A stretch of 64,000 bases of DNA, taken from Bispira polyomma (Eukaryota). Position 1 is the first letter of the stretch. The number at the start of each line of letters is the position of its first letter. The position numbers and the translations under genes were made by a program. The stretch lies in the NCBI GenBank assembly GCA_965649765.1, contig OZ287749.1, positions 89,652,001 through 89,716,000 on the forward strand, given 5' to 3'. This document shows positions 1-64,000 of the stretch, one piece after another. The notes under the pieces were generated by a model. The model was not told the DNA's origin, ran no database searches, and saw only the letters and a list, made by a program, of their open reading frames with translations.

Positions 1-800
1 TGTACCATTGGACAAATTTTCTGTTCGTTGCTTCTATCGCTTCCATGTGTTTCAAAGTTTTATTTCCACCTTTTAGGTCTTCAGAATACTTAAATTTTGC
101 TGTTTATTATAAAAAAAACAAACTTCATTTCTATCACTCATGTGGCGACAGTTGCCCCTTGTCTGAGCTATATTTCGGCAACTGTAATGCACAGGAACTT
201 TATATTTGGTATAATTTTATCATGGTTTAACTTTAGTGTGACCTTGACCCTGCTGCAGTTACCTTGACCCCTCAAACCTTGTCCAGACTATATCTTATTA
301 TCCCTACTACATTGAAAGCTCATATTGGGTATATATATTCCTTGGGGATAGGAACGTCATGGTCTGACCTCAGTTTGACCCTTGACACAGTGACCCTTAC
401 AGTACATTGATAACCTTGCTTAGAACGTGTACCTGGGTTATTTCTTGGCAACTGTACAGTGTAGGAAATTAACATTAGGTAGAAACACTAGTCAGGGGAT
501 GAGAGTATCAAATGTAATGATTTTACTTCTACGTGACCTTGGTGCACTGGCCTTAAACCCCGGAAATCTTGTTTTGGGCTAGATCTCAAAACCAGTAAGG
601 CAAAGAAAACCTATAATTGCTGTGAATGTGACATGGTGCGTGCCACCACCCAACATCATGGTTTGACCTTGTTGTGACCTTTACCTTGCCGCAGTGACAT
701 TGGATGGATGGGTGGGTGCTTACGCTAGGCTAAATGTTGCAAACTGCAACTCTTGATTACTATACTATACCCCAGTCTGTGGGGTACCAGCATCTCAGAT
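1..800. repeat. TGACCTTGA-motif-rich interspersed repeat, probably Helentron/HINE-derived
   Basis: Many GTGACCTT(GA) motifs at 236-270, 365-400, 532, 664-690; hairpin TACCCCA..TGGGGTA near 767-787. Confidence 0.45.
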
Positions 801-1559
801 GAAATTTTTGTAGGCTGTATTTTCAGATATTTTATACCAGCATTTTTAAAGAAGGCTTAAAGAAACTTGTACATTCTACAGGTAGATTGTGTAAAATAGA
901 ATTATAGAGCTCTTTGGTAAAAATCATTAATATTAATTTTGTGTTTGAAAAGTTGAAGTAAGAGCCTGAAAAGGTACATGAAAAATTAGCATTTTTTGTG
1001 CTACACATTTGATAAAACCTGCATTAATTATCAATTATCTATATATTTTGTTTCTTAGATTAAATCAGTATTTTGGTAATATTATAGGCACATTAATAGT
1101 ACATTTTAAAATCTTGTAGTATATATGTACCTGTGTAATTTCAGGAAGAAAAGAAATTGAAAAATTTCAAGCTCAATCACAACTGAAGGAAGTATGTGAT
1201 GTGGACTGGTGTCTGATAAAAACAAAAGTGTTTAATGAAAAAATAACACTGCAAAAAAAAATTAGAAAAACTTTGAAGTAAAAAGAATTGTTAGTTGGCA
1301 ACCAGTTCACTGCAAAAACATTTATTGTTGTGCACCTACATTTTGCTACTGGTGATTAGTCGGTTTGCCTTTTAATACACGTTACAGGTCATGATTAGTT
1401 GAGTATGTCCACTTACATTTTGCTGGTTTGACTAATATTCTCTAGTTGATTGCAATCCAGCTGATGCAATCAGCTTTTTTACCCAAATTAATCCTTCAGA
1501 ATAAAGGAAAACTGTTAGTTTGCATAGGAGTGATAATTTGGGGACATGGGTTATGTTTG

Positions 1560-1612
1560 GTTAAGCCGGATTTTCAAATAATGGGGGTTTGGATAAGCGA
1601 GAGTCCACTGTA
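1560..1612 (-). mobile_element. Orphan Tc1/mariner (pogo/Tigger-like) terminal inverted repeat
   Basis: Reads TA|CAGTGGACTCTCGCTTATCCAA on the minus strand; partner end not found. Confidence 0.4.
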
Positions 1613-1634
1613 TTAGAAGTTAGGATAATGTTAA

Positions 1635-3395
1635 TGTTTTAACTTCTATTGCGCCACAATCAATGACCAGGCATCCTCTGTGGTGCATATCCAAGTAAGT
1701 ATGCAAGAGCATAGTCCGGTTGATGGAAAAAGGTTCGTGATCAGAGAATCAGTCGTGACCATCGGACGCACGCTAGGGTGGAAAAGTGAGCTGATACAGA
1801 TGTGTTTTGAGCCTTTTTCTGAAACCCATGATGCTTGTCTCAGTCTGAAGACTGGTAGGAAGGCTATTCCACTCAGCAGGTGCTGCAACTAAAAATGATT
1901 TTGAACCAGCTTGTTTTTTTTGGTAGGATGCCAGAGGTGGAGAGACGATTGCCTCTGGTGAGATTGCTGAGAGACAGCATAGATGATAAGTAGGCAGGTT
2001 GATGCACATGGACTGTCTTAGAAATGAGGACAATTACCTTAAATTTAATACTAAACTAAATAGGTAACCAATGTAATTATTTCAGCAGGGGAGTAGTGTG
2101 AGTGCGAGGGCCAGCATGGCTTACTATTCTGCACAGGTTATTTTGTATTTTCTGTAGTTTGTTTATTTGGCCCTTTACAATTCCATATTGTAGTGAGTTA
2201 CAGTAATCTAGTCGACTTGATACCAGGGCATTTGCCACTGCAATGGCATTTTCTTGGGTTAAATGTCGTCGAATCCTGCGAAAGTCACGGATGTTGCCGT
2301 AGCAGGAACGACAGATATTCGAGACATGTTTTTTGAAGGAGAAGTCGGAGTCAAAGTAACTCCTAGGTTTTTCGCACTATCAGCAGGAACAGTGGTGTTA
2401 CCAAGGAGAGTAGCAGGGAAGAAGTCAAGAACCTTTTCCCTCTGATGTTTGGAGCCAATAAGTAGGAATTCTGTTTTGTCAGGGTTGAGTTTCAGTTTTG
2501 AATTACTCCAAGGGTTGAGATTCAGTTTTGAATTACTCCAAGATTCTATCAAAGGCAGGCAACTAGAAAGCTGTTCAAGGATCTGAGAACAATTTTTGGG
2601 AGTGAGGGAGCAGTAGATCTGTGTGTCATCTGCACAGAAGTGATAGCTAATATTGTGGTGTGAGGATATTATACTTGCGAGGGGAGTAGTGTAAAGTGAA
2701 AACAGAAGGGGCCCTAGGATAATTAGAATTAGAATTTGGATATTTAACGTCCACTCTAGTACCTTTTAATAGGTTATATTGGGACGGGTAGTTGGAAACA
2801 CTGGAGGAAACACTGCATACAGTTGATCAAGGTTCTGCAGAGAAACCAGCGGCCCACAGTAAGGAACTACCACCTTTCCCACATAGGCATCGACGGGATT
2901 CGAACTCACTCTGCCCAGAGGTGAGAGACCAGTGATTGGGAAGCGCAATGCTTGCTAGCCATTAGGTCACCGCGGAGAAGGGGCCCTAGGACAGAACCTT
3001 GAGGGACACCGAAAGGGAGATGAAAGGGAGATGACTTTGCTCCGTTGACCCTGATGATTTGATCACGGCATTCGAGATAGGATTCAATCCATTAAAGAAC
3101 CGAGTCAGATAGCCTGAACCAAGAATGGAGGCATTCAGAGAGTATCTTGTGGTCAATTGTGTCAAATGTAGCAGATAAATTGAGGAGGGTAAGGGCAACC
3201 ACACCACCCCTATCCAAGATCATAATGATGTCGGTGCTAATTTTTAGAAGTGCTGTTTCAGTTGAATGGAACTTTTTGTAGGCTGACTGGGGTGTATTTC
3301 CCATATGGTTGGAGTACAGGTGTTCATTTATTTGGAGAGCAACAGCTTTCTCAATCAATTTTGAGACAAAACTTAGATTTGATACTGGTCTGGAA
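1635..3395 (-). mobile_element. Degenerate L2/CR1-group LINE (RT + 3' end), frameshifted, interrupted by a SINE
   Basis: RT motifs QSAYKKFHSTETALL..LxLSAxFDTIDH, GVPQGSVLGP, LNPDKTEFLLIG, SAKNLGV, C-terminal AAPAEWNSLP...FRKRLKTHL. Confidence 0.9.
2720..2975 (-). mobile_element. Full-length tRNA-derived SINE with 16-bp TSD
   Basis: TSD AGAAGGGGCCCTAGGA at 2704-2719 and 2976-2991; A-box TGACCTAATGG, B-box GAGTTCGAATCC, (TTCTAA)n tail. Confidence 0.9.
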
Positions 3396-4527
3396 TTTTT
3401 GATTTTTACTGTCTGATAATAGAAGCTCTAGCATATTAGGAATATGTTAATTGCCTTATTTCAATGATGTTGCACTTTAGAAGATGCCTGCATTGATCAA
3501 ATTTGTTATTAAACAGTTACCAATTAAGCTCATGGACTGTTAACTCCACTTTATGAAAAGTTAGTGGGTCTGGTATGAGTGGGTATAAATGACTTTTAAA
3601 ATTGTTCGAAAATGTATGTTCCTAACCTCAGCAAGAGTAATGTAATATTTTGGGATAACTTTGTTTTAAAGTGACATTTAAATTAAAAAATTAATTACTG
3701 TTACAAAATTAACTTTTGTTATTTATAGAGTTTGCATTGTACATTATACCACAATGTAATTGCACTAACTTAAACTGTAAAAATATAATTAGCACAATAA
3801 TTAACATTAAAAATGTACACAAATGTGCGAGAAAATATAAATATAGGTCTTTGTGTGCAAATGTGTAAAACCTAATGTACAGGAAAATATAGATAGTAGT
3901 CTGTATTTGCAAATGTATAATAGTACTTAAAAGTAAGAGAAAAATAATTAATTTACTGCATTGAATTACTGAAGTGCTGAGAGTTTATGCAATTGTTTAA
4001 ATAATAAATATTCATGATAAAAATATTAGCAAAATGCATATTTTCTTTCTTCATGTAAAATGTACAATGAAGTAATGTGACTTGGAACATAGACAATTTT
4101 TTGGAGCAACAAAAAATATAAAGAAATAATTTTTGCAATTTTATAACTATCTTTGTTACTATTTGGTCCCGACGAAAATGATTTGTTGTTGACATTAGAA
4201 TCAAGGTGAGGCAAAATAATGCAATTTAGAAATATTAATATGTTTAGTCAAGCAGTAAAGGACCAATGATGAGTAGCAAACTTTGTTTTGTTGTATTGAA
4301 ACCTATTTATGTTAATTGGTATCTTTTGACATTTTGAAATTGTTTTAAAAGCCAAGATGGCCAGAATCTTAAAATGGTTTTACTAATTCAAAAGCGAAGT
4401 ATTGCAGATATCTTAAAGGTTTTGTATCGATGTTAACCATGTGTGCATAGCTCCCTATGAGTGGGTTTTGTGCCCACAAAAAAACAAGTTTAAAAAAAAA
4501 TTAGTAACAAATGTTGTAAACATATCC

Positions 4528-6410
4528 TGTATAGGTGGGTGTGTTTACTAAGATTTTAGGTGACCAAGTTGTTCTCTTATATATAGGTGGGCGTGTTTAC
4601 TGAGATGTTGGGTGACCAAGTTGTTCTCTATATATAGGTGGGCGTGTTTACTGAGATGTTGGGTGACCCACTTGTTCTCCATATATAGGTGGTGTGTTTA
4701 CTGAGATGTTGGGTGACCTAGTTCTCTATATATAGGTGGGCGTGTTTACTGAGATGTTGGGTGATCAAGTTGTTCTATATATATAGGTGAGTGTGTTTAC
4801 TGAGTTGTTGGGTGACCTACTTGCTTTCGATATATAGGTGAGTGTGTTTACTGAGATGTTGGGTGACCTAGTTCTCTATATATAGGTGGGCGTGTTTACT
4901 GAGATGTTGGGTGATCAAGTTGTTCTATATATATAGGTGAGTGTGTTTACTGAGTTGTTGGGTGACCTACTTGCTTTCGATATATAGGTGAGTGTGTTTA
5001 CTAAGATGTTGAGCGACCTACTTGTTTTCTATATATAGGTGGGTGTGTTTACTGAGATGTTGGGTGACCTACTTGTTTTCTATATATAGGTGGGCGTGTT
5101 TACGGAGATGTTGGGTGACCTACTTGTTCTCTATATGTAGATGGGTGTGTTTACTGAGATGTTGGGTGACCTACTTGTTTTCTATATATAGATGGGTGTG
5201 TTTACTGAGATGTTGGGTGACGTACTTGTTTTCTATATATAGGTGGGTGTGTTTACTGAGATGTTGGGTGACCTACTTGTTCTATATATATAGGATGGTG
5301 TGTTTACTGAGATGTTGGGTGACCTAGTTGTTCTCTATATATAGGTGGGCGTGTTTACTGAGATGTTGGGTGATCAAGTTGTTCTATATATATAGGTGAG
5401 TGTGTTTACTAAGATGTTTGGTGACCTACTTGTTTTCTATATGTAGGTGGGTGTGTTTACTGAGATGTTGGGCGACCAAGTTGTTCTCTATTTATAGGTG
5501 GGTGTGTTTACTGAGATGTTGGGTGACCCGCTTGTTCTATATATAGGCGGGTGTGTTTACTGAGATGTTGGGTGACCTACTTGTTTTCTATATGTATAGG
5601 TGGGTGTGTTTACTAAGATGTTGAGCGACCTACTTGTTTTCTATAAATAGGTGGGTTTGTTTACTGAGTTGTTCGATGACCCACTTGTTCTATATATATA
5701 GGTGGGCGTGTTTATTGAGATAATGGGTGACCTACTTGTTCTGTACATATAGGTGGGTGTGTTTACTGAGTTGTTCGATGACCCACTTGTTCTATATATA
5801 AAGGTTGGTGTGTTTACTGAGTTGTTGGGTGACCTACTTGCTTTCGATATATAGGTGAGTGTGTTTACTAAGATGTTGAGCGACCTACTTGTTTTCTATA
5901 TATAGGTGGGTGTGTTTACTGAGATGTTGGGTGACCAAATTGCTCTCTATATACAAGTGGATGTGTTTACTGAGATGTTGGGTGACCAAGTTGTTCTCTA
6001 TATACAAGTGGGCGTGTTTATTGAGATGTTGGGTGACCTACTTGTTCTGTACATATAGGTGGGTGTCTTTACTGAGTTGTTCGATGACCCACTTGTTCTT
6101 TTTTATAGGTGGGCATGTTTATTGAGATAATGGGTGACATACCTGTTCTGTACATATAGGTGGGTGTGTTTACTGAGTTGTTCGATGACCCACTTGTTCT
6201 ATATATATATAGGTGGACGTGTTTATTGAGATGTTGGGTGACCTACTTGTTCTGTATATATAGGTGGGTGTGTTTACTGAGATGTTGGATGACCTAGATG
6301 TTCTCTATATATACGTAGGTGTGTTTACTGAGATGTTGGGTGACCTACTTGTTCTCTATATAGAGGTGGGTGTGTTTACTGAGATGTTGGGTTACCTACT
6401 TGTTATTGTG
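4528..6410. repeat. 51-bp minisatellite, ~37 copies
   Basis: Unit ATAGGTGGGTGTGTTTACTGAGATGTTGGGTGACCTACTTGTTCTCTATAT; explains the 17-aa-repeat ORFs. Confidence 0.97.
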
Positions 6411-6480
6411 CCCTTGTTCAAGATCAATAAAGACTAGAACATGCAGTAGTGAATAGCCTGATATGTACTTTTATAGTTTT

Positions 6481-7706
6481 TTAATTAGGTAGGTATCCCT
6501 ACCTTATATGATATACTGGCTCTCCTAAACAACGCCTAGCAACAATTTTGGGACAACGTAATCTCAGAACTTATAAGGACATCGGCTTTCATATTTGGCA
6601 TACATGTTAAGTCGGTTTCAAAGAGGCACCATTTGTAAATTCGTGTTAATTTAACCAGAATTAAGGGAGAAACAGTTATTTTTCAGCCATTTAACACACA
6701 AAGAGACAGGTTTGTGATCCAATGTGAGACTGTGACGTCATTCACTTGTTCAAGGCTTGTAATTTATTTTCCGTCTTGTGAGAATAAATTATGTGATCTA
6801 ATCAGCTCTTTCATTGATGGACATTTTTTGTGAATGAAAAGAGAGTACAGAGTATGGTCACATGATCTTGTGAGCATGCGCAGTGATTCAATCAATACCC
6901 TCTTGCTAATTTATTCTCACAAAGACATATACTAGAGATAGATGTACTTATTAAAACAGAAATCAGGAATGGCCGTATGCAATTGTAAAATGCCAGTAGT
7001 TCCAAATAAGTAAACTGATCACATCAATTTGTTTCAGAATATATGCTTTTATATTTGAGCTATTGTAAGTAGTTAACATATTAAATGCAAATTAATAAAT
7101 AATTAGGGGATATTTTTATATTTTAGGGTTAAAGAAGAGCTTAATTTTGTAATTTCGAAATTGCACACGAACTTGCAATATGCAGTCACGTCTGTTCGTT
7201 GTCTTTGATCTTTTCTTTAATATTTCCGGAAACAGCTACGTCACCAGACTCGTTTTGACTGTGTATAAGAAAGATTGCTTTTAGGATTATATAATTATAT
7301 AAACGTTTTCAAAGGTATGGTTTCTATTTATTGTGTGAGTCGTGTCTACAATAAGATGGTTATAGCGTGGATCCGCTAATTTTTTTTAAGTCAATGAAAA
7401 TGAGCCAAGAAAATGAGCCAAGAAACTGTGAAGGTAGTAGTAAAAGCTACTATTTTAAAGATTCATATGACTATAGAGAGTAATTTATACACTTTCTGAA
7501 ACTTTTTTACAAAATTCAATTTCGTTCTATACTCGCTGTAATGTACTGTAAATTCTATCTGGCAGTCATTGGGTATTTTATTTTATTATCGAGAGAAATC
7601 TGCGTACCATTTTCTATATACAAATTATAAATGTTAAGGAATGTTTGCTCTGTCCCAAGTCAGAGTCCTACCTAATTAAGCGACCAATATTATTGGTCGC
7701 AATTGT
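6481..7706 (+). mobile_element. Helentron-associated non-autonomous element (HINE/DINE-1-like)
   Basis: subTIR TTAATTAGGTAGG (6481-6493) with adjacent IR CCTACCT; reverse subTIR 7667-7679; perfect 3' stem-loop GCGACCAATA-T-TATTGGTCGC (7680-7700); T-run at 5' flank. Confidence 0.8.
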
Positions 7707-8139
7707 CATCTTGTTTACACTTTATATCTTATTCAATAATGTGAATGGTAAGAATAAGTTTATATAGAACAACAATTTTTTGTGATGTCATCATATTTCT
7801 TTATAAATAAACCATTATTTAATGTTTTATGTGTAGTTTTATTTTACTTGTTTATATGGCTAATTTATCTTCCCAAGCTTAATGATGCTTAGTTTGCAAT
7901 TTTTGTATTTATTATCACAGCTGCAACATGTTAGCCAGGATATAGGAACGGGTCCTATCTGCCCATCTGTTCTTGCTTCTGTAATAAAAACTGCTTCCAT
8001 ATAGTTTTCATTTTTGATAACATACAGTCACATCTGGTTTATAGGTATTCAAACTGAACTAAGTGGACAAATTCACTCATTTCCTTTCAGAACTATATCT
8101 CTTTTATTCTCCATAAAACTGTTATCTTGCATACATTTC

Positions 8140-8412
8140 AATCATAGTTTTTTATATGCTGCACCCAAGTTATGGACTGACCTGCCACAAGATATTAGAT
8201 GCTCACCTTCTCTTTCAACCTTTAAAAGTAAGCTTAAGACCAATATCAAAAAGTTTATCCCTCCTCACACGGTCTTACCATTATAGATTCTCTGGTGACG
8301 ACCCTTTTTTTCGTTCACCACAACACGATTACTGAATAATGACTCTGATTTTTGTGCCTTAGATTCTGCTAGTATAGTGATTAAGCGCCATTATGGAATT
8401 GATTAAATAAAT
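8140..8412 (+). mobile_element. 5'-truncated L2/CR1-group LINE 3' end
   Basis: SFLYAAPKLWTDLPQDIRCSPSLSTFKSKLKT plus 3'UTR with AAGCGC motif and (TAAA)n tail; similar relics near 10500-10700, 48740-48845, 50100-50420, 53575-53718. Confidence 0.8.
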
Positions 8413-8988
8413 ACACAGTTGTTAATGTCACACAATATAATTGACCTTGTAATATTCATATGTAGTAGTTAATCATTATGTCATGGTTTGGGATTCTCTT
8501 GTTATTTTTACTAAGTATTTGATTTACTATGTCAAAGTACAATTCCATTCACTGGACTATATAACAAAAAATTATCCCAATACATAACACACGATACCAA
8601 AAATACATAGCATGCATATACAGACATATATTTGTATACTTATATAAATTCAACAATAAGGCAACATTTTGATAATATGGCAACCTGTTGCCTTATTACT
8701 GCTGTGTTGTAGAGTAAATGACGGTAATATGGCAACAATAATATGGCAACACCATATATGACAATAGGGCAACACAAAAAGCATATGTATTCAGTTTATA
8801 GTTTTTTTTAATTTTTTGTAACATATAATTGTAAACCACTTACTACTAAATGATTTTCTGCTAAAATATTCTTAAAATCATAAAAAAGAAATATAAAAAT
8901 TATAATATTCCTAAATGATGCCATATTACCAATATGTTGCCACATTGCTGGGTATATCCGGAGTGTTGCCATATTACTGTCTATGTAG

Positions 8989-8989
<1 letters not shown>

Positions 8990-9049
<60 letters not shown>
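8990..9049. repeat. (TA)n microsatellite
   Basis: About 30 TA units; others at 30602-30637 and 31709-31727, (CA)n at 32056-32083. Confidence 0.97.
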
Positions 9050-9055
<6 letters not shown>

Positions 9056-9584
9056 ATATTTACAGAGCTTGACATACATTCACACAGTGCTCATTTCTAC
9101 TTGTGTAGTAATTTCTTATGTTTCTGTGTGATACTGTTTGATCCTGTACAATTAAAATTTGATTATGGGTCCTAGGCCCTGAACTAGAATATATCTACAT
9201 ATCTACCTAATATACATGATACATTGTTTGTGATTAAATGTCTTAAAACTATCATACAAGAGACTCCTGTTGAATTATTTTCGAAATCCAACAAGTGTTC
9301 CATAAGAGAACACTAACTCTTCGATCAGGCTTCACTGAACATGCAGATTATTTTTCATTTCATTCTCTATCAGAAATATCCAAAATATGGGTTGTCAGTA
9401 TTTTTCTTGTACTTCATATGATTCTACCAGTAGAAAGACTAGTTTAGTTTGAAAAGTGTTTACAAGAACCAAGTAAAAGATGCACACTCACAATTTGTCA
9501 TAAGCAAAATATGTTTTAACCAGTTGGCTCACGTGAAAAGTTTCCCTGAACTCACGGGGGCTCGATGGGTTAAACTAGAATCAC

Positions 9585-10390
9585 CAGCTGGTTTCACTTT
9601 CGTTTTACTGTTAGAACCTGATAATGGGGTTATGAATCACAGCTACAATTAATAGGCCAGATAAGAGCCTTGTTTAAAGCTCTATTTTCCTGATATAATT
9701 ATAAATTCTAGTCATATGAATGCACACACATTATAAAGTTAAACCACGCTGTTATATATAATTTCCATTCCTCAAATGGCTCCACTGGCTACTGATGAAG
9801 TTTCATATTTAATTTTAGTTAAATGTTCTGAGGCAATTTTCAAAGCAAAAAGACAATTTACAGTTCCTTCCAGTACCTCTTTGTACCGCCTCCCATACCG
9901 CCAAAATGAGAACAGGCCCTAATTCTGGTGAAGGAGCTTTTTTCTGTTATACAGGGAGTATCAATATCAAAAAAATATTAGACAATAGCTTTTTTGTCAC
10001 AAAATGTTTTTCAAATACTTAATATTTTCTGAATCAAATTGATGTTTCCGAGATATTTTGTTATTAAAATGGAGGATTTCATTATCATCAATAGGGCACT
10101 ATATAGTTGATTGAGTAATAATAATAAAATCGGTTCTTATGGATTTGGCAATGAAGTCTACCAAAAAATAATCATCGGCTGGTTTCACTTTCGTTTTACC
10201 ATCAAACCTGACAATTATGATATGAATCACAGCTACAATTTAGGTCATCAGAAAAACAGAGCCTTACACAAAGCTCCATTTTCCTTATATAATTAAATTC
10301 TAGTCACATAAATGCACATATATATGATTATTGTTAAACCACACTGTTATATATAACCCCTGCTTTTCCAAAGGCGCCACTGGCTACCAA
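9585..10390. repeat. Diverged ~200-bp direct repeat pair (9585-9795 and 10177-10390)
   Basis: Shared GCTGGTTTCACTTTCGTTTTA...TATGAATCACAGCTACAATT...AAATTCTAGTCA...CCACTGGCTAC. Confidence 0.8.
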
Positions 10391-10954
10391 TCATGAGTGC
10401 CTCTTTTGATTAAATATCCTCAAATTTAAAGCTGTTTACTTATCATCATCTGTTGTATCTCATATTCATGACATTATTTTTCATTAATCTCACTGGAGGA
10501 AATCATCTCTCCACCTCTTAGTTTTAGCCAAAAACACAAACAAAACCAGGTTCCATATCATTCAAAGTCAAAGCACCTTTTTATTGGAATAGTCTTCCTG
10601 TCAGTACCTTTATGGAAACAGCAAAGATTACTGAGTTCCATAAAAACAGTTCAAACCCTCTTCTGAATCAACTCGCCTTTCCTGCCATAATATATGATTG
10701 TGGTTGTGACTGGACTCTTTGACCTTTTGAACCTTTTTCCTTTAATCAGAATTCCTTTTTAATAGATTTTCATTAGGATATGCAGTCCAGAAGATACCTG
10801 AGCATTGGTTGTGGCACTCTAGAAGTTTAAGATAAATATATACATAAATAAATCGTGATATTTTCGTTATAGCTGGGAAGAAATTTGTAGATACTTGTGT
10901 GAGTATCTTAAGAAAAATGTCTTGTGAATTAAATGAGGCTGTCCACATGCAGTT

Positions 10955-11165
10955 TTTTATCAGGCTCAGCCTGATGTTGTTTTTACTCTGAAAAGGACGC
11001 CGCCATGTTAGATATAATATGTAAGGCCTTCATGGATTGGTTAAAAGCAATCGACCTGTCCAAACTGAGGGGTGTCAGATTTGCCTCAGTATATAATTGA
11101 CATATCAACTTTAGTGTATTTCACACTGAGTGCCTGTGTCTTTTTTTAAAAGACAACTTTTGTTT
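10955..11165. repeat. Dispersed repeat, second copy at ~31385-31610
   Basis: Shared TTTTTATCAGGCTCA...CGCCATGTT...GTAAGGCC...CCAAACT.AGGGGTGTCAGAT...AAAGACAACT. Confidence 0.7.
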
Positions 11166-11627
11166 TGTTATTTCCTAGTTCTATATATGTCATAAAAGGG
11201 TGCAAATAATCGCGTTCTGTAAAATATAAAACTACAGTCGAACCTGTAGTCGTGACTATTATCAAAGAGAAACCTCAAATTTAGAAATTAGAAATTCTAG
11301 AGACTCTACCAACTACCACATTTTTAAAACTCATAAAAAGGGGCACCTGTCACCCAAAGGTTGAGATTGAGTTGAGTTAGGGGCAATATAAGAAAACACC
11401 TTGTACGCTGGGAGATCGCTAAAGTTGCTCATAAATCCAGCTTGACGAGATGCAGGTTGCTTTAGATCGCCTAGATTGTGAGATAGTCGCTAGCCAAAGT
11501 TGTAAGGCAAATACTTGATTGTTATATGTTGGTATGTATAGTGTTTATTTTGTTTTGTTTCTATCAAGGTCACTCACTCTTTTTTTTTTTACTTTATACA
11601 CACATACTGTCGAGGAGTAGTCTATTT

Positions 11628-13314
11628 CTGGGACCATACTCACCAAATCATCTCAAGTCCAAGTCAGAGTCAAGCTCAAATAGCAGCGGCGGTATTCTCG
11701 TAAAAAAAACTTAAGTTCAAAATCAGACTCAACTCTAAATTTTGTCTCAGTTGCTACGGTGATTATATTTCAATCTCAAATTTTGTTTTCTCCAGAATTT
11801 TGCTCAACTCAAGCTAAAAGTTGAGCAAGGCTGTACCTGCCTCAATTGTAACAATAATTGTATTCAAATAAATATAAACAAAATGATCATGTAACCACAA
11901 GTAATTTTGATTAGTTTGTTCTTATTTTGAATCTGTGCCTAAATTTCTAGACGTGCGTCTGAGCTACGAAAAATCTCAGCTTAGCTTGAGTAAAAATGTG
12001 TTTAAGAATACCAAATTGGGAAAATACTCACAAATCTCAGAGTTAGGTCTGATTTTAAACTTTTTATTTAATTTTTTTTTTCAGAATACGACCACTGGTC
12101 TGGCAAAAATGTACAGCTAAGTTGGACAGAAGAAGTTTGCTAAGCCGACCTCCATTCCTCCTAAAACCTAGATTAACCAAACTAAACTGATACATTATCA
12201 GCAAGGTGATGCTAGATAAATTATCACGAGTGGGGTTGTAACATTATTTGCTTGATCATTTGATTTTAATACCTATCATATGTCATTTCCTGCTGCACAT
12301 TTTTTCGGTAAAAACGATGACATAGTACTTACAGTGTTTAGAAATAAAATATAAAACAAATGCTTATAAATCGATCGGCCTTTGTCCATGAAGAGTTTTA
12401 AATTTGGATTTAGTCTTAGAAAGAAAAAGTTGTCTCAATGTGGGTCTTTATTCACCCGAAAAGTTTAGCAATTTTTTTTTTCTTTTTGTCCTAAGGCCTG
12501 GTCTCATTGAGACGTGTGTCCTTTACCCTTCGTATCAGGTGGTTACGCCACTTTTCTAGTTTTATGCGACAAAAACATCCTCCATCGCCCCCTCACTTCC
12601 CAAAAATTACTTTCACCAGACGAAGCTAAGGCTTGTTCCAAACCAAACTGTGATGGCCTTTCTGCAGAAATGCCACCTGCCCTCCACTAACATCCATTAA
12701 TGAGAAAACAGGACATAACAAACCTCTAGTAATACATCAATAAGCACAATGATGGTTCACAAACTGCTACCAATTGACACAAACACGAAATCAGCCACAA
12801 CAAACTAACACAACCTGCTACTGATGAGACAAATATTTTTTTTAAATGCCTTAAGTTTTACTGAAAAGGGAAATATGTATCTGTTTAAATTAACTTTTCG
12901 ATTAACGTACATAAATATGTTTAAATATGTTACACTTGTTAGTATGAGCATATATGTTGATATTTGTCTTAAAAAGTGATATAATTTCCCATGTATACTT
13001 TCCTATAAATTCGTAATTTATTAAAAATGTGTAAATGTTGATAAAAGGGGGATACATTTTTTTAAAAATAGAACATATGCACCTTTGCTTGAGAAATAAA
13101 ATACTCATAAAATGATATTTACACAAAAATCTAATGACATTTTAACAGACAAGTGTTGAAACTTTTAATTGTGACAAAGTGGTCTTAGTTTAGACAAATA
13201 TGTGAATATCAACTTTAGAGTTTGTCAAAATACTTAAGAGTTTGACAAAAAAGTCTTTAAGTTAAAGCCTGTGTTTTGGTTGAGACTTAAGACTTCTTTG
13301 TAAATACAGCCCCA
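11628..13314. mobile_element. Degenerate Harbinger-like non-autonomous element(s), possibly nested (inner ~11686-12095)
   Basis: Imperfect IR pairs CTGGGACCATACTCACCAAA / TTTGTAAATACAGCCCCAG and GGCGGTATTCTCGTAAAA / TTTTCAGAATACGACC. Confidence 0.4.
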
Positions 13315-13513
13315 GGTATCATATTAAGTGCAAATATCTTCTTCTTTTTTTAAGTTGTATTCGCCATTTTTGAACAATGTTATACCCTTTTTATATATGC
13401 ACGTGATACGTGTGTTTAATCAGACCGTAAAAATAAACACAGTGTAAAATCGCTAACGCTAAACAATATTTAGTGTTTACATGTATATGAGCTATTTCAC
13501 ATCAGCGATTCAT

Positions 13514-14295
13514 GTCATGTATACCACCTATAATTCCCTTGAGCCATGTATACAACTTATAATTCCATTGAGCCATGTATACCACCTATAATTCCCTTGA
13601 GTCATGTATACCACCTATAATTCCCTTGAGTCATGTATACCACCTATAATTCCCTTGAGTCATGTATACCATCTATAATTCCCTTGAGTCATGTATACCA
13701 CCTATAATTCCCTTGAGTCATGTATACCACTTATAATTCCCTTGAGTCATGTATACCACTTGTAATTCCCTTGAATCATGTATACCATCTATAATTCCAT
13801 TGAGCCATGTATACCATCTATAATTCCCTTGAGCCATGTATACAACTTATAATTCCCTTGAATCATGTATACCACCTATAATTTCCTTGAGTCAAATATA
13901 CTACCTATAATTCCCTGGAGTCATGTATACCACCTATAATTCCCTTGAGTCATGTATACCACCTATAATTCCCTAGAGTCATGTAATACCACCTATAATT
14001 CCCTTGAGTCATGTATACCACCTATAATTCCCTAGAGCCATGTAATACTACCTATAATTCCCTTGAGTCATGTATACCACTTATAATTCCCTTGAGTCAT
14101 GTATACCACCTATAATTCCCTTGAGTCAAATATACCACCTATAATTCCCTTGAGTTATGTATACCACCTATAATTCCCTTGAGTCATGTATACCACCTAT
14201 AATTCCCTTGAGTCATGTATACCATCTATAATTCCCTTGAGTCATGTATACCACCTATAATTCCCTAGAGTCATGTAATACCACCTATAATTCTC
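13514..14295. repeat. 29-bp minisatellite, ~27 copies
   Basis: Unit CCCTTGAGTCATGTATACCACCTATAATT. Confidence 0.97.
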
Positions 14296-15169
14296 TACCT
14301 AATAACAGATTACCATATAGGTAGTAATTTTAGTGAACTGCCGAGCCATGCCTTGTGTGCACAGTCACTCCGACAGCCTCTCAAAATGCACACTTTTATC
14401 ATTACCAGTAGTTGTTCTAGAACTGGTTTACCAACTTAACCTTCTCTTAGTTTGCATTTATGTTCATATAAAATGGTCTACCGTGGTCTTGGAATTATAC
14501 TCTCAAGTAATGGCCCAATGTAAACAACGTACCATGCATAGACATTTTTTATGGTATGGTTCCAAATTTGAGACAGCACTACGCATGTCTGCTATTGATT
14601 CTGGGTAAAGGTTGCCCCCTACTAGTCACTTCATTCATTACAAAAAAAAAAAAATAATGGCAAATTTTTATATTATTGTATTTGGAAATTTCAGATGTCA
14701 TATTAAAAGTCGCCTGTCAGTTGTTCTTATAATAATTAACTATTAAACAATTAGGTACGTTGAAACAACACACATTTAAAATAATTGCAAAACAAATTGA
14801 CCGATATATGTGAAATAAGGGAGCATGTGTAACCAATAATGCACCAGATATACCCAGTGAACTCTTTAACTCAAAAAGGTCAATTATACTTGGTGCTTTA
14901 TGTTGAGTTGGAACATTGAGCCAAAATACGTGTTTCCCTGCCAATGCGCATTGTTTCATTTTAGAAAACCGTATAGTTTAAATATAATTATATATAAATC
15001 TTAAAATATACAACTACCACCGAGACATTTTATTCACAAATAGAAACAGCTGGTTAAAAATCTGGTTTTAATATCACACGTTAGATGTAATTAAATCAGA
15101 CCATCAGTACAGGTCAACCAAAATATATTACCCCTCAACTTCCTATTTCTCCTCATCTCTTCTGTTGTT

Positions 15170-15400
15170 AGAATTGAATTTAGTTGGGTTTCACTTTGCT
15201 GTCAACAGCTAAGGTCATATCATGACGGCCACATTCAATGGTTGAAGAAACCAGTGCTGAAGCACCTGTAAACCAGGCAGCACCGGCCTACAGCCACTAC
15301 CTTACAAACTTGTCCACATGAATAAATAAACCATATTCAAACCCACACATTGGTGAGAGGCCAGTGATTATAAAGCTAACCTTTCTAAACCATTAGGTCA
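15170..15400 (-). mobile_element. tRNA-derived SINE copy
   Basis: TGACCTAATGG A-box, AATCACTGGCCTCTCACCAATGTG body, TATGACCTTAGCTGTTGA tail; related copies at 25936-26150, 29885-30030, 41020-41560. Confidence 0.75.
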
Positions 15401-16720
15401 AAATCAAGTAACACACCAATGCAAATATATGAGGGTGTCAAAACGCCCCCCCCCCCTCCCCTGGCCAGGGGCGTCGAAACGGTCCTCAACATTTGCTACC
15501 AATCATTAGCTGCCTCATAGTTGTTGACCCATTTTTTTTTCTTTCTTTTTTTTATCGCTTAAAAATGGTATCAGTTTTGCATGATGCAAATTGTAATTCG
15601 ATAGTACAGAGATTAAGCGCCTTGTTTCTGTATATTTTCGTGAATTTTGAAATAAGGTGATTTTGGTGGTATGCCTTAGAATCCACTAGTATGGAGATTA
15701 AGGGCTGTGCCTCCTTATTGATCATTGTGTGAATTTTGCCCCTGGCTCACACCCATTATTTGGACATATAAATGTCTGTCAGTGGTTGACAGTTGTCTAT
15801 AGCATTGGTTTCTTCCACCATTAAGTCTGACCCCCACAATGGGACTCAATATATTGAGAAAGACGTCAAACCCATCTAAATTTAATTTTAATTTAACAGT
15901 GCCTGGCATTAACATTTGGCACAATTGAGTCAACATACTATATTTGCCCTTAGTGTGCAATGTTTCAATCAAATTTTCTTTTCTTTCTTTTTTTGTGAAA
16001 ATCATTCTCATAGAAACATGTCACCCTTATTGTGGGAAGGAATGACACTTTTTATGTATGGTTTACAACCATGTAACTTTTGCACCAATTTGTAATGCCA
16101 GTCACCAGTGGTTTTAAACTGTAGTTGTTTGTTTCCATAGACATGTAAAAGGCATGCGTAGATATCACACGCACCTATTAAAATTTAAATTGCTCTGGGA
16201 GTGATTTTCGAAGGATACGTACAGTGGGAGTGATTTTCGAATATTTACTTTTGTGTAACTTAAGCAGATAGTGTCCGAAATTCGCCACCTCCCAAAATAG
16301 TGTCTTTTTAGTAGAATTGTGGGTAATTTTTGCTAAAATGGAGATTTTTGTGACTTTGTGACTATTTTGCCGTAGTTACCTAAATTCCTGTTTTGTTTCG
16401 TTAGTTATTTATTTTATTTGGCTTAAAGTTTAGAGGTAGCGAATTTCAGATACAGTGGCGAATTTTAGATTCCTTACTCTAGCAGAAATTGGAAAGAGTT
16501 AAAACAGTATATTATATAATTATATTATCAAATAATTATTATATCCAACTTTTCAGATAGCATTCGCATGTACTCATTACATGCACACTTATATGAAAAT
16601 AATATTCTAAAAATCTTTAATTTACCTCCAATATACATATGAACTTACCAACAAGCCAGTCGGCACATACCATTTTTATGGATATAGATTTATAATATTA
16701 TATATATTACAGTGAATATG

Positions 16721-18347
16721 CAGTCTATGGAATAAGTGTCCCGGAAGCGCTGAGACTGGGATGGTATTTGGTTACAGTTCCCCCTCACAGACACACTTCA
16801 ATGTTGTAAATCTATCATCCCTTGCTGAGTTAGAGTTTTAACTGCCGACACAGTTTGTGTGTGTACAGTATTTGTGTACTACTGAAATGATCAGTATTTC
16901 ACCTAGTATCACACACACTCACTTTTAGTCCAACATTACATACATTAATGTGTGTCTTTATTTTGAAAATTCATAAAAACTATTTACAATTTGCGAATCA
17001 TATCAAGGTAAATAATAATGCTTTTTGTATTTTGCTTTATTTGTGTATATGAAATACATGAATGGTTATATTTTAGAAATAAAACAGTTGCATTTTTCCT
17101 ATATAAGTAAAAAGCTTAAAACCTACAGAAATCTATCCCACCAAAACAAAAGATCAACTGTTTTTGTTCTCTTTTGTGTAAATCTGGTATGTTATACATG
17201 TGTCATTGTATGCCCCGTTCACACATTGGTGGTATGGTAGGCAGTACCAGAAGTTTTTATAGCTTGTCATTCTGGGTGCTATTCAGGCTGATCCATCTGG
17301 AAGAAATATAACTCTCAAATAGGGTAAAACTTGTCAGATAAGTTTCACAGACAATTACTGGTGCTAAAGTTACAGTAGGGATACAGAAATACTCAGATTT
17401 CTGAGTACTGAGTTTTCTAAGTGAAAGATTTCTAAGTGATATAGTCGGGAACGTAGCTGAAGTTTAAAAAGTTAACGATAGGGTTCCCCATTTCAAAAGG
17501 CAATTTTCATAACTTCTGTCATCACCTTTCCATACCGTCATAGTGTGAACCCTACATTAGTATGTAGATGTGTTGATCACTTGTTTCCAAAATATTGTTA
17601 AAGACTTGACATCATAGTTTTCATGTTTTACTTTACTGTATTAAAATACAAGAGATAAAAGATATATATTTTACTTCTTGATTGGAATTTCTTCAAGAAA
17701 TATGGATTTACCTTAAATATAGACAAAAGTTCTGATTGACCATTATGAAATAATTATATTATTATATATATATTATGTATACTTACATATATTACACCAC
17801 TTATAAATAAACCTTACAGGTATTTGATTTAAATACATGATTAAACACTAATTTATTTCAATCTACAAATTATAACTTGCACAACTCAACTCTGAACTGT
17901 ACAAGTTTTAACTTTTACAAAACCCCGACTTGCACACCAAATACTGTAAATGCAAATCCATCAAGCCCAGCTCACTCACTGTAAACTTTGAAACTTGTCC
18001 AGTACCCTACTGTAAGTTATGAAATGTATGCTCTTGATATATATTGATTCTAAAACTAAAAACAAGGAATATTTCATGAAAACTGCATTGATGTTTCAGT
18101 TATAAAGTTAATAGCATTAATTTGAAAGTGTATATATTGTATTTTTGTGAAAATAGTTTTATGATGTGAAATCTTTGATAAGACAATGTAGCATATTTTA
18201 TGTATCTTACAACTGAAATTACACTACAAAGTCATAAATTCAAACTATCCAGACAGGGTGCTGATAGATTTGTGGTTACACACAGCAGGGGAGGGGGGAG
18301 GAAAAAAACCATTTAAAGGTTCCCAAAGACACTTATTCCATAGACTG
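16721..18347. mobile_element. Non-autonomous DNA transposon, 20-bp perfect TIRs, 4-bp TSD (TATG)
   Basis: CAGTCTATGGAATAAGTGTC (16721-40) / GACACTTATTCCATAGACTG (18328-47); TATG at 16717-20 and 18348-51. Confidence 0.85.
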
Positions 18348-19139
18348 TATGCGTAATCAGGGAATACGAGTATTCCCTGTTTTGTGTTTTGGTCGGGGAA
18401 CCAAATTCAGTGAATATGTGTAAGGGATAAAAGTCATTTTGTCATAAAATTTATGTAACAATACGCACATAAAATGGTTTGTGGGTTCTTTTATTGAAAT
18501 TAATTAATATCAGATACAAGTATAACTATTCAGTTTCATATATCTTTTATATGTTTAAGGAATTAAAGTCATTTTTACATAAAATTAATGTTAAAATATG
18601 CACATAAATAAGTTCATAGATTCTTTTAATAAATGAATTAATTTATGTGTATGGGGGATTATACCTATACTGTATTAATGCTAATATATATAAATATTTT
18701 TCAATATTTTAAGTTACAACCCCACTTGGCTTTCCATGATAAACAAAAAATATTTTTTTTTTTTTTAATATTTCTGCTATGTTCCAAAATAAGCTGATGT
18801 CTTCATATCATTAAATGATACCTTCCAATCAAGAAACTAACAAATATAAAAATAATTAAATTTATTAATGCACAGGTAATTCTCAGGATTATAAAGCTGA
18901 TATGATTACTTGCAGATGTACAGTTGCTTTGAAGTATAAAGCGAAGTATTTGGATCCAGTGGTCTTATTTCAGATGTACACTTTATTGGAATGGCTTCTT
19001 ACCTAAATATTCTTTCTAAGGTGTTCTTTTTCCATTTAAAGAAACATTAAATACCATTCAATGTAATAAGGATAAATTTCAAAACACTTTTGAATATAAT
19101 CAATTACAATTTTATGAAGGCCTGACATGTTTTGGTTGA

Positions 19140-19294
19140 AAGATCCTCAGTGGCCCAGTGGTTAGCAAGTTTGGCATCTAATTACAGGCTGTCACCTGTG
19201 TGTAGGTTCACCTCCCACAAGTGACAAATGCTAAGGGCCTGTCCCAATATGACCCTGGCTGTTGAAAGGGACGTAAAACCCTAAACTTTGACTT
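19140..19294 (+). mobile_element. Short tRNA-derived SINE with 12-bp TSD
   Basis: TSD TGTTTTGGTTGA at 19128-39 and 19295-306; A-box TGGCCCAGTGG; tail TATGACCCTGGCTGTTGAAAGGGACGTAAAAC. Confidence 0.85.
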
Positions 19295-20973
19295 TGTTTT
19301 GGTTGATATGTAATCTGAAGTGTTTCAGTTATGTTCATTCCTGATTTAATAATCAGTATCACGGATAGGTCAATTTAAAGAAATTTAAAGACAAAAGTTT
19401 AAAAAAAAGAATTCAAAATTGCTAGCTAACAGCCAACTTTAAAAATAAGACATGAAAACTACCTTTTGACAAAGTAAGTATCTTCTTAACAGGATTACAA
19501 AAGTAAAATTCACATTTAAAGTTTACATTTGCTTTTAAAAATTTATACATTTATTTAGAATGTTAAATCTTTTTAGAATATATTTAAATATGTTTTAAAA
19601 GTTTGACTTTGTACAAATTAATTAAATTTCAGATATTGGATAATAATGTTTGATATTATTACTTTGTATAATTGGAATTTTTTTTTGTATATTGGAATAC
19701 TTTTTTTACTGAGAATATTAATTTCTGCATAGAATTGAAATTGTATTTTACTTCAGATATGAACTATAATTTACATTAACTTTCATATATTTGTTAGTTC
19801 AAAATTGTTTCAATAAAGTTTCAAACTTTGAAATAACTTTGTTAAACTTAATTCAGGAAATACGCATATTCCCTGATGCTCTAAATCAGGGAATATGCGT
19901 ATTGCCTTGAAATTTTAGGAAATATGCGCATTCCCTGATTACACATATTTACTTTAACATATATATATATAAAATGGTCACAAATATTAAATTTCAGTAA
20001 AAGTTACAAGATAATCCAAGTATCTATCATACTAATATGCAAGTGTGTTTAAGTGTGTTGCAGGCATTGTGAGCCATTGTTATTGCAATTAATGGAAACC
20101 TTGGGCTACAGAAACAACTAATCTGACGTTATTTTTGTAAGTTAGACATTATATTTACAAACATATACATTTTTGTCGAAAATCACCTTCTCTAACGCTT
20201 ATAGTTTTACATGTTTATGCCATTATACTTCTCCAAACTACTCATCTTTCTTGAACGTCACCTTTTCAACACTTATCATTTACTAATATCACTTTATGTT
20301 TGTAAGTTCGACATCATACGCCCTATTCTCTAAAAAACCTTAGATGCAAAATGGAGAAAGTTTTCAGACAAAACTAGAATTAACTTCCACATCTATTTAT
20401 ATTCCCATACTAACGGGAATAACCTCAATTCAAACCTGACCTACCTAAAATTTTAAAAATATTAAAAATAGTTTTAAAAAAATAATGACCAAATTGAAAT
20501 TTTTTTTAAATTTTAAAGTAAAAAAAATCAAAAATTAATATTTGAAAAATAGAAAGCAAAAACAATAATATAACAAAATTCAATTTTTTTAAAAATTCAA
20601 ATTATTATCTTTCAATTTATGAAAAAAATTAAAAAATATGTAAATTCTAAAAAAAAAAAAAAAAAATTATAAATCTAAATAGTTTACATTTGAAATCATG
20701 ATAGTTTCCACATAACCACGTGACTTAGTTTATAACATCACTAAATGATAAAAAGTTTCTTACAATCCACCTTAGAAAGTTTAGTAAAATTATCATTACA
20801 GTTGAGTCAAACTACAACCTTCCTCCCATTATTTTGGTCACTTTCTTCCTTCTCCACTCACCCGCACACATGCCTGTGGGCGCGGGCAACCCTCAGTGCA
20901 TGCCAAAAAAATATAAAGGAAGAAAAAGATTTTTATAAGTTCTCTTCTTTTTGAAAGTAGTCACCGGAAGAGT

Positions 20974-21139
20974 CTATGGAATGTTGCACCCAAGTCTGTC
21001 TATTATTGTAGCGCTAAATTCTTCAGTCGTGTTTGTGTCCATGGCAAAAAGGTTAGGATCTACTTCCAGGTCACCACTTCCTGAACCTTCAAACAGCTCA
21101 TTTTCGCGTTTGCTGCTGTATGGCACCACCTTAAGAAAT
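20974..21139 (-). CDS. CILP: Coding exon 12 (terminal): end of VWA-like domain, stop TAG
   Basis: TGACAG acceptor; phase-2 join gives (E)FLKVVPYSSKRENELFEGSGSGDLEVDPNLFAMDTNTTEEFSATIIDRLGCNIP*. Confidence 0.78.
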
Positions 21140-24100
21140 CTGTCAAGTACAGTAAAAATTTGGTAAATGTGAATGTATATGTAAATGTATGTGTAGGTTT
21201 ATAGTCTGATATAACCTTTGTATAAGGCACCTTGTCCGCGAATATAATTTTCAGGCCTGCAGCGAGGATCGAACAGGGGCTCTGAGATCTCCCAGATCCA
21301 AAGTCTGACACTCCAACCGCTAGGCCCCGCCCGCCCCCCCTTCCCCCATTAATTCCCTCCCTGTACACGCCCACATCCATCTCTACCGATCTTGGCTATG
21401 TTTTTGAGGTGGGACTTTCCCTTTTGGTTGATTGATTCCAGTGTTGCACTTTAAAAGATGCATCAGCATCAATAAGGCATATTAAAAAAGCAAAATACAA
21501 TACAAATACAAGAAAAGTATCACAGTCAAGTGGCAAATATAAACCCCGAAATCATATACATCATATATATACATATATCAAGTATGTTACTTACTCTACT
21601 GATTTATCAAGCTCTGTGCTGTTAAATTGCGATACATAGAAGTCATAGTCAAATGCAATTAGCAAAACTTTCACCCCGTCCCTAGTCTCCTCCAGCACAG
21701 TGTTGATTGTATCATTGCTCTGACTGAGGTTAATACTGCCATTAACAGCCTCGTCCTCAGTGAAATCCTTCATAGCATTATCCAGCATTTCGTTGGAGCT
21801 GGTGTACTGTGACGTCAGATTCCACAAGAGGTTGACCTCACTATTTAGTAGGGTCAATGACACACGCACATTTTCTGGGCCGATGGGCATCTGCTCCACA
21901 ATTGTGAGTATCCAATCTAGACTATTTTCTTCTTGACTGTTAACTTGGGGATTCAGGATGATAATAACTTCCCCAAAACAATCAATGTTTGCTGAAAACA
22001 GATAGACATAAAATGTTGCATATACTTAACATGGCAATAAATAGAGAGCAATAATTTTTTTGCTTGGTTTGAGACTTTGAAATACTTTGTAATTGTTATT
22101 ATGTGTGTTTCATCTTTATGTTCATAAAATATATTTGAAACAAACTAAGAGAGTTATTTGATATATCTATATAATATTAAATAGATATACATGGAAAAGT
22201 AAACACATAAAGAACTCTTGAACCATAATACAACGATGATAACTACAGCACAACTATAACAATTTTACACAGCCTTTTAAAGATAAGGTTTACTTGTAAA
22301 GTGCAACTCACTTCCAAATTGCACAGCAAACTCTTCATCATCAGCCTCAATGCAGCTACTGAAGGCAGCAATATCAGACTCTGTTGGTGTAGATCCAGAT
22401 CTTGTTTCGCAGAAGATGCCTCCAATCGACCCGGCTCCACTTATATCGAAGGCAAAGACAGAGTCAAACCGCTCCACCGAGAATGTGTCATTCAGGTCAG
22501 AGTTGACTACACTGGCATTTAGGCGAACTCCATTATCCTTATACCAAGCGATAATGGAAACACGGGTGTAGCTGTCTTCCAGGTTATGCTGGGTATCCGT
22601 GGAGCAGCCTCTTGTTCCCGGAGGTTTTACCTTTGAACATACCACCCCACCTACGGTGCAGTTTTCATGGAATCCATACACATCCAGGGGCTCGATCTCC
22701 TGCAAACTGCTGTTGTACTGAAGCGTGCCCACCTGACTCAGCGCCTGGACCTTCACATCGTTGGTGTACTGGGCAATCTTGACTCGAACATAGCAAGTGG
22801 TGTACTGCTGGGCTCTGATTTCTGGAGCACTGTACCATGACTTGTAGTACTGAGGTTTGCAGGTGTCAGTCAAGGTGTCTCTGAACTGGATCCCCTGGAA
22901 CTCGTAACACTGGTCCTCCTTGTGCAAGTGAAAGCGGAAGTGACGATGGGAGATTGGTGCATCCGTGCAAGTCGGAGAGTATGGCCACTTCCCCTCCCAG
23001 TCATAAAATGGACCCATGGCATCTGGCACTGCGGAAAGGTCATAGTTCACCTGGATTTTATCTTCTAGGGCTTCATACTCAAGGGTATCTACTAAGTAGT
23101 CGAGCCCGGTGTGATTTACTGCAGGCACTAAGTACTTGCCATCCTTTTCTGCCACTAAGAATCCATTAAAATCAAATCGAACGTTGCCGTTACGAGGGCT
23201 GTCACAGCGGTGGATGATGCAATATCCCTCCAAGTCGTTATTGTTGTAGGCAATTCTTGTTGAATAGGAATATGTATGGTCATTCCCGGCGATAAAAGCA
23301 TATAACTTGACTCCTCTGATCTGGTCTCTCTCCAAGAAATCTTCGTTCTCATAAATCCTGACCTTAGAAAGGCAGGTGGTGGTTGAAACGGCATCAAAGT
23401 TGAACCAGGGGGAAGAAGATGATATACCCGCAATATTTACACTATAATATGAGGACTGCCTCTTTTTCCGTTCTGAAGTTATGGCTTTAACTGAGGCTAA
23501 TTCTTCCCACATGCCAGAGAAAGGGTTGAAGACGTATAATTTGATAGCAGAGAGAGGGTTCGTTGCCCCGGGACTGTCCGTCTCATCCACATCCCCAAGT
23601 ACTGCGGCAGGTATATTTAGCTGAACTTCGTTCACTATTTGAAGCGGGGTAGTACCGTCAGCAGCATAAAATGACAGCTGCATCATACCTGGTAAGATGT
23701 GGGAACAGAATATCACAATGTATTCATAAGCAAGTATTTCTATTATCACTGACAGTTGTATTGTACCATTGTATTGTATGATGTATTTTTAACGCGCCTT
23801 GTTGATGCAAAGCATCTACTAAAGCATAACAACAGAATCAGTTAACCGATAGAGAAGTCCAAAAACTTAGCCAAGGTCGTAAGGAAGGATGTGGGGGTGT
23901 ACAGGATACTCTTACACTGGAACTAAACCACCATGTGATGAAAGCCAATTATACTTCAAATGGGGTATGCCAATGGTATGCTTAACTAGTAATATATTTT
24001 GCAAAAACACTCTATAATTGTTTTAAATGTGTTTCAGGTCAAATAACACAGAGGGTGCAGGAAGCATATCCTCAGGCTCATGCACTGGGTCAATTGAGGA

Positions 24101-27100
24101 TAATGTGGAATTTATTCAGTCTCACAATTGCTACCATTTATGACCATTCATTTTGAACTATTACAAAACCTTTACATGCAGATCTGTAGAGAGACGAGTT
24201 CAAACATGCTCACCAACTTCATAAATATGAAGGCCTCAGGTTTGACTGGAGAATCGAGTATTTTTCCAGAATATGGATGCTAACACTGAAATCTAATTTT
24301 AATTCCATGTCTTATTTATTTAGACCGTAAGAAAAACATTAGAACACTGGGTACTAAAGTGCTCAAAATACACTCCAATTGGTTGATACCATCGGTAAAG
24401 GTAAGAACCTTTCGCCAAGGAAAGCTTTAAAAACTCTAGAATAATTAAAACAGTCATATCGTGACCTTGGTATTGCTACGTCACACGAGTTCAAATCAAA
24501 ATTAAAACCTCATTTTTTAAAAACAAATCTCAGGCCGAAGCCTTTTTGTTGTGTCATAACATGGGTTCTAATCCAGCATATATGAAAGCATTATGTATAC
24601 TATTTCCCTTTAAAAAACATATATATTATGTTTAATGATTTATCTTTTATATATAATTTCGTACATAATTCAATGTTCATTATGTAATATATAAAATCTG
24701 GGTATTTTTGAAAATTACCATAGCATGTTGAGCTTTATTGAAAATGTAACTCATACAAAAAAATTCCTTATTTATCTGGTGGTTGACAAAATCAGTGTGG
24801 ACACTTCCCCCTAAAATCCTAGTTCTGCACTATAAAGTTTCAGTGTTTCTTGCCTTTTGTCACATAATGTTCCACAACATGTGGTATCTGTGATCTGTGT
24901 AATGCAAAAAGCCACTTTGTGTGAATGTTGATATGTGGCACATATTACATATATCATAGGATTTCACTGGTTATAGTAGAGAGGATTTTTGTATCTTTCT
25001 TTGTACTCTTAATCTTTAATGAGTCATATAACTCTAGCATAACAGTCCCATATGAGAACAGGAGACTGAAAAGAAAGGGAGTCTGCACTGATATTGTGGT
25101 ATTGATTAATTTTTGTATGTGCTTTGTGTCACGTTTGAGAAAGGTGTACATGAAAAAACTTCATATTCCTGTTTCAATTCTACACAGTGTTAATACTTGC
25201 TGCTGATAAATTGTTAAAATAAAATTTTTAATTAAAAAAAAAATAAACTTCTTTGTTAATAACTTCCTTCTTCATTAGTTGCACTCACTCACCATCAAAT
25301 AAAAACCCTAATAAAAAATAGACTTTGAAGACTTTATAACATAATAGTGCTTTAATAGAGTTTTTCTTTCATAATGTAGTCTATCTGCGATCGTTTTGCG
25401 TGTTTTCTTTACTAAACCCTTAAGAAAACCACTACAGAGATCCAAATTTATGACATCATTGCCCATGTCTGCTGTGAATTCTGAAAAATGGTGGCCCCAT
25501 AGTCGCTTTAATTAATACAAAAAAATTATTGGATTTTGTTTTCATATTCTTGCATTTTTGTCAAATTTTGAAGATGCCTGTAAACTATTAAAGTAGTAAA
25601 TTACCATAATTATGATGGAAAATATACACATTTAGATCAATTGCAACAAAAATTGAACATTGTTTGTGAAATAAATGGGCGTGCTTCACCCATAATGTAT
25701 CACACACACAGTGACCCCTTAACGGTAAAAAAAGTTGATTGTAATCGCCTCTATCTACTTACCATAGGTCCTCAGTTGTTCCTCCTCTCCATCCGAACCA
25801 GATGTGGTGAAATCCCCTGGAGCAGACTCCAGCTGTTTTACGTCTTTTGGATCAATGATAGACACATAAGGGGTGACCAATCCCTTAAAAAAGAAGGTAC
25901 AGATATTATAAACTAACAACAATATCCTTTACCAGTTAGAATTTAAATTTGAATTTAGTTGGGTTTTTATGTGGCTTTTAACAGTTCAGGTCACAATGGC
26001 CAGCTCTAAACCAGTGGAAAAAACCGGTGCTGAATCCATGGTAAACCACTGACTAAATTTCTCACAGGAAGAAATAAACGGTATTGAAACCCACATTGGT
26101 GAAAGGCCAGTGATTAATTGCAAGCGCTAAACACTAGGTCATTGCGGCTCCTTTATTTCTAGTTATTTTGTTTTTAAATTTACATAACATTGTACTTCAC
26201 ATGTGCTAATGCAAAAATTATTTGTGTGTCAATTTAAATTTCTCTTACATGTGAATTAACTGAATGACTTACTATATAAAACAAGGGACAAAAACACATT
26301 TCTCTATAATTACACTGAAAGTCTTTTGTTAAAAGGTGCATTATAAAGCACTTTTAAAGTATTATAGGTACCCATTAGACAATAATTTATCCTTCTGTTT
26401 GCATTTTAAGCTCAGAGCTTCACTAAGTCTAAGCCAGTTTAAATTATATCAGTACTAAGTGATAAATTTTATTAAGCTTTTTGTAATGCCACTATTTAGA
26501 CGAGTGGTACACCACATTAAAGAAACACCACAATCAGTTAGATACTTTACTGAGTGCTGTATAATAACACTATCATCATATATTACTAATTAATTTACAC
26601 TGTATGTAAAAGCGTAAGCGACAGGAAAAACTCCATGCATCACCAAAAGTAGAAGGATTTTTACCTCATACAGGTTACCGGCTTCATCATAGAATGAATC
26701 GGCAGGGACAGCAACATCCACGAGCTTATCATCAGCTTGAGTCTTTATGTTTAAAGTTTGAGCCACTGTGCTGTTTATAACAGGTAGAACCGTTACAGAA
26801 GGAAGTTTGATGCTGACATAGAAGACTCCATCTGCGTCCTCTTCCAAATGCAGCACGGCTGTAGTGTCCGCATAGTCAACATGACTCAGAGGCTTGGCCG
26901 TAATGGCTACAGTCCTAACACCTTCTGGTACGGTGAAGTAAAATTGACCATTGATGGCTGTGCTGGTGACCAATGTTTTGTTATAATAGATCTCCACATC
27001 TTTTAGAGGGGTGTTGTCGGGGCTCCCAAAAACAAACCCCTGGATGTCTATTACTGGATTTGTGCACTCTGAACAGCCACATGCCACGGCCTTTTGGATA

Positions 27101-30100
27101 GTGTAGTTGAAGCCATCGCAAGGGAGGCTTTCTGTCAGGAATATTGTCGCAGCACAGCAAAACATCTGACCGTCCCCACAGCTTTGATTGTTGACACTGT
27201 TGCCACGACAACGGATGCTGTCACACTGACCTACATCGACGACTGTTTTTCCATCGACACTACATCCATTAGGAAGTCTTTGAAACTTACTCTCTGGGCT
27301 GTCAGGGCAAAAGTCGTCTGGATTTTCTACAGGATATAGGTACATTTATATAAATAAAATGCTCTGTATGTAATAAAGATGCAAAATTGTGCATATATCT
27401 CAAAAATATGTTCAAGGTATCAAAACCAGCCTAATATCATTTCTAATGTCAGAACTTCATAAAGTTAGTTTTAATAATCAATGTAATTAATCATATGTCT
27501 ACCAGTTTTAATAGAGACATTTTGCAATGAAGTGATTTTATCTTTTGGCTATTCATATGGTAGCACTCATTTCCCAGAGCAGAGTTTCATTCTAATTATT
27601 CAATATAAAAAGACACAATACTACTGGGGAACTAATTAAACTAGTAAAATGTTGACCCTTTATTCCTGCTCCAATTCAACCAGAACAATATTATCAGAAA
27701 ATGCATGATTTAAAATAAACAATTTGGGTCCAGGCCAAAGGCGAACTGTTGATTATTTTAACATGTCGCCATGACATTGCATGCCCTGTACCTTTAACTG
27801 TGAGTGTAGCATCATTCGAGAAAATGCCCTGGCTGTCGGTGTTGGCACGGCAACGGTAGATACCAGCACTGTCCAGGGTTACTGAGGTCAGGGACAATGT
27901 ACTTCCACTGTCTCTGGTTATCAGAACATTGTTTTTGAACCTGTTAAGTTATCAATAATTTCAATTGAAGAGAAATATAATATCTATATTTTTAACTGCA
28001 ATATATTTTCATTTATTTGGATCACTGTCCACATTTACTGTTATTATTATCATCAAACTGCTAAGTGGTTATTTTTTATTATAAGGTGCTAAGGCTAGTG
28101 TTGAAAAAAATACCACTCCCATTAATTCCTTCATGTGATAAAGTACTTGCCATAGTCCATTGGTGTACAAGGCTTCAGCATTCGTTTCCTCCACCATTTA
28201 ATCTGGCCACGATTGATATTTGTTGATAGCGATGTAAAACCCAACAAAATTTAAAAGGATATTAAATTTTGACTGAGTTTGTGTGTATAATTGTAACTGA
28301 CAAAGCTTTTTTTTTTGTAACTTTGTCAAATATGATTTGAAAGTATTAGAACAATGACTGGTCTAAAAGTGTTTTTGTTCAGAGGGAGGCTAAAATGTAT
28401 TTGTTCAAATAAGTTAAACATTGGGTTCTTAATTGTGTAGTGATTACACACTCTGCAGTTGTGGGTTCAAATCTCGGCCCCTTATGAATTTGGAAAAGTT
28501 GGTAGTACACTTGATGAAGATGGATGGTGTAGACTATATGTATTAATCCAGTTTGATATTAGACCCAAACTGAACTAAATTTAAATTTTAGTTAAATGTC
28601 CCCAAAACCGGTCAATCTTTCTTCTGAATATGATGGGTATGCGTATATGTATTTATCCAGAGCAATGTTAGACCCAAACTGAACTAAATCTTAGCTGAAC
28701 CTCAACAGAATCAATCTTTGTTGTGATTGTGATGTTTTGATTGTAGGTATGCTTCCATTGCTGTATTAAGTGCTTTATAAGTCTGGAATACAAAGTACAA
28801 GACATGGACATCTACTTCTGACTTTAACTGCACCTTGACTCTATATAATTTACTGCATGTGTACCACATAAGACATCAGTATGACTAGGGAGTTGATACA
28901 CACCATTACTTTTTTATGATGACCCCTAATGCTACATTAAGCCAGGTCAACTTTTTGTTGAGTTTAAATTCATCCTATCACTTACCATTCGTAGTATTTT
29001 GGTAAAGGGTTGCCAATGGCAGCACAGCAAAACAACACATCATCCCCAACTATCCTTTTCTTACTGCTGGGGTGTAGGTCCATTGTCAGCAATTCTGTAA
29101 TATTATTTAGTTATATATTTCTTTTATTTCATAATAGTTACATGTATAATTTGCAATATTATAATACAAAGCAAACTGCAAGAAATGCCCATTTGGCATA
29201 TATGTCACATCATATTTTTAGCGTTTTAGGTATAACAAGCATAACAAGGTACATTTTAAAGTCATAGCCCATTCAAAATTAGAGATGATAGTTTTTACTC
29301 GTGATTTCAATGACCTTATTATACATATATACACACAACAAACGAGTATGATGATAAAATGATTATCTGATACATCTATTCATTGAGATATCTATTCCAA
29401 TGCTATCCATCAACAGATTATGTTTGGAAGACATTTATTACAAAAGACAAACCTGTGTGGTTGATTAACCTCCTATATTTTTGTGTAATGTCAATAAATA
29501 TGTTGAAACTGAACAAAGTGTGCTCTCCAAGGACCTTTCGTAACATAAGTAAATACAAACAAATTATGTGGACAGTACAAAAATATGGAATGATACTTCT
29601 GTGGAAAGTTCATCAAAATCTTGACATTCCCCCAAAAATGTTCTAGAACACATTACACAGTTGTTATATTCTATTACAAAGACCGGAAGTACGCTGTGCA
29701 CGAAAATCCAGACAGTGAGCAAGTTCTACCTGTCGATTATCTTGGAGAATGAAGGACAGCCAGATGGCAGAACAAAAACTAGAAAACAAATTACTTCGAG
29801 AATATGTAATCAAATGTAAGGAAATACTATTAAAGATGGTCTTTATAATAGAAATAGAGTTCTCATGATTGTACTGAACCCTGCGTTTGGTTGGGATTTT
29901 ACGTCAACAGCTTAGGTCATATAGCGACAGCCAAAATTAGTGGTGGAGGTAATCAGTGCTAAAGCACTATAAACCACACGTAGGAACTAACAGGATAACG
30001 TTTCCATACACTGGGTGACCACAGCCTCAAATTATTCAACTGGAAGTACTGTTGATCATTTGACAAAACTGTGCAATAACTATTACCAAACTGGTACCCA

Positions 30101-30597
30101 CCTGTTCCTTCTAGCTGGATTACATTTGGCAACCAGTCTGCAGTGTATGTCTGACCTATATAACCAGCCTTCTGAAAGGTAAGTTCGTGGCTGACACAAA
30201 GATTTTCTAAAGAGTAATTCCCGCTTGGTCCCGTGGTGAATAGGATGTGGTAGGGTGTGTCGCTGTTGGCAATCTCTACTCCGCCTAATGCCACACCAGT
30301 GGTGGATTGGACTGCTCCCTCAAACTTCCCATGACATTCACAGTGGGTACAAGAAGCACTCAAGACCCCAGAGGTACAGACTGTTGTACAATCTATGATG
30401 GTTACAAAGAGAAAGAAAAGAGAAAGTAAATTATTATAGTGTCACCTGTAATTACAGTGTTATTTACATAAAATGAAAACATTAAAAAAGGACAGCCAGA
30501 CCAGTAGTTGGGCTCATGAGACACTCTATATATATCAGTTTGACACATAACTGAGTTAACATATATTTACAAACATATATGAAACCTCATTTTAACA

Positions 30598-30637
<40 letters not shown>

Positions 30638-32053
30638 TATATCATGTGCATATCACTAATATATAGTTATCATTACTAATATACTAGCTAACCCTATTTT
30701 TAATTGCAAATGTTTAGTTTCTATGTTTAGTTTCTATGTTTAGTTACATATGTATGGGGTGCATTATGATTTCAATACACTATGTGCTCATATATATATT
30801 TATATATATGTCCTGGTACAAAATCCAGCATTTTAGTACAAAGAGACGAAAAACACAACACAAATACAGAAGATACTCCAATTGGACTCATTACGAACTT
30901 AAACTTTTGAAATATTTTCAAATCCTGCCAAAAAAGAAAGATTGGTACCAATTTGGGAGAAACTTCATTTACAATGATATGTATAGACCAAATTAACATA
31001 TTTTTATTTTTAAAATGATAATTAATAAATGTGAACTTTACATTGTATATTCCAGTTAATATATCATTAAAAAAGAAAAAAACAATTTTAATGATTTTTT
31101 TTTTTAATTATTTCATTGTAATAATATACTATATGGACACCAATTTTATAGCCTAGCCATCGTTTTAATAGTTTTAGAAAGTTTTAGAAGGTTACCCAGG
31201 TCATTTCTTCGAATCTTTTATGTCATGTGTTTAATCTATAGAATTCCGTAAACTTAATGAAGGTTTAAATAAAGCTAGATATTTCAACAACTTTTTAGCA
31301 TCAATCTTTAGTATTTTTTTTTTCATTGGTACGGTTTGACACATTTGTCGAGATTTCATTTTATTTCGTACATACCAAGTTAATTTTTTTATCAGGCTCA
31401 AGGCAATTTTTTATCAGGCATTGTTTTCATTATAAAATTTGGACAGTCACCTTGAAAAAAAGGGTACCGCCATGTTGGAAATAATGTGTAAGGCCAACAT
31501 AGATGGGTTGGAAGTAGGCAAACCCAGTGGCCAAACTCAGGGGTGTCAGATGAATATTTCTCATACTATGCGCCTGTATGTTTTTTCAAAGACAACTCTT
31601 ATTTTTTTTTGTGTGCTAATAAACATTCAGCTTAAGACTTTTAATCAGTGTTTTTCCACTTCTGTTAACAGTAACAATTAAAAATATATAATTTGATGGT
31701 CTAAATTGTATATATATATATATATATTTATGTATAATTTCTAATTAGGGTTAAACATATGCACATGCTCTTTAGTAACCTTTCTCCTTGGCTGAATAAA
31801 GTCTACCATCTGCCCCCCCCCCCCCCCCCCTTCATCCTCTGAATAAATGGCCCATAAATTATTTCACACTGAACTTTACTTTCAAATGTGTATTTCTGTA
31901 ATATAAGTCTGTTTCTGCGTGTGTGTGTGTTTTTTGAGGGGAGGGTCGAATTGGTACCAGAACATTTACTTTTCTATGGTGAATATATAATTGAGTAATC
32001 CATCATTGCGACACTTAAAAGAAGTATTTTTATGTCTGTGTTACCCCCCCCCC

Positions 32054-32086
<33 letters not shown>

Positions 32087-35000
32087 ACCCCGTAAAAGTG
32101 GCAACATATATGAACATTTGAGAGAGAAAAACAAGTAGTATTTTACACCGAAGAACAAAAAACATGTACAAAGGGAAATGTTTTTGTAATTGTACAGGGT
32201 CTTACTTGTTAAATAGATAGATATAATAAACCAAAAGGGTATGTGCAGGATATAGTCATGATCACGACAGTCTCACTGAATTTATGACTTCACTGAATAT
32301 AGTTGGCTTTTTGTTTGGGGTTTTTCCTTCCTTGTACATTTTATTGTTGAATTATTGATGCTGCTGTTTACTTATGAGATACAACCTTTAAATTTTCATG
32401 TAAAGTTGAATCTCTATTATATAAACACGCTGGGAGAAAATATAACGTTAATATACAGTTAAAACTAAAAACAAGAATTGTCTCTTCAAAAAAGACACAG
32501 GCGCGCAGTGTAAAAAAATAACTACCGTTGATATGGGCACTATATATACTGTATATATATACTGGCTGAACCTTATAGCAATCTGACATCTCTCAGTTTA
32601 GATGGGTCTTACATATGATTTTTATAATGGCAGTGGCCCTTCTTAGACTGAAAACTACATCAGGCTGAACCTAATAATAAAATCTTTCTCTTAAGACTGG
32701 CCACCACCTCAGCATTTGATCTCGCCCTGAGAGACGCTCTCACTGATTACAGTATTTGTTACATTCACATTTTGGTGAATGTTATATGATTGTGTTGGAC
32801 GCGTATATAAGGTTTCCGAATTCACAAAAACAACAAACCGTTGCTATAATGTATGTTGTCTATTTCATGAAATATTTAAGTTTCTGTTTTATTTCTGCAC
32901 ATTGTCTTTTTTTAACACAGACTGCACTTGTCACAACTGTTGTCATTCATTCTCGGATTTTGTGTAAAATTCATGTCACAACTTTCACAGTTATTGTCTC
33001 TCCACCTCTCCTACCTACATACTTATCCTTGGCAAAGAAAGGAAAGAGTCTTTTAGTTTTCTCTGTGAAACCTACCGAAACGGCTGCATTTTGAGCCCAT
33101 TTGTTATCGAATAGTCTACCAGTTGAGCTTAGATTACTACAAACACTGTCTTGGTTTAGAAGAAACCCCTGTAGCCTACATCCCGACATCCTCCCTTATT
33201 AACCGGCTATGCTTTTTGTAGTTCTCGATTGGTTCATTTCTTTATCCTACAATTGACTTTATATTAATGCATTTCATCATAATTCTCATAAAAACGAATT
33301 ATATACTTTCTATTTTGCACAACACACACTAAAACGTCAGATATTTACAACTTCTCTATTTGTCAAGAGCTTGGGCCATATCGGCGACCAGAAAGACTAA
33401 ATTCATAAAAATTATAGCTAGCTATTGTTTTTTTTTGTTTTTTTTTTTTTTCTTATAAACAACCAAATTACCCTAAAAACTATTTCAACAAATTGTTTTG
33501 TTTTTTTTTACTTAATTGTGCTTTAAAACCCCATAAAAACTATTTCTCGTTTTCAAAAGCTAATCCGAGCTTCGGCGAAGATCGTAGCAGCACTACTATT
33601 TATAGATCTTTACCTGTACAGATCCAGGTGTAGCGATCGATACCAGGTGTAAGTCCTTACGAGATTTGCGTCATTTTTGGGAGCTCTCGTGCGGTGTTTT
33701 CACCAATTCTAAGCTCCGAGTTTTAGTACTCGCCGACTGCTGAAGCATGTAAACAAACGAACGGGAATAAGCGAAATGGCACGAGAGGGATGGTGTGGTG
33801 AATCGGGGCCAATGAGATTTAGTGGGTGTTTCTGGGTGTGGTAGCCTCATGGCTTCCAGACTGGATCTCTCTCTCTTTCATATTGGGAACAAAGGGTTGT
33901 GGATGGTTTTTTTTTTGTGTGGATTGGAATTTAACATTTTTAATCAAGGTAGGGTTCATACTCATTATGTTTTAACAAGTAGTAACAACATATTTGGTGG
34001 GGATAGGGGGGTTTGGGATGAGTTTCATTATATTTAAATATCATTATACCCAATATTTTTGACCAAATAGTTATCAAGCATGGGGATAAAGTTTGACCTG
34101 GTTTTTGGGAGTTGCTGGTTAGTCTTGATAGGGCCCATATCTTTGTAAACAGTTTCTCCCCTATTTATTTCCATTACTGTAATTTTATAATATCATTCAC
34201 CTCATTCATTTAGTGATACTTGGAGTATACCTTAATACTTTGGTACTCCATCCCTTTTGGTGGGGGTAGGGGTACCCCTCATGGGTAGGTGGTCACATTT
34301 CATCAAATTATCAGCAGTTTTAACCACCATTCTGTTGGGCTACAACAGCCAGGGAATAAGTATATCTAGTCCCAAGGAGGCAGGTGAGGAGCTGGCCAGA
34401 TTCTTGGGGGGACTAACTGGGTTACCCCGTATTTGTTATCCACGACGGCGATGAGGCCATGTATGGTGAATGTACCTATTCAAATGTTGACATTCCAATC
34501 ATCTGGGTCATCTTTCATGTTGGTAGATGGGTTGAACTTTGACCTGACCTTGATCTTTAACCTTGTTTCACCCCTTTGTTTCCCAATCCCGGTATTTGTT
34601 GACCGTACCCATGATGTGGTGGGAAGTTCCAGGAGTTCTGTCTATATATAGACCATCCCAGGACTTCGCCACATGGTACAGGGAAGCAACTATGGGAGGA
34701 CAAATATGATTGAGCACCCCATTAATTAGGTTAGGAAAGGTTTAAGTAAAACGGTAGGTAGGATCGAGTTAGTACATGCAATATGGGAGTTAAAGGGATT
34801 TCTGGTACAGTGGAATTTTTGTTAGAACTTGTATTATAGTATAGAGTCATTTAATTAGGCTTAAAAGAAAGTAAACTTTATAATTGTAGTGGGATTTTTG
34901 GTAGAACTAGAGTTATAATATAGAGACATTTATTTAAACTTAAAAAAACTAAACTCAATAATTGTGTTTAAATGGTAAAATAATAATTCTAAGTTGAAAG

Positions 35001-38000
35001 TAATGTTTCCAGCAGTAATAAATTATAATCACTGTGAAATTTGACCTGAGTAACAAATAATAATATTGTTTCTTTAACCTTCAAATAGTTGTTGATGTAA
35101 ATGCCTAATATTATTGTTTTCTTTAACTTGCAAATAATTGTCGATACAAACGTCCAATATTATTGTTTTCTTTAACTTTACAATTTTTGTTGCTTAGAAA
35201 TAAGTATTCTATATCACCACTTGCTGTGTATATATCCCCCTTTTTGTTCAAATTATGTGATGTAACATTATAATACATCACATAATTTAACTTTATTATT
35301 AAATTCTATACTTTTCTAAATTAAAAAAATATATCAAATCCTAACTTAATTATTTTTAATAACATTATGAAATATCACACTTTACTAAATTTTAAATAAA
35401 TCAAATCCTTAAGAAATTATCTTGAGTTTGAGTACATTATTAAATCCTATATTTTCCAAATTGTAAATAAAATCTTAATTTTGTCATATGTCATATCCTC
35501 AGTAAATGTTCTGTGTTTCCTTGGTTAATTTGTGTTTGTTGTGTCTATTTCTTTCTTTCAATGTCATGTGTGGGTATTAACTTCTATATATTGTTCTAAT
35601 TCTAAAATATAAAACCTAACTGTTTATAATCTCCTTTCTTTTAATATTAATACTAAGTCAGCCAATAATTGGTGTTTGCTATTCTATACATATATGTGTG
35701 GCTTTCCATTTTAATATTGCACCCCACATCTCTTTTGTCCGTTTTAATATTTACATTTGTTGTTGATATATACTTGTTTGAAATGTCATTTATTGTGTTT
35801 CCATTATTGTGTTTTCCACTCTATTAAAATAACTTCGATCAACTCCTGACCTGGGTTTGCCAGTAAAATCAGTAGGATTAAGATTAGAGGATGACCTCGA
35901 CCATGACCTGAAAGGCAAATGACCTTGACCTTGGTTTACAAACCTGCACTCTTTTTGAGTTGGTTGAATTAGTTGTAAGGTAAAATTGCATAGGTGTCCT
36001 AACAAAGAAATCCTTGAACCTAGGCTGCAATATCTCACTTGCTCACGACTCCGACTATACAGTGTGCTCGGTTTACACTACTAGATTGTGAAAACTTAAG
36101 GTTGGACTATCCAGAAAGAATATTACAGTAACAGCTTTTGGTCGGTGGCTGGGTTGGACCACGGGAAATGGGGCAGAGTGAATTGGTTGGTCGGTGGGTA
36201 ATCGGCCAGTGTTGTCCCAGCTAGTGGGTGGTAGGGGAACCCAGAGTACCAAGATGAGTTCTGGTTAGGTGGGATAGTTTCAACTCTTGGTCTATGGTCT
36301 TGTCGACCTAATCGACATGGTGGCAGCAAACGGAAAGTATGAATAACTAGCGTCAGTGGGTGATAGGTTAAATCCTATATAGATAGAAGATAGACAGGCA
36401 GATACATGGTGGAGTAGAAACCATCGGAAGGGGATACGACAAAGAGGTCGGGTCCACAGTTAGCAGCACCCTTCCCGGGCTCTTCTCCTCCGGTGGTGCG
36501 CCACCCTCCCGGGAAGCAGCACTGAGCAGTGGTAGTGCGGGGTTCCGGCCAGGCATCCGGTAGAGTGTGTTGGGTCGGCACCGGCGGTCCCCTTCAGGCC
36601 GTGGCGGGGCCGTTCTCCCTCGAGGGCTCGGGGCAACAAGGGGGGGTTCGATCCCTCCCCCCCGGATGGAGAAGAGCGGACGGCGGACGGGGTAGCGCCC
36701 CGTCCCGCTACACAGGGCTCACAATAATCTGTCTTTTTATAGATCTTTACCTGGACAGATCTAGGGCTCACAGTCCTGTATCAATTTGTCCTTACCTGGA
36801 TATATCCAGGGATCACAGTCCTCTGTCTATTTATAGATCATTACCTTGAGAGATCCAGGGCTTACAGCCTTGTATATATTTGTCCTTACCTGAACTGATC
36901 CAGGGCTCAAAGTCCTGTATATATTTGTCCTTACCTTCACAGATCTAGGTTTCTCAATCCTCTGTCTATTTATAGATCTTTACCTAGAGAGATCCAGGGC
37001 TCACAGTCCTGTATATATTTGTCCTTACCTTCACAGATCCAGAGCTCTCAATCCTCTGTCTATTTATAGATTTTGACCTGGAGAGATCCAAGGCTCACAA
37101 TCCTGTATCTATTTGTCCTTACCTGGACATATCCAGAGCTTACAATCCTCTGTCTATTTTTAAATCTTTACCTGGACAGATCCAGGGCTCACAGTTTCGT
37201 ATATGTTTGTCCTTACCTGGATATATCCAGGGCTCACAGTCCTGTGTCTATTTATAGATCATTACCAGGACAGATCCAGGCTTTAAAGTCCTATATCTAT
37301 TTGTCCTTACCTGGACACGTCTAGGCATCATAGTCCTGTGTCTATTTATAAATCCTTACCTGGACAGGGCCAGGGCTCGCACTCCTGATTCTCTACTTCG
37401 TCCCCCACACATTCCAGATCTAGGTCTCCTTTGTCACACGTCCTACTCCGGGTTTGTGCCCCGCCCCCACAGCTCACTGTGCAGTCATTCCAATCCGACC
37501 ACGGCTGCCATGTACCGGCTGTCACTGCAGAAGTTAGATACATAATATGTGTAATCTGTTTAACAAATATATCTGGATGTAGAGGAACTTAGTGGTGAAG
37601 TGGTAAGGCACTCGTCTCTAACTTCTGCAATCATGGGCTTGAATTTCAGTGATTGCATAGATTTGGTGATAAGAATTAACAGGTTAGATGCTCTAAAGGA
37701 GTATGTATTGTTTTTCTCATGGTGCACGAAATATAGTTGCACAGATCAGTTGTGACAGCTTTTGCTATTTATATTGAGTTCATAGTAGCTTTCAACAACT
37801 ATATGCACTCATATTACAGGTAGCTTATGGAAGGTGAAAGTAAAACATGCTCGTTGGTCAAGATTTCTGTTTTAAAAACCACCGCCCAGCAGCATGTCAA
37901 CCGTCAACTTTGCTAGATACATGCCGGAATAAAGATTCAAACTCACAACTGCAGAGGTGAAAGGCAAGAACATTACCTCTACAGCCCCAAGGTCGCCAGA

Positions 38001-41000
38001 CCGAGGGAACAAGAGTGATTTAGAATTTACTGCACATGGCATGGCCATGTCTTACCGGGGCATATAAATACATTAAATTCTATGATATTATTGTTATTTA
38101 ATGTAAGAGAATATAGTGAATGCACGAATTGAGTTGAATAAGGTTCAAGTATAGAATACTCTTCATTGTACAAGTTCAGCCTTTCAACTCAAAGAGAAAG
38201 ATATCGCCGCTAAAAAGTCATATTACAAGTAAGTGAGGGAAAAATAGTTCATATTTTTGGGGGTTGTCAACTGCTTCATAGGTTCTGGGAGTAATACCGT
38301 CAACTATTTGCCAACAACATATCGATCGAAAGTGCTAAAGTTTAAAGTTTGGTTTACATTTTGTACATGTAGACTATAAAACTTATTATACATTTTTATA
38401 CAGGGTTGCTAAAATGGCAGATACCCCCTCCTTTAATACCCAGGTCTCATTTACATGGAAGGCAATTACGATCGCACCCAGAACACACCATTTCCTATTG
38501 TGAGGAACTGAAGGAAAATAAAATACCATTTTGGGGTGTCAACTACTCGTCAACAGACACTGGTTCTGGGAGTAACAAATGTCGTTGAATGCTAGTCAAC
38601 AAGTTGGGGATCGCAAGGGTTAAGGAGGGCTGTATCTACCATTTTAGTATCCTTGTATAGACAATATGTTTAAAGTAATACTCCTACCAGTAACTGGACA
38701 GGCCTTATGTGTAGGAGAATAGTCGAGAATCAGGTGAATCGGCTCGACTATTAATTTAAAGAAACACCTGATTCGAGGCAATTCTCTGACTTAAACCGCT
38801 GAAAACTAAGGTGACAGTAACAAATTGTATTTTTAAGTATTGTTTAAAGTCATTTCGAATTTCTAAATACATATACACCCATAATAAATATAAATAAAAG
38901 TAAGGCGATACAATTTTATGTTAATATAATTTTATATCATAATTCTAATGAATAAATGTAATATATATTTAAAAGTTACTGAATATGATGTATCAATGTA
39001 AACTTGAACTGAGTAATTTATTGAGCAAGGTCCTTCAATAATGTGGCCCAGAAAGCAGACAGGACATTCTTTAAAACGAAACATCTGTTTTAAACAATAG
39101 GTATCAACCAAACAGGAGTTTAAATATTTAAAGAATATACCCACCAGTAACTGTACAGGCCTGCGTGTTACATCTCTGACTTGAAGTGGCTGAACCCACA
39201 CAATAAGACCCATTACAGTCACGTGACCTCCTCTGTATCCCTCCGCCACAAGCCAGATCACAAGCCCCAAAGTCTCCCCAATCTGACCAAGTGCCGAGTA
39301 CATCTGGAGTTTACGGAACACAAAATTAATCATCTAAATTCTTCTTGTTGGGATTTCAATAAAGCTTTGCACAGGGTTTTTTCCAAAGCTAAAGAGGATA
39401 TAATTTTTACATTGTTTATACTATAGTACAAAAACAAATCTTAATTGATGAAACATGAAAGTTCAACTGATGAACCAGGAGACACAAATGTGGGGATATG
39501 CATCATTGAACAAATGTGTTTTGAATCTGCAGTAGGAGGAAAGCCATAAAGTAGAAGCTGTCCTGTTGAAATGAGGTAATCAATGACATGTAATAAATCG
39601 TGGTAAACTTCTATGATAATGTAGGATAACTGTGATACAAGATCACAAAAATACAACAGATGCTATAAATAAACATAGCCAAATCCTAATAGACAATGAC
39701 CAAATTCTATAAATATGCTCATATTCTAATATGGAAATTGTACTGGCCAAATTCTATAAACATAGCCAAATGCTATAAGACAAATTCTATAAACATAGCC
39801 AAATGCTAAAAGACAAATTCTATAAACATAGCCAAATGCTATAAGACAAATTCTATAAACATAGCCAAATGCTATAAGACAAATTCTAAAAAACATAGCT
39901 AAATGCGATTAACATCAATAAAGAAAGCTAAATTCTATACAGATGGCCAAACAAAGCCAAATTCTAATAGTCAAATTTTAAAAACATAGCCACAATCTAT
40001 CAACATTCGTAAACAGAGCCAAATTCTATATATATATATATCGCTAAATTCTGTAAACTTAGCCATATTGTAATGACCAAATTGTAATAGATAAATTCTA
40101 AAATCTTAGCTAAATTCTATAAGCATAGTCACTAACCTTCCTGTGTAGTAGTAGGTTCGTCAGTACTAATCACAATTTCTGGTGTAGTTGGATCAACCGG
40201 TGTGGTTGGATCAACTGGTGTGGTTGGATCAACTGGTGTGGTTGTTTCATCAACAGTTGTTTCAACACCATTAGTCTCAGTTGCCTCCACAATTGAAGTA
40301 GTTACCATGGTAGGAGTGGTGGATGGTGGTTCGGCTGTCCCCGGTTGTTCTGCTGTGGGTGTAGTGGTTGTTTCAGGTTGCAAAGTGGCTGTTGTCGTCG
40401 CTGCCAAGGTTGTTCGAATAGTTGTTGTGGTTGTTGTTGAAGTTATTGTAGGGACAGTAGTGGGTGCAACTGTAGTGGCAGTGTCTATGGTGGCAAATAA
40501 TACATATGTTACATTGAATATGTGCAGTCAGAGTAAAGCTGAACAGTTATACTTGGATCTGAAATTAATCAATTCATTAAAACAATCCATGAACCTTTTA
40601 ATGTGTATATTGTAACATTAATTTTATGTAAAAATTACCTTTATCCCTTCCACATAAATGAGATGTGTGAAACTGAACAGTTATACTTGTATCTGATATT
40701 AATCAATTTCATTAGAAGAATCCATGTACCATTTTAGTGTTACATTAATTTTATGTGAAAATTATTTTATCCTGTATACATATTCACTGAATTTGGTTTA
40801 TTGAGTTAATGTGTAAAAGAACTACCTGACAATATCAGGGAATGTGTATTCACTGAAATTTTGCAGAAAATATGCATAACCTGTACACACACACACATAT
40901 ATATAATTGGAACATCAATAAGAATTAATAAAATTTGGAACATTAATAAAATAACGGCTTTTAGCAATTTTGAAAACAAATACAATACACAAACAAAAAA

Positions 41001-42043
41001 CATTACACAATTAAAAAATGAACAAGTGCTAAAGCCATTGTAAACCACAAAATAGACCGAATAATCTGTCCCTATTTAGCGAGATTCCTTGCTGTTATTT
41101 TGCCGACAGACTCACGAAAGGGACAGAATGGCTTCCATAAGCAAAACATTGTAAATCAAAATGGGCATATATAGAGATAGAATCTGATAAAAATAAATAC
41201 ATCTCCTCATTCCTTATATATGATATAGTAGCTGATTTTGTGTTATATCATGCCAATATGGTACATGAAATTAATATAAAATAAAAACCAAACCACATAC
41301 ACCGGTTTAACACTGTTGGCCATGTTACACCAGGTGAAACTTACAACGTTTTGCTTATGGAAGCCGTTCTGTCCCTTTTCTGGAGCCCGTCGGCAAAATA
41401 ACATCAAGGAATCTCGCTAAATAGAGACAGATTATTCAGTCTAACCACCAACCTACGGCAAGTTACTCTCCCGCATGACGGACAGAACAGCTTTCGAACC
41501 CACATTGGTTCCAAGAGACCAGTGCTTGTAAAACTAACGTTTATAACCATTAGGCCTCCTTTTACACTGTAGATGATGTAAATTTGCAATTGTACCAACA
41601 TACTATTCATTATTTATATGAAATGTATTTTTACTTTAAATGTTATAATAATTTTAAAATACATGTTCATGTATTCTAGTAGTGAATAAAAGTGTTATTC
41701 GAATATACATGATTCTAATTTATTATACTAATAGCCATACTTCACTAACTAAAGAGAACTAAAAAAAACTAATCACAAGGGTTATCAAATGGTCTGTCCT
41801 TTTACCTGCCCTGGTTGAGAAATACACAGACAGTCCAATAGTAATCCCTGTCAAGGCCACTACAGTTACCACAGCAACCACTAATACCATAGGACTGACG
41901 GCTGCCGCACTTGGGGCTGCTTTGGTTGCAGCGTAGAAATTGTTCGTAGGCCGGGGTTTGTTAAACGAAGAAGGCCGGAACTTCTGTGAATATGGTGTTC
42001 CGCCCTGGTAATACTGGGGCGCACTTCGGTAGAGATCTGCCAT
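20974..42043 (-). CDS. CILP: CILP-family gene (12 coding exons, ~1393 aa): predicted type II membrane protein TM-mucin-TSP1x2-CarboxypepD_reg-like-Ig-CILP core-furin site-VWA-like
   Basis: Exons 41806-42043, 40137-40484, 39145-39303, 37360-37524, 30102-30392, 28986-29094, 27792-27940, 26665-27326, 25763-25883, 22312-23688, 21595-21991, 20974-21139 join in frame via GT-AG introns (sum 4182 nt). CILP-like motifs: HPSSKKRIVGDDVLFCCAAIGNPLPKYYEW, FCPDSPE..RLP, IDPKD..SAPGDF...LRTYGM, SGMWEE, RKKR, WFNFD, CLSKVRIY, GPFY. Confidence 0.85.
21253..21333 (-). pseudogene. tRNA-like sequence (TTG/Gln-like anticodon loop), probably SINE head or tRNA pseudogene, in last intron
   Basis: A-box GGCCTAGCGG, anticodon arm TCAGA-CTTTGGA-TCTGG, B-box GTTCGATCC; acceptor stem does not pair. 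Confidence 0.5.
21595..21991 (-). CDS. CILP: Coding exon 11: degenerate VWA-like domain (N part)
   Basis: TNIDCFGEVIIILNPQVNS...IVEQMPIGPENVRVSLTLL...WNL...TRDGVKVLLIAFD; TTCAG acceptor, GA|GTAAGT donor. Confidence 0.8.
22312..23688 (-). CDS. CILP: Coding exon 10: CILP core, furin site RKKR (23459-23470) and C-terminal region
   Basis: Most of the 490-aa ORF; ACCAG acceptor 23689-90, GAA|GTGAGT donor at 22311. Confidence 0.9.
25763..25883 (-). CDS. CILP: Coding exon 9: CILP core
   Basis: GLVTPYVSIIDPKDVKQLESAPGDFTTSGSDGEEEQLRTY(G); TTAAG acceptor, ATG|GTAAGT donor. Confidence 0.9.
25936..26150 (-). mobile_element. tRNA-derived SINE copy (intron 8)
   Basis: Same family as 15170-15400; CCGCAATGACCTAGTG head, AAATTC-repeat tail. 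Confidence 0.75.
26665..27326 (-). CDS. CILP: Coding exon 8: CILP Cys-rich region + second prealbumin-like domain
   Basis: ENPDDFCPDSPESKFQRLPNGC...FCC...CGCSEC...VPADSFYDEAGNLYE; TGTAG acceptor, GAG|GTAAAA donor. Confidence 0.9.
27792..27940 (-). CDS. CILP: Coding exon 7: Ig domain C-half
   Basis: (W)FKNNVLITRDSGSTLSLTSVTLDSAGIYRCRANTDSQGIFSNDATLTVK; AACAG acceptor, AAG|GTACAG donor. Confidence 0.9.
28986..29094 (-). CDS. CILP: Coding exon 6: Ig domain N-half
   Basis: ELLTMDLHPSSKKRIVGDDVLFCCAAIGNPLPKYYE(W); TACAG acceptor, TG|GTAAGT donor; the CC-x-A-x-G-x-P motif is typical of the CILP Ig domain. Confidence 0.9.
30102..30392 (-). CDS. CILP: Coding exon 5: Cys-rich linker + carboxypeptidase-regulatory-like (prealbumin-fold) domain
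   Basis: DCTTVCTSGVLSASCTHCECHGKFEGAVQSTTGVALGGVEI...TTGPSGNYSLENLC...FQKAGY; CATAG acceptor, CAG|GTGGGT donor. Confidence 0.87.
33629..36712. mobile_element. 3084-bp TG..CA insertion with 7-bp terminal IR and 4-bp TSD (solo-LTR-like, Gypsy-type; or Ginger-like)
   Basis: Starts TGTAGCG (33629), ends CGCTACA (36712); TSD CAGG at 33625-28 and 36713-16; removal restores a minisatellite unit. Confidence 0.85.
36713..37365. repeat. 45/49-bp alternating minisatellite derived from exon 4 3' end + splice donor
   Basis: Units CCTTACCTGGACAGATCCAGGGCTCACAGTCCTG match the exon junction CCTTACCTGGACAGGGCCAGGGCTCGCACTCCTG; one more unit at 33597-33628. Confidence 0.92.
37360..37524 (-). CDS. CILP: Coding exon 4: thrombospondin type-1 repeat 2
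   Basis: [27 protein letters not shown]...CEPWPCP; TGCAG acceptor, CCAG|GTAAGG donor. Confidence 0.92.
38401..38655. mobile_element. Tc1/mariner-type MITE, TA TSD
   Basis: TA|CAGGGTTGCTAAAATGGCAGATAC..CTCCTTTAA vs TTAAGGAG..GTATCTACCATTTTAGTATCCTTG|TA. Confidence 0.7.
39145..39303 (-). CDS. CILP: Coding exon 3: thrombospondin type-1 repeat 1 (not in correct frame in ORF track)
   Basis: Translates DVLGTWSDWGDFGACDLACGGGIQRRSRDCNGSYCVGSATSSQRCNTQACTVT; CCAG acceptor, CTG|GTGGGT donor; phase 1-1. Confidence 0.9.
39660..40130. repeat. Degenerate ~33-bp tandem repeat abutting exon 2 donor
   Basis: Unit AAATTCTATAAACATAGCCAAATGCTATAAGAC. Confidence 0.85.
40137..40484 (-). CDS. CILP: Coding exon 2: Thr/Pro/Glu-rich mucin-like stalk
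   Basis: Acceptor CATAG at 40485-86, donor GAAG|GTTAGT; DTATTVAPTTVPT...(VDPTTP)x3...DEPTTTQE; phase 1-1. Confidence 0.8.
41053..41443. mobile_element. Academ-like MITE (~100-bp TIRs, TAG..CTA termini) inserted in a SINE
   Basis: TAGACCGAATAATCTGTCCCTATTTAGCGAGATTCCTTG... / ...CAAGGAATCTCGCTAAATAGAGACAGATTATTCAGTCTA; flanks ACCACAAAA / ACCACCAAC (7/9 match). Confidence 0.8.
41806..42043 (-). CDS. CILP: Coding exon 1: Tyr-rich cytoplasmic tail + signal-anchor/TM helix
   Basis: MADLYRSAPQYYQGGTPYSQKF...VLVVAVVTVVALTGITIGLSVYFSTRA; ATG at 42043; donor CAG|GTAAAA at 41805; acceptor TTTAG at 42079-80 with an upstream in-exon stop-rich leader. Confidence 0.75.
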
Positions 42044-42055
42044 GTCAATTCAGTG

Positions 42056-42315
42056 CTAATTCTTTATTGGGCAAATACCTAAACATATACAAAGGTCATG
42101 GGTATCATTTTATTATCACTCTAATTCTTTATTGGGCAAATACCTAAACATATACAAAGGTCATGTGTATCATTTTATTATCACTCTAAGCCTTTATTAG
42201 GCAAATACCTAAACATATACAAAGGTCATGTGTATCATTTTATTATCACTCTAATTCTTTATTGGCCAAATACCTAAACATATACAAAGGTCATGGGTAT
42301 CATTTTATTATAATT
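42056..42315. repeat. 65-bp x4 tandem repeat containing the exon 1 splice acceptor
   Basis: Units start at 42056, 42121, 42186, 42251; each has minus-strand GTATATGTTTAG|GTATTTG. Confidence 0.92.
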
Positions 42316-42959
42316 CTATTATGAAGAATGTAGTGTATTCTAATTCCAAATTTAAAATCATAAAAATACAGTTTGTAACACAATTTGTACATTTCTAAGT
42401 GGAAACTTGTTGATATAAATGTATTTAATGTATTAAAATTTCTAAATCAATATCAATTAACAATGTACGTCATGTATATTTTAAGTTAACATTATATATA
42501 TTTCAATTGAAAATAATAATAAAATTGGCAAAATTGTAAACAGCCAAATTTTGTTTTTTATACATAGACCTAGCGTTACTCATTAGTCGGGGTGGTTTTG
42601 TTACTACATAAAAATGCAGCCTTAACTATAAGGACGTATCTTTAATTACTATAAGGATGAATAATTATGGTGTATCATTTATTTGAAATATGTATCTTTT
42701 ACTATAATGATGCATCATTTACTAAAAACATGTGTCCTTTATACTATAATCATATATCGTTATCTGAAAGAAGGTATACCTTACCAAATTGTGTATCCTT
42801 TATTAAAAGTGTATCATTTACTAAACTTCACTGGAAGGATTATACCATACTAAAATGGCGTATCCTTAACTATAATGATGTAACTTTTACTAAAAGGACG
42901 TAACCTTAACTACAAGAATGGATCCTTTATTTGCTACTCTGGCCTTGTCTTTGTATGAT

Positions 42960-43283
42960 ATACCCAATGCATTTATCTTACTTGGTCTTGCATTCAAAGT
43001 GGTAAATGAACAGCCAACCAGTAACTTTTTCCTTAACTGACGATGGAGGCTTCAGGGTGAAATCATCTATCAACATCAAGGTCATTCAGCCAGTCAGACT
43101 GGGAAAAGGACCCGATGACAGATAATTGTCATTTTAAGTGGTGACATCCAAGCCACTCTCTGCATCTATATGTAGCTGGTTGCCCCAGACTGGGATGGAA
43201 ACCAGGTCCTCTGCTGACGTATAGAAGTCTGAATGAGATCGGGCCTTAAGTTAATGAGTTACCCACTGGGCCACAGTGACCTT
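42960..43283 (-). mobile_element. Diverged tRNA-derived SINE
   Basis: Minus strand GTGGCCCAGTGG A-box, GGTTTCCATCCC B-box-like motif, SINE-like body. Confidence 0.5.
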
Positions 43284-43377
43284 ATTTCTTGTGGTAGACA
43301 TATATCTTAAGCAGCATATCACGACTACATGTACTTACATGTCACTGTTCAAGGAAGTAAGAGAGCACCCAGCTTAC

Positions 43378-43508
43378 CTTTCTATGAATGATGGCTTTTA
43401 AGGATACAAATTCGTTGTCTATGATAGAACATGTACCTGGGTCTTGCCGAACATTTGTTGCATTACACTTACTGTTTCTTGTAGCTTATTGCTAAAATAA
43501 TGTTTATC
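43378..43508 (-). other. Candidate non-coding 5'UTR exon of the CILP-like gene
   Basis: CTGCAG acceptor at 43509-10 and AAAG|GTAAGC donor; not an obvious repeat; no transcript evidence. Confidence 0.35.
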
Positions 43509-45414
43509 CTGCAGCAAACATAAGTCTGACCAAACCAAAAGTTTTAGCATTTAAGTTCACAATATATTCTAGGAGTGGACTTTCCCCAGCCCCACCCCAT
43601 TTTGGTCACAAAACCCTGGATCTGTCTATGCTAAGGCTGCTTAGCAAGATAGCCAATTAAACTTTTGTTTGCACAAGTACAGCCAACACCGGTTACTATC
43701 ATTAAAGACTTCAAAGAAATACTTTGAAGACTTAAGGATGACCGTGTATAAATATTTTAAGGTTCTTTAACATGACACAAACTGGGGTAATGACCCAAAT
43801 GGCAGTGATTCAGCCCTTTAAACCACTATTTACCTAGGTTCGAACCCAGGTCATTTGCATTCCTAACTGATTTTGTTATCTATTACACAACGAGTAAATG
43901 AGAATGGGAAAAAGATTTCTTCACAAAACATTTTCTCTAACCTGCCAATGAACAAAGAAAACTCAAAAGAGCACTCAGTAGAGTGCAACAGGCCACAATG
44001 TGCAAAAAAAAATAGTTTTTAAAAATAACACTTGTGGATCCACCCTTCTATCAGGATACCCATAGTTTAATGAATTCTATTTAGTCCCTTTACTAAAGAT
44101 CATGCAGTTACATTCACAATTTTAAATAATTATGTTAAACATTCTTAACCCTGCTAAACAGACATAAGAAAAATACAACAAAAAAAAAAACATTATAGTC
44201 TTTAAAAGTGATTTTAATGCATACCTTTTTAACAGCTTCTATATAATAAATAATTTAAACATTAAGAAGAAAATAGCATAGTCATTAAAAGTGATTTTAA
44301 TGCCTACCTTTTTAACAGCTTCTATTGAATATATTCCTTAACACTTATTCGTGTGTACATTCAGGCTGTCTTTTGTCTGTGTGTAGAAAATTTCTACCCC
44401 TTTTTCAACAGATACGCATGCACGTTAATATATATATAGGCGGCCAGAAATGAGCTATATTTAGATTCTAGTGATGCGAACAAACTTAGAATGACTGCTT
44501 TTAGTTATTTCACAATTCAACACATACGCCCATTTTTTTGTCTGTTGGTGGGGGCAGGGGGTGGGTCAAAAGACACTTTTTTCTAAAAAATATGCCATAC
44601 ATTCAGACAGGGGCGTTTCCCAACTTTTACTTAATTGGCTTAAAAAGCCTTGATTTCCTTGTTGGGGTGGTTTCGAAAACAACACGATTTTTTATTAATA
44701 TGAAATCTTGAGTTAGGTAACCTAATATTTCTAACAAAAGATATTCTACCTTTGTAAGATTTTAGGGCAGGGTTTTTTATTACCAAATTTCAGTCCCCAT
44801 TTTACAACCAATCAACTTCTTTCAAACAAATGTAAACAGAAAAAAGGAGGGCAAACTGTTTGCTTTTTATCTTCGTTACATAAAACTTCAAAATACTAAC
44901 ACTTGTTTTTGTTAAAGCAAACAAGGGTTTACAGTATAAATATGACATTAAGTATATTTGAGATTCACTTAGTTCCAGGTCAAGAAAGGTCACACCAAAT
45001 ATGAAAAAGATTCTGTGTTCATTTTTTCTGAGAAATTACTTTATTTATTTATCTACGTCTTTAAAGTTAGACACATTAATTCCTCAAATATAAACTATAA
45101 TTCTGTTTAGGTAGAAACATTATCTGGGGGAACATTTTTCACTAATTTTTGTTTTTTCTTGTTTTAAATCCAGTTGGAATTTTTCACTCTTGGCCATTTT
45201 TAATGCATAAAAATTGCTATGTATAAGTTACAAAATAGGATTTAATGTTCACCATCAATTATCTAAAAAATAAAAGTAGGTGAAATTAAATGCCAGTGAA
45301 AATGCCCCTTTATACAGTACTTGTTTACCTACAAGAGAGTGTTTTTTTGTCCAGTTAACTTGCCTAGATATTTAATGTTTCTTCAGTTACCTTAATTTGG
45401 GTTTGTTTTTTTTT

Positions 45415-45552
45415 TGTAATCAGAAGGTCCCCAGTTTGGCTCCCAGGTGGAGGGGTTAGTCTGGTAATCAGAAAGTCTCCAATTCGACTACCAGGTGGGG
45501 GGAGTTAGTTTGGTAGTCAGAAGGTCCCCAGTTCAACTCTCAGGTGGGACGA
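45415..45552 (+). repeat. ~47-bp x3 tandem repeat resembling a tRNA/SINE 3' half
   Basis: GTAATCAGAAGGTCCCCAGTTCAACTCTCAGGTGGG units with a B-box-like core. Confidence 0.6.
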
Positions 45553-46947
45553 CTCTTAATTTGGTTGTTTGCTGCAGAAGATACGTCGCATCAATAAAGA
45601 GTGTTAGAAATTGATAATACAACATAAATGACAAGATACTTTTGTTTTGACTACCACTGCACAACATGACCAGATATGTTGAAAACAAAATTAGTTTGTA
45701 TTCCTAATCATTAATACATTTTAGGGTTGTTTATATACATTTTTTAGTATGTCTAAAGAAAGATAGGGACAAATAATAAGATATCAACTATTAACGAAGT
45801 AGTAAACAAGAAAAAAAGTAGGGTTAAATTATGAAGAATAACACGTTGTCTAAACTAAACGCCCATATAATAAACCTAATGTTGGGGGGGGAAACTGAGT
45901 CGCTTTTTTCAAGACATTGTGCGCTGTACCAGAAATGAACAAATTGCAAAAAAACCATGACCTTCGACACTGTCACAAAAGAACAGGTATCACATAAATC
46001 ACCACAATATTCTAATGCATTTGGAAGAGTCTGTTTAACCTTGTCAACGCCCTTTTTTAATGTGAACACTTTCTGTGTATGTGTGTGAATGTTCCAGAGT
46101 GTAAAACTACGATGGTTTAAAAAGGCCATAAAGGTTTCACAACTAGAAAACATTTTTTAAGTGACTAATTGAAAACGAATTAAAAAAATTGAAAGTAACA
46201 TAACAAATTGCGAAACCTATTTTAAGTGGTTAATTTGTTTTTATTTTGTTAATTTGTTTTGTATTTGTAAAACCTGTATGCCCCTTCTAGGCCATCGTAG
46301 TAAAAAATACAAGGAAATGAAATAGGTTTCTACACATTATTTAATTTACTGTATATTTGTGTATGAGAACATATATTATATCTCTGAACTCAAACATAAT
46401 GATGGAATTCACATTGGGGAAGCTGATTTATTGAAAATATTATTGATATGTGATGATGCCTTTGAATTTCAACTCCATATTGGAACTGATTCTATAATTA
46501 CTGATTGTATATTTCAAGGCTTGTGTATTCTAAATTCAGTCCCAATGTCATGCATTTTTATTTCCATCACCCCTCTTCCCCCCACCCCCAGCCCCCACCT
46601 CCAACCTTTCACTATTGGTAATGAAGTTTAAAATGTTAATTCTAGAAATTCGAATCATCAAAATTCAAAATCATTCATCTCACTGGTTATTTAAAGATTG
46701 TACAACCAAACCATTTAAATGTAAACTGTATGACACATGTTTTCATCAAATTTTCCTTAGTTGACATTATAATCTGACCTATTCAGGTAAAACCTATGTT
46801 ATCTATGCATATGATAAACTTAAATAAGACAGGTATTACTAAAAAATAATCAGGGCTTGTATTCTTAAAATAATTCAAACCACTATAAGCCAGGCTTCCA
46901 TGTTTCAGATATATCTATCCGCCGATGTTTTGTATGCCAGTACTTAC

Positions 46948-47022
46948 AGTGTCGCCACTTTCCATGTGTCAGATGAGATCAGATGTCGGCAGAAGACTTC
47001 AGATTGTTTGGCAGTCAAGGAA
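46948..47022 (-). other. Candidate upstream 5'UTR exon
   Basis: Pyrimidine tract + CCTTAG acceptor (47023-24) and ACT|GTAAGT donor; contains ATG (MESGDT). Confidence 0.35.
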
Positions 47023-47189
47023 CTAAGGGGAGTGGGAAAAAAATGACAAATTTGGCCAATTTTTGTTGTTGTGGAATATGTCTTTTGAAAATGTGATTTC
47101 ATTAAATGTAACACACAGAAACACATTTGAATCAGCTGCATGGAAACATAAATCACCTGGTGTCTGACAAAAAACTTTGTGATCAGCAA

Positions 47190-47452
47190 CATAGAAGTGT
47201 AATCTGGTCTATTAAATTGATAGACTCCAGGATCACTGACATGGAAATGAAGTCTTATCTATTAAATTAGTACAGGCCAGGATCGGTGACATGGAAGTGT
47301 AGTCTTATCTATTAAATCATCCGACGCCAGGATCGGTGACTTGGAAGTGTAGTCTTATCTATTAAATTGGTAGACACCAGGATAGGTGACATGGAAGTGT
47401 AGTCTTATCTATTAAATTGGTAGATGCCAGGATAGGTGACATGGAAGTGTAC
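47190..47452. repeat. 50-bp minisatellite, ~5 copies
   Basis: Unit GACATGGAAGTGTAGTCTTATCTATTAAATTGGTAGACACCAGGATAGGT. Confidence 0.9.
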
Positions 47453-47999
47453 GCTGATCTAGGATCTAGGACACGTCAACAACGAAATCATGGAAGCTTA
47501 GGCCTAATGATATAACAAAATAAAATACCCTGGACATGTTACAAACTGTGTGTCATTTCTTTTTTAAATTCTCATTAGATTGAGTTCACTTGAGACTGCA
47601 TATTAAATCCACCAATCACTGACTATAACAGGGAAAATGACAGTTTTTCAAACTAATTTCAAAAGAGAGATCTTACTGATGTGTATCCATACCTACTAAT
47701 ATCAAACTACAACAGCTATACTTATAATTATCTCTACAGGTCGTATTTCCCATTCGTTTTGTGTGTATGTTTTTAATGACATAAAAAAGTGTACACTCTC
47801 TTTGAAAATAGCTGATACTTTTATATTTAATGAAAAAATCCTCAGGTGTAATTTAGTGTCTATTCAGTTTATTGTTATCCTATATCTTGTTATAATTTTA
47901 TACTTCAGCAGAAACTCCTAATAATTAAATTGGCTTGGAAGTGGCATTTGTGGAATAAAATTGGTAAAATTGATTTAAGTAACTTAACAAGAATAATAT

Positions 48000-48385
48000 T
48001 TGAATGGAATTTGCAAAAACTGTTCCGGACTCAAGATAAATTCAGACAAAGCAGTAATTACACCTTTGGGTGCAAAAAAGTAAAACAAAAACCTAATATT
48101 TCTAAAGAAACTGAAAAACATCACTTTGAATAATACAGCTTTTAAAACTCTAGGTGTTTGGTTTTCCTATGATCAAAATGAAAAACTTACAAGACCAAAC
48201 TTTGACAATAAAATTGAAAATTTCTACCTATTTGGACATCTAGAAATTTATCTTGGAAAGGGAAAGTTACTATAATCAAAACACTGGCTATACCTCAGAT
48301 AAGCCAGATTAACCTTATCTGTCTATGTGTTTTTGTCCACCTTACATTCTAGATAAAATAGGCACAATTTATTTAATTTCTTGCC
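48000..48385 (+). mobile_element. Tx1/L1-clade LINE RT fragment (degenerate)
   Basis: Frames read KTLGVWFSYD and WTSRNLSWKGKVTIIKTLAIPQI, typical post-RT motifs of Tx1/L1 ORF2. Confidence 0.7.
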
Positions 48386-48404
48386 GTTAAAGTCTCTTTC
48401 AATT

Positions 48405-49645
48405 GAAGGTGACCTTAAGTCACATACAGTTTATATTTAAAAGTAAGCTTAAAATGTTATTTAGGTGACCTTAACCTATGAGTTCACCTTTCTAATGTAT
48501 ATTAGTAGATGTTTGATTTTTAACCCCTTAACATTGCGTGTTAGATAAACGTAATAAAGTCTATACACTTGTATTGCTTGTGATTGTTCATATATCACTT
48601 TGTCCCTAATCTCGGGTGGCCCCGGTTGACTGGTGTAGAAGATGCACAGCACCTTACACACTGTTAATAAGATAAGCTCTTTAGCCCTTCAACTTCGCAA
48701 CCATTTACGGTAGTCTCCCTGGTTACGACTTCCATCTGTCCACTATTTTTGATTTTTGATTAATGTTTTGGGTTTGTTGCGCCTTAGAATTTGTTGTACA
48801 AAGATTAAGCGCTATAAAAGTACGACTAGATTAGATTAGATTAGAACTTCCCCAGTATTTGGCCGTTCCATATAAGGCTCTGTGGTACGAAATGGGACTA
48901 TAAAACCCCATGTTTTAGGGTCAGAGGTGTCATTAAGTGTTAACGGGAGAGAGTGCTGCTTGCTTGCCCACCCTCCTCATCCTTTAGTTATTGAGTAATA
49001 TTATATACAATTTTATATGTATAAAACACTGTAGCATATATTCAAATGTGAAGTCATGTATTTTGAGGGAAATGGTACAAGAGAGAGTAAAACCTGGGAA
49101 GCCTGCTACATGGCAAGAAGTCAGGGGCCTTGTGCACTACTCAAAAGTACAAAGAGAAAGTCCATGCTGGACAGTACAAAATATAAATCACGCATATATC
49201 ACTATTGTGCACTGATATTGCTTAGTCGAAATATGTTTAAAAGAATGGCTTCAATGAATTTGAGTGAGCTGTGAATGTTAGGTGTACACCAAGATTGTTT
49301 GAGCTAACCTTAAATATAGGTAAAGTTAAAATTAGTAATTAATTTAAGGTGACCTTAAGTCACCATCTTAACTTTAAAGTCCGGATTACATTAATTGTCA
49401 CCATCTTAACTTTAGTTAAAGTCTGCATTACATTGTATATTTAAAGGTAAACTTAAATGTTAATAAGGTGACTTAACATTTGAGTTCAACTTTCTTATAT
49501 ATAATAGTAAATGTTTCATGTTTTAACCCCTTAACATTGCTTCTTAAATAGATGTAATAAATGTCCAAAGTGCTATCCTCGTGTATTGCTTATGATTGTT
49601 CATATATCACTTTGTCCCGATTCTGGGGTGGCCCCCGTTGACTGA
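48405..49645. repeat. ~230-bp direct repeat pair (48405-48635 and 49345-49645)
   Basis: Shared AAGGTGACCTTAAGTCAC...TGATTGTTCATATATCACTTTGTCCC...GGGTGGCCCC.GTTGACTG. Confidence 0.8.
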
Positions 49646-51610
49646 GATAGAAACTGGGAGGTATTACAAGAAAAAAATTTAATGAAAGAATATGTAAACT
49701 TTGTAAATATCCATTTCCTGTGTATCTGTCCTGTTTTAGAAAATATTAATTTAATCAGTTATTATAAATTGGGTATAAATAAAACAATTGGTTTTCTGGA
49801 TCAGTTTCACTAAATATTGTATGATAAAATTAAAATAGTAGCTAATTTGGTATCAGAAATGTGGGAAAACAGAAATTTGTTACTGGTAAATTTTAAGCAA
49901 TTTAGGTATAATTATTGTTAAATTGCCACTTTAATCAGATTAATAGTGACTAATAAGCCCATTAGGGTTGGGTAATATCTTGTCAATGTATAACATTTTA
50001 TTTCTTTTTTGCATCTATACTATATCACTATAATGAATGAAACAATATATAAATAGAATGGTAATACCTGCTAGGCGAGCTGCTCCTAAAAACAAATTCC
50101 TCCTTGTTCAGAAATATAACTCCAAAGTACACAGGTCAAAGGTTCACTTTGATAAAAGTTTTGCAAATGATGCTCCTACTTTCTACAATAGTTTAGTATA
50201 ACACATTAGAACAGCTCCATCCATACATTCCTTCCGGCATAGTTTAAAGACCTATCTGTTCAATGGTGTATTCGCTTCATAGTATCTTTACTGTTCTAAG
50301 TGGACGACTTCCTTCTGTCAATCAATAATGATTTTTGGCTCTGGTTTTGTGTTTTTTTTTTGCGCCCTAGAATTTGTTACAACAAATATAAGCACTGAAA
50401 AAGTCTGATATAATAATAGTAGACTATTAAAAATAACAATTATTCCGGAAAAATGATTTTTTGTGAATAAACATACAGATGGCTCTGGTTAAGCATCATG
50501 TTTGTTACATACAAACAGCCAAACTTCTTTGTATATTTAATTATCATGAGATTGAGGTTACTGGGAACTATGCACATTTTACTAATCCGTGTCTTGATAA
50601 TTATAATAATTTATAATTCTCATACCAGTATTTATATTTATTGTATGTAATGTTTAAGTCCTCAAAAGACTGCTTTACTACTTCAGAAATATTTACAGGA
50701 AGTAAGCTACCAATTTAGACGCCTGCCTCCAGGCCGTATGAAATGTCACATGCGATTAATGGTCATTTTACAGCACCAGAACTTTTTTTAAATGACGCCC
50801 AACTGCTTAGTCAACATTTTATTTGGTATGAAAATTACATATTGTTTTTTGGATCCTTTTCCTGGCATATTGTACTGATTTAAGAGTGATACATTACCTA
50901 AGTTTGAAATGGTCCACCTATAGTGGCTATTTCAGATTGTCTCCCGGTGTTTATAGGTCTCTTAAAATGAAACTAAAGAATGCAAGTTAGATTTGAAGTA
51001 GTATAATCAGTTCTGAAAGTTTGGAATGTGACGGCAAGTGTTAGGACACATTGATAGTATATGTTCTGAAGACATCTGTGTGTTAATAAAAGTTATGTTT
51101 GTAACAACAACACGTTTATTCAATCTTACTAAACAAGTACACTTCATAAGTTTTTATATGTATTTTAATGTCAACACGCGGTCATGTGCCTTCACTCTCG
51201 CTGATCTACTCTCTATAAACTAGCCATCTATATCAACACAGTCTGATTTACCTTGAACTGTTTTCAATGTTAAAAATATACATTGTGTTACTCATAAAGA
51301 CACAAACCTAAAGTTTTATTGGTTCATGTAAAATAAGTCGCATAGGAAATCTCGAACTAGAATGGGTTGGAGCAGGTTATATTTGTCCTTAACATCCTCT
51401 TTTGAAGTCAAATGGAGGTATAGATCGATCCTTATACATAGAATATTATTGGTTTTAGAGTTGAAAGATAAATAACACAGGGGGTGCAAGACTGTGTGTC
51501 TATTGTATGCACAGAATATTATAATCAAGGTAAGGCTTGGATCTATCAAACTTAAATTCACTATCCTTGCAAGCAATACTCTTGTGTCTGCAGCACTTTT
51601 GTCGGGTATA

Positions 51611-54600
51611 GAGGGTTTTCAGCGACAACGGCTAAATTTGCGGCTAAATTAGGAGGCGCCGTGTTGGAGGGACTGCAGGCAAAATTAACACAAAATAAAC
51701 GTGTGAGCGACTTAAGGCCTTTAGAAATCTAGATTTATCATGAAGTTATATATGGCATTAAATTAATGATCATCTTAATAATATATATTTCACTATAAGG
51801 GATAACAGGCGATTTAGCTAAAATATTATATTATCGCCCATTAAAGCATCAACACTTACAGCTGCTTCTCGCGTTTGTGAATTCAATCCCGGTCAGAATT
51901 TTGCTCAAAAACGTAAGTGCACAAAACACATACCACATAATGTAGTTTATAAGATTGTTATGTATCAAATTGTTCGTCTTATTCTTCAGATTCAAATGAT
52001 GACAGAATTTTAAAAATCGGTCCAGGAATAAGAAAGCTATGGTGTTCAGAATGAAATGCCATATCATTTCAATTTAATTTACTGCCTCTGGTTATAATTG
52101 GTCAGTCAAATTTTTAATCACATTCATATTGGTGGCGCTGGCTTTGGCCTATGTACCCTTGTCCATCTCAAAATTCACATTGACCTAATTTGTATTGATC
52201 TGACTTTGTTAAGGCTTTAGTAACGTTAACATAAAAACACGACAGTGATAAAGTATGATGCTTTACGAATGCACATTTCTACTCTGTATACCAACTATGA
52301 TGGCTTTAAAAGTATACTTTAGGGACGTTTTTAGCTATTCTTATGTGTCCAGACAAATTAAAAGGTTAACACTTTGCCATAAAACCACAAAAACAACTAT
52401 ATAACGATCCTTGTATTGTGACGTCACACAATTTGAAATCTATAGTGGAACGTCATATTTGTAAACAATTCTCGCAGAGAGCCCCTTCTATTGTGACGCA
52501 ATACAAGTATTGATCCAACACAAATGCAGACATTATATACTCTAAACATCTTTAGAAAACATGTATATTATTTTGAATGAATTAGATTTTTAAATAGGTT
52601 TCCCTATTTTATATAAACAAAGAATAAAAAATATCGTTCTGTTCAGAAGAGTGTAACTTTAATGTTTTTCTGAAATTAGCAGTGTTTTTGTGCTTTATTT
52701 GAAAAACTAATTCATTCAAAATAATGCTGATGTTTTCCTTATTCTATTCATGTACAATACTTCAGTATTGATTCCTTTTTAGTATATGAATTGTGTCACG
52801 TTTGTGAAGCATGCACTTTGAAAATATTACCCATTTTAGTTACACTATGACACACTGCTATATGTATTGTATGTCTCAAGATATCAATGAAAATAATACT
52901 TAAAATATATGAATTAGTATATAATTAAAATATATGTCATTCTTTGTTATTTCTAATCATGAAAATGTAAGTATATTATCCATAAATCGGGTCTAAGGCC
53001 ACAAAGAAAAAGTTGTGTAGTTTCTGAGAAGCTCGAGCACACATAACGTTGTTATCGGCAATCGTTTTATGTGTTTACGTCACTAAACCCTTAATTACTG
53101 TGTCGATATCCAGATTTTTTTACCTTCACAACATTTCAACCCATTTTTTTCTGAGACTGTTCGACTTGTATTTTAAAGTTCGGCCTAAAATTCGTTGGCC
53201 GATAACTCAGACAATATTAAAAGTAAAACAAATTTGAAAATATAGTGAGGAAGTTTAGTTCATTGTGGTTATTGCTCTTTTTTTGCATCACAATCCATTG
53301 AGAAGTGGTTGAGATATTTAACTTTAAAGATGGATAGCCATTTTGATATGTGTTTATACGTTTTCCTGGTATGGATTACAAATGATAATGTATGTTGGTC
53401 AAAGGCGCCCAATTTGCATAAAATTCTTTCATCGTCGCCCATATAAACATGCTTCACTAAAGACCTTTTTTTATTAATAGATGTATATGCTGGTCAGTCA
53501 TTGCTTTAATAAGCAATATAAGTTAATGTTATGGAAACTGACGAAGACGTCGTCACTTTATTAATAGATGTATACTTCCACTTCCTTCCACTTCCTTCCT
53601 TACGACTTTGCAATTTCCACGGACTTAATGATTGGACTAATGATTCTGCTGTTGCGCTTTAGAAGATGCCTAGCATCAATAAAGCGCGTTAAAAATCCAT
53701 AATAATAATAATAATAATATGCTGGCCAGTCATTGCTCCATCAAACAATATTTAAATGAGCAGTTCACAGAAATTGACGAAAGCGGTTTTATTCTATTAA
53801 ATAGATATATATGTTTTTATAGAGTAGTGTTAATTGATGAAATTAACTGTATAAAAAAACTTATAAAAAAAATAATAGTAGGTTGAATCATCTTGAAAAA
53901 GAAAGAATCGAAACGTACTGAAGGTAGAAACTTCAGGTAATCACTGTGTCGACAGGAGTGACAGTTGCCTGAATCACTGTATAGTTGGCAGTGAATATTG
54001 AAAAGATAACTGTCGATAGATCACTGTATTATTAGCAGCGGTAAACATATAAATACTGTATCAAGAACAGTGTTAGCTTTAGCACTGTGTTGACAGCGGT
54101 AAAAATAATATTAATTGTATTAAATTATACCAATAGAACTTTATAGAAGTACAGAATTTGTTAAATCACTGTGTCTATAATATTGACAGTGGGTTTTCGT
54201 CATATTTCTTGGTTATTTGAAATTGTTGGAAATTTTGTATTATATATTAGAGTAACTGATAAATTGATATTGTTGAAATATAAAGTATTGAAGTAAATTG
54301 ATTGAAAACTAAATTTTACCAGTGAGCAAATTCCTGGCCATAGTATATAAATATATGAAAAAATTGATCATATGGGTTGAATTTTAGGGTGGATAATTAA
54401 TTAAATAGTGATGGCGTAACAATAACCATATACCTTTAAATCTTTATAAATCGTGTATGAATTTTTCTTAGAACCAGTTTAGTTTATAATTAGAACAAAT
54501 AATACCCGGTGTGTATTAACGTTTCCAGTGGTGGTCTGACTATTTTTTTTCTCATTCAGGGTTATTGAACATCAAACAACAATCTGACAAAGAAATCGAT

Positions 54601-55474
54601 TGGTGAGTATTTCTTAATTGATGGAAACGTGGGAATTCCTGAAGAAAAAGGCAGTTACGTCATGGTGATACTGAAGATGGGACAGTAAAGTCAATTTCCA
54701 GATGATTGACGAATGATTCATCAACACAGATGCCTGCGAATTTTATGCAATATTATGGAGTATTAAATAAATAGTATAACATTGAAAATTTGCAGTGAGA
54801 GATTTTTTAGCTTTTCTTCCGCACTGGCGGCCGCCGTGTGCTGCACTCGCAGATTATGGTTACATCGTTTGCAGTGCCGCCCTGGTGAGTAAACCGCTCC
54901 GGAACCCCATTACATTTATAATACCTTATGACACAAAAATCAGCAGTTATTTATCTAAATCGTGGCAAATAGATACTCGAAAATTTATGATTCACAGGAC
55001 CTGCAATTGTAGCGATTAAAATGTTTTATCTAACCTATATAACACTTTGAAACATGGACGACAATATAGTGTAATTTTACAAAAGTTTAATGGGAATATC
55101 GTCCTTTAACAATAAAGCTAATCTTTTCACAAAGAATCAATACTTTTGCATCGTATGTCAAAGTTTGAGGCCATTATATGGGATAATAACTGAGAATTTA
55201 CATATTTTGACAGCTCACTTATGCTGGTTTGTTTTCCTTTGTATATGGACGATAATATAAGATATGTTGCAACTTCATGACAAATAAACCTGTAAAATAC
55301 TAAACAAAATATGAAACTAAGGCAAATATACTGCTTCAAACTTTAGTTGGTTCTAAATAACCTAATGTTATTTATAACAGTAATTTTACCTTCTTGGTTA
55401 AAATTCCTTAAAAGACCGTGGAGTCCCTCCAAGATGGCGCTACTTCCGGCTAAGCTAACGTCGTGAAAACCCTC
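51611..55474. mobile_element. 3.9-kb non-autonomous TIR DNA transposon (GAG..CTC termini, TATA flanks; Sola2-like or ISL2EU/Harbinger-like)
   Basis: TATA|GAGGGTTTTCAGCGAC...GGCGCCGTGTTGGAGGGACT vs AGTCCCTCCAAGATGGCGCT...GTCGTGAAAACCCTC|TATA; no transposase ORF. Confidence 0.8.
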
Positions 55475-55480
55475 TATATA

Positions 55481-58400
55481 CACGGGATCACAGTTCCGAA
55501 ATCCGCACACGCAAAACCGCTAGTTCCGTTTCCGTTGGCGAGTAAACAAACCTTTCAAAGTTTAAAGAATGGCGGTGTTATGAGAATCAAATAACATAAA
55601 TTAATCCCTTATTAATCACAATAAAGTTGCATGTGTAGTAATATGTGCTGCAGTATATATTTTACGAATTCGTTAATTTAAATTTAGATGACATTGAGTT
55701 AAATAGCACATTTGCAAATAATTTCTCTAATTTCGCTCACCTAAATAAGCCGATTTATGGTATTCAGATCATCCATTTTTAAACATAAATATCTCCGTTG
55801 TTTCTGGACAGATTTTAATGGAACAAAAAACACAGTACTGGCAATATAGTAAGCCTTCTCCCCATATTTTTATTATTTTTTTATCTTTAGTAATGACTGA
55901 GTTTATAAATAATCGGTCTTTAGTGTTTTTTGTGTGTGCAAAACCCAGCAACTGCAATTATACTCTAGTACCTGGTAACTTAGCACAAATAAAAAGTTTG
56001 TATGACAGGACATTATTTGAGCTGCTGAATTTGTAATAAATGTAATAAAATATTTAATATAAAGATAAAATATTAATATTATTTACTATATAAATATTGA
56101 TATATCACCATCTTATTAAGATGATTTTAATAGCAAATTTAATACATAGAAAAATCTTATCTCAATATCTAGAATTAAGTCCCACAAAATTCATTGAAGG
56201 GTGATGACATTTATTTAAATAAAAATTCATGTAATACTTTTGTGGTTTATTGTTCATAGTTATATATCATCTAATGTGTCAGTAAGTTTTGTCGGCGAGT
56301 TGTTGTCTGTGAGTCGATTTGTCGGCAGCCTGCATGTATAATTCCAAAATCTCATATGCTGTTGAAAAAGGAATTATTGTAGTTTCCAATTGTTTTTATT
56401 GAAATAAAATCCAACGAGTATTAGTGAAGATTTTTATTGTACTGTACCATAGAAATTTTGATAAATCGCCATTTTAAAATGAATTTGAATAGATATGTTA
56501 GTTAATTACTTCCAATCTTCTCCTGTGGTCAGAAATAATACAATTATTAAACAGAAGAATTTCAGAACACTAATCAGAGCTGTAATAAATATAATATACA
56601 CATAAAATATAAATAATAAAGAACAGCCTAAATAAACTAACAATAAGAATAATAGTACACACCATTTGTGTATTTTAAAAGTGGTTCAGAACAGAGTCTT
56701 AACTCTCAAACATAAAATAGTCTTATTTTCATAGAGGAAATCAACAGGTAATAATAATTGAAAAATTTATATTATAAATAATAATAATAATAGGGTAGTT
56801 GGTCATAATTTTCTGCTCTACCGTACAAACCATCAGGCCTTTAGCAAGTCTACTGACAACTTTCCCATATACATGCCCGGCTCGAGATTTGAACTCACAA
56901 TCTACCACTAACACATACAGAGGACCAGATACAGACATAAACATAGGATGACAACTTAAAATGGTGGTCCTCTGTTATTGGGTCTTATCCCAGTGTCAAG
57001 TTAAAGAACCTGGGGAGTTGATCAATGGTCATCCTCAAGCATTTCTCATCAGGTAGGAGAATGGCAGTTACTGGTGCTGGTTGGCTGTCCTTGGGCAGTC
57101 AAGATAGATTTAATTAGTGCTTTGAATACCAGATAATTGTTGATACATAAATTCATCAGATGATTTAAGCAGCTTTTGACAATTAATATATTTCAGGCAC
57201 ATTATGCTGTTGACGTTTGATGAATGTTTGTTGTAAATAACTTGTAAAATGATGCTAAATAAATTCAAAATTAATTTTGGTAAACAAATTAAAAGTACCA
57301 ATTTTATTAATAAAATAAGACAAATACAGAAGTAGCTTAGAGTCTTCTAATATACCACCCTGGACACTCCAACTCCCTTATATGGAAACAGAGTGAAGAA
57401 TAATTGTCCAATATATTATTTAATTAAAGAAAGGTAGTTAGTCAAGGTTTTCTGCAGACCACCAGCCTTTAGCAAGTCTACTGCCAATTTAATACATGCC
57501 AGGTTTAAGATTTAAACTAAGAACCAGAGAGGTAGGAGGTAAGTTGCCATAGGATGACCATTTAAAATGATTATTAGCTTTATAGGTTGAAAATTTTAAA
57601 TTCTCGCAATTTCTGATTTAAATGGAAAATTATTGTTTAGTATGGGCTTAATGTCGCTTTCAACACATTTACAAATGGATATCAAAGAAAGGTATATATA
57701 TTTGGTCAAGGTTTTCTGTTCTTCAAACCATCAGCCTTCAGCACGTTTACTGCCAACTTTATTACATACATGCCAGGACCAAGATTCCAACCCACCACTA
57801 TTGGGGTGTGACGTTAGCATGTTACCACTGAGGTATTCTAGTGTGAAATACCAAATATATTTTGTTTTGACTGATACTTTAATCTTAATAAATTTTTATA
57901 TATGTAACTCTTGAAAGCTACTCCAAATACATATTTCATATCTGTCAACCATATCGAAATATGGTGTTTTCCAGATATTTGCCAAAATAACTCGCTTTCA
58001 TTTGCAAGTAAACAAACTAGCTAAATGGCGGCTCGATGTTACGGCAATTAATGTAAAAAATAAGTATTTCTCACTTATTATACGATATAAACATGTCAAA
58101 TTTTCACAAAGATACAAAATAATTTATTCTTTGTAAAAAATATAACTTTAATGATGAAAGACGATATTCCCATTCAACTTTTGTAACAAATAGTATATTT
58201 TTGCCCATGTTAATACAAGGTACACGAAAATTTGAAATAGTTATTCCTTTGCAAGTAAAGCTGCTGCAACTCTGACACTTATATGATGTTAAAGATGAAA
58301 TTTTATACTTTTTGTCTGTCTTTATTTGAAAAAAATCCATGCAATATTAAGGAAAATGTCGATGGTTGAAATATGTATTTTTTTGATTTTATATAATCCT

Positions 58401-61400
58401 AATATTTTCGGCCTACCTCATATTTTCGGCCCATGTTTTTGGTCTTAAATAAAGGTTAAATTATTGTCTGTAAACAAATAGATGCTTTCCTAATTTTGAA
58501 TTTATTCAAGTAAACCAGTATCAGTTTATTTTAAAACTTAATTTTATTAAATTGCCTAATAATTTATACGACTTGGCTTGTGCCAGGATATCATGGATCG
58601 ACTCAAAGAAAAAAAGGCCTTTGCAACAATAACAAAAAAATTTGTATTACAAGCAATTCAAACCATAAGTGTTGATTATTGGCTTAATAGGCCGAAAATA
58701 GGGTAAATCTTCATACAAGAAGCCACAGTCTACAGATTTGACATCTATATAAAGTGACGAAATTTTTAAGTAATATTAAAGTAAGATTAGTGTTTTATTG
58801 TGTAGTCGGTGTAATACAAATAATATATCTTATTGTTGCAAAGGCCTTTTTTTCTTTAAGTCGATCCACGATATCCTGGCACAAGCCACGTTGTATAAAT
58901 TATTATATAGTGTATTGGTCTAAGACAAAGAGAGAGTTACACATATAATTTTTTTACATAACTGAGATAATACTCCATAAATTTTTATTCACTAAAAACC
59001 AACATAGTTACTTCAAAATAAACATTGACTTATCAGAGTTCACCTTTAAAGGGGTTTCACTGCATTTATTTGCATATAGATTACAATATAAAATTGTCAT
59101 TAAAGGTCATTAAATTAATACAATAATGAATTGATTTCATTTGCAAGAATTTTCACCAGATAATTTATATTTAACAAATCTATGTCTTTAGACTACATTA
59201 ATTTCTTTCTATATTACCATCCAAAAAATTTAAAAACGCCATATTTTGATATGGTTGACAGTTATGAAATATGTCTTTGGAGTAGCTTAGAAGAGTCACA
59301 TATATAAAAAGTAATTAAGATTAAAATATCAGTCCAAACAAAATATATTTGATATTTTACACTAAAATACCTTAGTGGTAACATGCTAACCCGACACCCC
59401 AACAGTGGTGGGTTTGAATCTTTGTCCTGGCATGTATGTAATAAAGTTGCCAGTAAACTTGCTGAAGGCTGGTGGTTTGCGGAACAGAAAACCTTGACCA
59501 ACTATATATACCTTTCTTTTATTTATTTCAAATTCACCAATAAAGAGCCAGTCAAGTTACAAATGTGTTGAAAGCAAAATATTAAGCCCATACTAAACCA
59601 GAATTTTCCAATCAAGTTAAAAATTAAGAGAAAGTAAGCCACATTTTAAATTATAATATATTAACATCATTTTACAAATGATTTATGACAGTCATCGGAA
59701 TTCAAGAGCATGATGTTCCTGAAATATATTGTCAGAAGCTGCTTAAATCATCTGGTGAATGCTTGTATCTGGTCCTCTGCATTGCTAATTTTAGTTATTT
59801 TTTTCCAAGTACAGCCAACCAGCACCAGGTACTGTCTTTCTCCTACCTGTACAAGAATGCTTGAGAATGGCCATTTATCAACTCCCAAGTTTATTTAACC
59901 TGCGACTAGGATAGGACCCAATGACTGAAAACCAGCATTTTAAGTGGTCATCCTATATGGTAATATCTGCCTCCCACCTGTGCAGTTGTTGGTTCAAATC
60001 TTAAACCAGGCATGTATAAAGTTGGCAGTGGACTTGCTAAAGGCTGGTGGTCTGCAGAAAACATCGACTAACAACCTTCCTGTGATTTCCTTCACCAGTT
60101 AACTGCCAGTTTTTCAGGCCTAATATTGTATAATCACTTAATTAGTAGTAGGATGTTTAACTGATATGAAAAAATATATTAATTGGCCAATTATTTTTCA
60201 CTTTGTTTTTATATAAGGGCGTTAGAGTGTCCAGGGCATTAAATTTGAAGTTACTACTTCTATATTTGTCCAATTCTATTATTAATATTGTTTCCTAAGT
60301 TTTTTTTACCACAATTACATTTGTATTTATAAGCACCATTTAAAAGTTATTTATTCAAACAGTCTTCAGAAGTCAACAGCATGATGTGCCTAAAATGTAG
60401 TCAGAAGCTGGTTAAATTATCTGATAAAATGACAAAAATTAAGCTGATATCTAATATCCATAAGACTTCCTTCCTGGAATATGCTTGAAGTTGATTCACT
60501 ACCTGTTTGTTTTTTTACACTCATGTATCCACTAATATCATGTATTCAAAGCACTAATTATCCTTTATTGACTGTCCAAGAAGAGCCAATCAGCACTAGT
60601 AACTGTCATTCTCCTACCTAAAGAGAAATGATTGAGGATGATTATTGAACTTGATGACTATGGATCAATTCCCAAGGACAGACAACAAGCACCAGTAACT
60701 GCCATTCTTCTACCTGATGAGAAATGCTTGAGGATGACCATTGATCAACTCCCCAGGTTCTTTAACCTGCCACTGGGATAAGACCTAAAAACAGAGGACC
60801 ACAATTTTAAGTGGTCATCCCATGTATATGCCTGTATCTGGTCCTCTGTATGTGTTAGTGGTAGATTGTGGGTTCAAATTTTAAACCGGACATGTATATG
60901 GGAAAGTTGTCAGTAGCCTTGCTGAAGGGCTGATGGTTTGTACAGTAGAGCAGAAAATCATAATCAACTACCCTATTATTATTATTATTTATAATATAAA
61001 TTTTTCAATTACTATTACCTGTTGATTTCCTCTATGAAAATAAGACTATTTTATGTCTGAGAGTTAAGACTGTTCTGAAGTCGACTACTTTCAAAATACA
61101 CAAATGGTGTGTACTATTATTCTTATTGTTAGTTTAATTTAGGCTGTTCTTTATTATTTATATTTTATGTTTACATTATATTTATTACAGCTCTAATTAG
61201 TGTTCTGAAATGCTAATAGTTATAATTGTATTTTTTCTTACCACACACGAAAGTTGGAATTAATTAACTAACATATTTATTCAAATTCATTTTAAAACGG
61301 CGATTTATCAAAATTTCTATGGTACGATAAAATCTTCACTAATAATTCCTTTTTCTACAGCATTTCAAATTTTAGAATTACATGCAGGTTGCCAACAAAT

Positions 61401-62257
61401 TGACTCGCAGACAACAAGTCACCGACAAAACTTGCTGAAATATTTAATGATATATAATTATAATAAGATATATAACTATGAACAATAAACCACGAAACTA
61501 TAATATAAATTAATATTTTAATAAATGTCATCACCCTTTAATGAATTTTGTGGGACTTAACTCTAGATACTGAGATAAGTTTTTTTATGTATTAAATTAG
61601 CTATTAAAATCATCCTAAAAAGATGGTAATATATCAATATTTATATGGTAAATAATATTAATATTTTATCTTTAAATTAAATATTTCATTACATTTATTA
61701 CTTATTCAGCAGCCCAAATAATACCCTGACATACAAATTTTTTATTCTTGCTAAGTTACCAGTTACTAGAGTATAATTCCAGTTGCTCGGGTTTGCACAC
61801 CAAAAAAACACACCAAAAACCGATTATTTATTTACTCAGTAATCACTTAAGATAAAAAATAAATGAAACTATGGCGAGAAAGCTTATTTTATTGTGATTA
61901 CTGTGCTTTTTGTTTCATTAAAATCTGTTAAGAAACAACGGAGATATTCAAGTTTAAAAATGGATGATCTGAATACCATAAATCGGCTTATTTAGGTGGG
62001 CGAAATTAGAGAAGAGATTTGCAAATGTACTATTTCACACAGTGTCATCTTATTTTAAATAAAGGAATTCGTAAAATATATACTGCAGCACAATTTAGTA
62101 CTATACATGCAACTTCATTGTGATTAATAAAGGAATAATTTAAGTTATTTCATTATCGTAACACCGCTATTCTTTGAAGTTTGAAAGGTTTGTTTACTCG
62201 CCAACGGAAACAGAACTACGGTCGTGCACATGCGCTCTTCGGAACTGTGATCTCGTG
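55481..62257. mobile_element. ~6.8-kb imperfect palindrome / foldback element, CAC..GTG termini, TA flanks
   Basis: TA|CACGGGATCACAGTTCCGAA / TTCGGAACTGTGATCTCGTG|TA; arms align in reverse complement 55481-57100 vs 60670-62257, 57150-57560 vs 59940-60430, 57590-57970 vs 59230-59650, 58560-58630 vs 58830-58905. Confidence 0.9.
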
Positions 62258-62298
62258 TATTCATAAGCCAATTTTAGTAATGCACTTTGCACTTTGTA

Positions 62299-63315
62299 CA
62301 GGGAGGTAAAAATCGCCTAAAATCACCCAAAATCACCTAAATCTTGGGAGGTGGCTCTAAAATCGCCTAAATTCACAGAGGTAGCTTGAAAATAGCCTAA
62401 ATCTTGGGAGGTAGCTTGAAAATCGCCTAAATCTTGGGAGGTAGCTTGAAAATCGCCTAAATCTTGGGAGGTAGCTTGAAAATCGCCTGAATCTTGGGAG
62501 GTAGCTCAAAAATCGCCCAAATCTTGGGAGGTAATATATAGGGAATTAATTTCATAATTAATAATTAATTTCATAATTAATAATTAATTTCATAATTAAT
62601 AATTAATCTCATAATTAATCTCATAATTAATTTTCTAATTGACTTTCATAAGGAATTAATTTTGTATGAATGTATTATTATATGCTTTCCACTAAATCAC
62701 TATTGTATTGGGTGTATTGTTTTATTTATTCTTCATCCCATTTGTGGATTATAATATACAGTCCAGGATTTAATTTTGTATTTATGTATTCTTATATGTA
62801 GTGTTATATTTATATTTATTCTTCATTCGATTTGGGAATTATATAATATACAGTATAGGAATTATTACGGTATTTTCACATTTATTCTCCATATTTATTT
62901 AGTCTATATATATATTGTCTATATTGTCATATCAAAGAAGCTATGCAAGATTTAGTTATCCAATTAGTTGATTAGAAGTGCTGATGCAGGGTATACTTGT
63001 ATAATTGGATACCACCATAAAGTGAAAAGGTGATTGCAATTATTTCTGTGTCATGGGATTCTATAAAATTAATCCTCATCAAAGAAGTTATGCAATATTT
63101 AATTATCCTTTCATGTTAAAGATCATAGTCCTGACAAACATACACAAACATAAAAGAATTTAAATATGCCTTTCATGTTAAAAAACATTTTATACATCTA
63201 CCTCCGTGGATTCAGGCGATTTTAGGCGATTTTACCTCCGTACGGAGCTACCTTCCAAGATCTAGGCGATTTTAGGCGATTTTACCTCCGTGACGGAGCT
63301 CCGTACGGAGCTCCG
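62299..63315. mobile_element. ~1-kb TIR element with tandem subterminal repeats
   Basis: CAGGGAGGTAAAAATCGCCTAAAATC and 30-bp AAAATCGCCTAAATCTTGGGAGGTAGCTTG array (62299-62535), mirrored by GGCGATTTTAGGCGATTTTACCTCCGTG (63200-63292). Confidence 0.75.
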
Positions 63316-64000
63316 AGTTTTAGAAACCACCGTTCTTGGGTCCCCCGGCCATGTAGTTTGTGCTACGTTTAGTATCAACCATATTTCACCACAAAGCGAA
63401 ATGTAAATATATGTAATGTTTATTTATAACAGAATGAGCAAGTGCTGTGACCCCTCATTGCACAATATCAATAAACATAAGTGCTTTTGAAATTTGTTAA
63501 GGTCTTAGTAGTTGTTATTCTTTAGAAGTGCAGATATCATTGCCAGGGTGTGAGTGATAATAGAGGATATTTTGTGATTTTTCAGTTGCATTCTCGTGTC
63601 CGGCAAATCCGGGGAGTTCACATACGGGCCATTTGTAAGTGAAAACATTGGCGTCCGCGAAATATTGAAGAAAAGCTAGAAAGTCTCTCACTTCAAATTT
63701 TCAATGTGCTACTATTTTTTTATTACTCCATAATATTATTTCAAACTTTGCAGATAAGGTAGAAAATATGTTACTTCAACTAAAATTACGAATTTTATGG
63801 ATAAATTACAACTTTTCCATTGAACATTTTACAAAATATTGTATTTTCGCCCATATAACACCACCGCTGATAAACAATTTTTAATCACAGTTGTTTGGTA
63901 TAAAAGTAATATTTTCCTGTACAAAACCTAGCATTAAATTTCAAATATACAAGGAAGCTAGATATATTCATTATTTCCAAAGAGTCATTGCTGAATATAT

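Follow-up and report, generated by a model that had tools for sequence, protein, structure and literature searches.

CILP has been studied, to our knowledge, almost exclusively as a secreted matrix protein of vertebrates. FAM171A1, FAM171A2 and FAM171B are presumably membrane proteins with a CarboxypepD-like and ZU5-like module common to CILP. The FAM171 proteins have type I topology and a long cytosolic C-terminus. ZU5-like domains in both CILP and FAM171 were reportedly described by Liao et al. in 2014. In our searches the likeness of the FAM171 modules amounted to weak atlas leads and, unlike the CILP described here, the three proteins are devoid of TSP1, Ig, CILP_8th, CILP_C and VWA domains. 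A further likeness, to the GAIN/ZU5/Nup98 autoproteolytic fold of adhesion GPCRs, ankyrins and UNC5, lies in the predicted fold of the domain carrying the furin loop; in contrast to GAIN and ZU5 domains, the CILP site is one for furin placed one hairpin earlier, and there is neither autoproteolysis, an HFS or HLT motif nor an adjacent 7TM.

The gene analysed here lies in a stretch of 64,000 nucleotides (the window) from a probable annelid, matches to erythrocruorin linkers giving the lead to this group. It shares with vertebrate CILP1 and CILP2 the order TSP1, CarboxypepD_reg, Ig, CILP_5th, CILP, furin loop, CILP_8th and CILP_C, and its exon 10 is about 22-29% identical to quail CILP2. It differs from them in that the cleaved signal peptide and the WxxW domain give way to a signal anchor, a tail and a mucin stalk, in having two TSP1 repeats against one, and in an additional C-terminal VWA domain.

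Gene model and N-terminus

The gene consists of 12 exons on the minus strand, running from the ATG at 42043 to the stop at 20974 (Table 1), exactly the two ends given by the sequence-only reading. All introns are GT-AG with compatible phases, and the exons join in a single frame without internal stops that encodes 1399 amino acids; the open spliced frame of the earlier reading thus stands, its length of 1393 aa being revised. Along the protein a 52-aa tail, a 23-aa helix, a Thr-rich stalk, two TSP1 repeats, the CILP body and a VWA domain without MIDAS follow one another. Pfam scans and sequence searches were run exon by exon, the joined frame serving for the frame check and hydropathy. The scans returned TSP_1 twice, CarboxypepD_reg, Ig, CILP_5th, CILP, CILP_8th, CILP_C and VWA; CILP_5th, CILP and CILP_8th scored above the Pfam cut-off, while CILP_C (E 7e-4) fell under it yet aligned to the end. 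The two TSP1 repeats and CILP body read earlier were recovered in this way, CILP_C weakly. Four CILP domains are present in order, TSP1, CarboxypepD_reg-like and Ig domains stand ahead of the CILP body, and a furin consensus is found; as judged from these domains and the furin site the gene is a member of the CILP family, and it is not a vertebrate-type CILP, since it has neither signal peptide nor WxxW.

Table 1. Exons, domains and repeats of the CILP gene and of the surrounding window (window positions)
Feature	Position	Strand	Basis
Exon 1: start codon, 52-aa hydrophilic tail, predicted signal-anchor helix, phase-1 donor	41806..42043	-	frame; orthologue 58% identical
Predicted type II transmembrane helix, aa 53-75	41819..41887	-	KD19 2.66; 16/23 identical in orthologue
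Exon 2: Thr/Pro-rich mucin-like stalk, aa 80-195	40137..40484	-	47 Thr, 16 Pro in 117
Exon 3: TSP1 repeat 1 (WSDW)	39145..39303	-	PF00090 E 5e-7
Exon 4: TSP1 repeat 2 (WSDW, CTVSCG)	37360..37524	-	PF00090 E 7e-12
Exon 5: Cys-rich linker and CarboxypepD_reg-like sandwich	30102..30392	-	PF13620 E 3e-5; 73% to orthologue
Exon 6: Ig domain, first half	28986..29094	-	frame; 88% to orthologue
Exon 7: Ig domain, second half	27792..27940	-	PF13895 E 6e-6
Exon 8: CILP_5th, CILP (transthyretin-like sandwich), start of ZU5/GAIN-B-like domain	26665..27326	-	PF23708 E 4e-14, PF23591 E 3e-8; fold match on relative's model
Exon 9: ZU5/GAIN-B-like domain, middle	25763..25883	-	inferred from homologue model; orthologue comparison
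Exon 10: end of ZU5-like domain with furin loop, then CILP_8th, CILP_C	22294..23688	-	Pfam; exon-10 structure model
RKKR furin consensus, aa 821-824, low-confidence loop, then two strands of the same domain	23459..23470	-	sequence, alignment, predicted models
Exon 11: VWA domain, MIDAS DxSxS replaced by NPQVNS	21595..21991	-	PF00092 E 3e-5; alignment with MIDAS-intact paralogues
Exon 12: VWA end, terminal Cys, stop	20974..21139	-	52% to orthologue, same terminal CNIP-stop
Tandem array of four 65-bp copies, directly upstream of the start codon, ATG triplets in each	42056..42318		
Very high-copy dispersed repeat, intron 1	41052..41443		depth thousands x single-copy
Very high-copy dispersed repeat, intron 3	38490..39130		depth thousands x single-copy
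Minisatellite (period 94/139) built from the exon 4 end and its donor site	36747..37387		
51-bp x 37 satellite adjoining the RVT_1 fragments	4530..6404		
Broken non-LTR-type reverse transcriptase fragments (RVT_1)	1650..3430	-	

The reading of the N-terminus depends on exon 1. Three sequencing runs contain the locus and were judged to be DNA, because the introns are evenly covered and there are zero splice joints. An orthologue in a second species (ENA ERZ22147071) possesses all 12 exons in order; exon 1 differs between the two with pN 0.24 against pS 0.74, synonymous sites being saturated, and the first 40 residues of the tail share 24 identities (60%). The Thr-rich exon occupies the same position in the orthologue and in the paralogues. 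A rule demanding Met, a hydrophilic tail, a helix and a phase-1 donor, with thresholds chosen post hoc when the exons had already been seen, found exon 1 only on both strands of the window, nothing in shuffled sequence, and eight matches in a cluster of paralogues, namely seven CILP genes and one extra. A simple heuristic scan from 30400 to 64000 of the window found no signal-peptide-like exon. The joins of exons 1, 2 and 3 are strongly supported at the sequence level, because the orthologue keeps exon 1 together with 11 further exons in order and 7/7 CILP genes in 200 kb of the paralogue cluster have the anchor exon.

The hydrophilic tail carries Tyr at 5, 11, 12, 18 and 37, and the helix is the sole strongly hydrophobic segment of the protein (the next best KD19 being 1.36), so that the roughly 50 hydrophilic residues with five Tyr, the 23-aa helix and the Thr-rich stalk described before were all found again. 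An n-region of 52 aa with an h-region of 23 aa is typical of uncleaved signal anchors with the tail inside. The charge bias flanking the helix is weak (+1 vs 0), with few basic residues directly before it, and T-R-A, which directly follows the helix and precedes the stalk, agrees with the (-3,-1) rule of signal peptidase. This peptidase-like site is absent in several paralogues, whose n-regions measure 46-66 aa or more, several of them with basic residues abutting the helix and without small residues at -3/-1. In secreted CILPs from the same protein searches, hydrophobicity peaks at aa 1-4. We infer that the helix is an uncleaved type II anchor with a cytosolic N-terminus, which fits the hydropathy, the length of the n-region and the conservation. 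That the gene specifies a CILP with a type II anchor is very likely; the stalk-mounted type II protein of the earlier reading is in agreement with the conserved exon 1 of the orthologue, the anchor exons of the paralogues and the outcome of the simple scan. The WxxW domain (Mucin2_WxxW, PF13330) gave no match at or near the CILP locus, its matches being confined to contig C6, away from CILP loci, and a hidden WxxW exon was rejected on this ground.

The receptor-like signalling also proposed for the protein is not supported. Five Tyr in 52 residues represent no clear excess over background (P about 0.06), 3/5 are kept in the orthologue, and Tyr enrichment was hence discarded as a sign of signalling. 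A motif search found no YxxPhi, ITAM/ITIM, NPxY or PPxY in the tail of the gene or of its orthologue. A role of the conserved tail in sorting, or as a link to the cytoskeleton, is possible.

Furin loop, VWA domain and TSP1 repeats

The RKKR sequence aligns with the furin sites of chordate CILPs, and most CILPs have retained dibasic sites. Release at this site is not a fixed property of the family, because paralogue A has lost it by deletion, paralogue C has RRRIHQ in its place and the orthologue has a weaker SRKR without the P4 Arg. Two AlphaFold models were considered, one of exon 10 (pLDDT 86) and one of a 35%-identical relative, P0005 (pLDDT 78, pTM 0.69). Both place the furin site in a loop, after which come two strands that still belong to the preceding domain and then the next domain. 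Residues 111-322 of the P0005 model, with the furin loop (293-296) among them, align to the GAIN domain of CD97 (Z 8.9, rmsd 3.4, 146 aligned), and the model aligns as well to the GAIN domains of CELSR1 (Z 8.5) and BAI3 (Z 8.1) and to the ankyrin ZU5 (7.6-7.9). These matches of the relative's model, Z 7.6-8.9 with rmsd 3.4-4.1 over 123-149 aligned residues, are moderately above background; fold searches with the exon-10 model gave no match above Z 5.5, and all ESM Atlas feature matches were below 0.9. Neither HFS nor HL(T/S), the autoproteolysis motif, precedes the last strand in the alignment. Because the furin loop sits inside the ZU5/GAIN-B-like sandwich of the models, the N- and C-terminal halves probably remain associated once the loop is cut. 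That the C-terminal half would be released at this site, as put forward in the sequence-only reading, is made doubtful by the location of the site within a predicted domain and by its loss or degradation in paralogues.

In the VWA domain the MIDAS motif is D(T/S)SGS in two relatives and in four paralogues of the cluster, against NPQVNS in the window gene and NPSIKG in the orthologue. The domain shows 62% conservation, though MIDAS is lost in the window gene and its orthologue. Hence the VWA of the window gene would have no metal-dependent binding and would nevertheless be under selection, and the cluster paralogues with MIDAS probably bind ligands via metal. Both TSP1 repeats contain WSDW, and the W(S/G)xW motif in the TSP1 of CILP1 is said to bind TGF-beta1 (PMC12839030). 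A growth-factor trap operating through the TSP1 WSxW motifs is possible.

Paralogues and relatives in other animals

Roughly 20 CILP loci were counted in the genome of the window (1.04 Gb), at least 9 of them in a cluster about 0.65 Mb off on the same contig. Within 200 kb of the cluster, 7/7 CILP genes (five on the plus and two on the minus strand) place an exon with tail, helix and phase-1 donor ahead of a Thr-rich one; this count covers the cluster without its last two genes and without the paralogues on C4, C5, C8, C12, C14 and C3. The tails of the paralogues fall into several distinct classes, some with YxxPhi; such motifs occur in genes B, D and E. The predicted tails of the minus-strand paralogues at G000:C2:90373636 and 90460844 contain MYEEI, the classic Src SH2-binding motif. 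Some paralogues may therefore be able to signal even if the window gene does not.

Genes B, C, D and E lie at G000:C2:90383298-90501109, and the first three share 85-94% identity in exons 3, 8 and 10. Exon 1 of gene C is 21-22% like that of B and D and 77% like that of E, the body of E being just 41-54% like that of C; this mismatch of tails and bodies among genes B-E points to gene conversion or a swapping of first exons. In gene E a Thr-rich mucin exon, its second, separates CILP_C from VWA (G000:C2:90501478-90501921). At gene A, an inverted partial copy of exons 8-9 lies right upstream of the first TSP1 exon (G000:C2:90347756-90348787), and 7.6 kb upstream of the anchor exon one more exon combines tail, helix and phase-1 donor (G000:C2:90330924-90331203), possibly an alternative first exon or part of another gene. 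The expansion, the coexistence of MIDAS-live and MIDAS-dead VWA tips and the mixed pairings of tails and bodies suggest a diversified surface family.

Outside this genome, the Amphiura filiformis protein XP_072031342.1 shows a 62-aa tail, a helix, a short Ser/Thr stalk, TSP1 and the CILP body, and three others are anchored by their layout: XP_072018875.1 of the same species, XP_077866656.1 of Saccoglossus kowalevskii and XP_019647718.1 of Branchiostoma belcheri. In the Saccoglossus protein the C-terminal CILP block is duplicated in tandem, and there are two furin sites. These invertebrate RefSeq proteins, named 'CILP 1-like', share with the window gene a hydrophilic tail (32-164 aa), one strong helix, TSP1, the CILP body and the lack of WxxW, but differ in having a short stalk or HYR/EGF instead of the long one, in lacking VWA and in a body identity of 20-28%. 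Together with the window gene they form no single supported clade in a quick tree with an unresolved base, in which the row own_C4b, cut on the wrong strand, is to be disregarded. A Logan contig from run SRR24204647 of a relative holds an uninterrupted frame of 1057 codons with tail, helix, CILP and VWA, and is probably a transcript. Ordinary signal peptides are found in other amphioxus, tunicate and coral CILPs and in most of those of vertebrates. Judging from these predicted proteins, the anchored form is present in deuterostomes and, probably, in protostomes. The rarity at first assumed for a membrane-anchored CILP is not borne out, the same layout occurring in RefSeq predictions of three deuterostome phyla that are named just 'CILP-like'; it is an overlooked invertebrate variant and not a one-off, because it is also predicted in brittle stars, acorn worms and amphioxus. 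A literature search covering few subscription journals found no paper describing an invertebrate or membrane-anchored CILP of such architecture.

Proposed mechanism and alternatives

We propose that the gene encodes a type II membrane-anchored CILP glycoprotein, stalk-mounted and two-chained, acting in matrix binding or adhesion at the cell surface, and consider this mechanism as a whole reasonably probable. In the model, the helix after the tail would act as an uncleaved signal anchor leaving the tail in the cytosol, and the Thr-rich stalk, O-glycosylated, would keep the ectodomain at a distance from the membrane. The TSP1, Ig and other beta-sandwich domains would bind matrix components, glycosaminoglycans or growth factors, like vertebrate CILP. 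Furin would nick the RKKR loop in the secretory pathway, and the two strands after the cut would complete the ZU5/GAIN-B-like sandwich, so that the C-terminal half stays bound. The VWA tip would have lost metal-dependent binding in the window gene and still be selected, cluster paralogues retaining the MIDAS.

The alternatives differ from this model in the fate of the two halves, the role of the tail or the origin of the N-terminus. An anchored precursor might, once cut by furin, shed the C-terminal half with CILP_8th, CILP_C and VWA and keep the N-terminal one as a surface growth-factor trap; a canonical RKKR, the dibasic sites of most CILPs, a review describing vertebrate CILP2 as cleaved into free halves (PMC12839030) and the WSDW of both TSP1 repeats, set beside the TGF-beta1-binding motif of CILP1, all speak for such shedding, which is nonetheless unlikely given that the site lies inside a predicted domain and has been deleted in A, changed in C and weakened in the orthologue. 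Were the protein a genuine receptor that signals, the tail would relay the effect of a ligand or of force at the ectodomain, which might split the nicked GAIN-like domain. The 60% identity of the first 40 tail residues, the several tail classes of the paralogues, some with YxxPhi, and the GAIN-like fold with a cleavage loop in the relative's model agree with this, but the nicked domain is about 700 aa away from the membrane with no 7TM or channel and no HFS/HLT before its last strand, and the tails of the gene and its orthologue show no YxxPhi, NPxY or PPxY, with Tyr not clearly enriched; we regard a receptor as improbable.

Were the helix instead an unusually late signal peptide, or were the protein shed next to the membrane, the product would be a secreted mucin-CILP like the vertebrate ones. 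T-R-A and the scarcity of basic residues directly before the helix are compatible with this, whereas the anchor-like lengths of the n- and h-regions, the long and often basic-flanked n-regions of paralogues without small -3/-1 residues, and the peak of secreted CILPs at aa 1-4 make it very improbable. Scarcely credible is an origin of exons 1-2 in another transcript, or their disuse, with the CILP gene starting at an unseen signal-peptide exon: the runs bearing the locus do lack spliced reads, behaving as DNA, but the same order and phase recur in the second species and in seven paralogues, and the simple scan of 30400-64000 gave no signal-peptide-like exon.

A wider extension of the type II adhesion model, which we advance as a long shot, is that anchored CILPs constitute an old and so far unrecognised bilaterian family of type II adhesion receptors, with a furin-nicked GAIN/ZU5-like junction released by force or ligand and tandem paralogues pairing near-identical ectodomains with different tails, of which the secreted vertebrate CILPs would be a derived and restricted offshoot.

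The importance of the finding is limited because public predictions already contained the layout, though it had gone unremarked. Anchored forms in a probable annelid, an echinoderm, a hemichordate and amphioxus would nevertheless indicate that the CILP module works at the cell surface too, a setting that makes topology, cleavage and ligand binding easy to assay. Moreover, the location of the furin site within the modelled ZU5/GAIN-like domain predicts that the halves of human CILP1 and CILP2 may also stay associated.

Follow-up and report, generated by a model that had tools for sequence, protein, structure and literature searches.

A minisatellite built from the end of an exon and the adjoining splice donor in a CILP-like gene, and its likeness to the mirage arrays of amphioxus

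The window, meaning the whole stretch of 64,000 nucleotides that was analysed, contains a CILP-like gene with a complete set of coding exons (Table 1). Its predicted product starts with an N-terminal hydrophobic anchor (maximum hydropathy 2.66, at residue 53), which is followed by a Thr-rich mucin stretch, two TSP1 domains and then the CILP domains. The Pfam families TSP_1, CILP_5th, CILP and CILP_8th score above the cut-off. When the last exon was used to look for homologs, one weak match came back. About 290 bp past the stop codon of the gene, an exon encoding a VWA domain is found on the same minus strand (21594-21992).

Behind the fourth coding exon, which encodes the second TSP1 domain, lies a minisatellite whose unit, read on the minus strand, corresponds to the last ~28 nt of the exon (37524-37360) together with its donor. 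The tandem unit straddles the exon/intron boundary, a boundary that is backed by a spliced contig of a relative, and the first monomer includes the authentic donor. Units of 49 and 45 bp alternate, with a 45-45 doublet at 36934/36889 as the sole break, and TRF reports a period of 94 with 6.9 copies and 79% matches. Both agree with an earlier note on this DNA, which had described the exon end and donor as amplified in 45/49-bp units that form a dimer of ~94 bp. The same note had counted about 14 decoy donors within 36713..37365; the total stands, but only 13 lie in that range, and the 14th is found at 33613, beyond an inserted mobile element that the note does not mention. Its statement that most decoys retain AG/GTAA and several CCAG/GTAAGG is borne out by the counts (12/14 and 4/14, respectively), while the GT is present in 14/14 and identity to the true donor over positions -3..+6 in 5/14.

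The majority sequence of the decoys is identical to the true exon end at 24/28 positions. Every individual decoy is nearer to that majority (20-27/28) than to the true exon end (18-23/28), by counts alone, and pairwise differences between units amount to 15-20% (80-84% mean identity). The inner units evolve in concert and the boundary unit is excluded from this process, as in mirage minisatellites. A genome search with the array, of a kind that passes over common words, identified a single-copy locus. TATAAA, a weak variant of the poly(A) signal, occurs at 37350, 37256, 37068, 36974, 36835, 36741 and 33604, that is, in most units of the 49-bp type, and the first of these overlaps an in-frame stop codon.

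Table 1. Positions of the gene, array and element features in the window, and of one further array elsewhere in the genome; a slash within a motif marks the exon/intron boundary.
Feature	Position	Strand	Basis
65-bp x4 array before first coding exon	42056..42318	-	four identical AG sites 42274, 42209, 42144, 42079
CILP-like gene, 10 coding exons, 1217-aa frame	22277..42043	-	9/9 introns GT-AG, consistent phases, one terminal stop
First TSP1 exon	39145..39303	-	Pfam; run X4 spliced contig
Lone diverged copy of first TSP1 exon end and donor	38666..38705	-	local alignment, 35/40 columns
Exon of second TSP1 domain, fourth among coding exons; repeat unit derives from its end	37360..37524	-	Pfam PF00090, E=7e-12; run X4 spliced contig
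True donor CAG/GTAAGGAT, GT at 37359-37358	37352..37362	-	10/11 U1 pairs; 37360 linked to 30392 in X4 contig
Stop TAA in frame at codon 308, before all decoys	37346..37348	-	
Main array, 13 decoy donors	36713..37387	-	unit layout, TRF, donor scoring
Decoys of main array	37310, 37265, 37216, 37171, 37122, 37077, 37028, 36983, 36934, 36889, 36844, 36795, 36750	-	
Mobile element, 3,084 bp, multicopy, non-coding, within last array unit	33629..36712	.	7-bp inverted ends
Array tail past insertion, 14th decoy CAG/GTAAAG, GT at 33613	33596..33628	-	
Exon downstream of array intron, acceptor 30392	30102..30392	-	Pfam; run X4 spliced contig
Independent donor array behind another TSP1 exon, 20-bp core, 12 AG/GTAA sites	L020 1648-2048 (G000:C14:13.41 Mb)		

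The mobile element, in which the longest stop-free frame is 114 aa, is flanked by a target duplication, CCTG, at 36716-36713 and 33628-33625, and the array unit resumes at 33628. Since a unit of the array is split by the insertion, the array presumably predates it. The right end of the element was matched by 40/40 scored candidates. The family consists of non-coding elements of 2.8-3.3 kb that have inverted ends of 7 bp and, in most cases, target duplications of 4 bp; the left end of the element has at least 38 nearly full-length matches. Among eight copies elsewhere (L221-L228), a 4-bp duplication is present in six (three of which share flanks) and absent in one, while the remaining copy is ambiguous. 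These elements appear to resemble Ginger-type DNA transposons. In run X1, a loose contig end at 36966 agrees with the sequence that flanks the 14th decoy on its far side, and may derive from an allele that lacks the insertion.

Two further repeats are associated with exons of the same gene. The lone copy of the first TSP1 exon end sits about 460 bp inside the intron behind that exon. The 65-bp array is likely a mirage of the acceptor type, each of its four units carrying the presumed acceptor of the first coding exon. The match to a contig of run X4 ends at 42080, at the last copy of this array, which suggests that a non-coding exon precedes the first coding exon. The designation “exon 4” used earlier for the source exon is thus correct among coding exons, but is likely off by the non-coding one.

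Splicing from any of the decoys would end the protein at codon 308, directly after the second TSP1 domain, and leave a TM-mucin-TSP1x2 product of 307 aa. The stop responsible is located at 37348-37346, between the true donor and the first decoy, as previously noted, and 35 nt before the latter. By the exon-junction rule, a stop codon upstream of later junctions leads to nonsense-mediated decay (NMD). Because more exon junctions, five in all, follow codon 308, decoy-spliced transcripts would be expected to enter NMD. The earlier proposal that decoy use yields either NMD or a short TM-mucin-TSP1x2 isoform therefore holds as a prediction from the reading frame.

Four runs carry the gene, none of which is on record as RNA; X4 is listed as “DNA?”, yet it is spliced. 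The X4 contig comes from a relative (organism B) that is about 7% diverged in exons, and it holds 39145-39303, 37360-37519 and 30102-30392 without introns. Position 37360 is joined directly to 30392 at record positions 417/418, and the loose end at 37360 reads into the start of the following exon. The contig thus bears out the gene model and, in the relative, the use of the first donor, and it joins the true donor to the acceptor at 30392 that the earlier note had named. The contig does not cover 36705-37359 and hence speaks neither way on the array; assembled contigs also lose rare forms.

The strength of the donors was measured as pairing to the 5' end of the genome's own U1. The true donor makes 10/11 pairs, the most of all sites scored, while in terms of duplex energy five decoys equal it and the others are weaker. 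The first decoy is identical to the true donor over -3..+6. Concealment of the decoys by RNA structure was considered and is not supported, as predicted structure masks them no more than it masks the true donor. With five decoys tying the true donor in energy and structure singling out none of the sites, the first site, if it alone is in use, must be favoured by its position and not by its strength, which is what human F7 shows (PMC1557585). Across 36705-37800, contigs of runs X1-X3, which represent two samples, tile the assembly with zero differing letters, although they may be the assembly's own source and, since contigs shed variants, they are not independent evidence on length polymorphism. 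In run X3, the contigs are interrupted at 37361-37390, where the exon ends, and the depth table implies a minor extra piece.

By its organization, the array belongs to a known class of repeats that comprises the amphioxus “mirage” minisatellites and the human F7-type donor VNTRs. Mirages are described in the amphioxus genes for Adh3, the globins BflGb6 and BflGb9, troponin C and PGBD5 (PMC3087553, PMC3902484), both sources citing the mirage work of Canestro et al. 2002. They are reported to leave splicing undisturbed (PMC3087553; PMC3902484), to have units of 10-160 bp and to include both donor and acceptor types; variation of length among haplotypes or cells is a further trait of the class. 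Like these, the units of the present array straddle an exon/intron boundary and most keep the splice signal, with GT in 14/14, and both the 45/49-bp unit and the 94-bp dimer are inside the reported range. Unlike the amphioxus mirages, the array resides in a host that is likely a lophotrochozoan, has a two-unit higher-order repeat and is split by a mobile element.

In human F7, intron 7 carries a 37-bp VNTR whose first unit lies across the junction and whose donor recurs inside the intron; the pseudo-sites are described as functional but unused, and 50 extra clones gave no alternative product (PMC1557585). Other human donor VNTRs listed in that source are those of IFI6 (6-16), CBS intron 13, LMNB2 and PDGF intron 4, and in IFI6 and CBS nearby pseudo-sites are used (PMC1557585). 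Across the published cases described in these sources, the first donor is used, either by itself or together with one or two adjacent sites (PMC1557585; PMC3087553). The available text of a paper on human repeats that affect splicing (PMC10078293) contains no donor-reiterating case. The present array resembles that of F7 in the placement of its first unit at the exon/intron junction, in the copying of the donor into the intron and in the use of the first donor, seen here in the relative's contig. It differs in that 28 nt of the unit derive from the exon, compared with 4 bp in F7, and in that the pseudo-sites of F7 equal the true site, whereas here 5/14 are identical to it over -3..+6.

The array is best explained as an exon-end/donor minisatellite, and probably only the first donor is used, so that the copies are likely neutral. 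Presumably, a short stretch spanning the exon/intron boundary was duplicated, which placed a copy in the intron and left the exon and the first donor intact. A length difference of 4 bp would then have given rise to the 49+45 dimer, which presumably expanded by slippage or unequal exchange, after which the units drifted to their present identity and the mobile element split the last one. Splicing would select the most upstream donor, as suggested by F7 and the one contig of the relative. Transcripts in which a decoy was occasionally used would contain the TAA and be removed by NMD. The array would persist because it costs little.

Such arrays are common in this genome. A search for a triple CAGGTAAG with a spacing of 30-50 nt gave 974 matches, and 22 arrays on C1:1.6-79.5 Mb were counted by hand among the 100 matches listed. 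The reversed CAGGTAAG gave 263 matches and, among the 100 listed, six arrays, with 0 on C1 or C2. A second control word, CTGGAAAG, gave 37 matches and 15 arrays, 0 of them on C1. Both control words share the composition of CAGGTAAG, but CTGGAAAG is an imperfect control: it resembles an acceptor when reverse-complemented and contains AAGGT when reversed, and donors are also present in several of the 15 arrays that it gave.

The flanks of the first 20 of the 22 C1 arrays (L065-L084) were analysed. Upstream on the donor strand, the flank has a higher GC content than the far flank in 16/20, and the sense flank on that side is classed as coding in 11/20, compared with 1/20 in each of three control flanks. 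The coding score was trained on the matches of a kinase family search, which had been intended as an unbiased sample of exons but gave mostly long matches free of introns; these served otherwise for a single homolog search. In 6/20, a Pfam domain extends up to the first donor (Peptidase_C78, Sec63, WD40, Peptidase_C2, Motile_Sperm and bMERB). Kinase frames of 411-419 codons that lack introns and are nearly identical to one another are dispersed in large numbers (L090-L114), possibly borne by a mobile element. The nearest named relatives of one intron-less kinase of this genome are molluscan, with 51-58% identity, which is why the animal is likely a lophotrochozoan.

An unbiased sample of 100 evenly spaced 10-kb stretches (1 Mb) contained 76 arrays with a period of 15-200 and at least four copies. 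Removal of five arrays of low complexity, 28 belonging to dispersed families and three without flanks left 40, among which eight were judged by eye to span a donor and three an acceptor (L126 1252-1516, L198 756-1084 and L206 8479-8924). Five of the eight donor-spanning arrays satisfy a scripted rule, two have a Pfam match and one (L133) is doubtful. The density of donor-spanning arrays is estimated at 5-8 per Mb (Poisson 95% range 1.6-15.8), against a chance expectation of 0.2-0.5 per Mb if 100-300 donors per Mb are assumed. A donor motif was found in 17/71 consensus units, compared with 11.9 +/- 3.0 for shuffled sequences and 9.4 +/- 2.7 for random windows. Coding flanks number 11/80 vs 6/80 at control points and Pfam matches 3/73 vs 2/61; the enrichment in this sample is modest. 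A preference for donors over acceptors was considered and is not established (11 vs 6 of 80 flanks, p=0.30). The genome as a whole probably holds several thousand such arrays, an estimate that is rough because the blind statistics in the 1-Mb sample are weaker. Searches of open-access paper listings turned up no study that counts such arrays across the genome of a lophotrochozoan. At L139 6967, L141 1365, L206 5987 and L126 5166, arrays start within about 45 nt past a donor, mostly without repeating it. In the window itself, long minisatellites of 51 bp and 29 bp (4530-6404 and 13514-14293) have AG-GT words in their units and no clear adjoining exon.

Among 19 other TSP1 exon loci, one has a donor array of its own, which is independent of the present one (L020, Table 1). 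Seven TSP1 exons on C2, 51-57% identical and paralogue-like, have no donor array. At least seven such exons are clustered at G000:C2:90.35-90.55 Mb (L013-L019), where related genes likely form a family in tandem.

Of all six-column windows of the present array, the donor core (-2..+4) is kept best, with 2/78 mismatches against 53/338 elsewhere (column permutation p=0.01). When derived alleles are counted once per unit type, the difference becomes 2 in 12 columns vs 37 in 82 (p=0.068). Excess conservation of the donor core is absent class-wide: nine other arrays, chosen without requiring intact donors, have 39/684 mismatches in the core vs 283/4510 elsewhere (0.057 vs 0.063, p=0.73). There is thus a weak hint of constraint on the donor cores of this array, read with the selection bias that the locus was noticed for its intact-looking donors. 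This local conservation is the best, though weak, evidence that the decoys have a function.

The foremost alternative is that the decoys nearest to the exon are used at a measurable rate, with unit number or decoy strength setting the share of transcripts that go to NMD or to the 307-aa membrane-anchored mucin-TSP1x2 protein. The identity of the first decoy to the true donor, the position of the stop directly after the second TSP1 domain and the well-kept donor core are all in keeping with this idea, and proximal pseudo-sites are used in IFI6 and CBS (PMC1557585). However, the single spliced contig, that of the relative, takes the first donor, the X1-X3 contigs, perhaps the assembly's own source, contain no length or sequence variant, and no other product appeared among the 50 extra clones of F7 (PMC1557585). 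An early in-frame stop behind a donor is presumably also an ordinary occurrence in AT-rich introns. This alternative is considered unlikely.

Somewhat less likely still is that uncut decoys load U1 in cis, thereby improving exon definition or suppressing cleavage and polyadenylation in the 6,967-nt intron, and are kept by selection. U1 is a suppressor of polyadenylation, and the intron contains eight AATAAA, in addition to TATAAA in six units of the 49-bp type. GT (14/14) and AG/GTAA (12/14) have been retained in spite of the 15-20% difference between units. An engineered U1 bound downstream of a donor is described as raising exon inclusion (PMC4822034), which would favour such a role. On the other hand, the true donor is already strong, the seven paralogue-like exons on C2 do without an array, and the conservation of donors is not class-wide and locally reaches p=0.068 once corrected. 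A trans-acting U1 sink is implausible because the sites at this one locus are few relative to an abundant snRNP. The earlier reading of the array as a U1 sink or splicing dial found no direct support: the first donor is used in the relative's contig and, by itself or beside one or two adjacent sites, in the published cases, a 3-kb element interrupts the array, and the arrangement recurs at many unrelated exons of the genome with no excess core conservation. An origin of the array in faulty assembly, or an accidental likeness to the exon end, is very improbable, for although tandem arrays are prone to mis-assembly, the units differ from one another by 15-20%, three runs from two samples tile the region without differing letters and the 24/28 match to the exon end is in register with the donor.

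Taken broadly, selection on the decoys for an action in cis, whether by U1 loading or by use at a set rate, that tunes the full CILP-like protein against the short membrane-anchored mucin-TSP1x2 form is given little chance. If true, the array would have a function within a class that, in this genome, comprises several thousand minisatellites anchored at splice sites. Taken by itself, the locus matters little and is one more mirage. The estimated abundance of such arrays, however, would offer a natural collection of test cases in this animal for how the spliceosome picks one of several near-identical donors and how introns are gained through tandem duplication, and it raises the question of why duplications begin at splice sites so often.

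Follow-up and report, generated by a model that had tools for sequence, protein, structure and literature searches.

The window, a stretch of 64,000 nucleotides from Bispira polyomma (assembly GCA_965649765.1, contig OZ287749.1, positions 89,652,001 to 89,716,000), contains a 6.8-kb palindrome, which raises the question of whether a single mobile element with giant inverted arms or the meeting of separate elements gave rise to it. The original prediction had taken the interval for one foldback element with terminal inverted repeats (TIRs) of ~3 kb, formed by template switching or arm-to-arm conversion. Our analysis leaves very little doubt about the identity of its parts, which are two opposite-facing copies of one non-autonomous ISL2EU-type family, arranged tail to tail.

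The palindrome itself is real in the assembly. Self-comparison yielded an inverted partner for 5622 of the 6779 bases of the interval, the best of 20 shuffles reaching 50 bits, and in a self-BLAST the main inverted match pairs 55478-57095 with 60671-62260 (85% identity with gaps, 1899 bits). Further inward, paired blocks are found at 57152-57421/60172-60428, 57422-57569/59936-60087 and 57601-57970/59233-59632, and ~1.26 kb (57971-59232) have no partner in the left arm, an internal hairpin excepted. The extensive self-complementarity that had been described thus holds, but not its centre, which had been put at ~58700: the structural joint lies at 57991/57992, and it was the internal hairpin at 58557-58905 that was mistaken for the centre. 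Likewise, the termini are transposon ends as proposed, but with other letters, reading AT-ACACG...CGTGT-AT (55480-62258) and not TA-CAC...GTG-TA. A TA duplication with CAC ends, as in Tc1/mariner or EnSpm elements, was ruled out by empty host-repeat sites, and an origin of the ends in a duplicated promoter or first exon of a gene was rejected as well, the termini being multi-copy with sharp borders. As predicted, there is no ORF, the longest stop-to-stop frame in the interval comprising at most 104 amino acids, and an Rfam search of 50000-64000 returned no match at E<=1. The parts of the composite are as follows.

55478..55479, no strand: AT target dinucleotide, left
55480..55498, plus strand: 19-bp TIR, left end of copy A
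55480..57992, plus strand: arm A, subfamily beta, first 2530 bp of an element of 3.7 kb; 97.3% identical to L028 over 2534 columns
57991..57992, no strand: A/B junction with a CT microhomology of 2 bp; single copy in the assembly
57991..62258, minus strand: copy B, subfamily alpha, 4.3 kb; 98.3% identical to the alpha majority sequence over 4285 columns
58557..58905, no strand: internal hairpin with ~95-bp arms, an alpha feature, one arm of which is missing in beta
59646..60054, minus strand: alpha-specific internal duplication, present in the alpha majority sequence
62240..62258, minus strand: 19-bp TIR, left end of copy B
62259..62260, no strand: AT target dinucleotide, right

Arm A lacks the final ~1.15 kb of the beta element, and copy B is near-complete, missing only its terminal ~33 bp including the right TIR. 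The arms are 85% alike with gaps and otherwise 89% alike, i.e. 11% apart. To assign them we used 116 positions in the first 1.6 kb that have one fixed state in 10 alpha copies and another in 3 beta copies. Arm A carries the beta state at 112 of these positions, the alpha state at two and another state at two; arm B has the alpha state at 115, another state at one and the beta state at none. Within the same 1.6 kb no private state is common to arms A and B alone, and in a tree the two arms fall on opposite sides of a branch with 100/100 support, the bootstrap not being fully settled. As the arms carry beta and alpha diagnostic states, respectively, and share no private changes, their divergence is the divergence of the subfamilies.

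Over these 1.6 kb, the data decide against a single foldback element produced through template switching, arm conversion or the insertion of a hybrid element from sister chromatids; for this locus we regard such an origin as extremely improbable. Some support for such processes comes from other dimers of the family, since private changes are shared by the arms at L023 (10), L024 (5), L025 (4) and L126 (4) and the host spacer of L024 is inverted; in the window, by contrast, the arms belong to different subfamilies with no shared private state over the first 1.6 kb, and arm A shows only two isolated alpha states among the 116 sites, arm B no beta state. The notion of ~3-kb TIRs is not supported either, because the true TIR measures 19 bp and normal copies have two unlike ends. 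What did prove correct is that the element is non-autonomous and that its termini, according to a genome search of the ends, are multi-copy.

A mis-joining of two copies from different places during assembly is very unlikely as well. In none of three sequencing runs (two samples of one study, which may represent other individuals) did a contig bridge 57991, a gap that carries no weight either way, and one contig ran into a normal beta element. On the other hand, the copies are 11% apart and overlap by 2 bp, a constellation that assemblers would seldom join; elsewhere, the family has ten similar junctions whose structure makes biological sense, and the window is free of N bases.

The SINE-like pieces that had been noticed in both arms, all three of which we found mirrored, bear on the same question, since they had been read as evidence that the arms were copied after SINE insertion.

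56790..57100, minus strand: SINE relic in arm A, mirrored at 60670-60960; cargo of the family
57422..57569, minus strand: SINE relic in arm A, mirrored at 59936-60087
57680..57850, minus strand: SINE relic in arm A with a tRNA-like head, mirrored at ~59360-59520

The head of the relic at 57680-57850 presumably contains A-box- and B-box-like motifs of the Pol III consensus. Free relatives with 70-84% identity and unrelated flanks occur at 37853-37959 of the window and at L135, L133 and L037, whereas in a genome search with a SINE piece the best 40 matches scored were all element copies, full-length and at least 92% identical. The SINE status of the relics is therefore based on the dispersed free copies. 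Judging from these comparisons, the internal pieces are tRNA-derived SINE relics and old cargo of the family's copies; the prediction was thus right in calling them relics, but not in having the arms copied locally after the insertions, as the relics ride in the family's copies. The extra duplications that had been reported for the right arm were found at 59646-60054 and 60523-60648. These duplications, like the divergence of the arms, the SINE relics and the 58.7-kb hairpin, were inherited from the subfamilies.

We then characterized the family itself. In 20 stretches that we fetched, ordinary copies are 3.7-4.4 kb long and possess two unlike ends that have a short TIR in common, which in the family comprises 19 bp and is perfect in alpha and in the autonomous partner. 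The left terminus is present in many copies with a sharp border (best 40 of 1095 candidates scored), and exact pattern counts gave 150 matches for the 21-base end, 87 for the left end and 76 for the right end, from which we estimate a family size of ~90 copies in the 1.04-Gb genome. Alpha elements (4.3 kb) are ~98.3% and beta elements (3.7 kb) 96.6-98.1% alike, with ~89% identity between the subfamilies; a more distant type also exists. Two copies with identical flanks lie 215 kb apart (L187 and L188, C4:39.96 and 40.18 Mb), reflecting a segmental duplication or a haplotype duplication in the assembly. RT fragments or other long reading frames are present as inserted cargo at L021, L026, L029, L111, L119, L125, L126 and L177.

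AT flanks both ends in 37 of 42 spans from a left to a right end, a few of the spans being mispaired neighbours. Two copies (L122 and L127) occupy one and the same site of a host repeat but point in opposite directions. A search for empty copies of this site gave 948 matches; among the first 100 listed, a single AT is present in 96 and ATAT in one. Of 128 unique ends, 79 have A and 39 have T as the base adjoining the AT, which is a bias and not a strict rule, and the TIR starts with AC, its first base being A in 126 of the 128 ends.

The autonomous partner is 9.6 kb in length, has the same TIR and shares the terminal 73-74 bp on the left and 58-59 bp on the right with the family. In the partner copy L112 we detected a DDE_Tnp_4 domain (E 3.5e-33) and, on the opposite strand, YqaJ (PF09588, E 1e-10), and in the copy L124 both DDE_Tnp_4 and HTH_Tnp_4 scored above the cut-off. 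Two separate transposase frames gave no THAP hit, and by our own reading the motif looks split between frames. Four transposase copies are at least 92% identical (L112, L123/L124, L169/L170 and L178), and as each of them is interrupted by a stop or frameshift or is truncated, there is no intact partner in this assembly. Two of the four are joined tail to tail to an alpha copy, and L178 is a hybrid whose left end is of the alpha type. L177 (9.6 kb), which by its length had been considered an autonomous copy, does not match the partner. The search listed 124 transposase matches, so that many other Harbinger-like families are present.

AT duplication together with transposase and YqaJ genes defines ISL2EU according to passages of PMC4482050 and PMC9179366, and on the evidence of the AT duplication, the DDE/HTH transposase and the YqaJ gene we assign the family to ISL2EU from its sequence. 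As far as the ISL2EU group of PHIS (PIF/Harbinger-ISL2EU-Spy) is described in these passages, the resemblance includes the AT duplication, the A/T flank bias, the short TIR, the animal host and a partner that encodes a DDE_Tnp_4/HTH transposase and a YqaJ exonuclease (PMC4482050, PMC9179366). ISL2EU TIRs are given there as 6-259 bp long and usually beginning with GG, which is a tendency and not a rule (PMC4482050); here, the TIR starts with AC and not GG, and the partner has 9.6 kb as compared to a reported mean of 4.8 kb (PMC4482050, PMC9179366). The window copies differ further in being non-autonomous, having only the terminal 58-74 bp in common with the partner. Regarding the exonuclease of ISL2EU elements, we know of no established role.

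Having identified both parts, we considered how they came to be joined. The likeliest course is that one copy entered at or close to the other's right end, after which a central deletion took place. The second copy would have landed there in opposite orientation, guided by a transposase that would favour AT sites bordering the ends of transposons and CpG-rich clusters of motifs and would thereby make copies pile up. Beta may have come first and alpha second, which the identities within alpha (~98.3%) and beta (96.6-98.1%) faintly suggest. The two right ends, ~96% alike over ~570 bp, would then have folded into a tight hairpin and provoked a break, and repair at the 2-bp microhomology would have cost A ~1.15 kb and B 33 bp, leaving a composite that would be a relic without a function of its own. 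Tight palindromes cause breaks and deletions, an effect that weakens as the spacer grows and the similarity falls (passages of PMC7999016), and it is this general knowledge on which the hairpin-breakage step is based. Simple nesting with the remainder of A still in place was rejected, since no element sequence follows 62258, and the next 10 kb after the end of the window (L183) did not contain the remainder either.

AT is present on both outer sides of the composite, which also fits insertion as one unit: B might have inserted inside A elsewhere, and the composite might then have jumped on its two outward left ends as a nascent foldback element, leaving the right part of A behind. We consider this course of events unlikely, yet it has points in its favour, as both outer ends exhibit a full 19-bp TIR with AT next to it, the TIRs of left and right ends are identical over 19 bp, the deletion required at the junction would be small, the right end of the copy at L186 sits at an AT inside another copy, and a nested inverted composite of another family, termed family C here, was amplified at least four times. 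Against it speaks that the window junction is single-copy (its motif has one match in the genome), that the 11 tail-to-tail junctions of the family all differ with none seen amplified, and that the dimer at L025 is not a unit insertion. In the window, the sequence to the left of family C occurs only once, and on the right of the composite the first 30 bp of the flank have no other match.

The favoured route, insertion next to an existing end with subsequent deletion, can be compared with the other dimers of the family. Two like ends lie within 15 kb of each other in 12 of 100 end clusters, compared to 0.14 pairs expected by chance; the clusters were built from 99 left and 80 right ends, i.e. 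pattern matches plus 16 added ends, some with approximate positions. The 11 tail-to-tail junctions are those of the window, L021, L023, L024, L025, L115, L124, L126, L169, L171 and L186, of which L171 and L186 were seen with one outer end only. Since head-to-tail (L036/L181, L115, L173, L174 and L175) and head-to-head cases (L029/L176 and L171/L172) also occur, adjacency and not orientation is the rule. Individual stages of the route are found elsewhere: elements joined intact, end to end, and sharing one AT (L124), a 31-bp spacer (L024), and loss of the TIRs (L169, L171); large central deletions are present in L023, L025 and L115.

The dimers do not all have the same history. The shared private changes indicate that in L023, L024, L025 and L126 one arm derives from the other or has been converted, whereas the window and L021 have no such changes. 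In L024, whose copies are 99.3% alike, the 31-bp host spacer (4708-4738) is inverted relative to the empty site (L076, ~430-520), an outcome that fits what would be expected of hybrid element insertion or an arm flip (concepts in passages of PMC2775673), and in this outcome L024 resembles hybrid element insertion of the P element (PMC2775673). The two outer junctions of L025 lie at separate sites of a host repeat, which there has opposite orientations, so this dimer did not insert as a unit.

Double Ds is one of the compound and inverted-duplicate transposons. With alternative transposition and composite insertions of Ac/Ds in maize, as described in part of 10.1101/2020.01.07.897926, the dimers share the presence of inverted copies at one locus; unlike compound transposons, the window copies stem from two subfamilies, neither being a sister copy of the other. 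The Drosophila FB and Galileo elements are similar in their kilobase-long inverted arms, transposon termini and lack of coding capacity, but in passages of PMC2775673 their long TIRs are heritable in a mobile family and >99% alike within a copy, whereas the long arms in the window exist at one locus only and are 89% alike, each being 98% identical to copies elsewhere. Long TIRs were not found as a standing feature of the dispersed family, whose ordinary copies have unlike ends, the junction being single-copy. The locus, probably a dead relic, is an instructive case of how transposons with ordinary short TIRs can yield giant palindromes resembling foldback elements with no need for template switching. 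Annotation from structure would wrongly report a family with 3-kb TIRs here.

The frequency of dimers draws attention to target choice. A piece of the family's own TIR lies within 100 bp of 13 of the 128 unique ends, one case being doubtful and adjacent pairs being counted twice. The flanks contain 4.0 CpG per 100 bp as compared to a background of 1.8 (the window and two neighbouring 10-kb stretches), and the motifs ATGGCG and CCGGAA occur in 21 and 15 flanks versus 1.4 and 1.7 expected, respectively; the background is small, and the hot sites drew attention only in retrospect. In two other repeats, independent insertions used identical AT positions (L120/L122/L127 and L024/L025/L113, one of the repeats having 948 exact site matches). 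From these sequence features, the family likely prefers AT sites at transposon ends.

In the window, arm A itself directly follows another element.

51610..55475, plus strand: family C repeat with ends AGAGGGTTTTCA and AT on both sides; its right end adjoins arm A across ATAT

In the window and in L031, copies of different subfamilies lie directly against the right end of family C, which has 121 exact matches; in L170 this end has been entered. Family C, which shares a subterminal segment of ~150 bp (77% identity) with the right end of alpha, is likely another ISL2EU-type family, as judged by its sequence. It also forms a composite, in which an inverted copy of ~4.8 kb is nested in a short outer element. 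All four loci fetched (L199-L202; C2:81.00, C6:32.61, C6:33.72 and C6:41.53 Mb, C2 being the contig of the window) are 98-99% alike and have the inner junction in common while differing in the outer flank. In family C a pile-up thus became a mobile unit and was amplified at least four times.

Taken further, these findings raise the possibility, to which we give rather less than even weight, that this ISL2EU family is base-precise for AT sites at its own termini and at those of other transposons with many promoter-like motifs and thereby generates multi-kb palindromes at about one in ten loci, which might serve as raw material for long-armed or compound elements and perhaps for self-silencing hairpin RNA in an animal. 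A literature search found no report of such an insertion preference of ISL2EU, the one paper listed being on Spy, and among the papers listed for ISL2EU dimers none dealt with them. The reuse of AT sites at transposon ends by the little-studied ISL2EU elements may be of more value than the locus itself: if real, it would provide a rule of target choice that can be tested, and a natural series for the birth and defusing of palindromes in an animal genome that runs from the intact dimer through spacer inversion, loss of the TIRs and large central deletions to the amplified composite.

As to hairpin RNA, the original prediction had also suggested that the palindrome, if transcribed, could yield siRNAs against SINE families. 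That the composite is transcribed into hairpin RNA and thereby silences its own transposon family or SINEs appears highly improbable, although precedents exist in maize, where inverted duplications of Mu and of Ac/Ds give rise to silencing RNAs (Mu killer, Ac killer; passages of 10.1101/2020.01.07.897926). The arms offer 239 perfectly paired 21-mers and a longest perfect duplex of 57 bp, but this amounts to only 10% of the 2493 arm 21-mers; four of the paired 21-mers occur in the autonomous element, no arm 21-mer is found in four free SINE copies, and the arms are devoid of transposase sequence. Mu killer is likewise an inverted duplication of one transposon end; it differs in that it includes transposase and is transcribed, whereas the window holds no transposase and its arms are 11% mismatched (10.1101/2020.01.07.897926). 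Dimers of a single subfamily pair far better, with 2371 of 4183 21-mers in L024 and 2364 of 4145 in L126.

The surroundings of the composite are repeat-rich. An inverted 71-bp match of 90% identity brackets the region (54749-54819 and 63667-63737) and probably represents the ends of another repeat family. Starting 30 bp to the right of the composite, a multi-copy repeat with 30-bp tandem units, inverted ends and a truncated start extends from 62288 to 63340. Tandem arrays are located at 4530-6407 (units of ~51 bp), 13514-14297 (29/58 bp) and 36713-37387 (47/94 bp) of the window.
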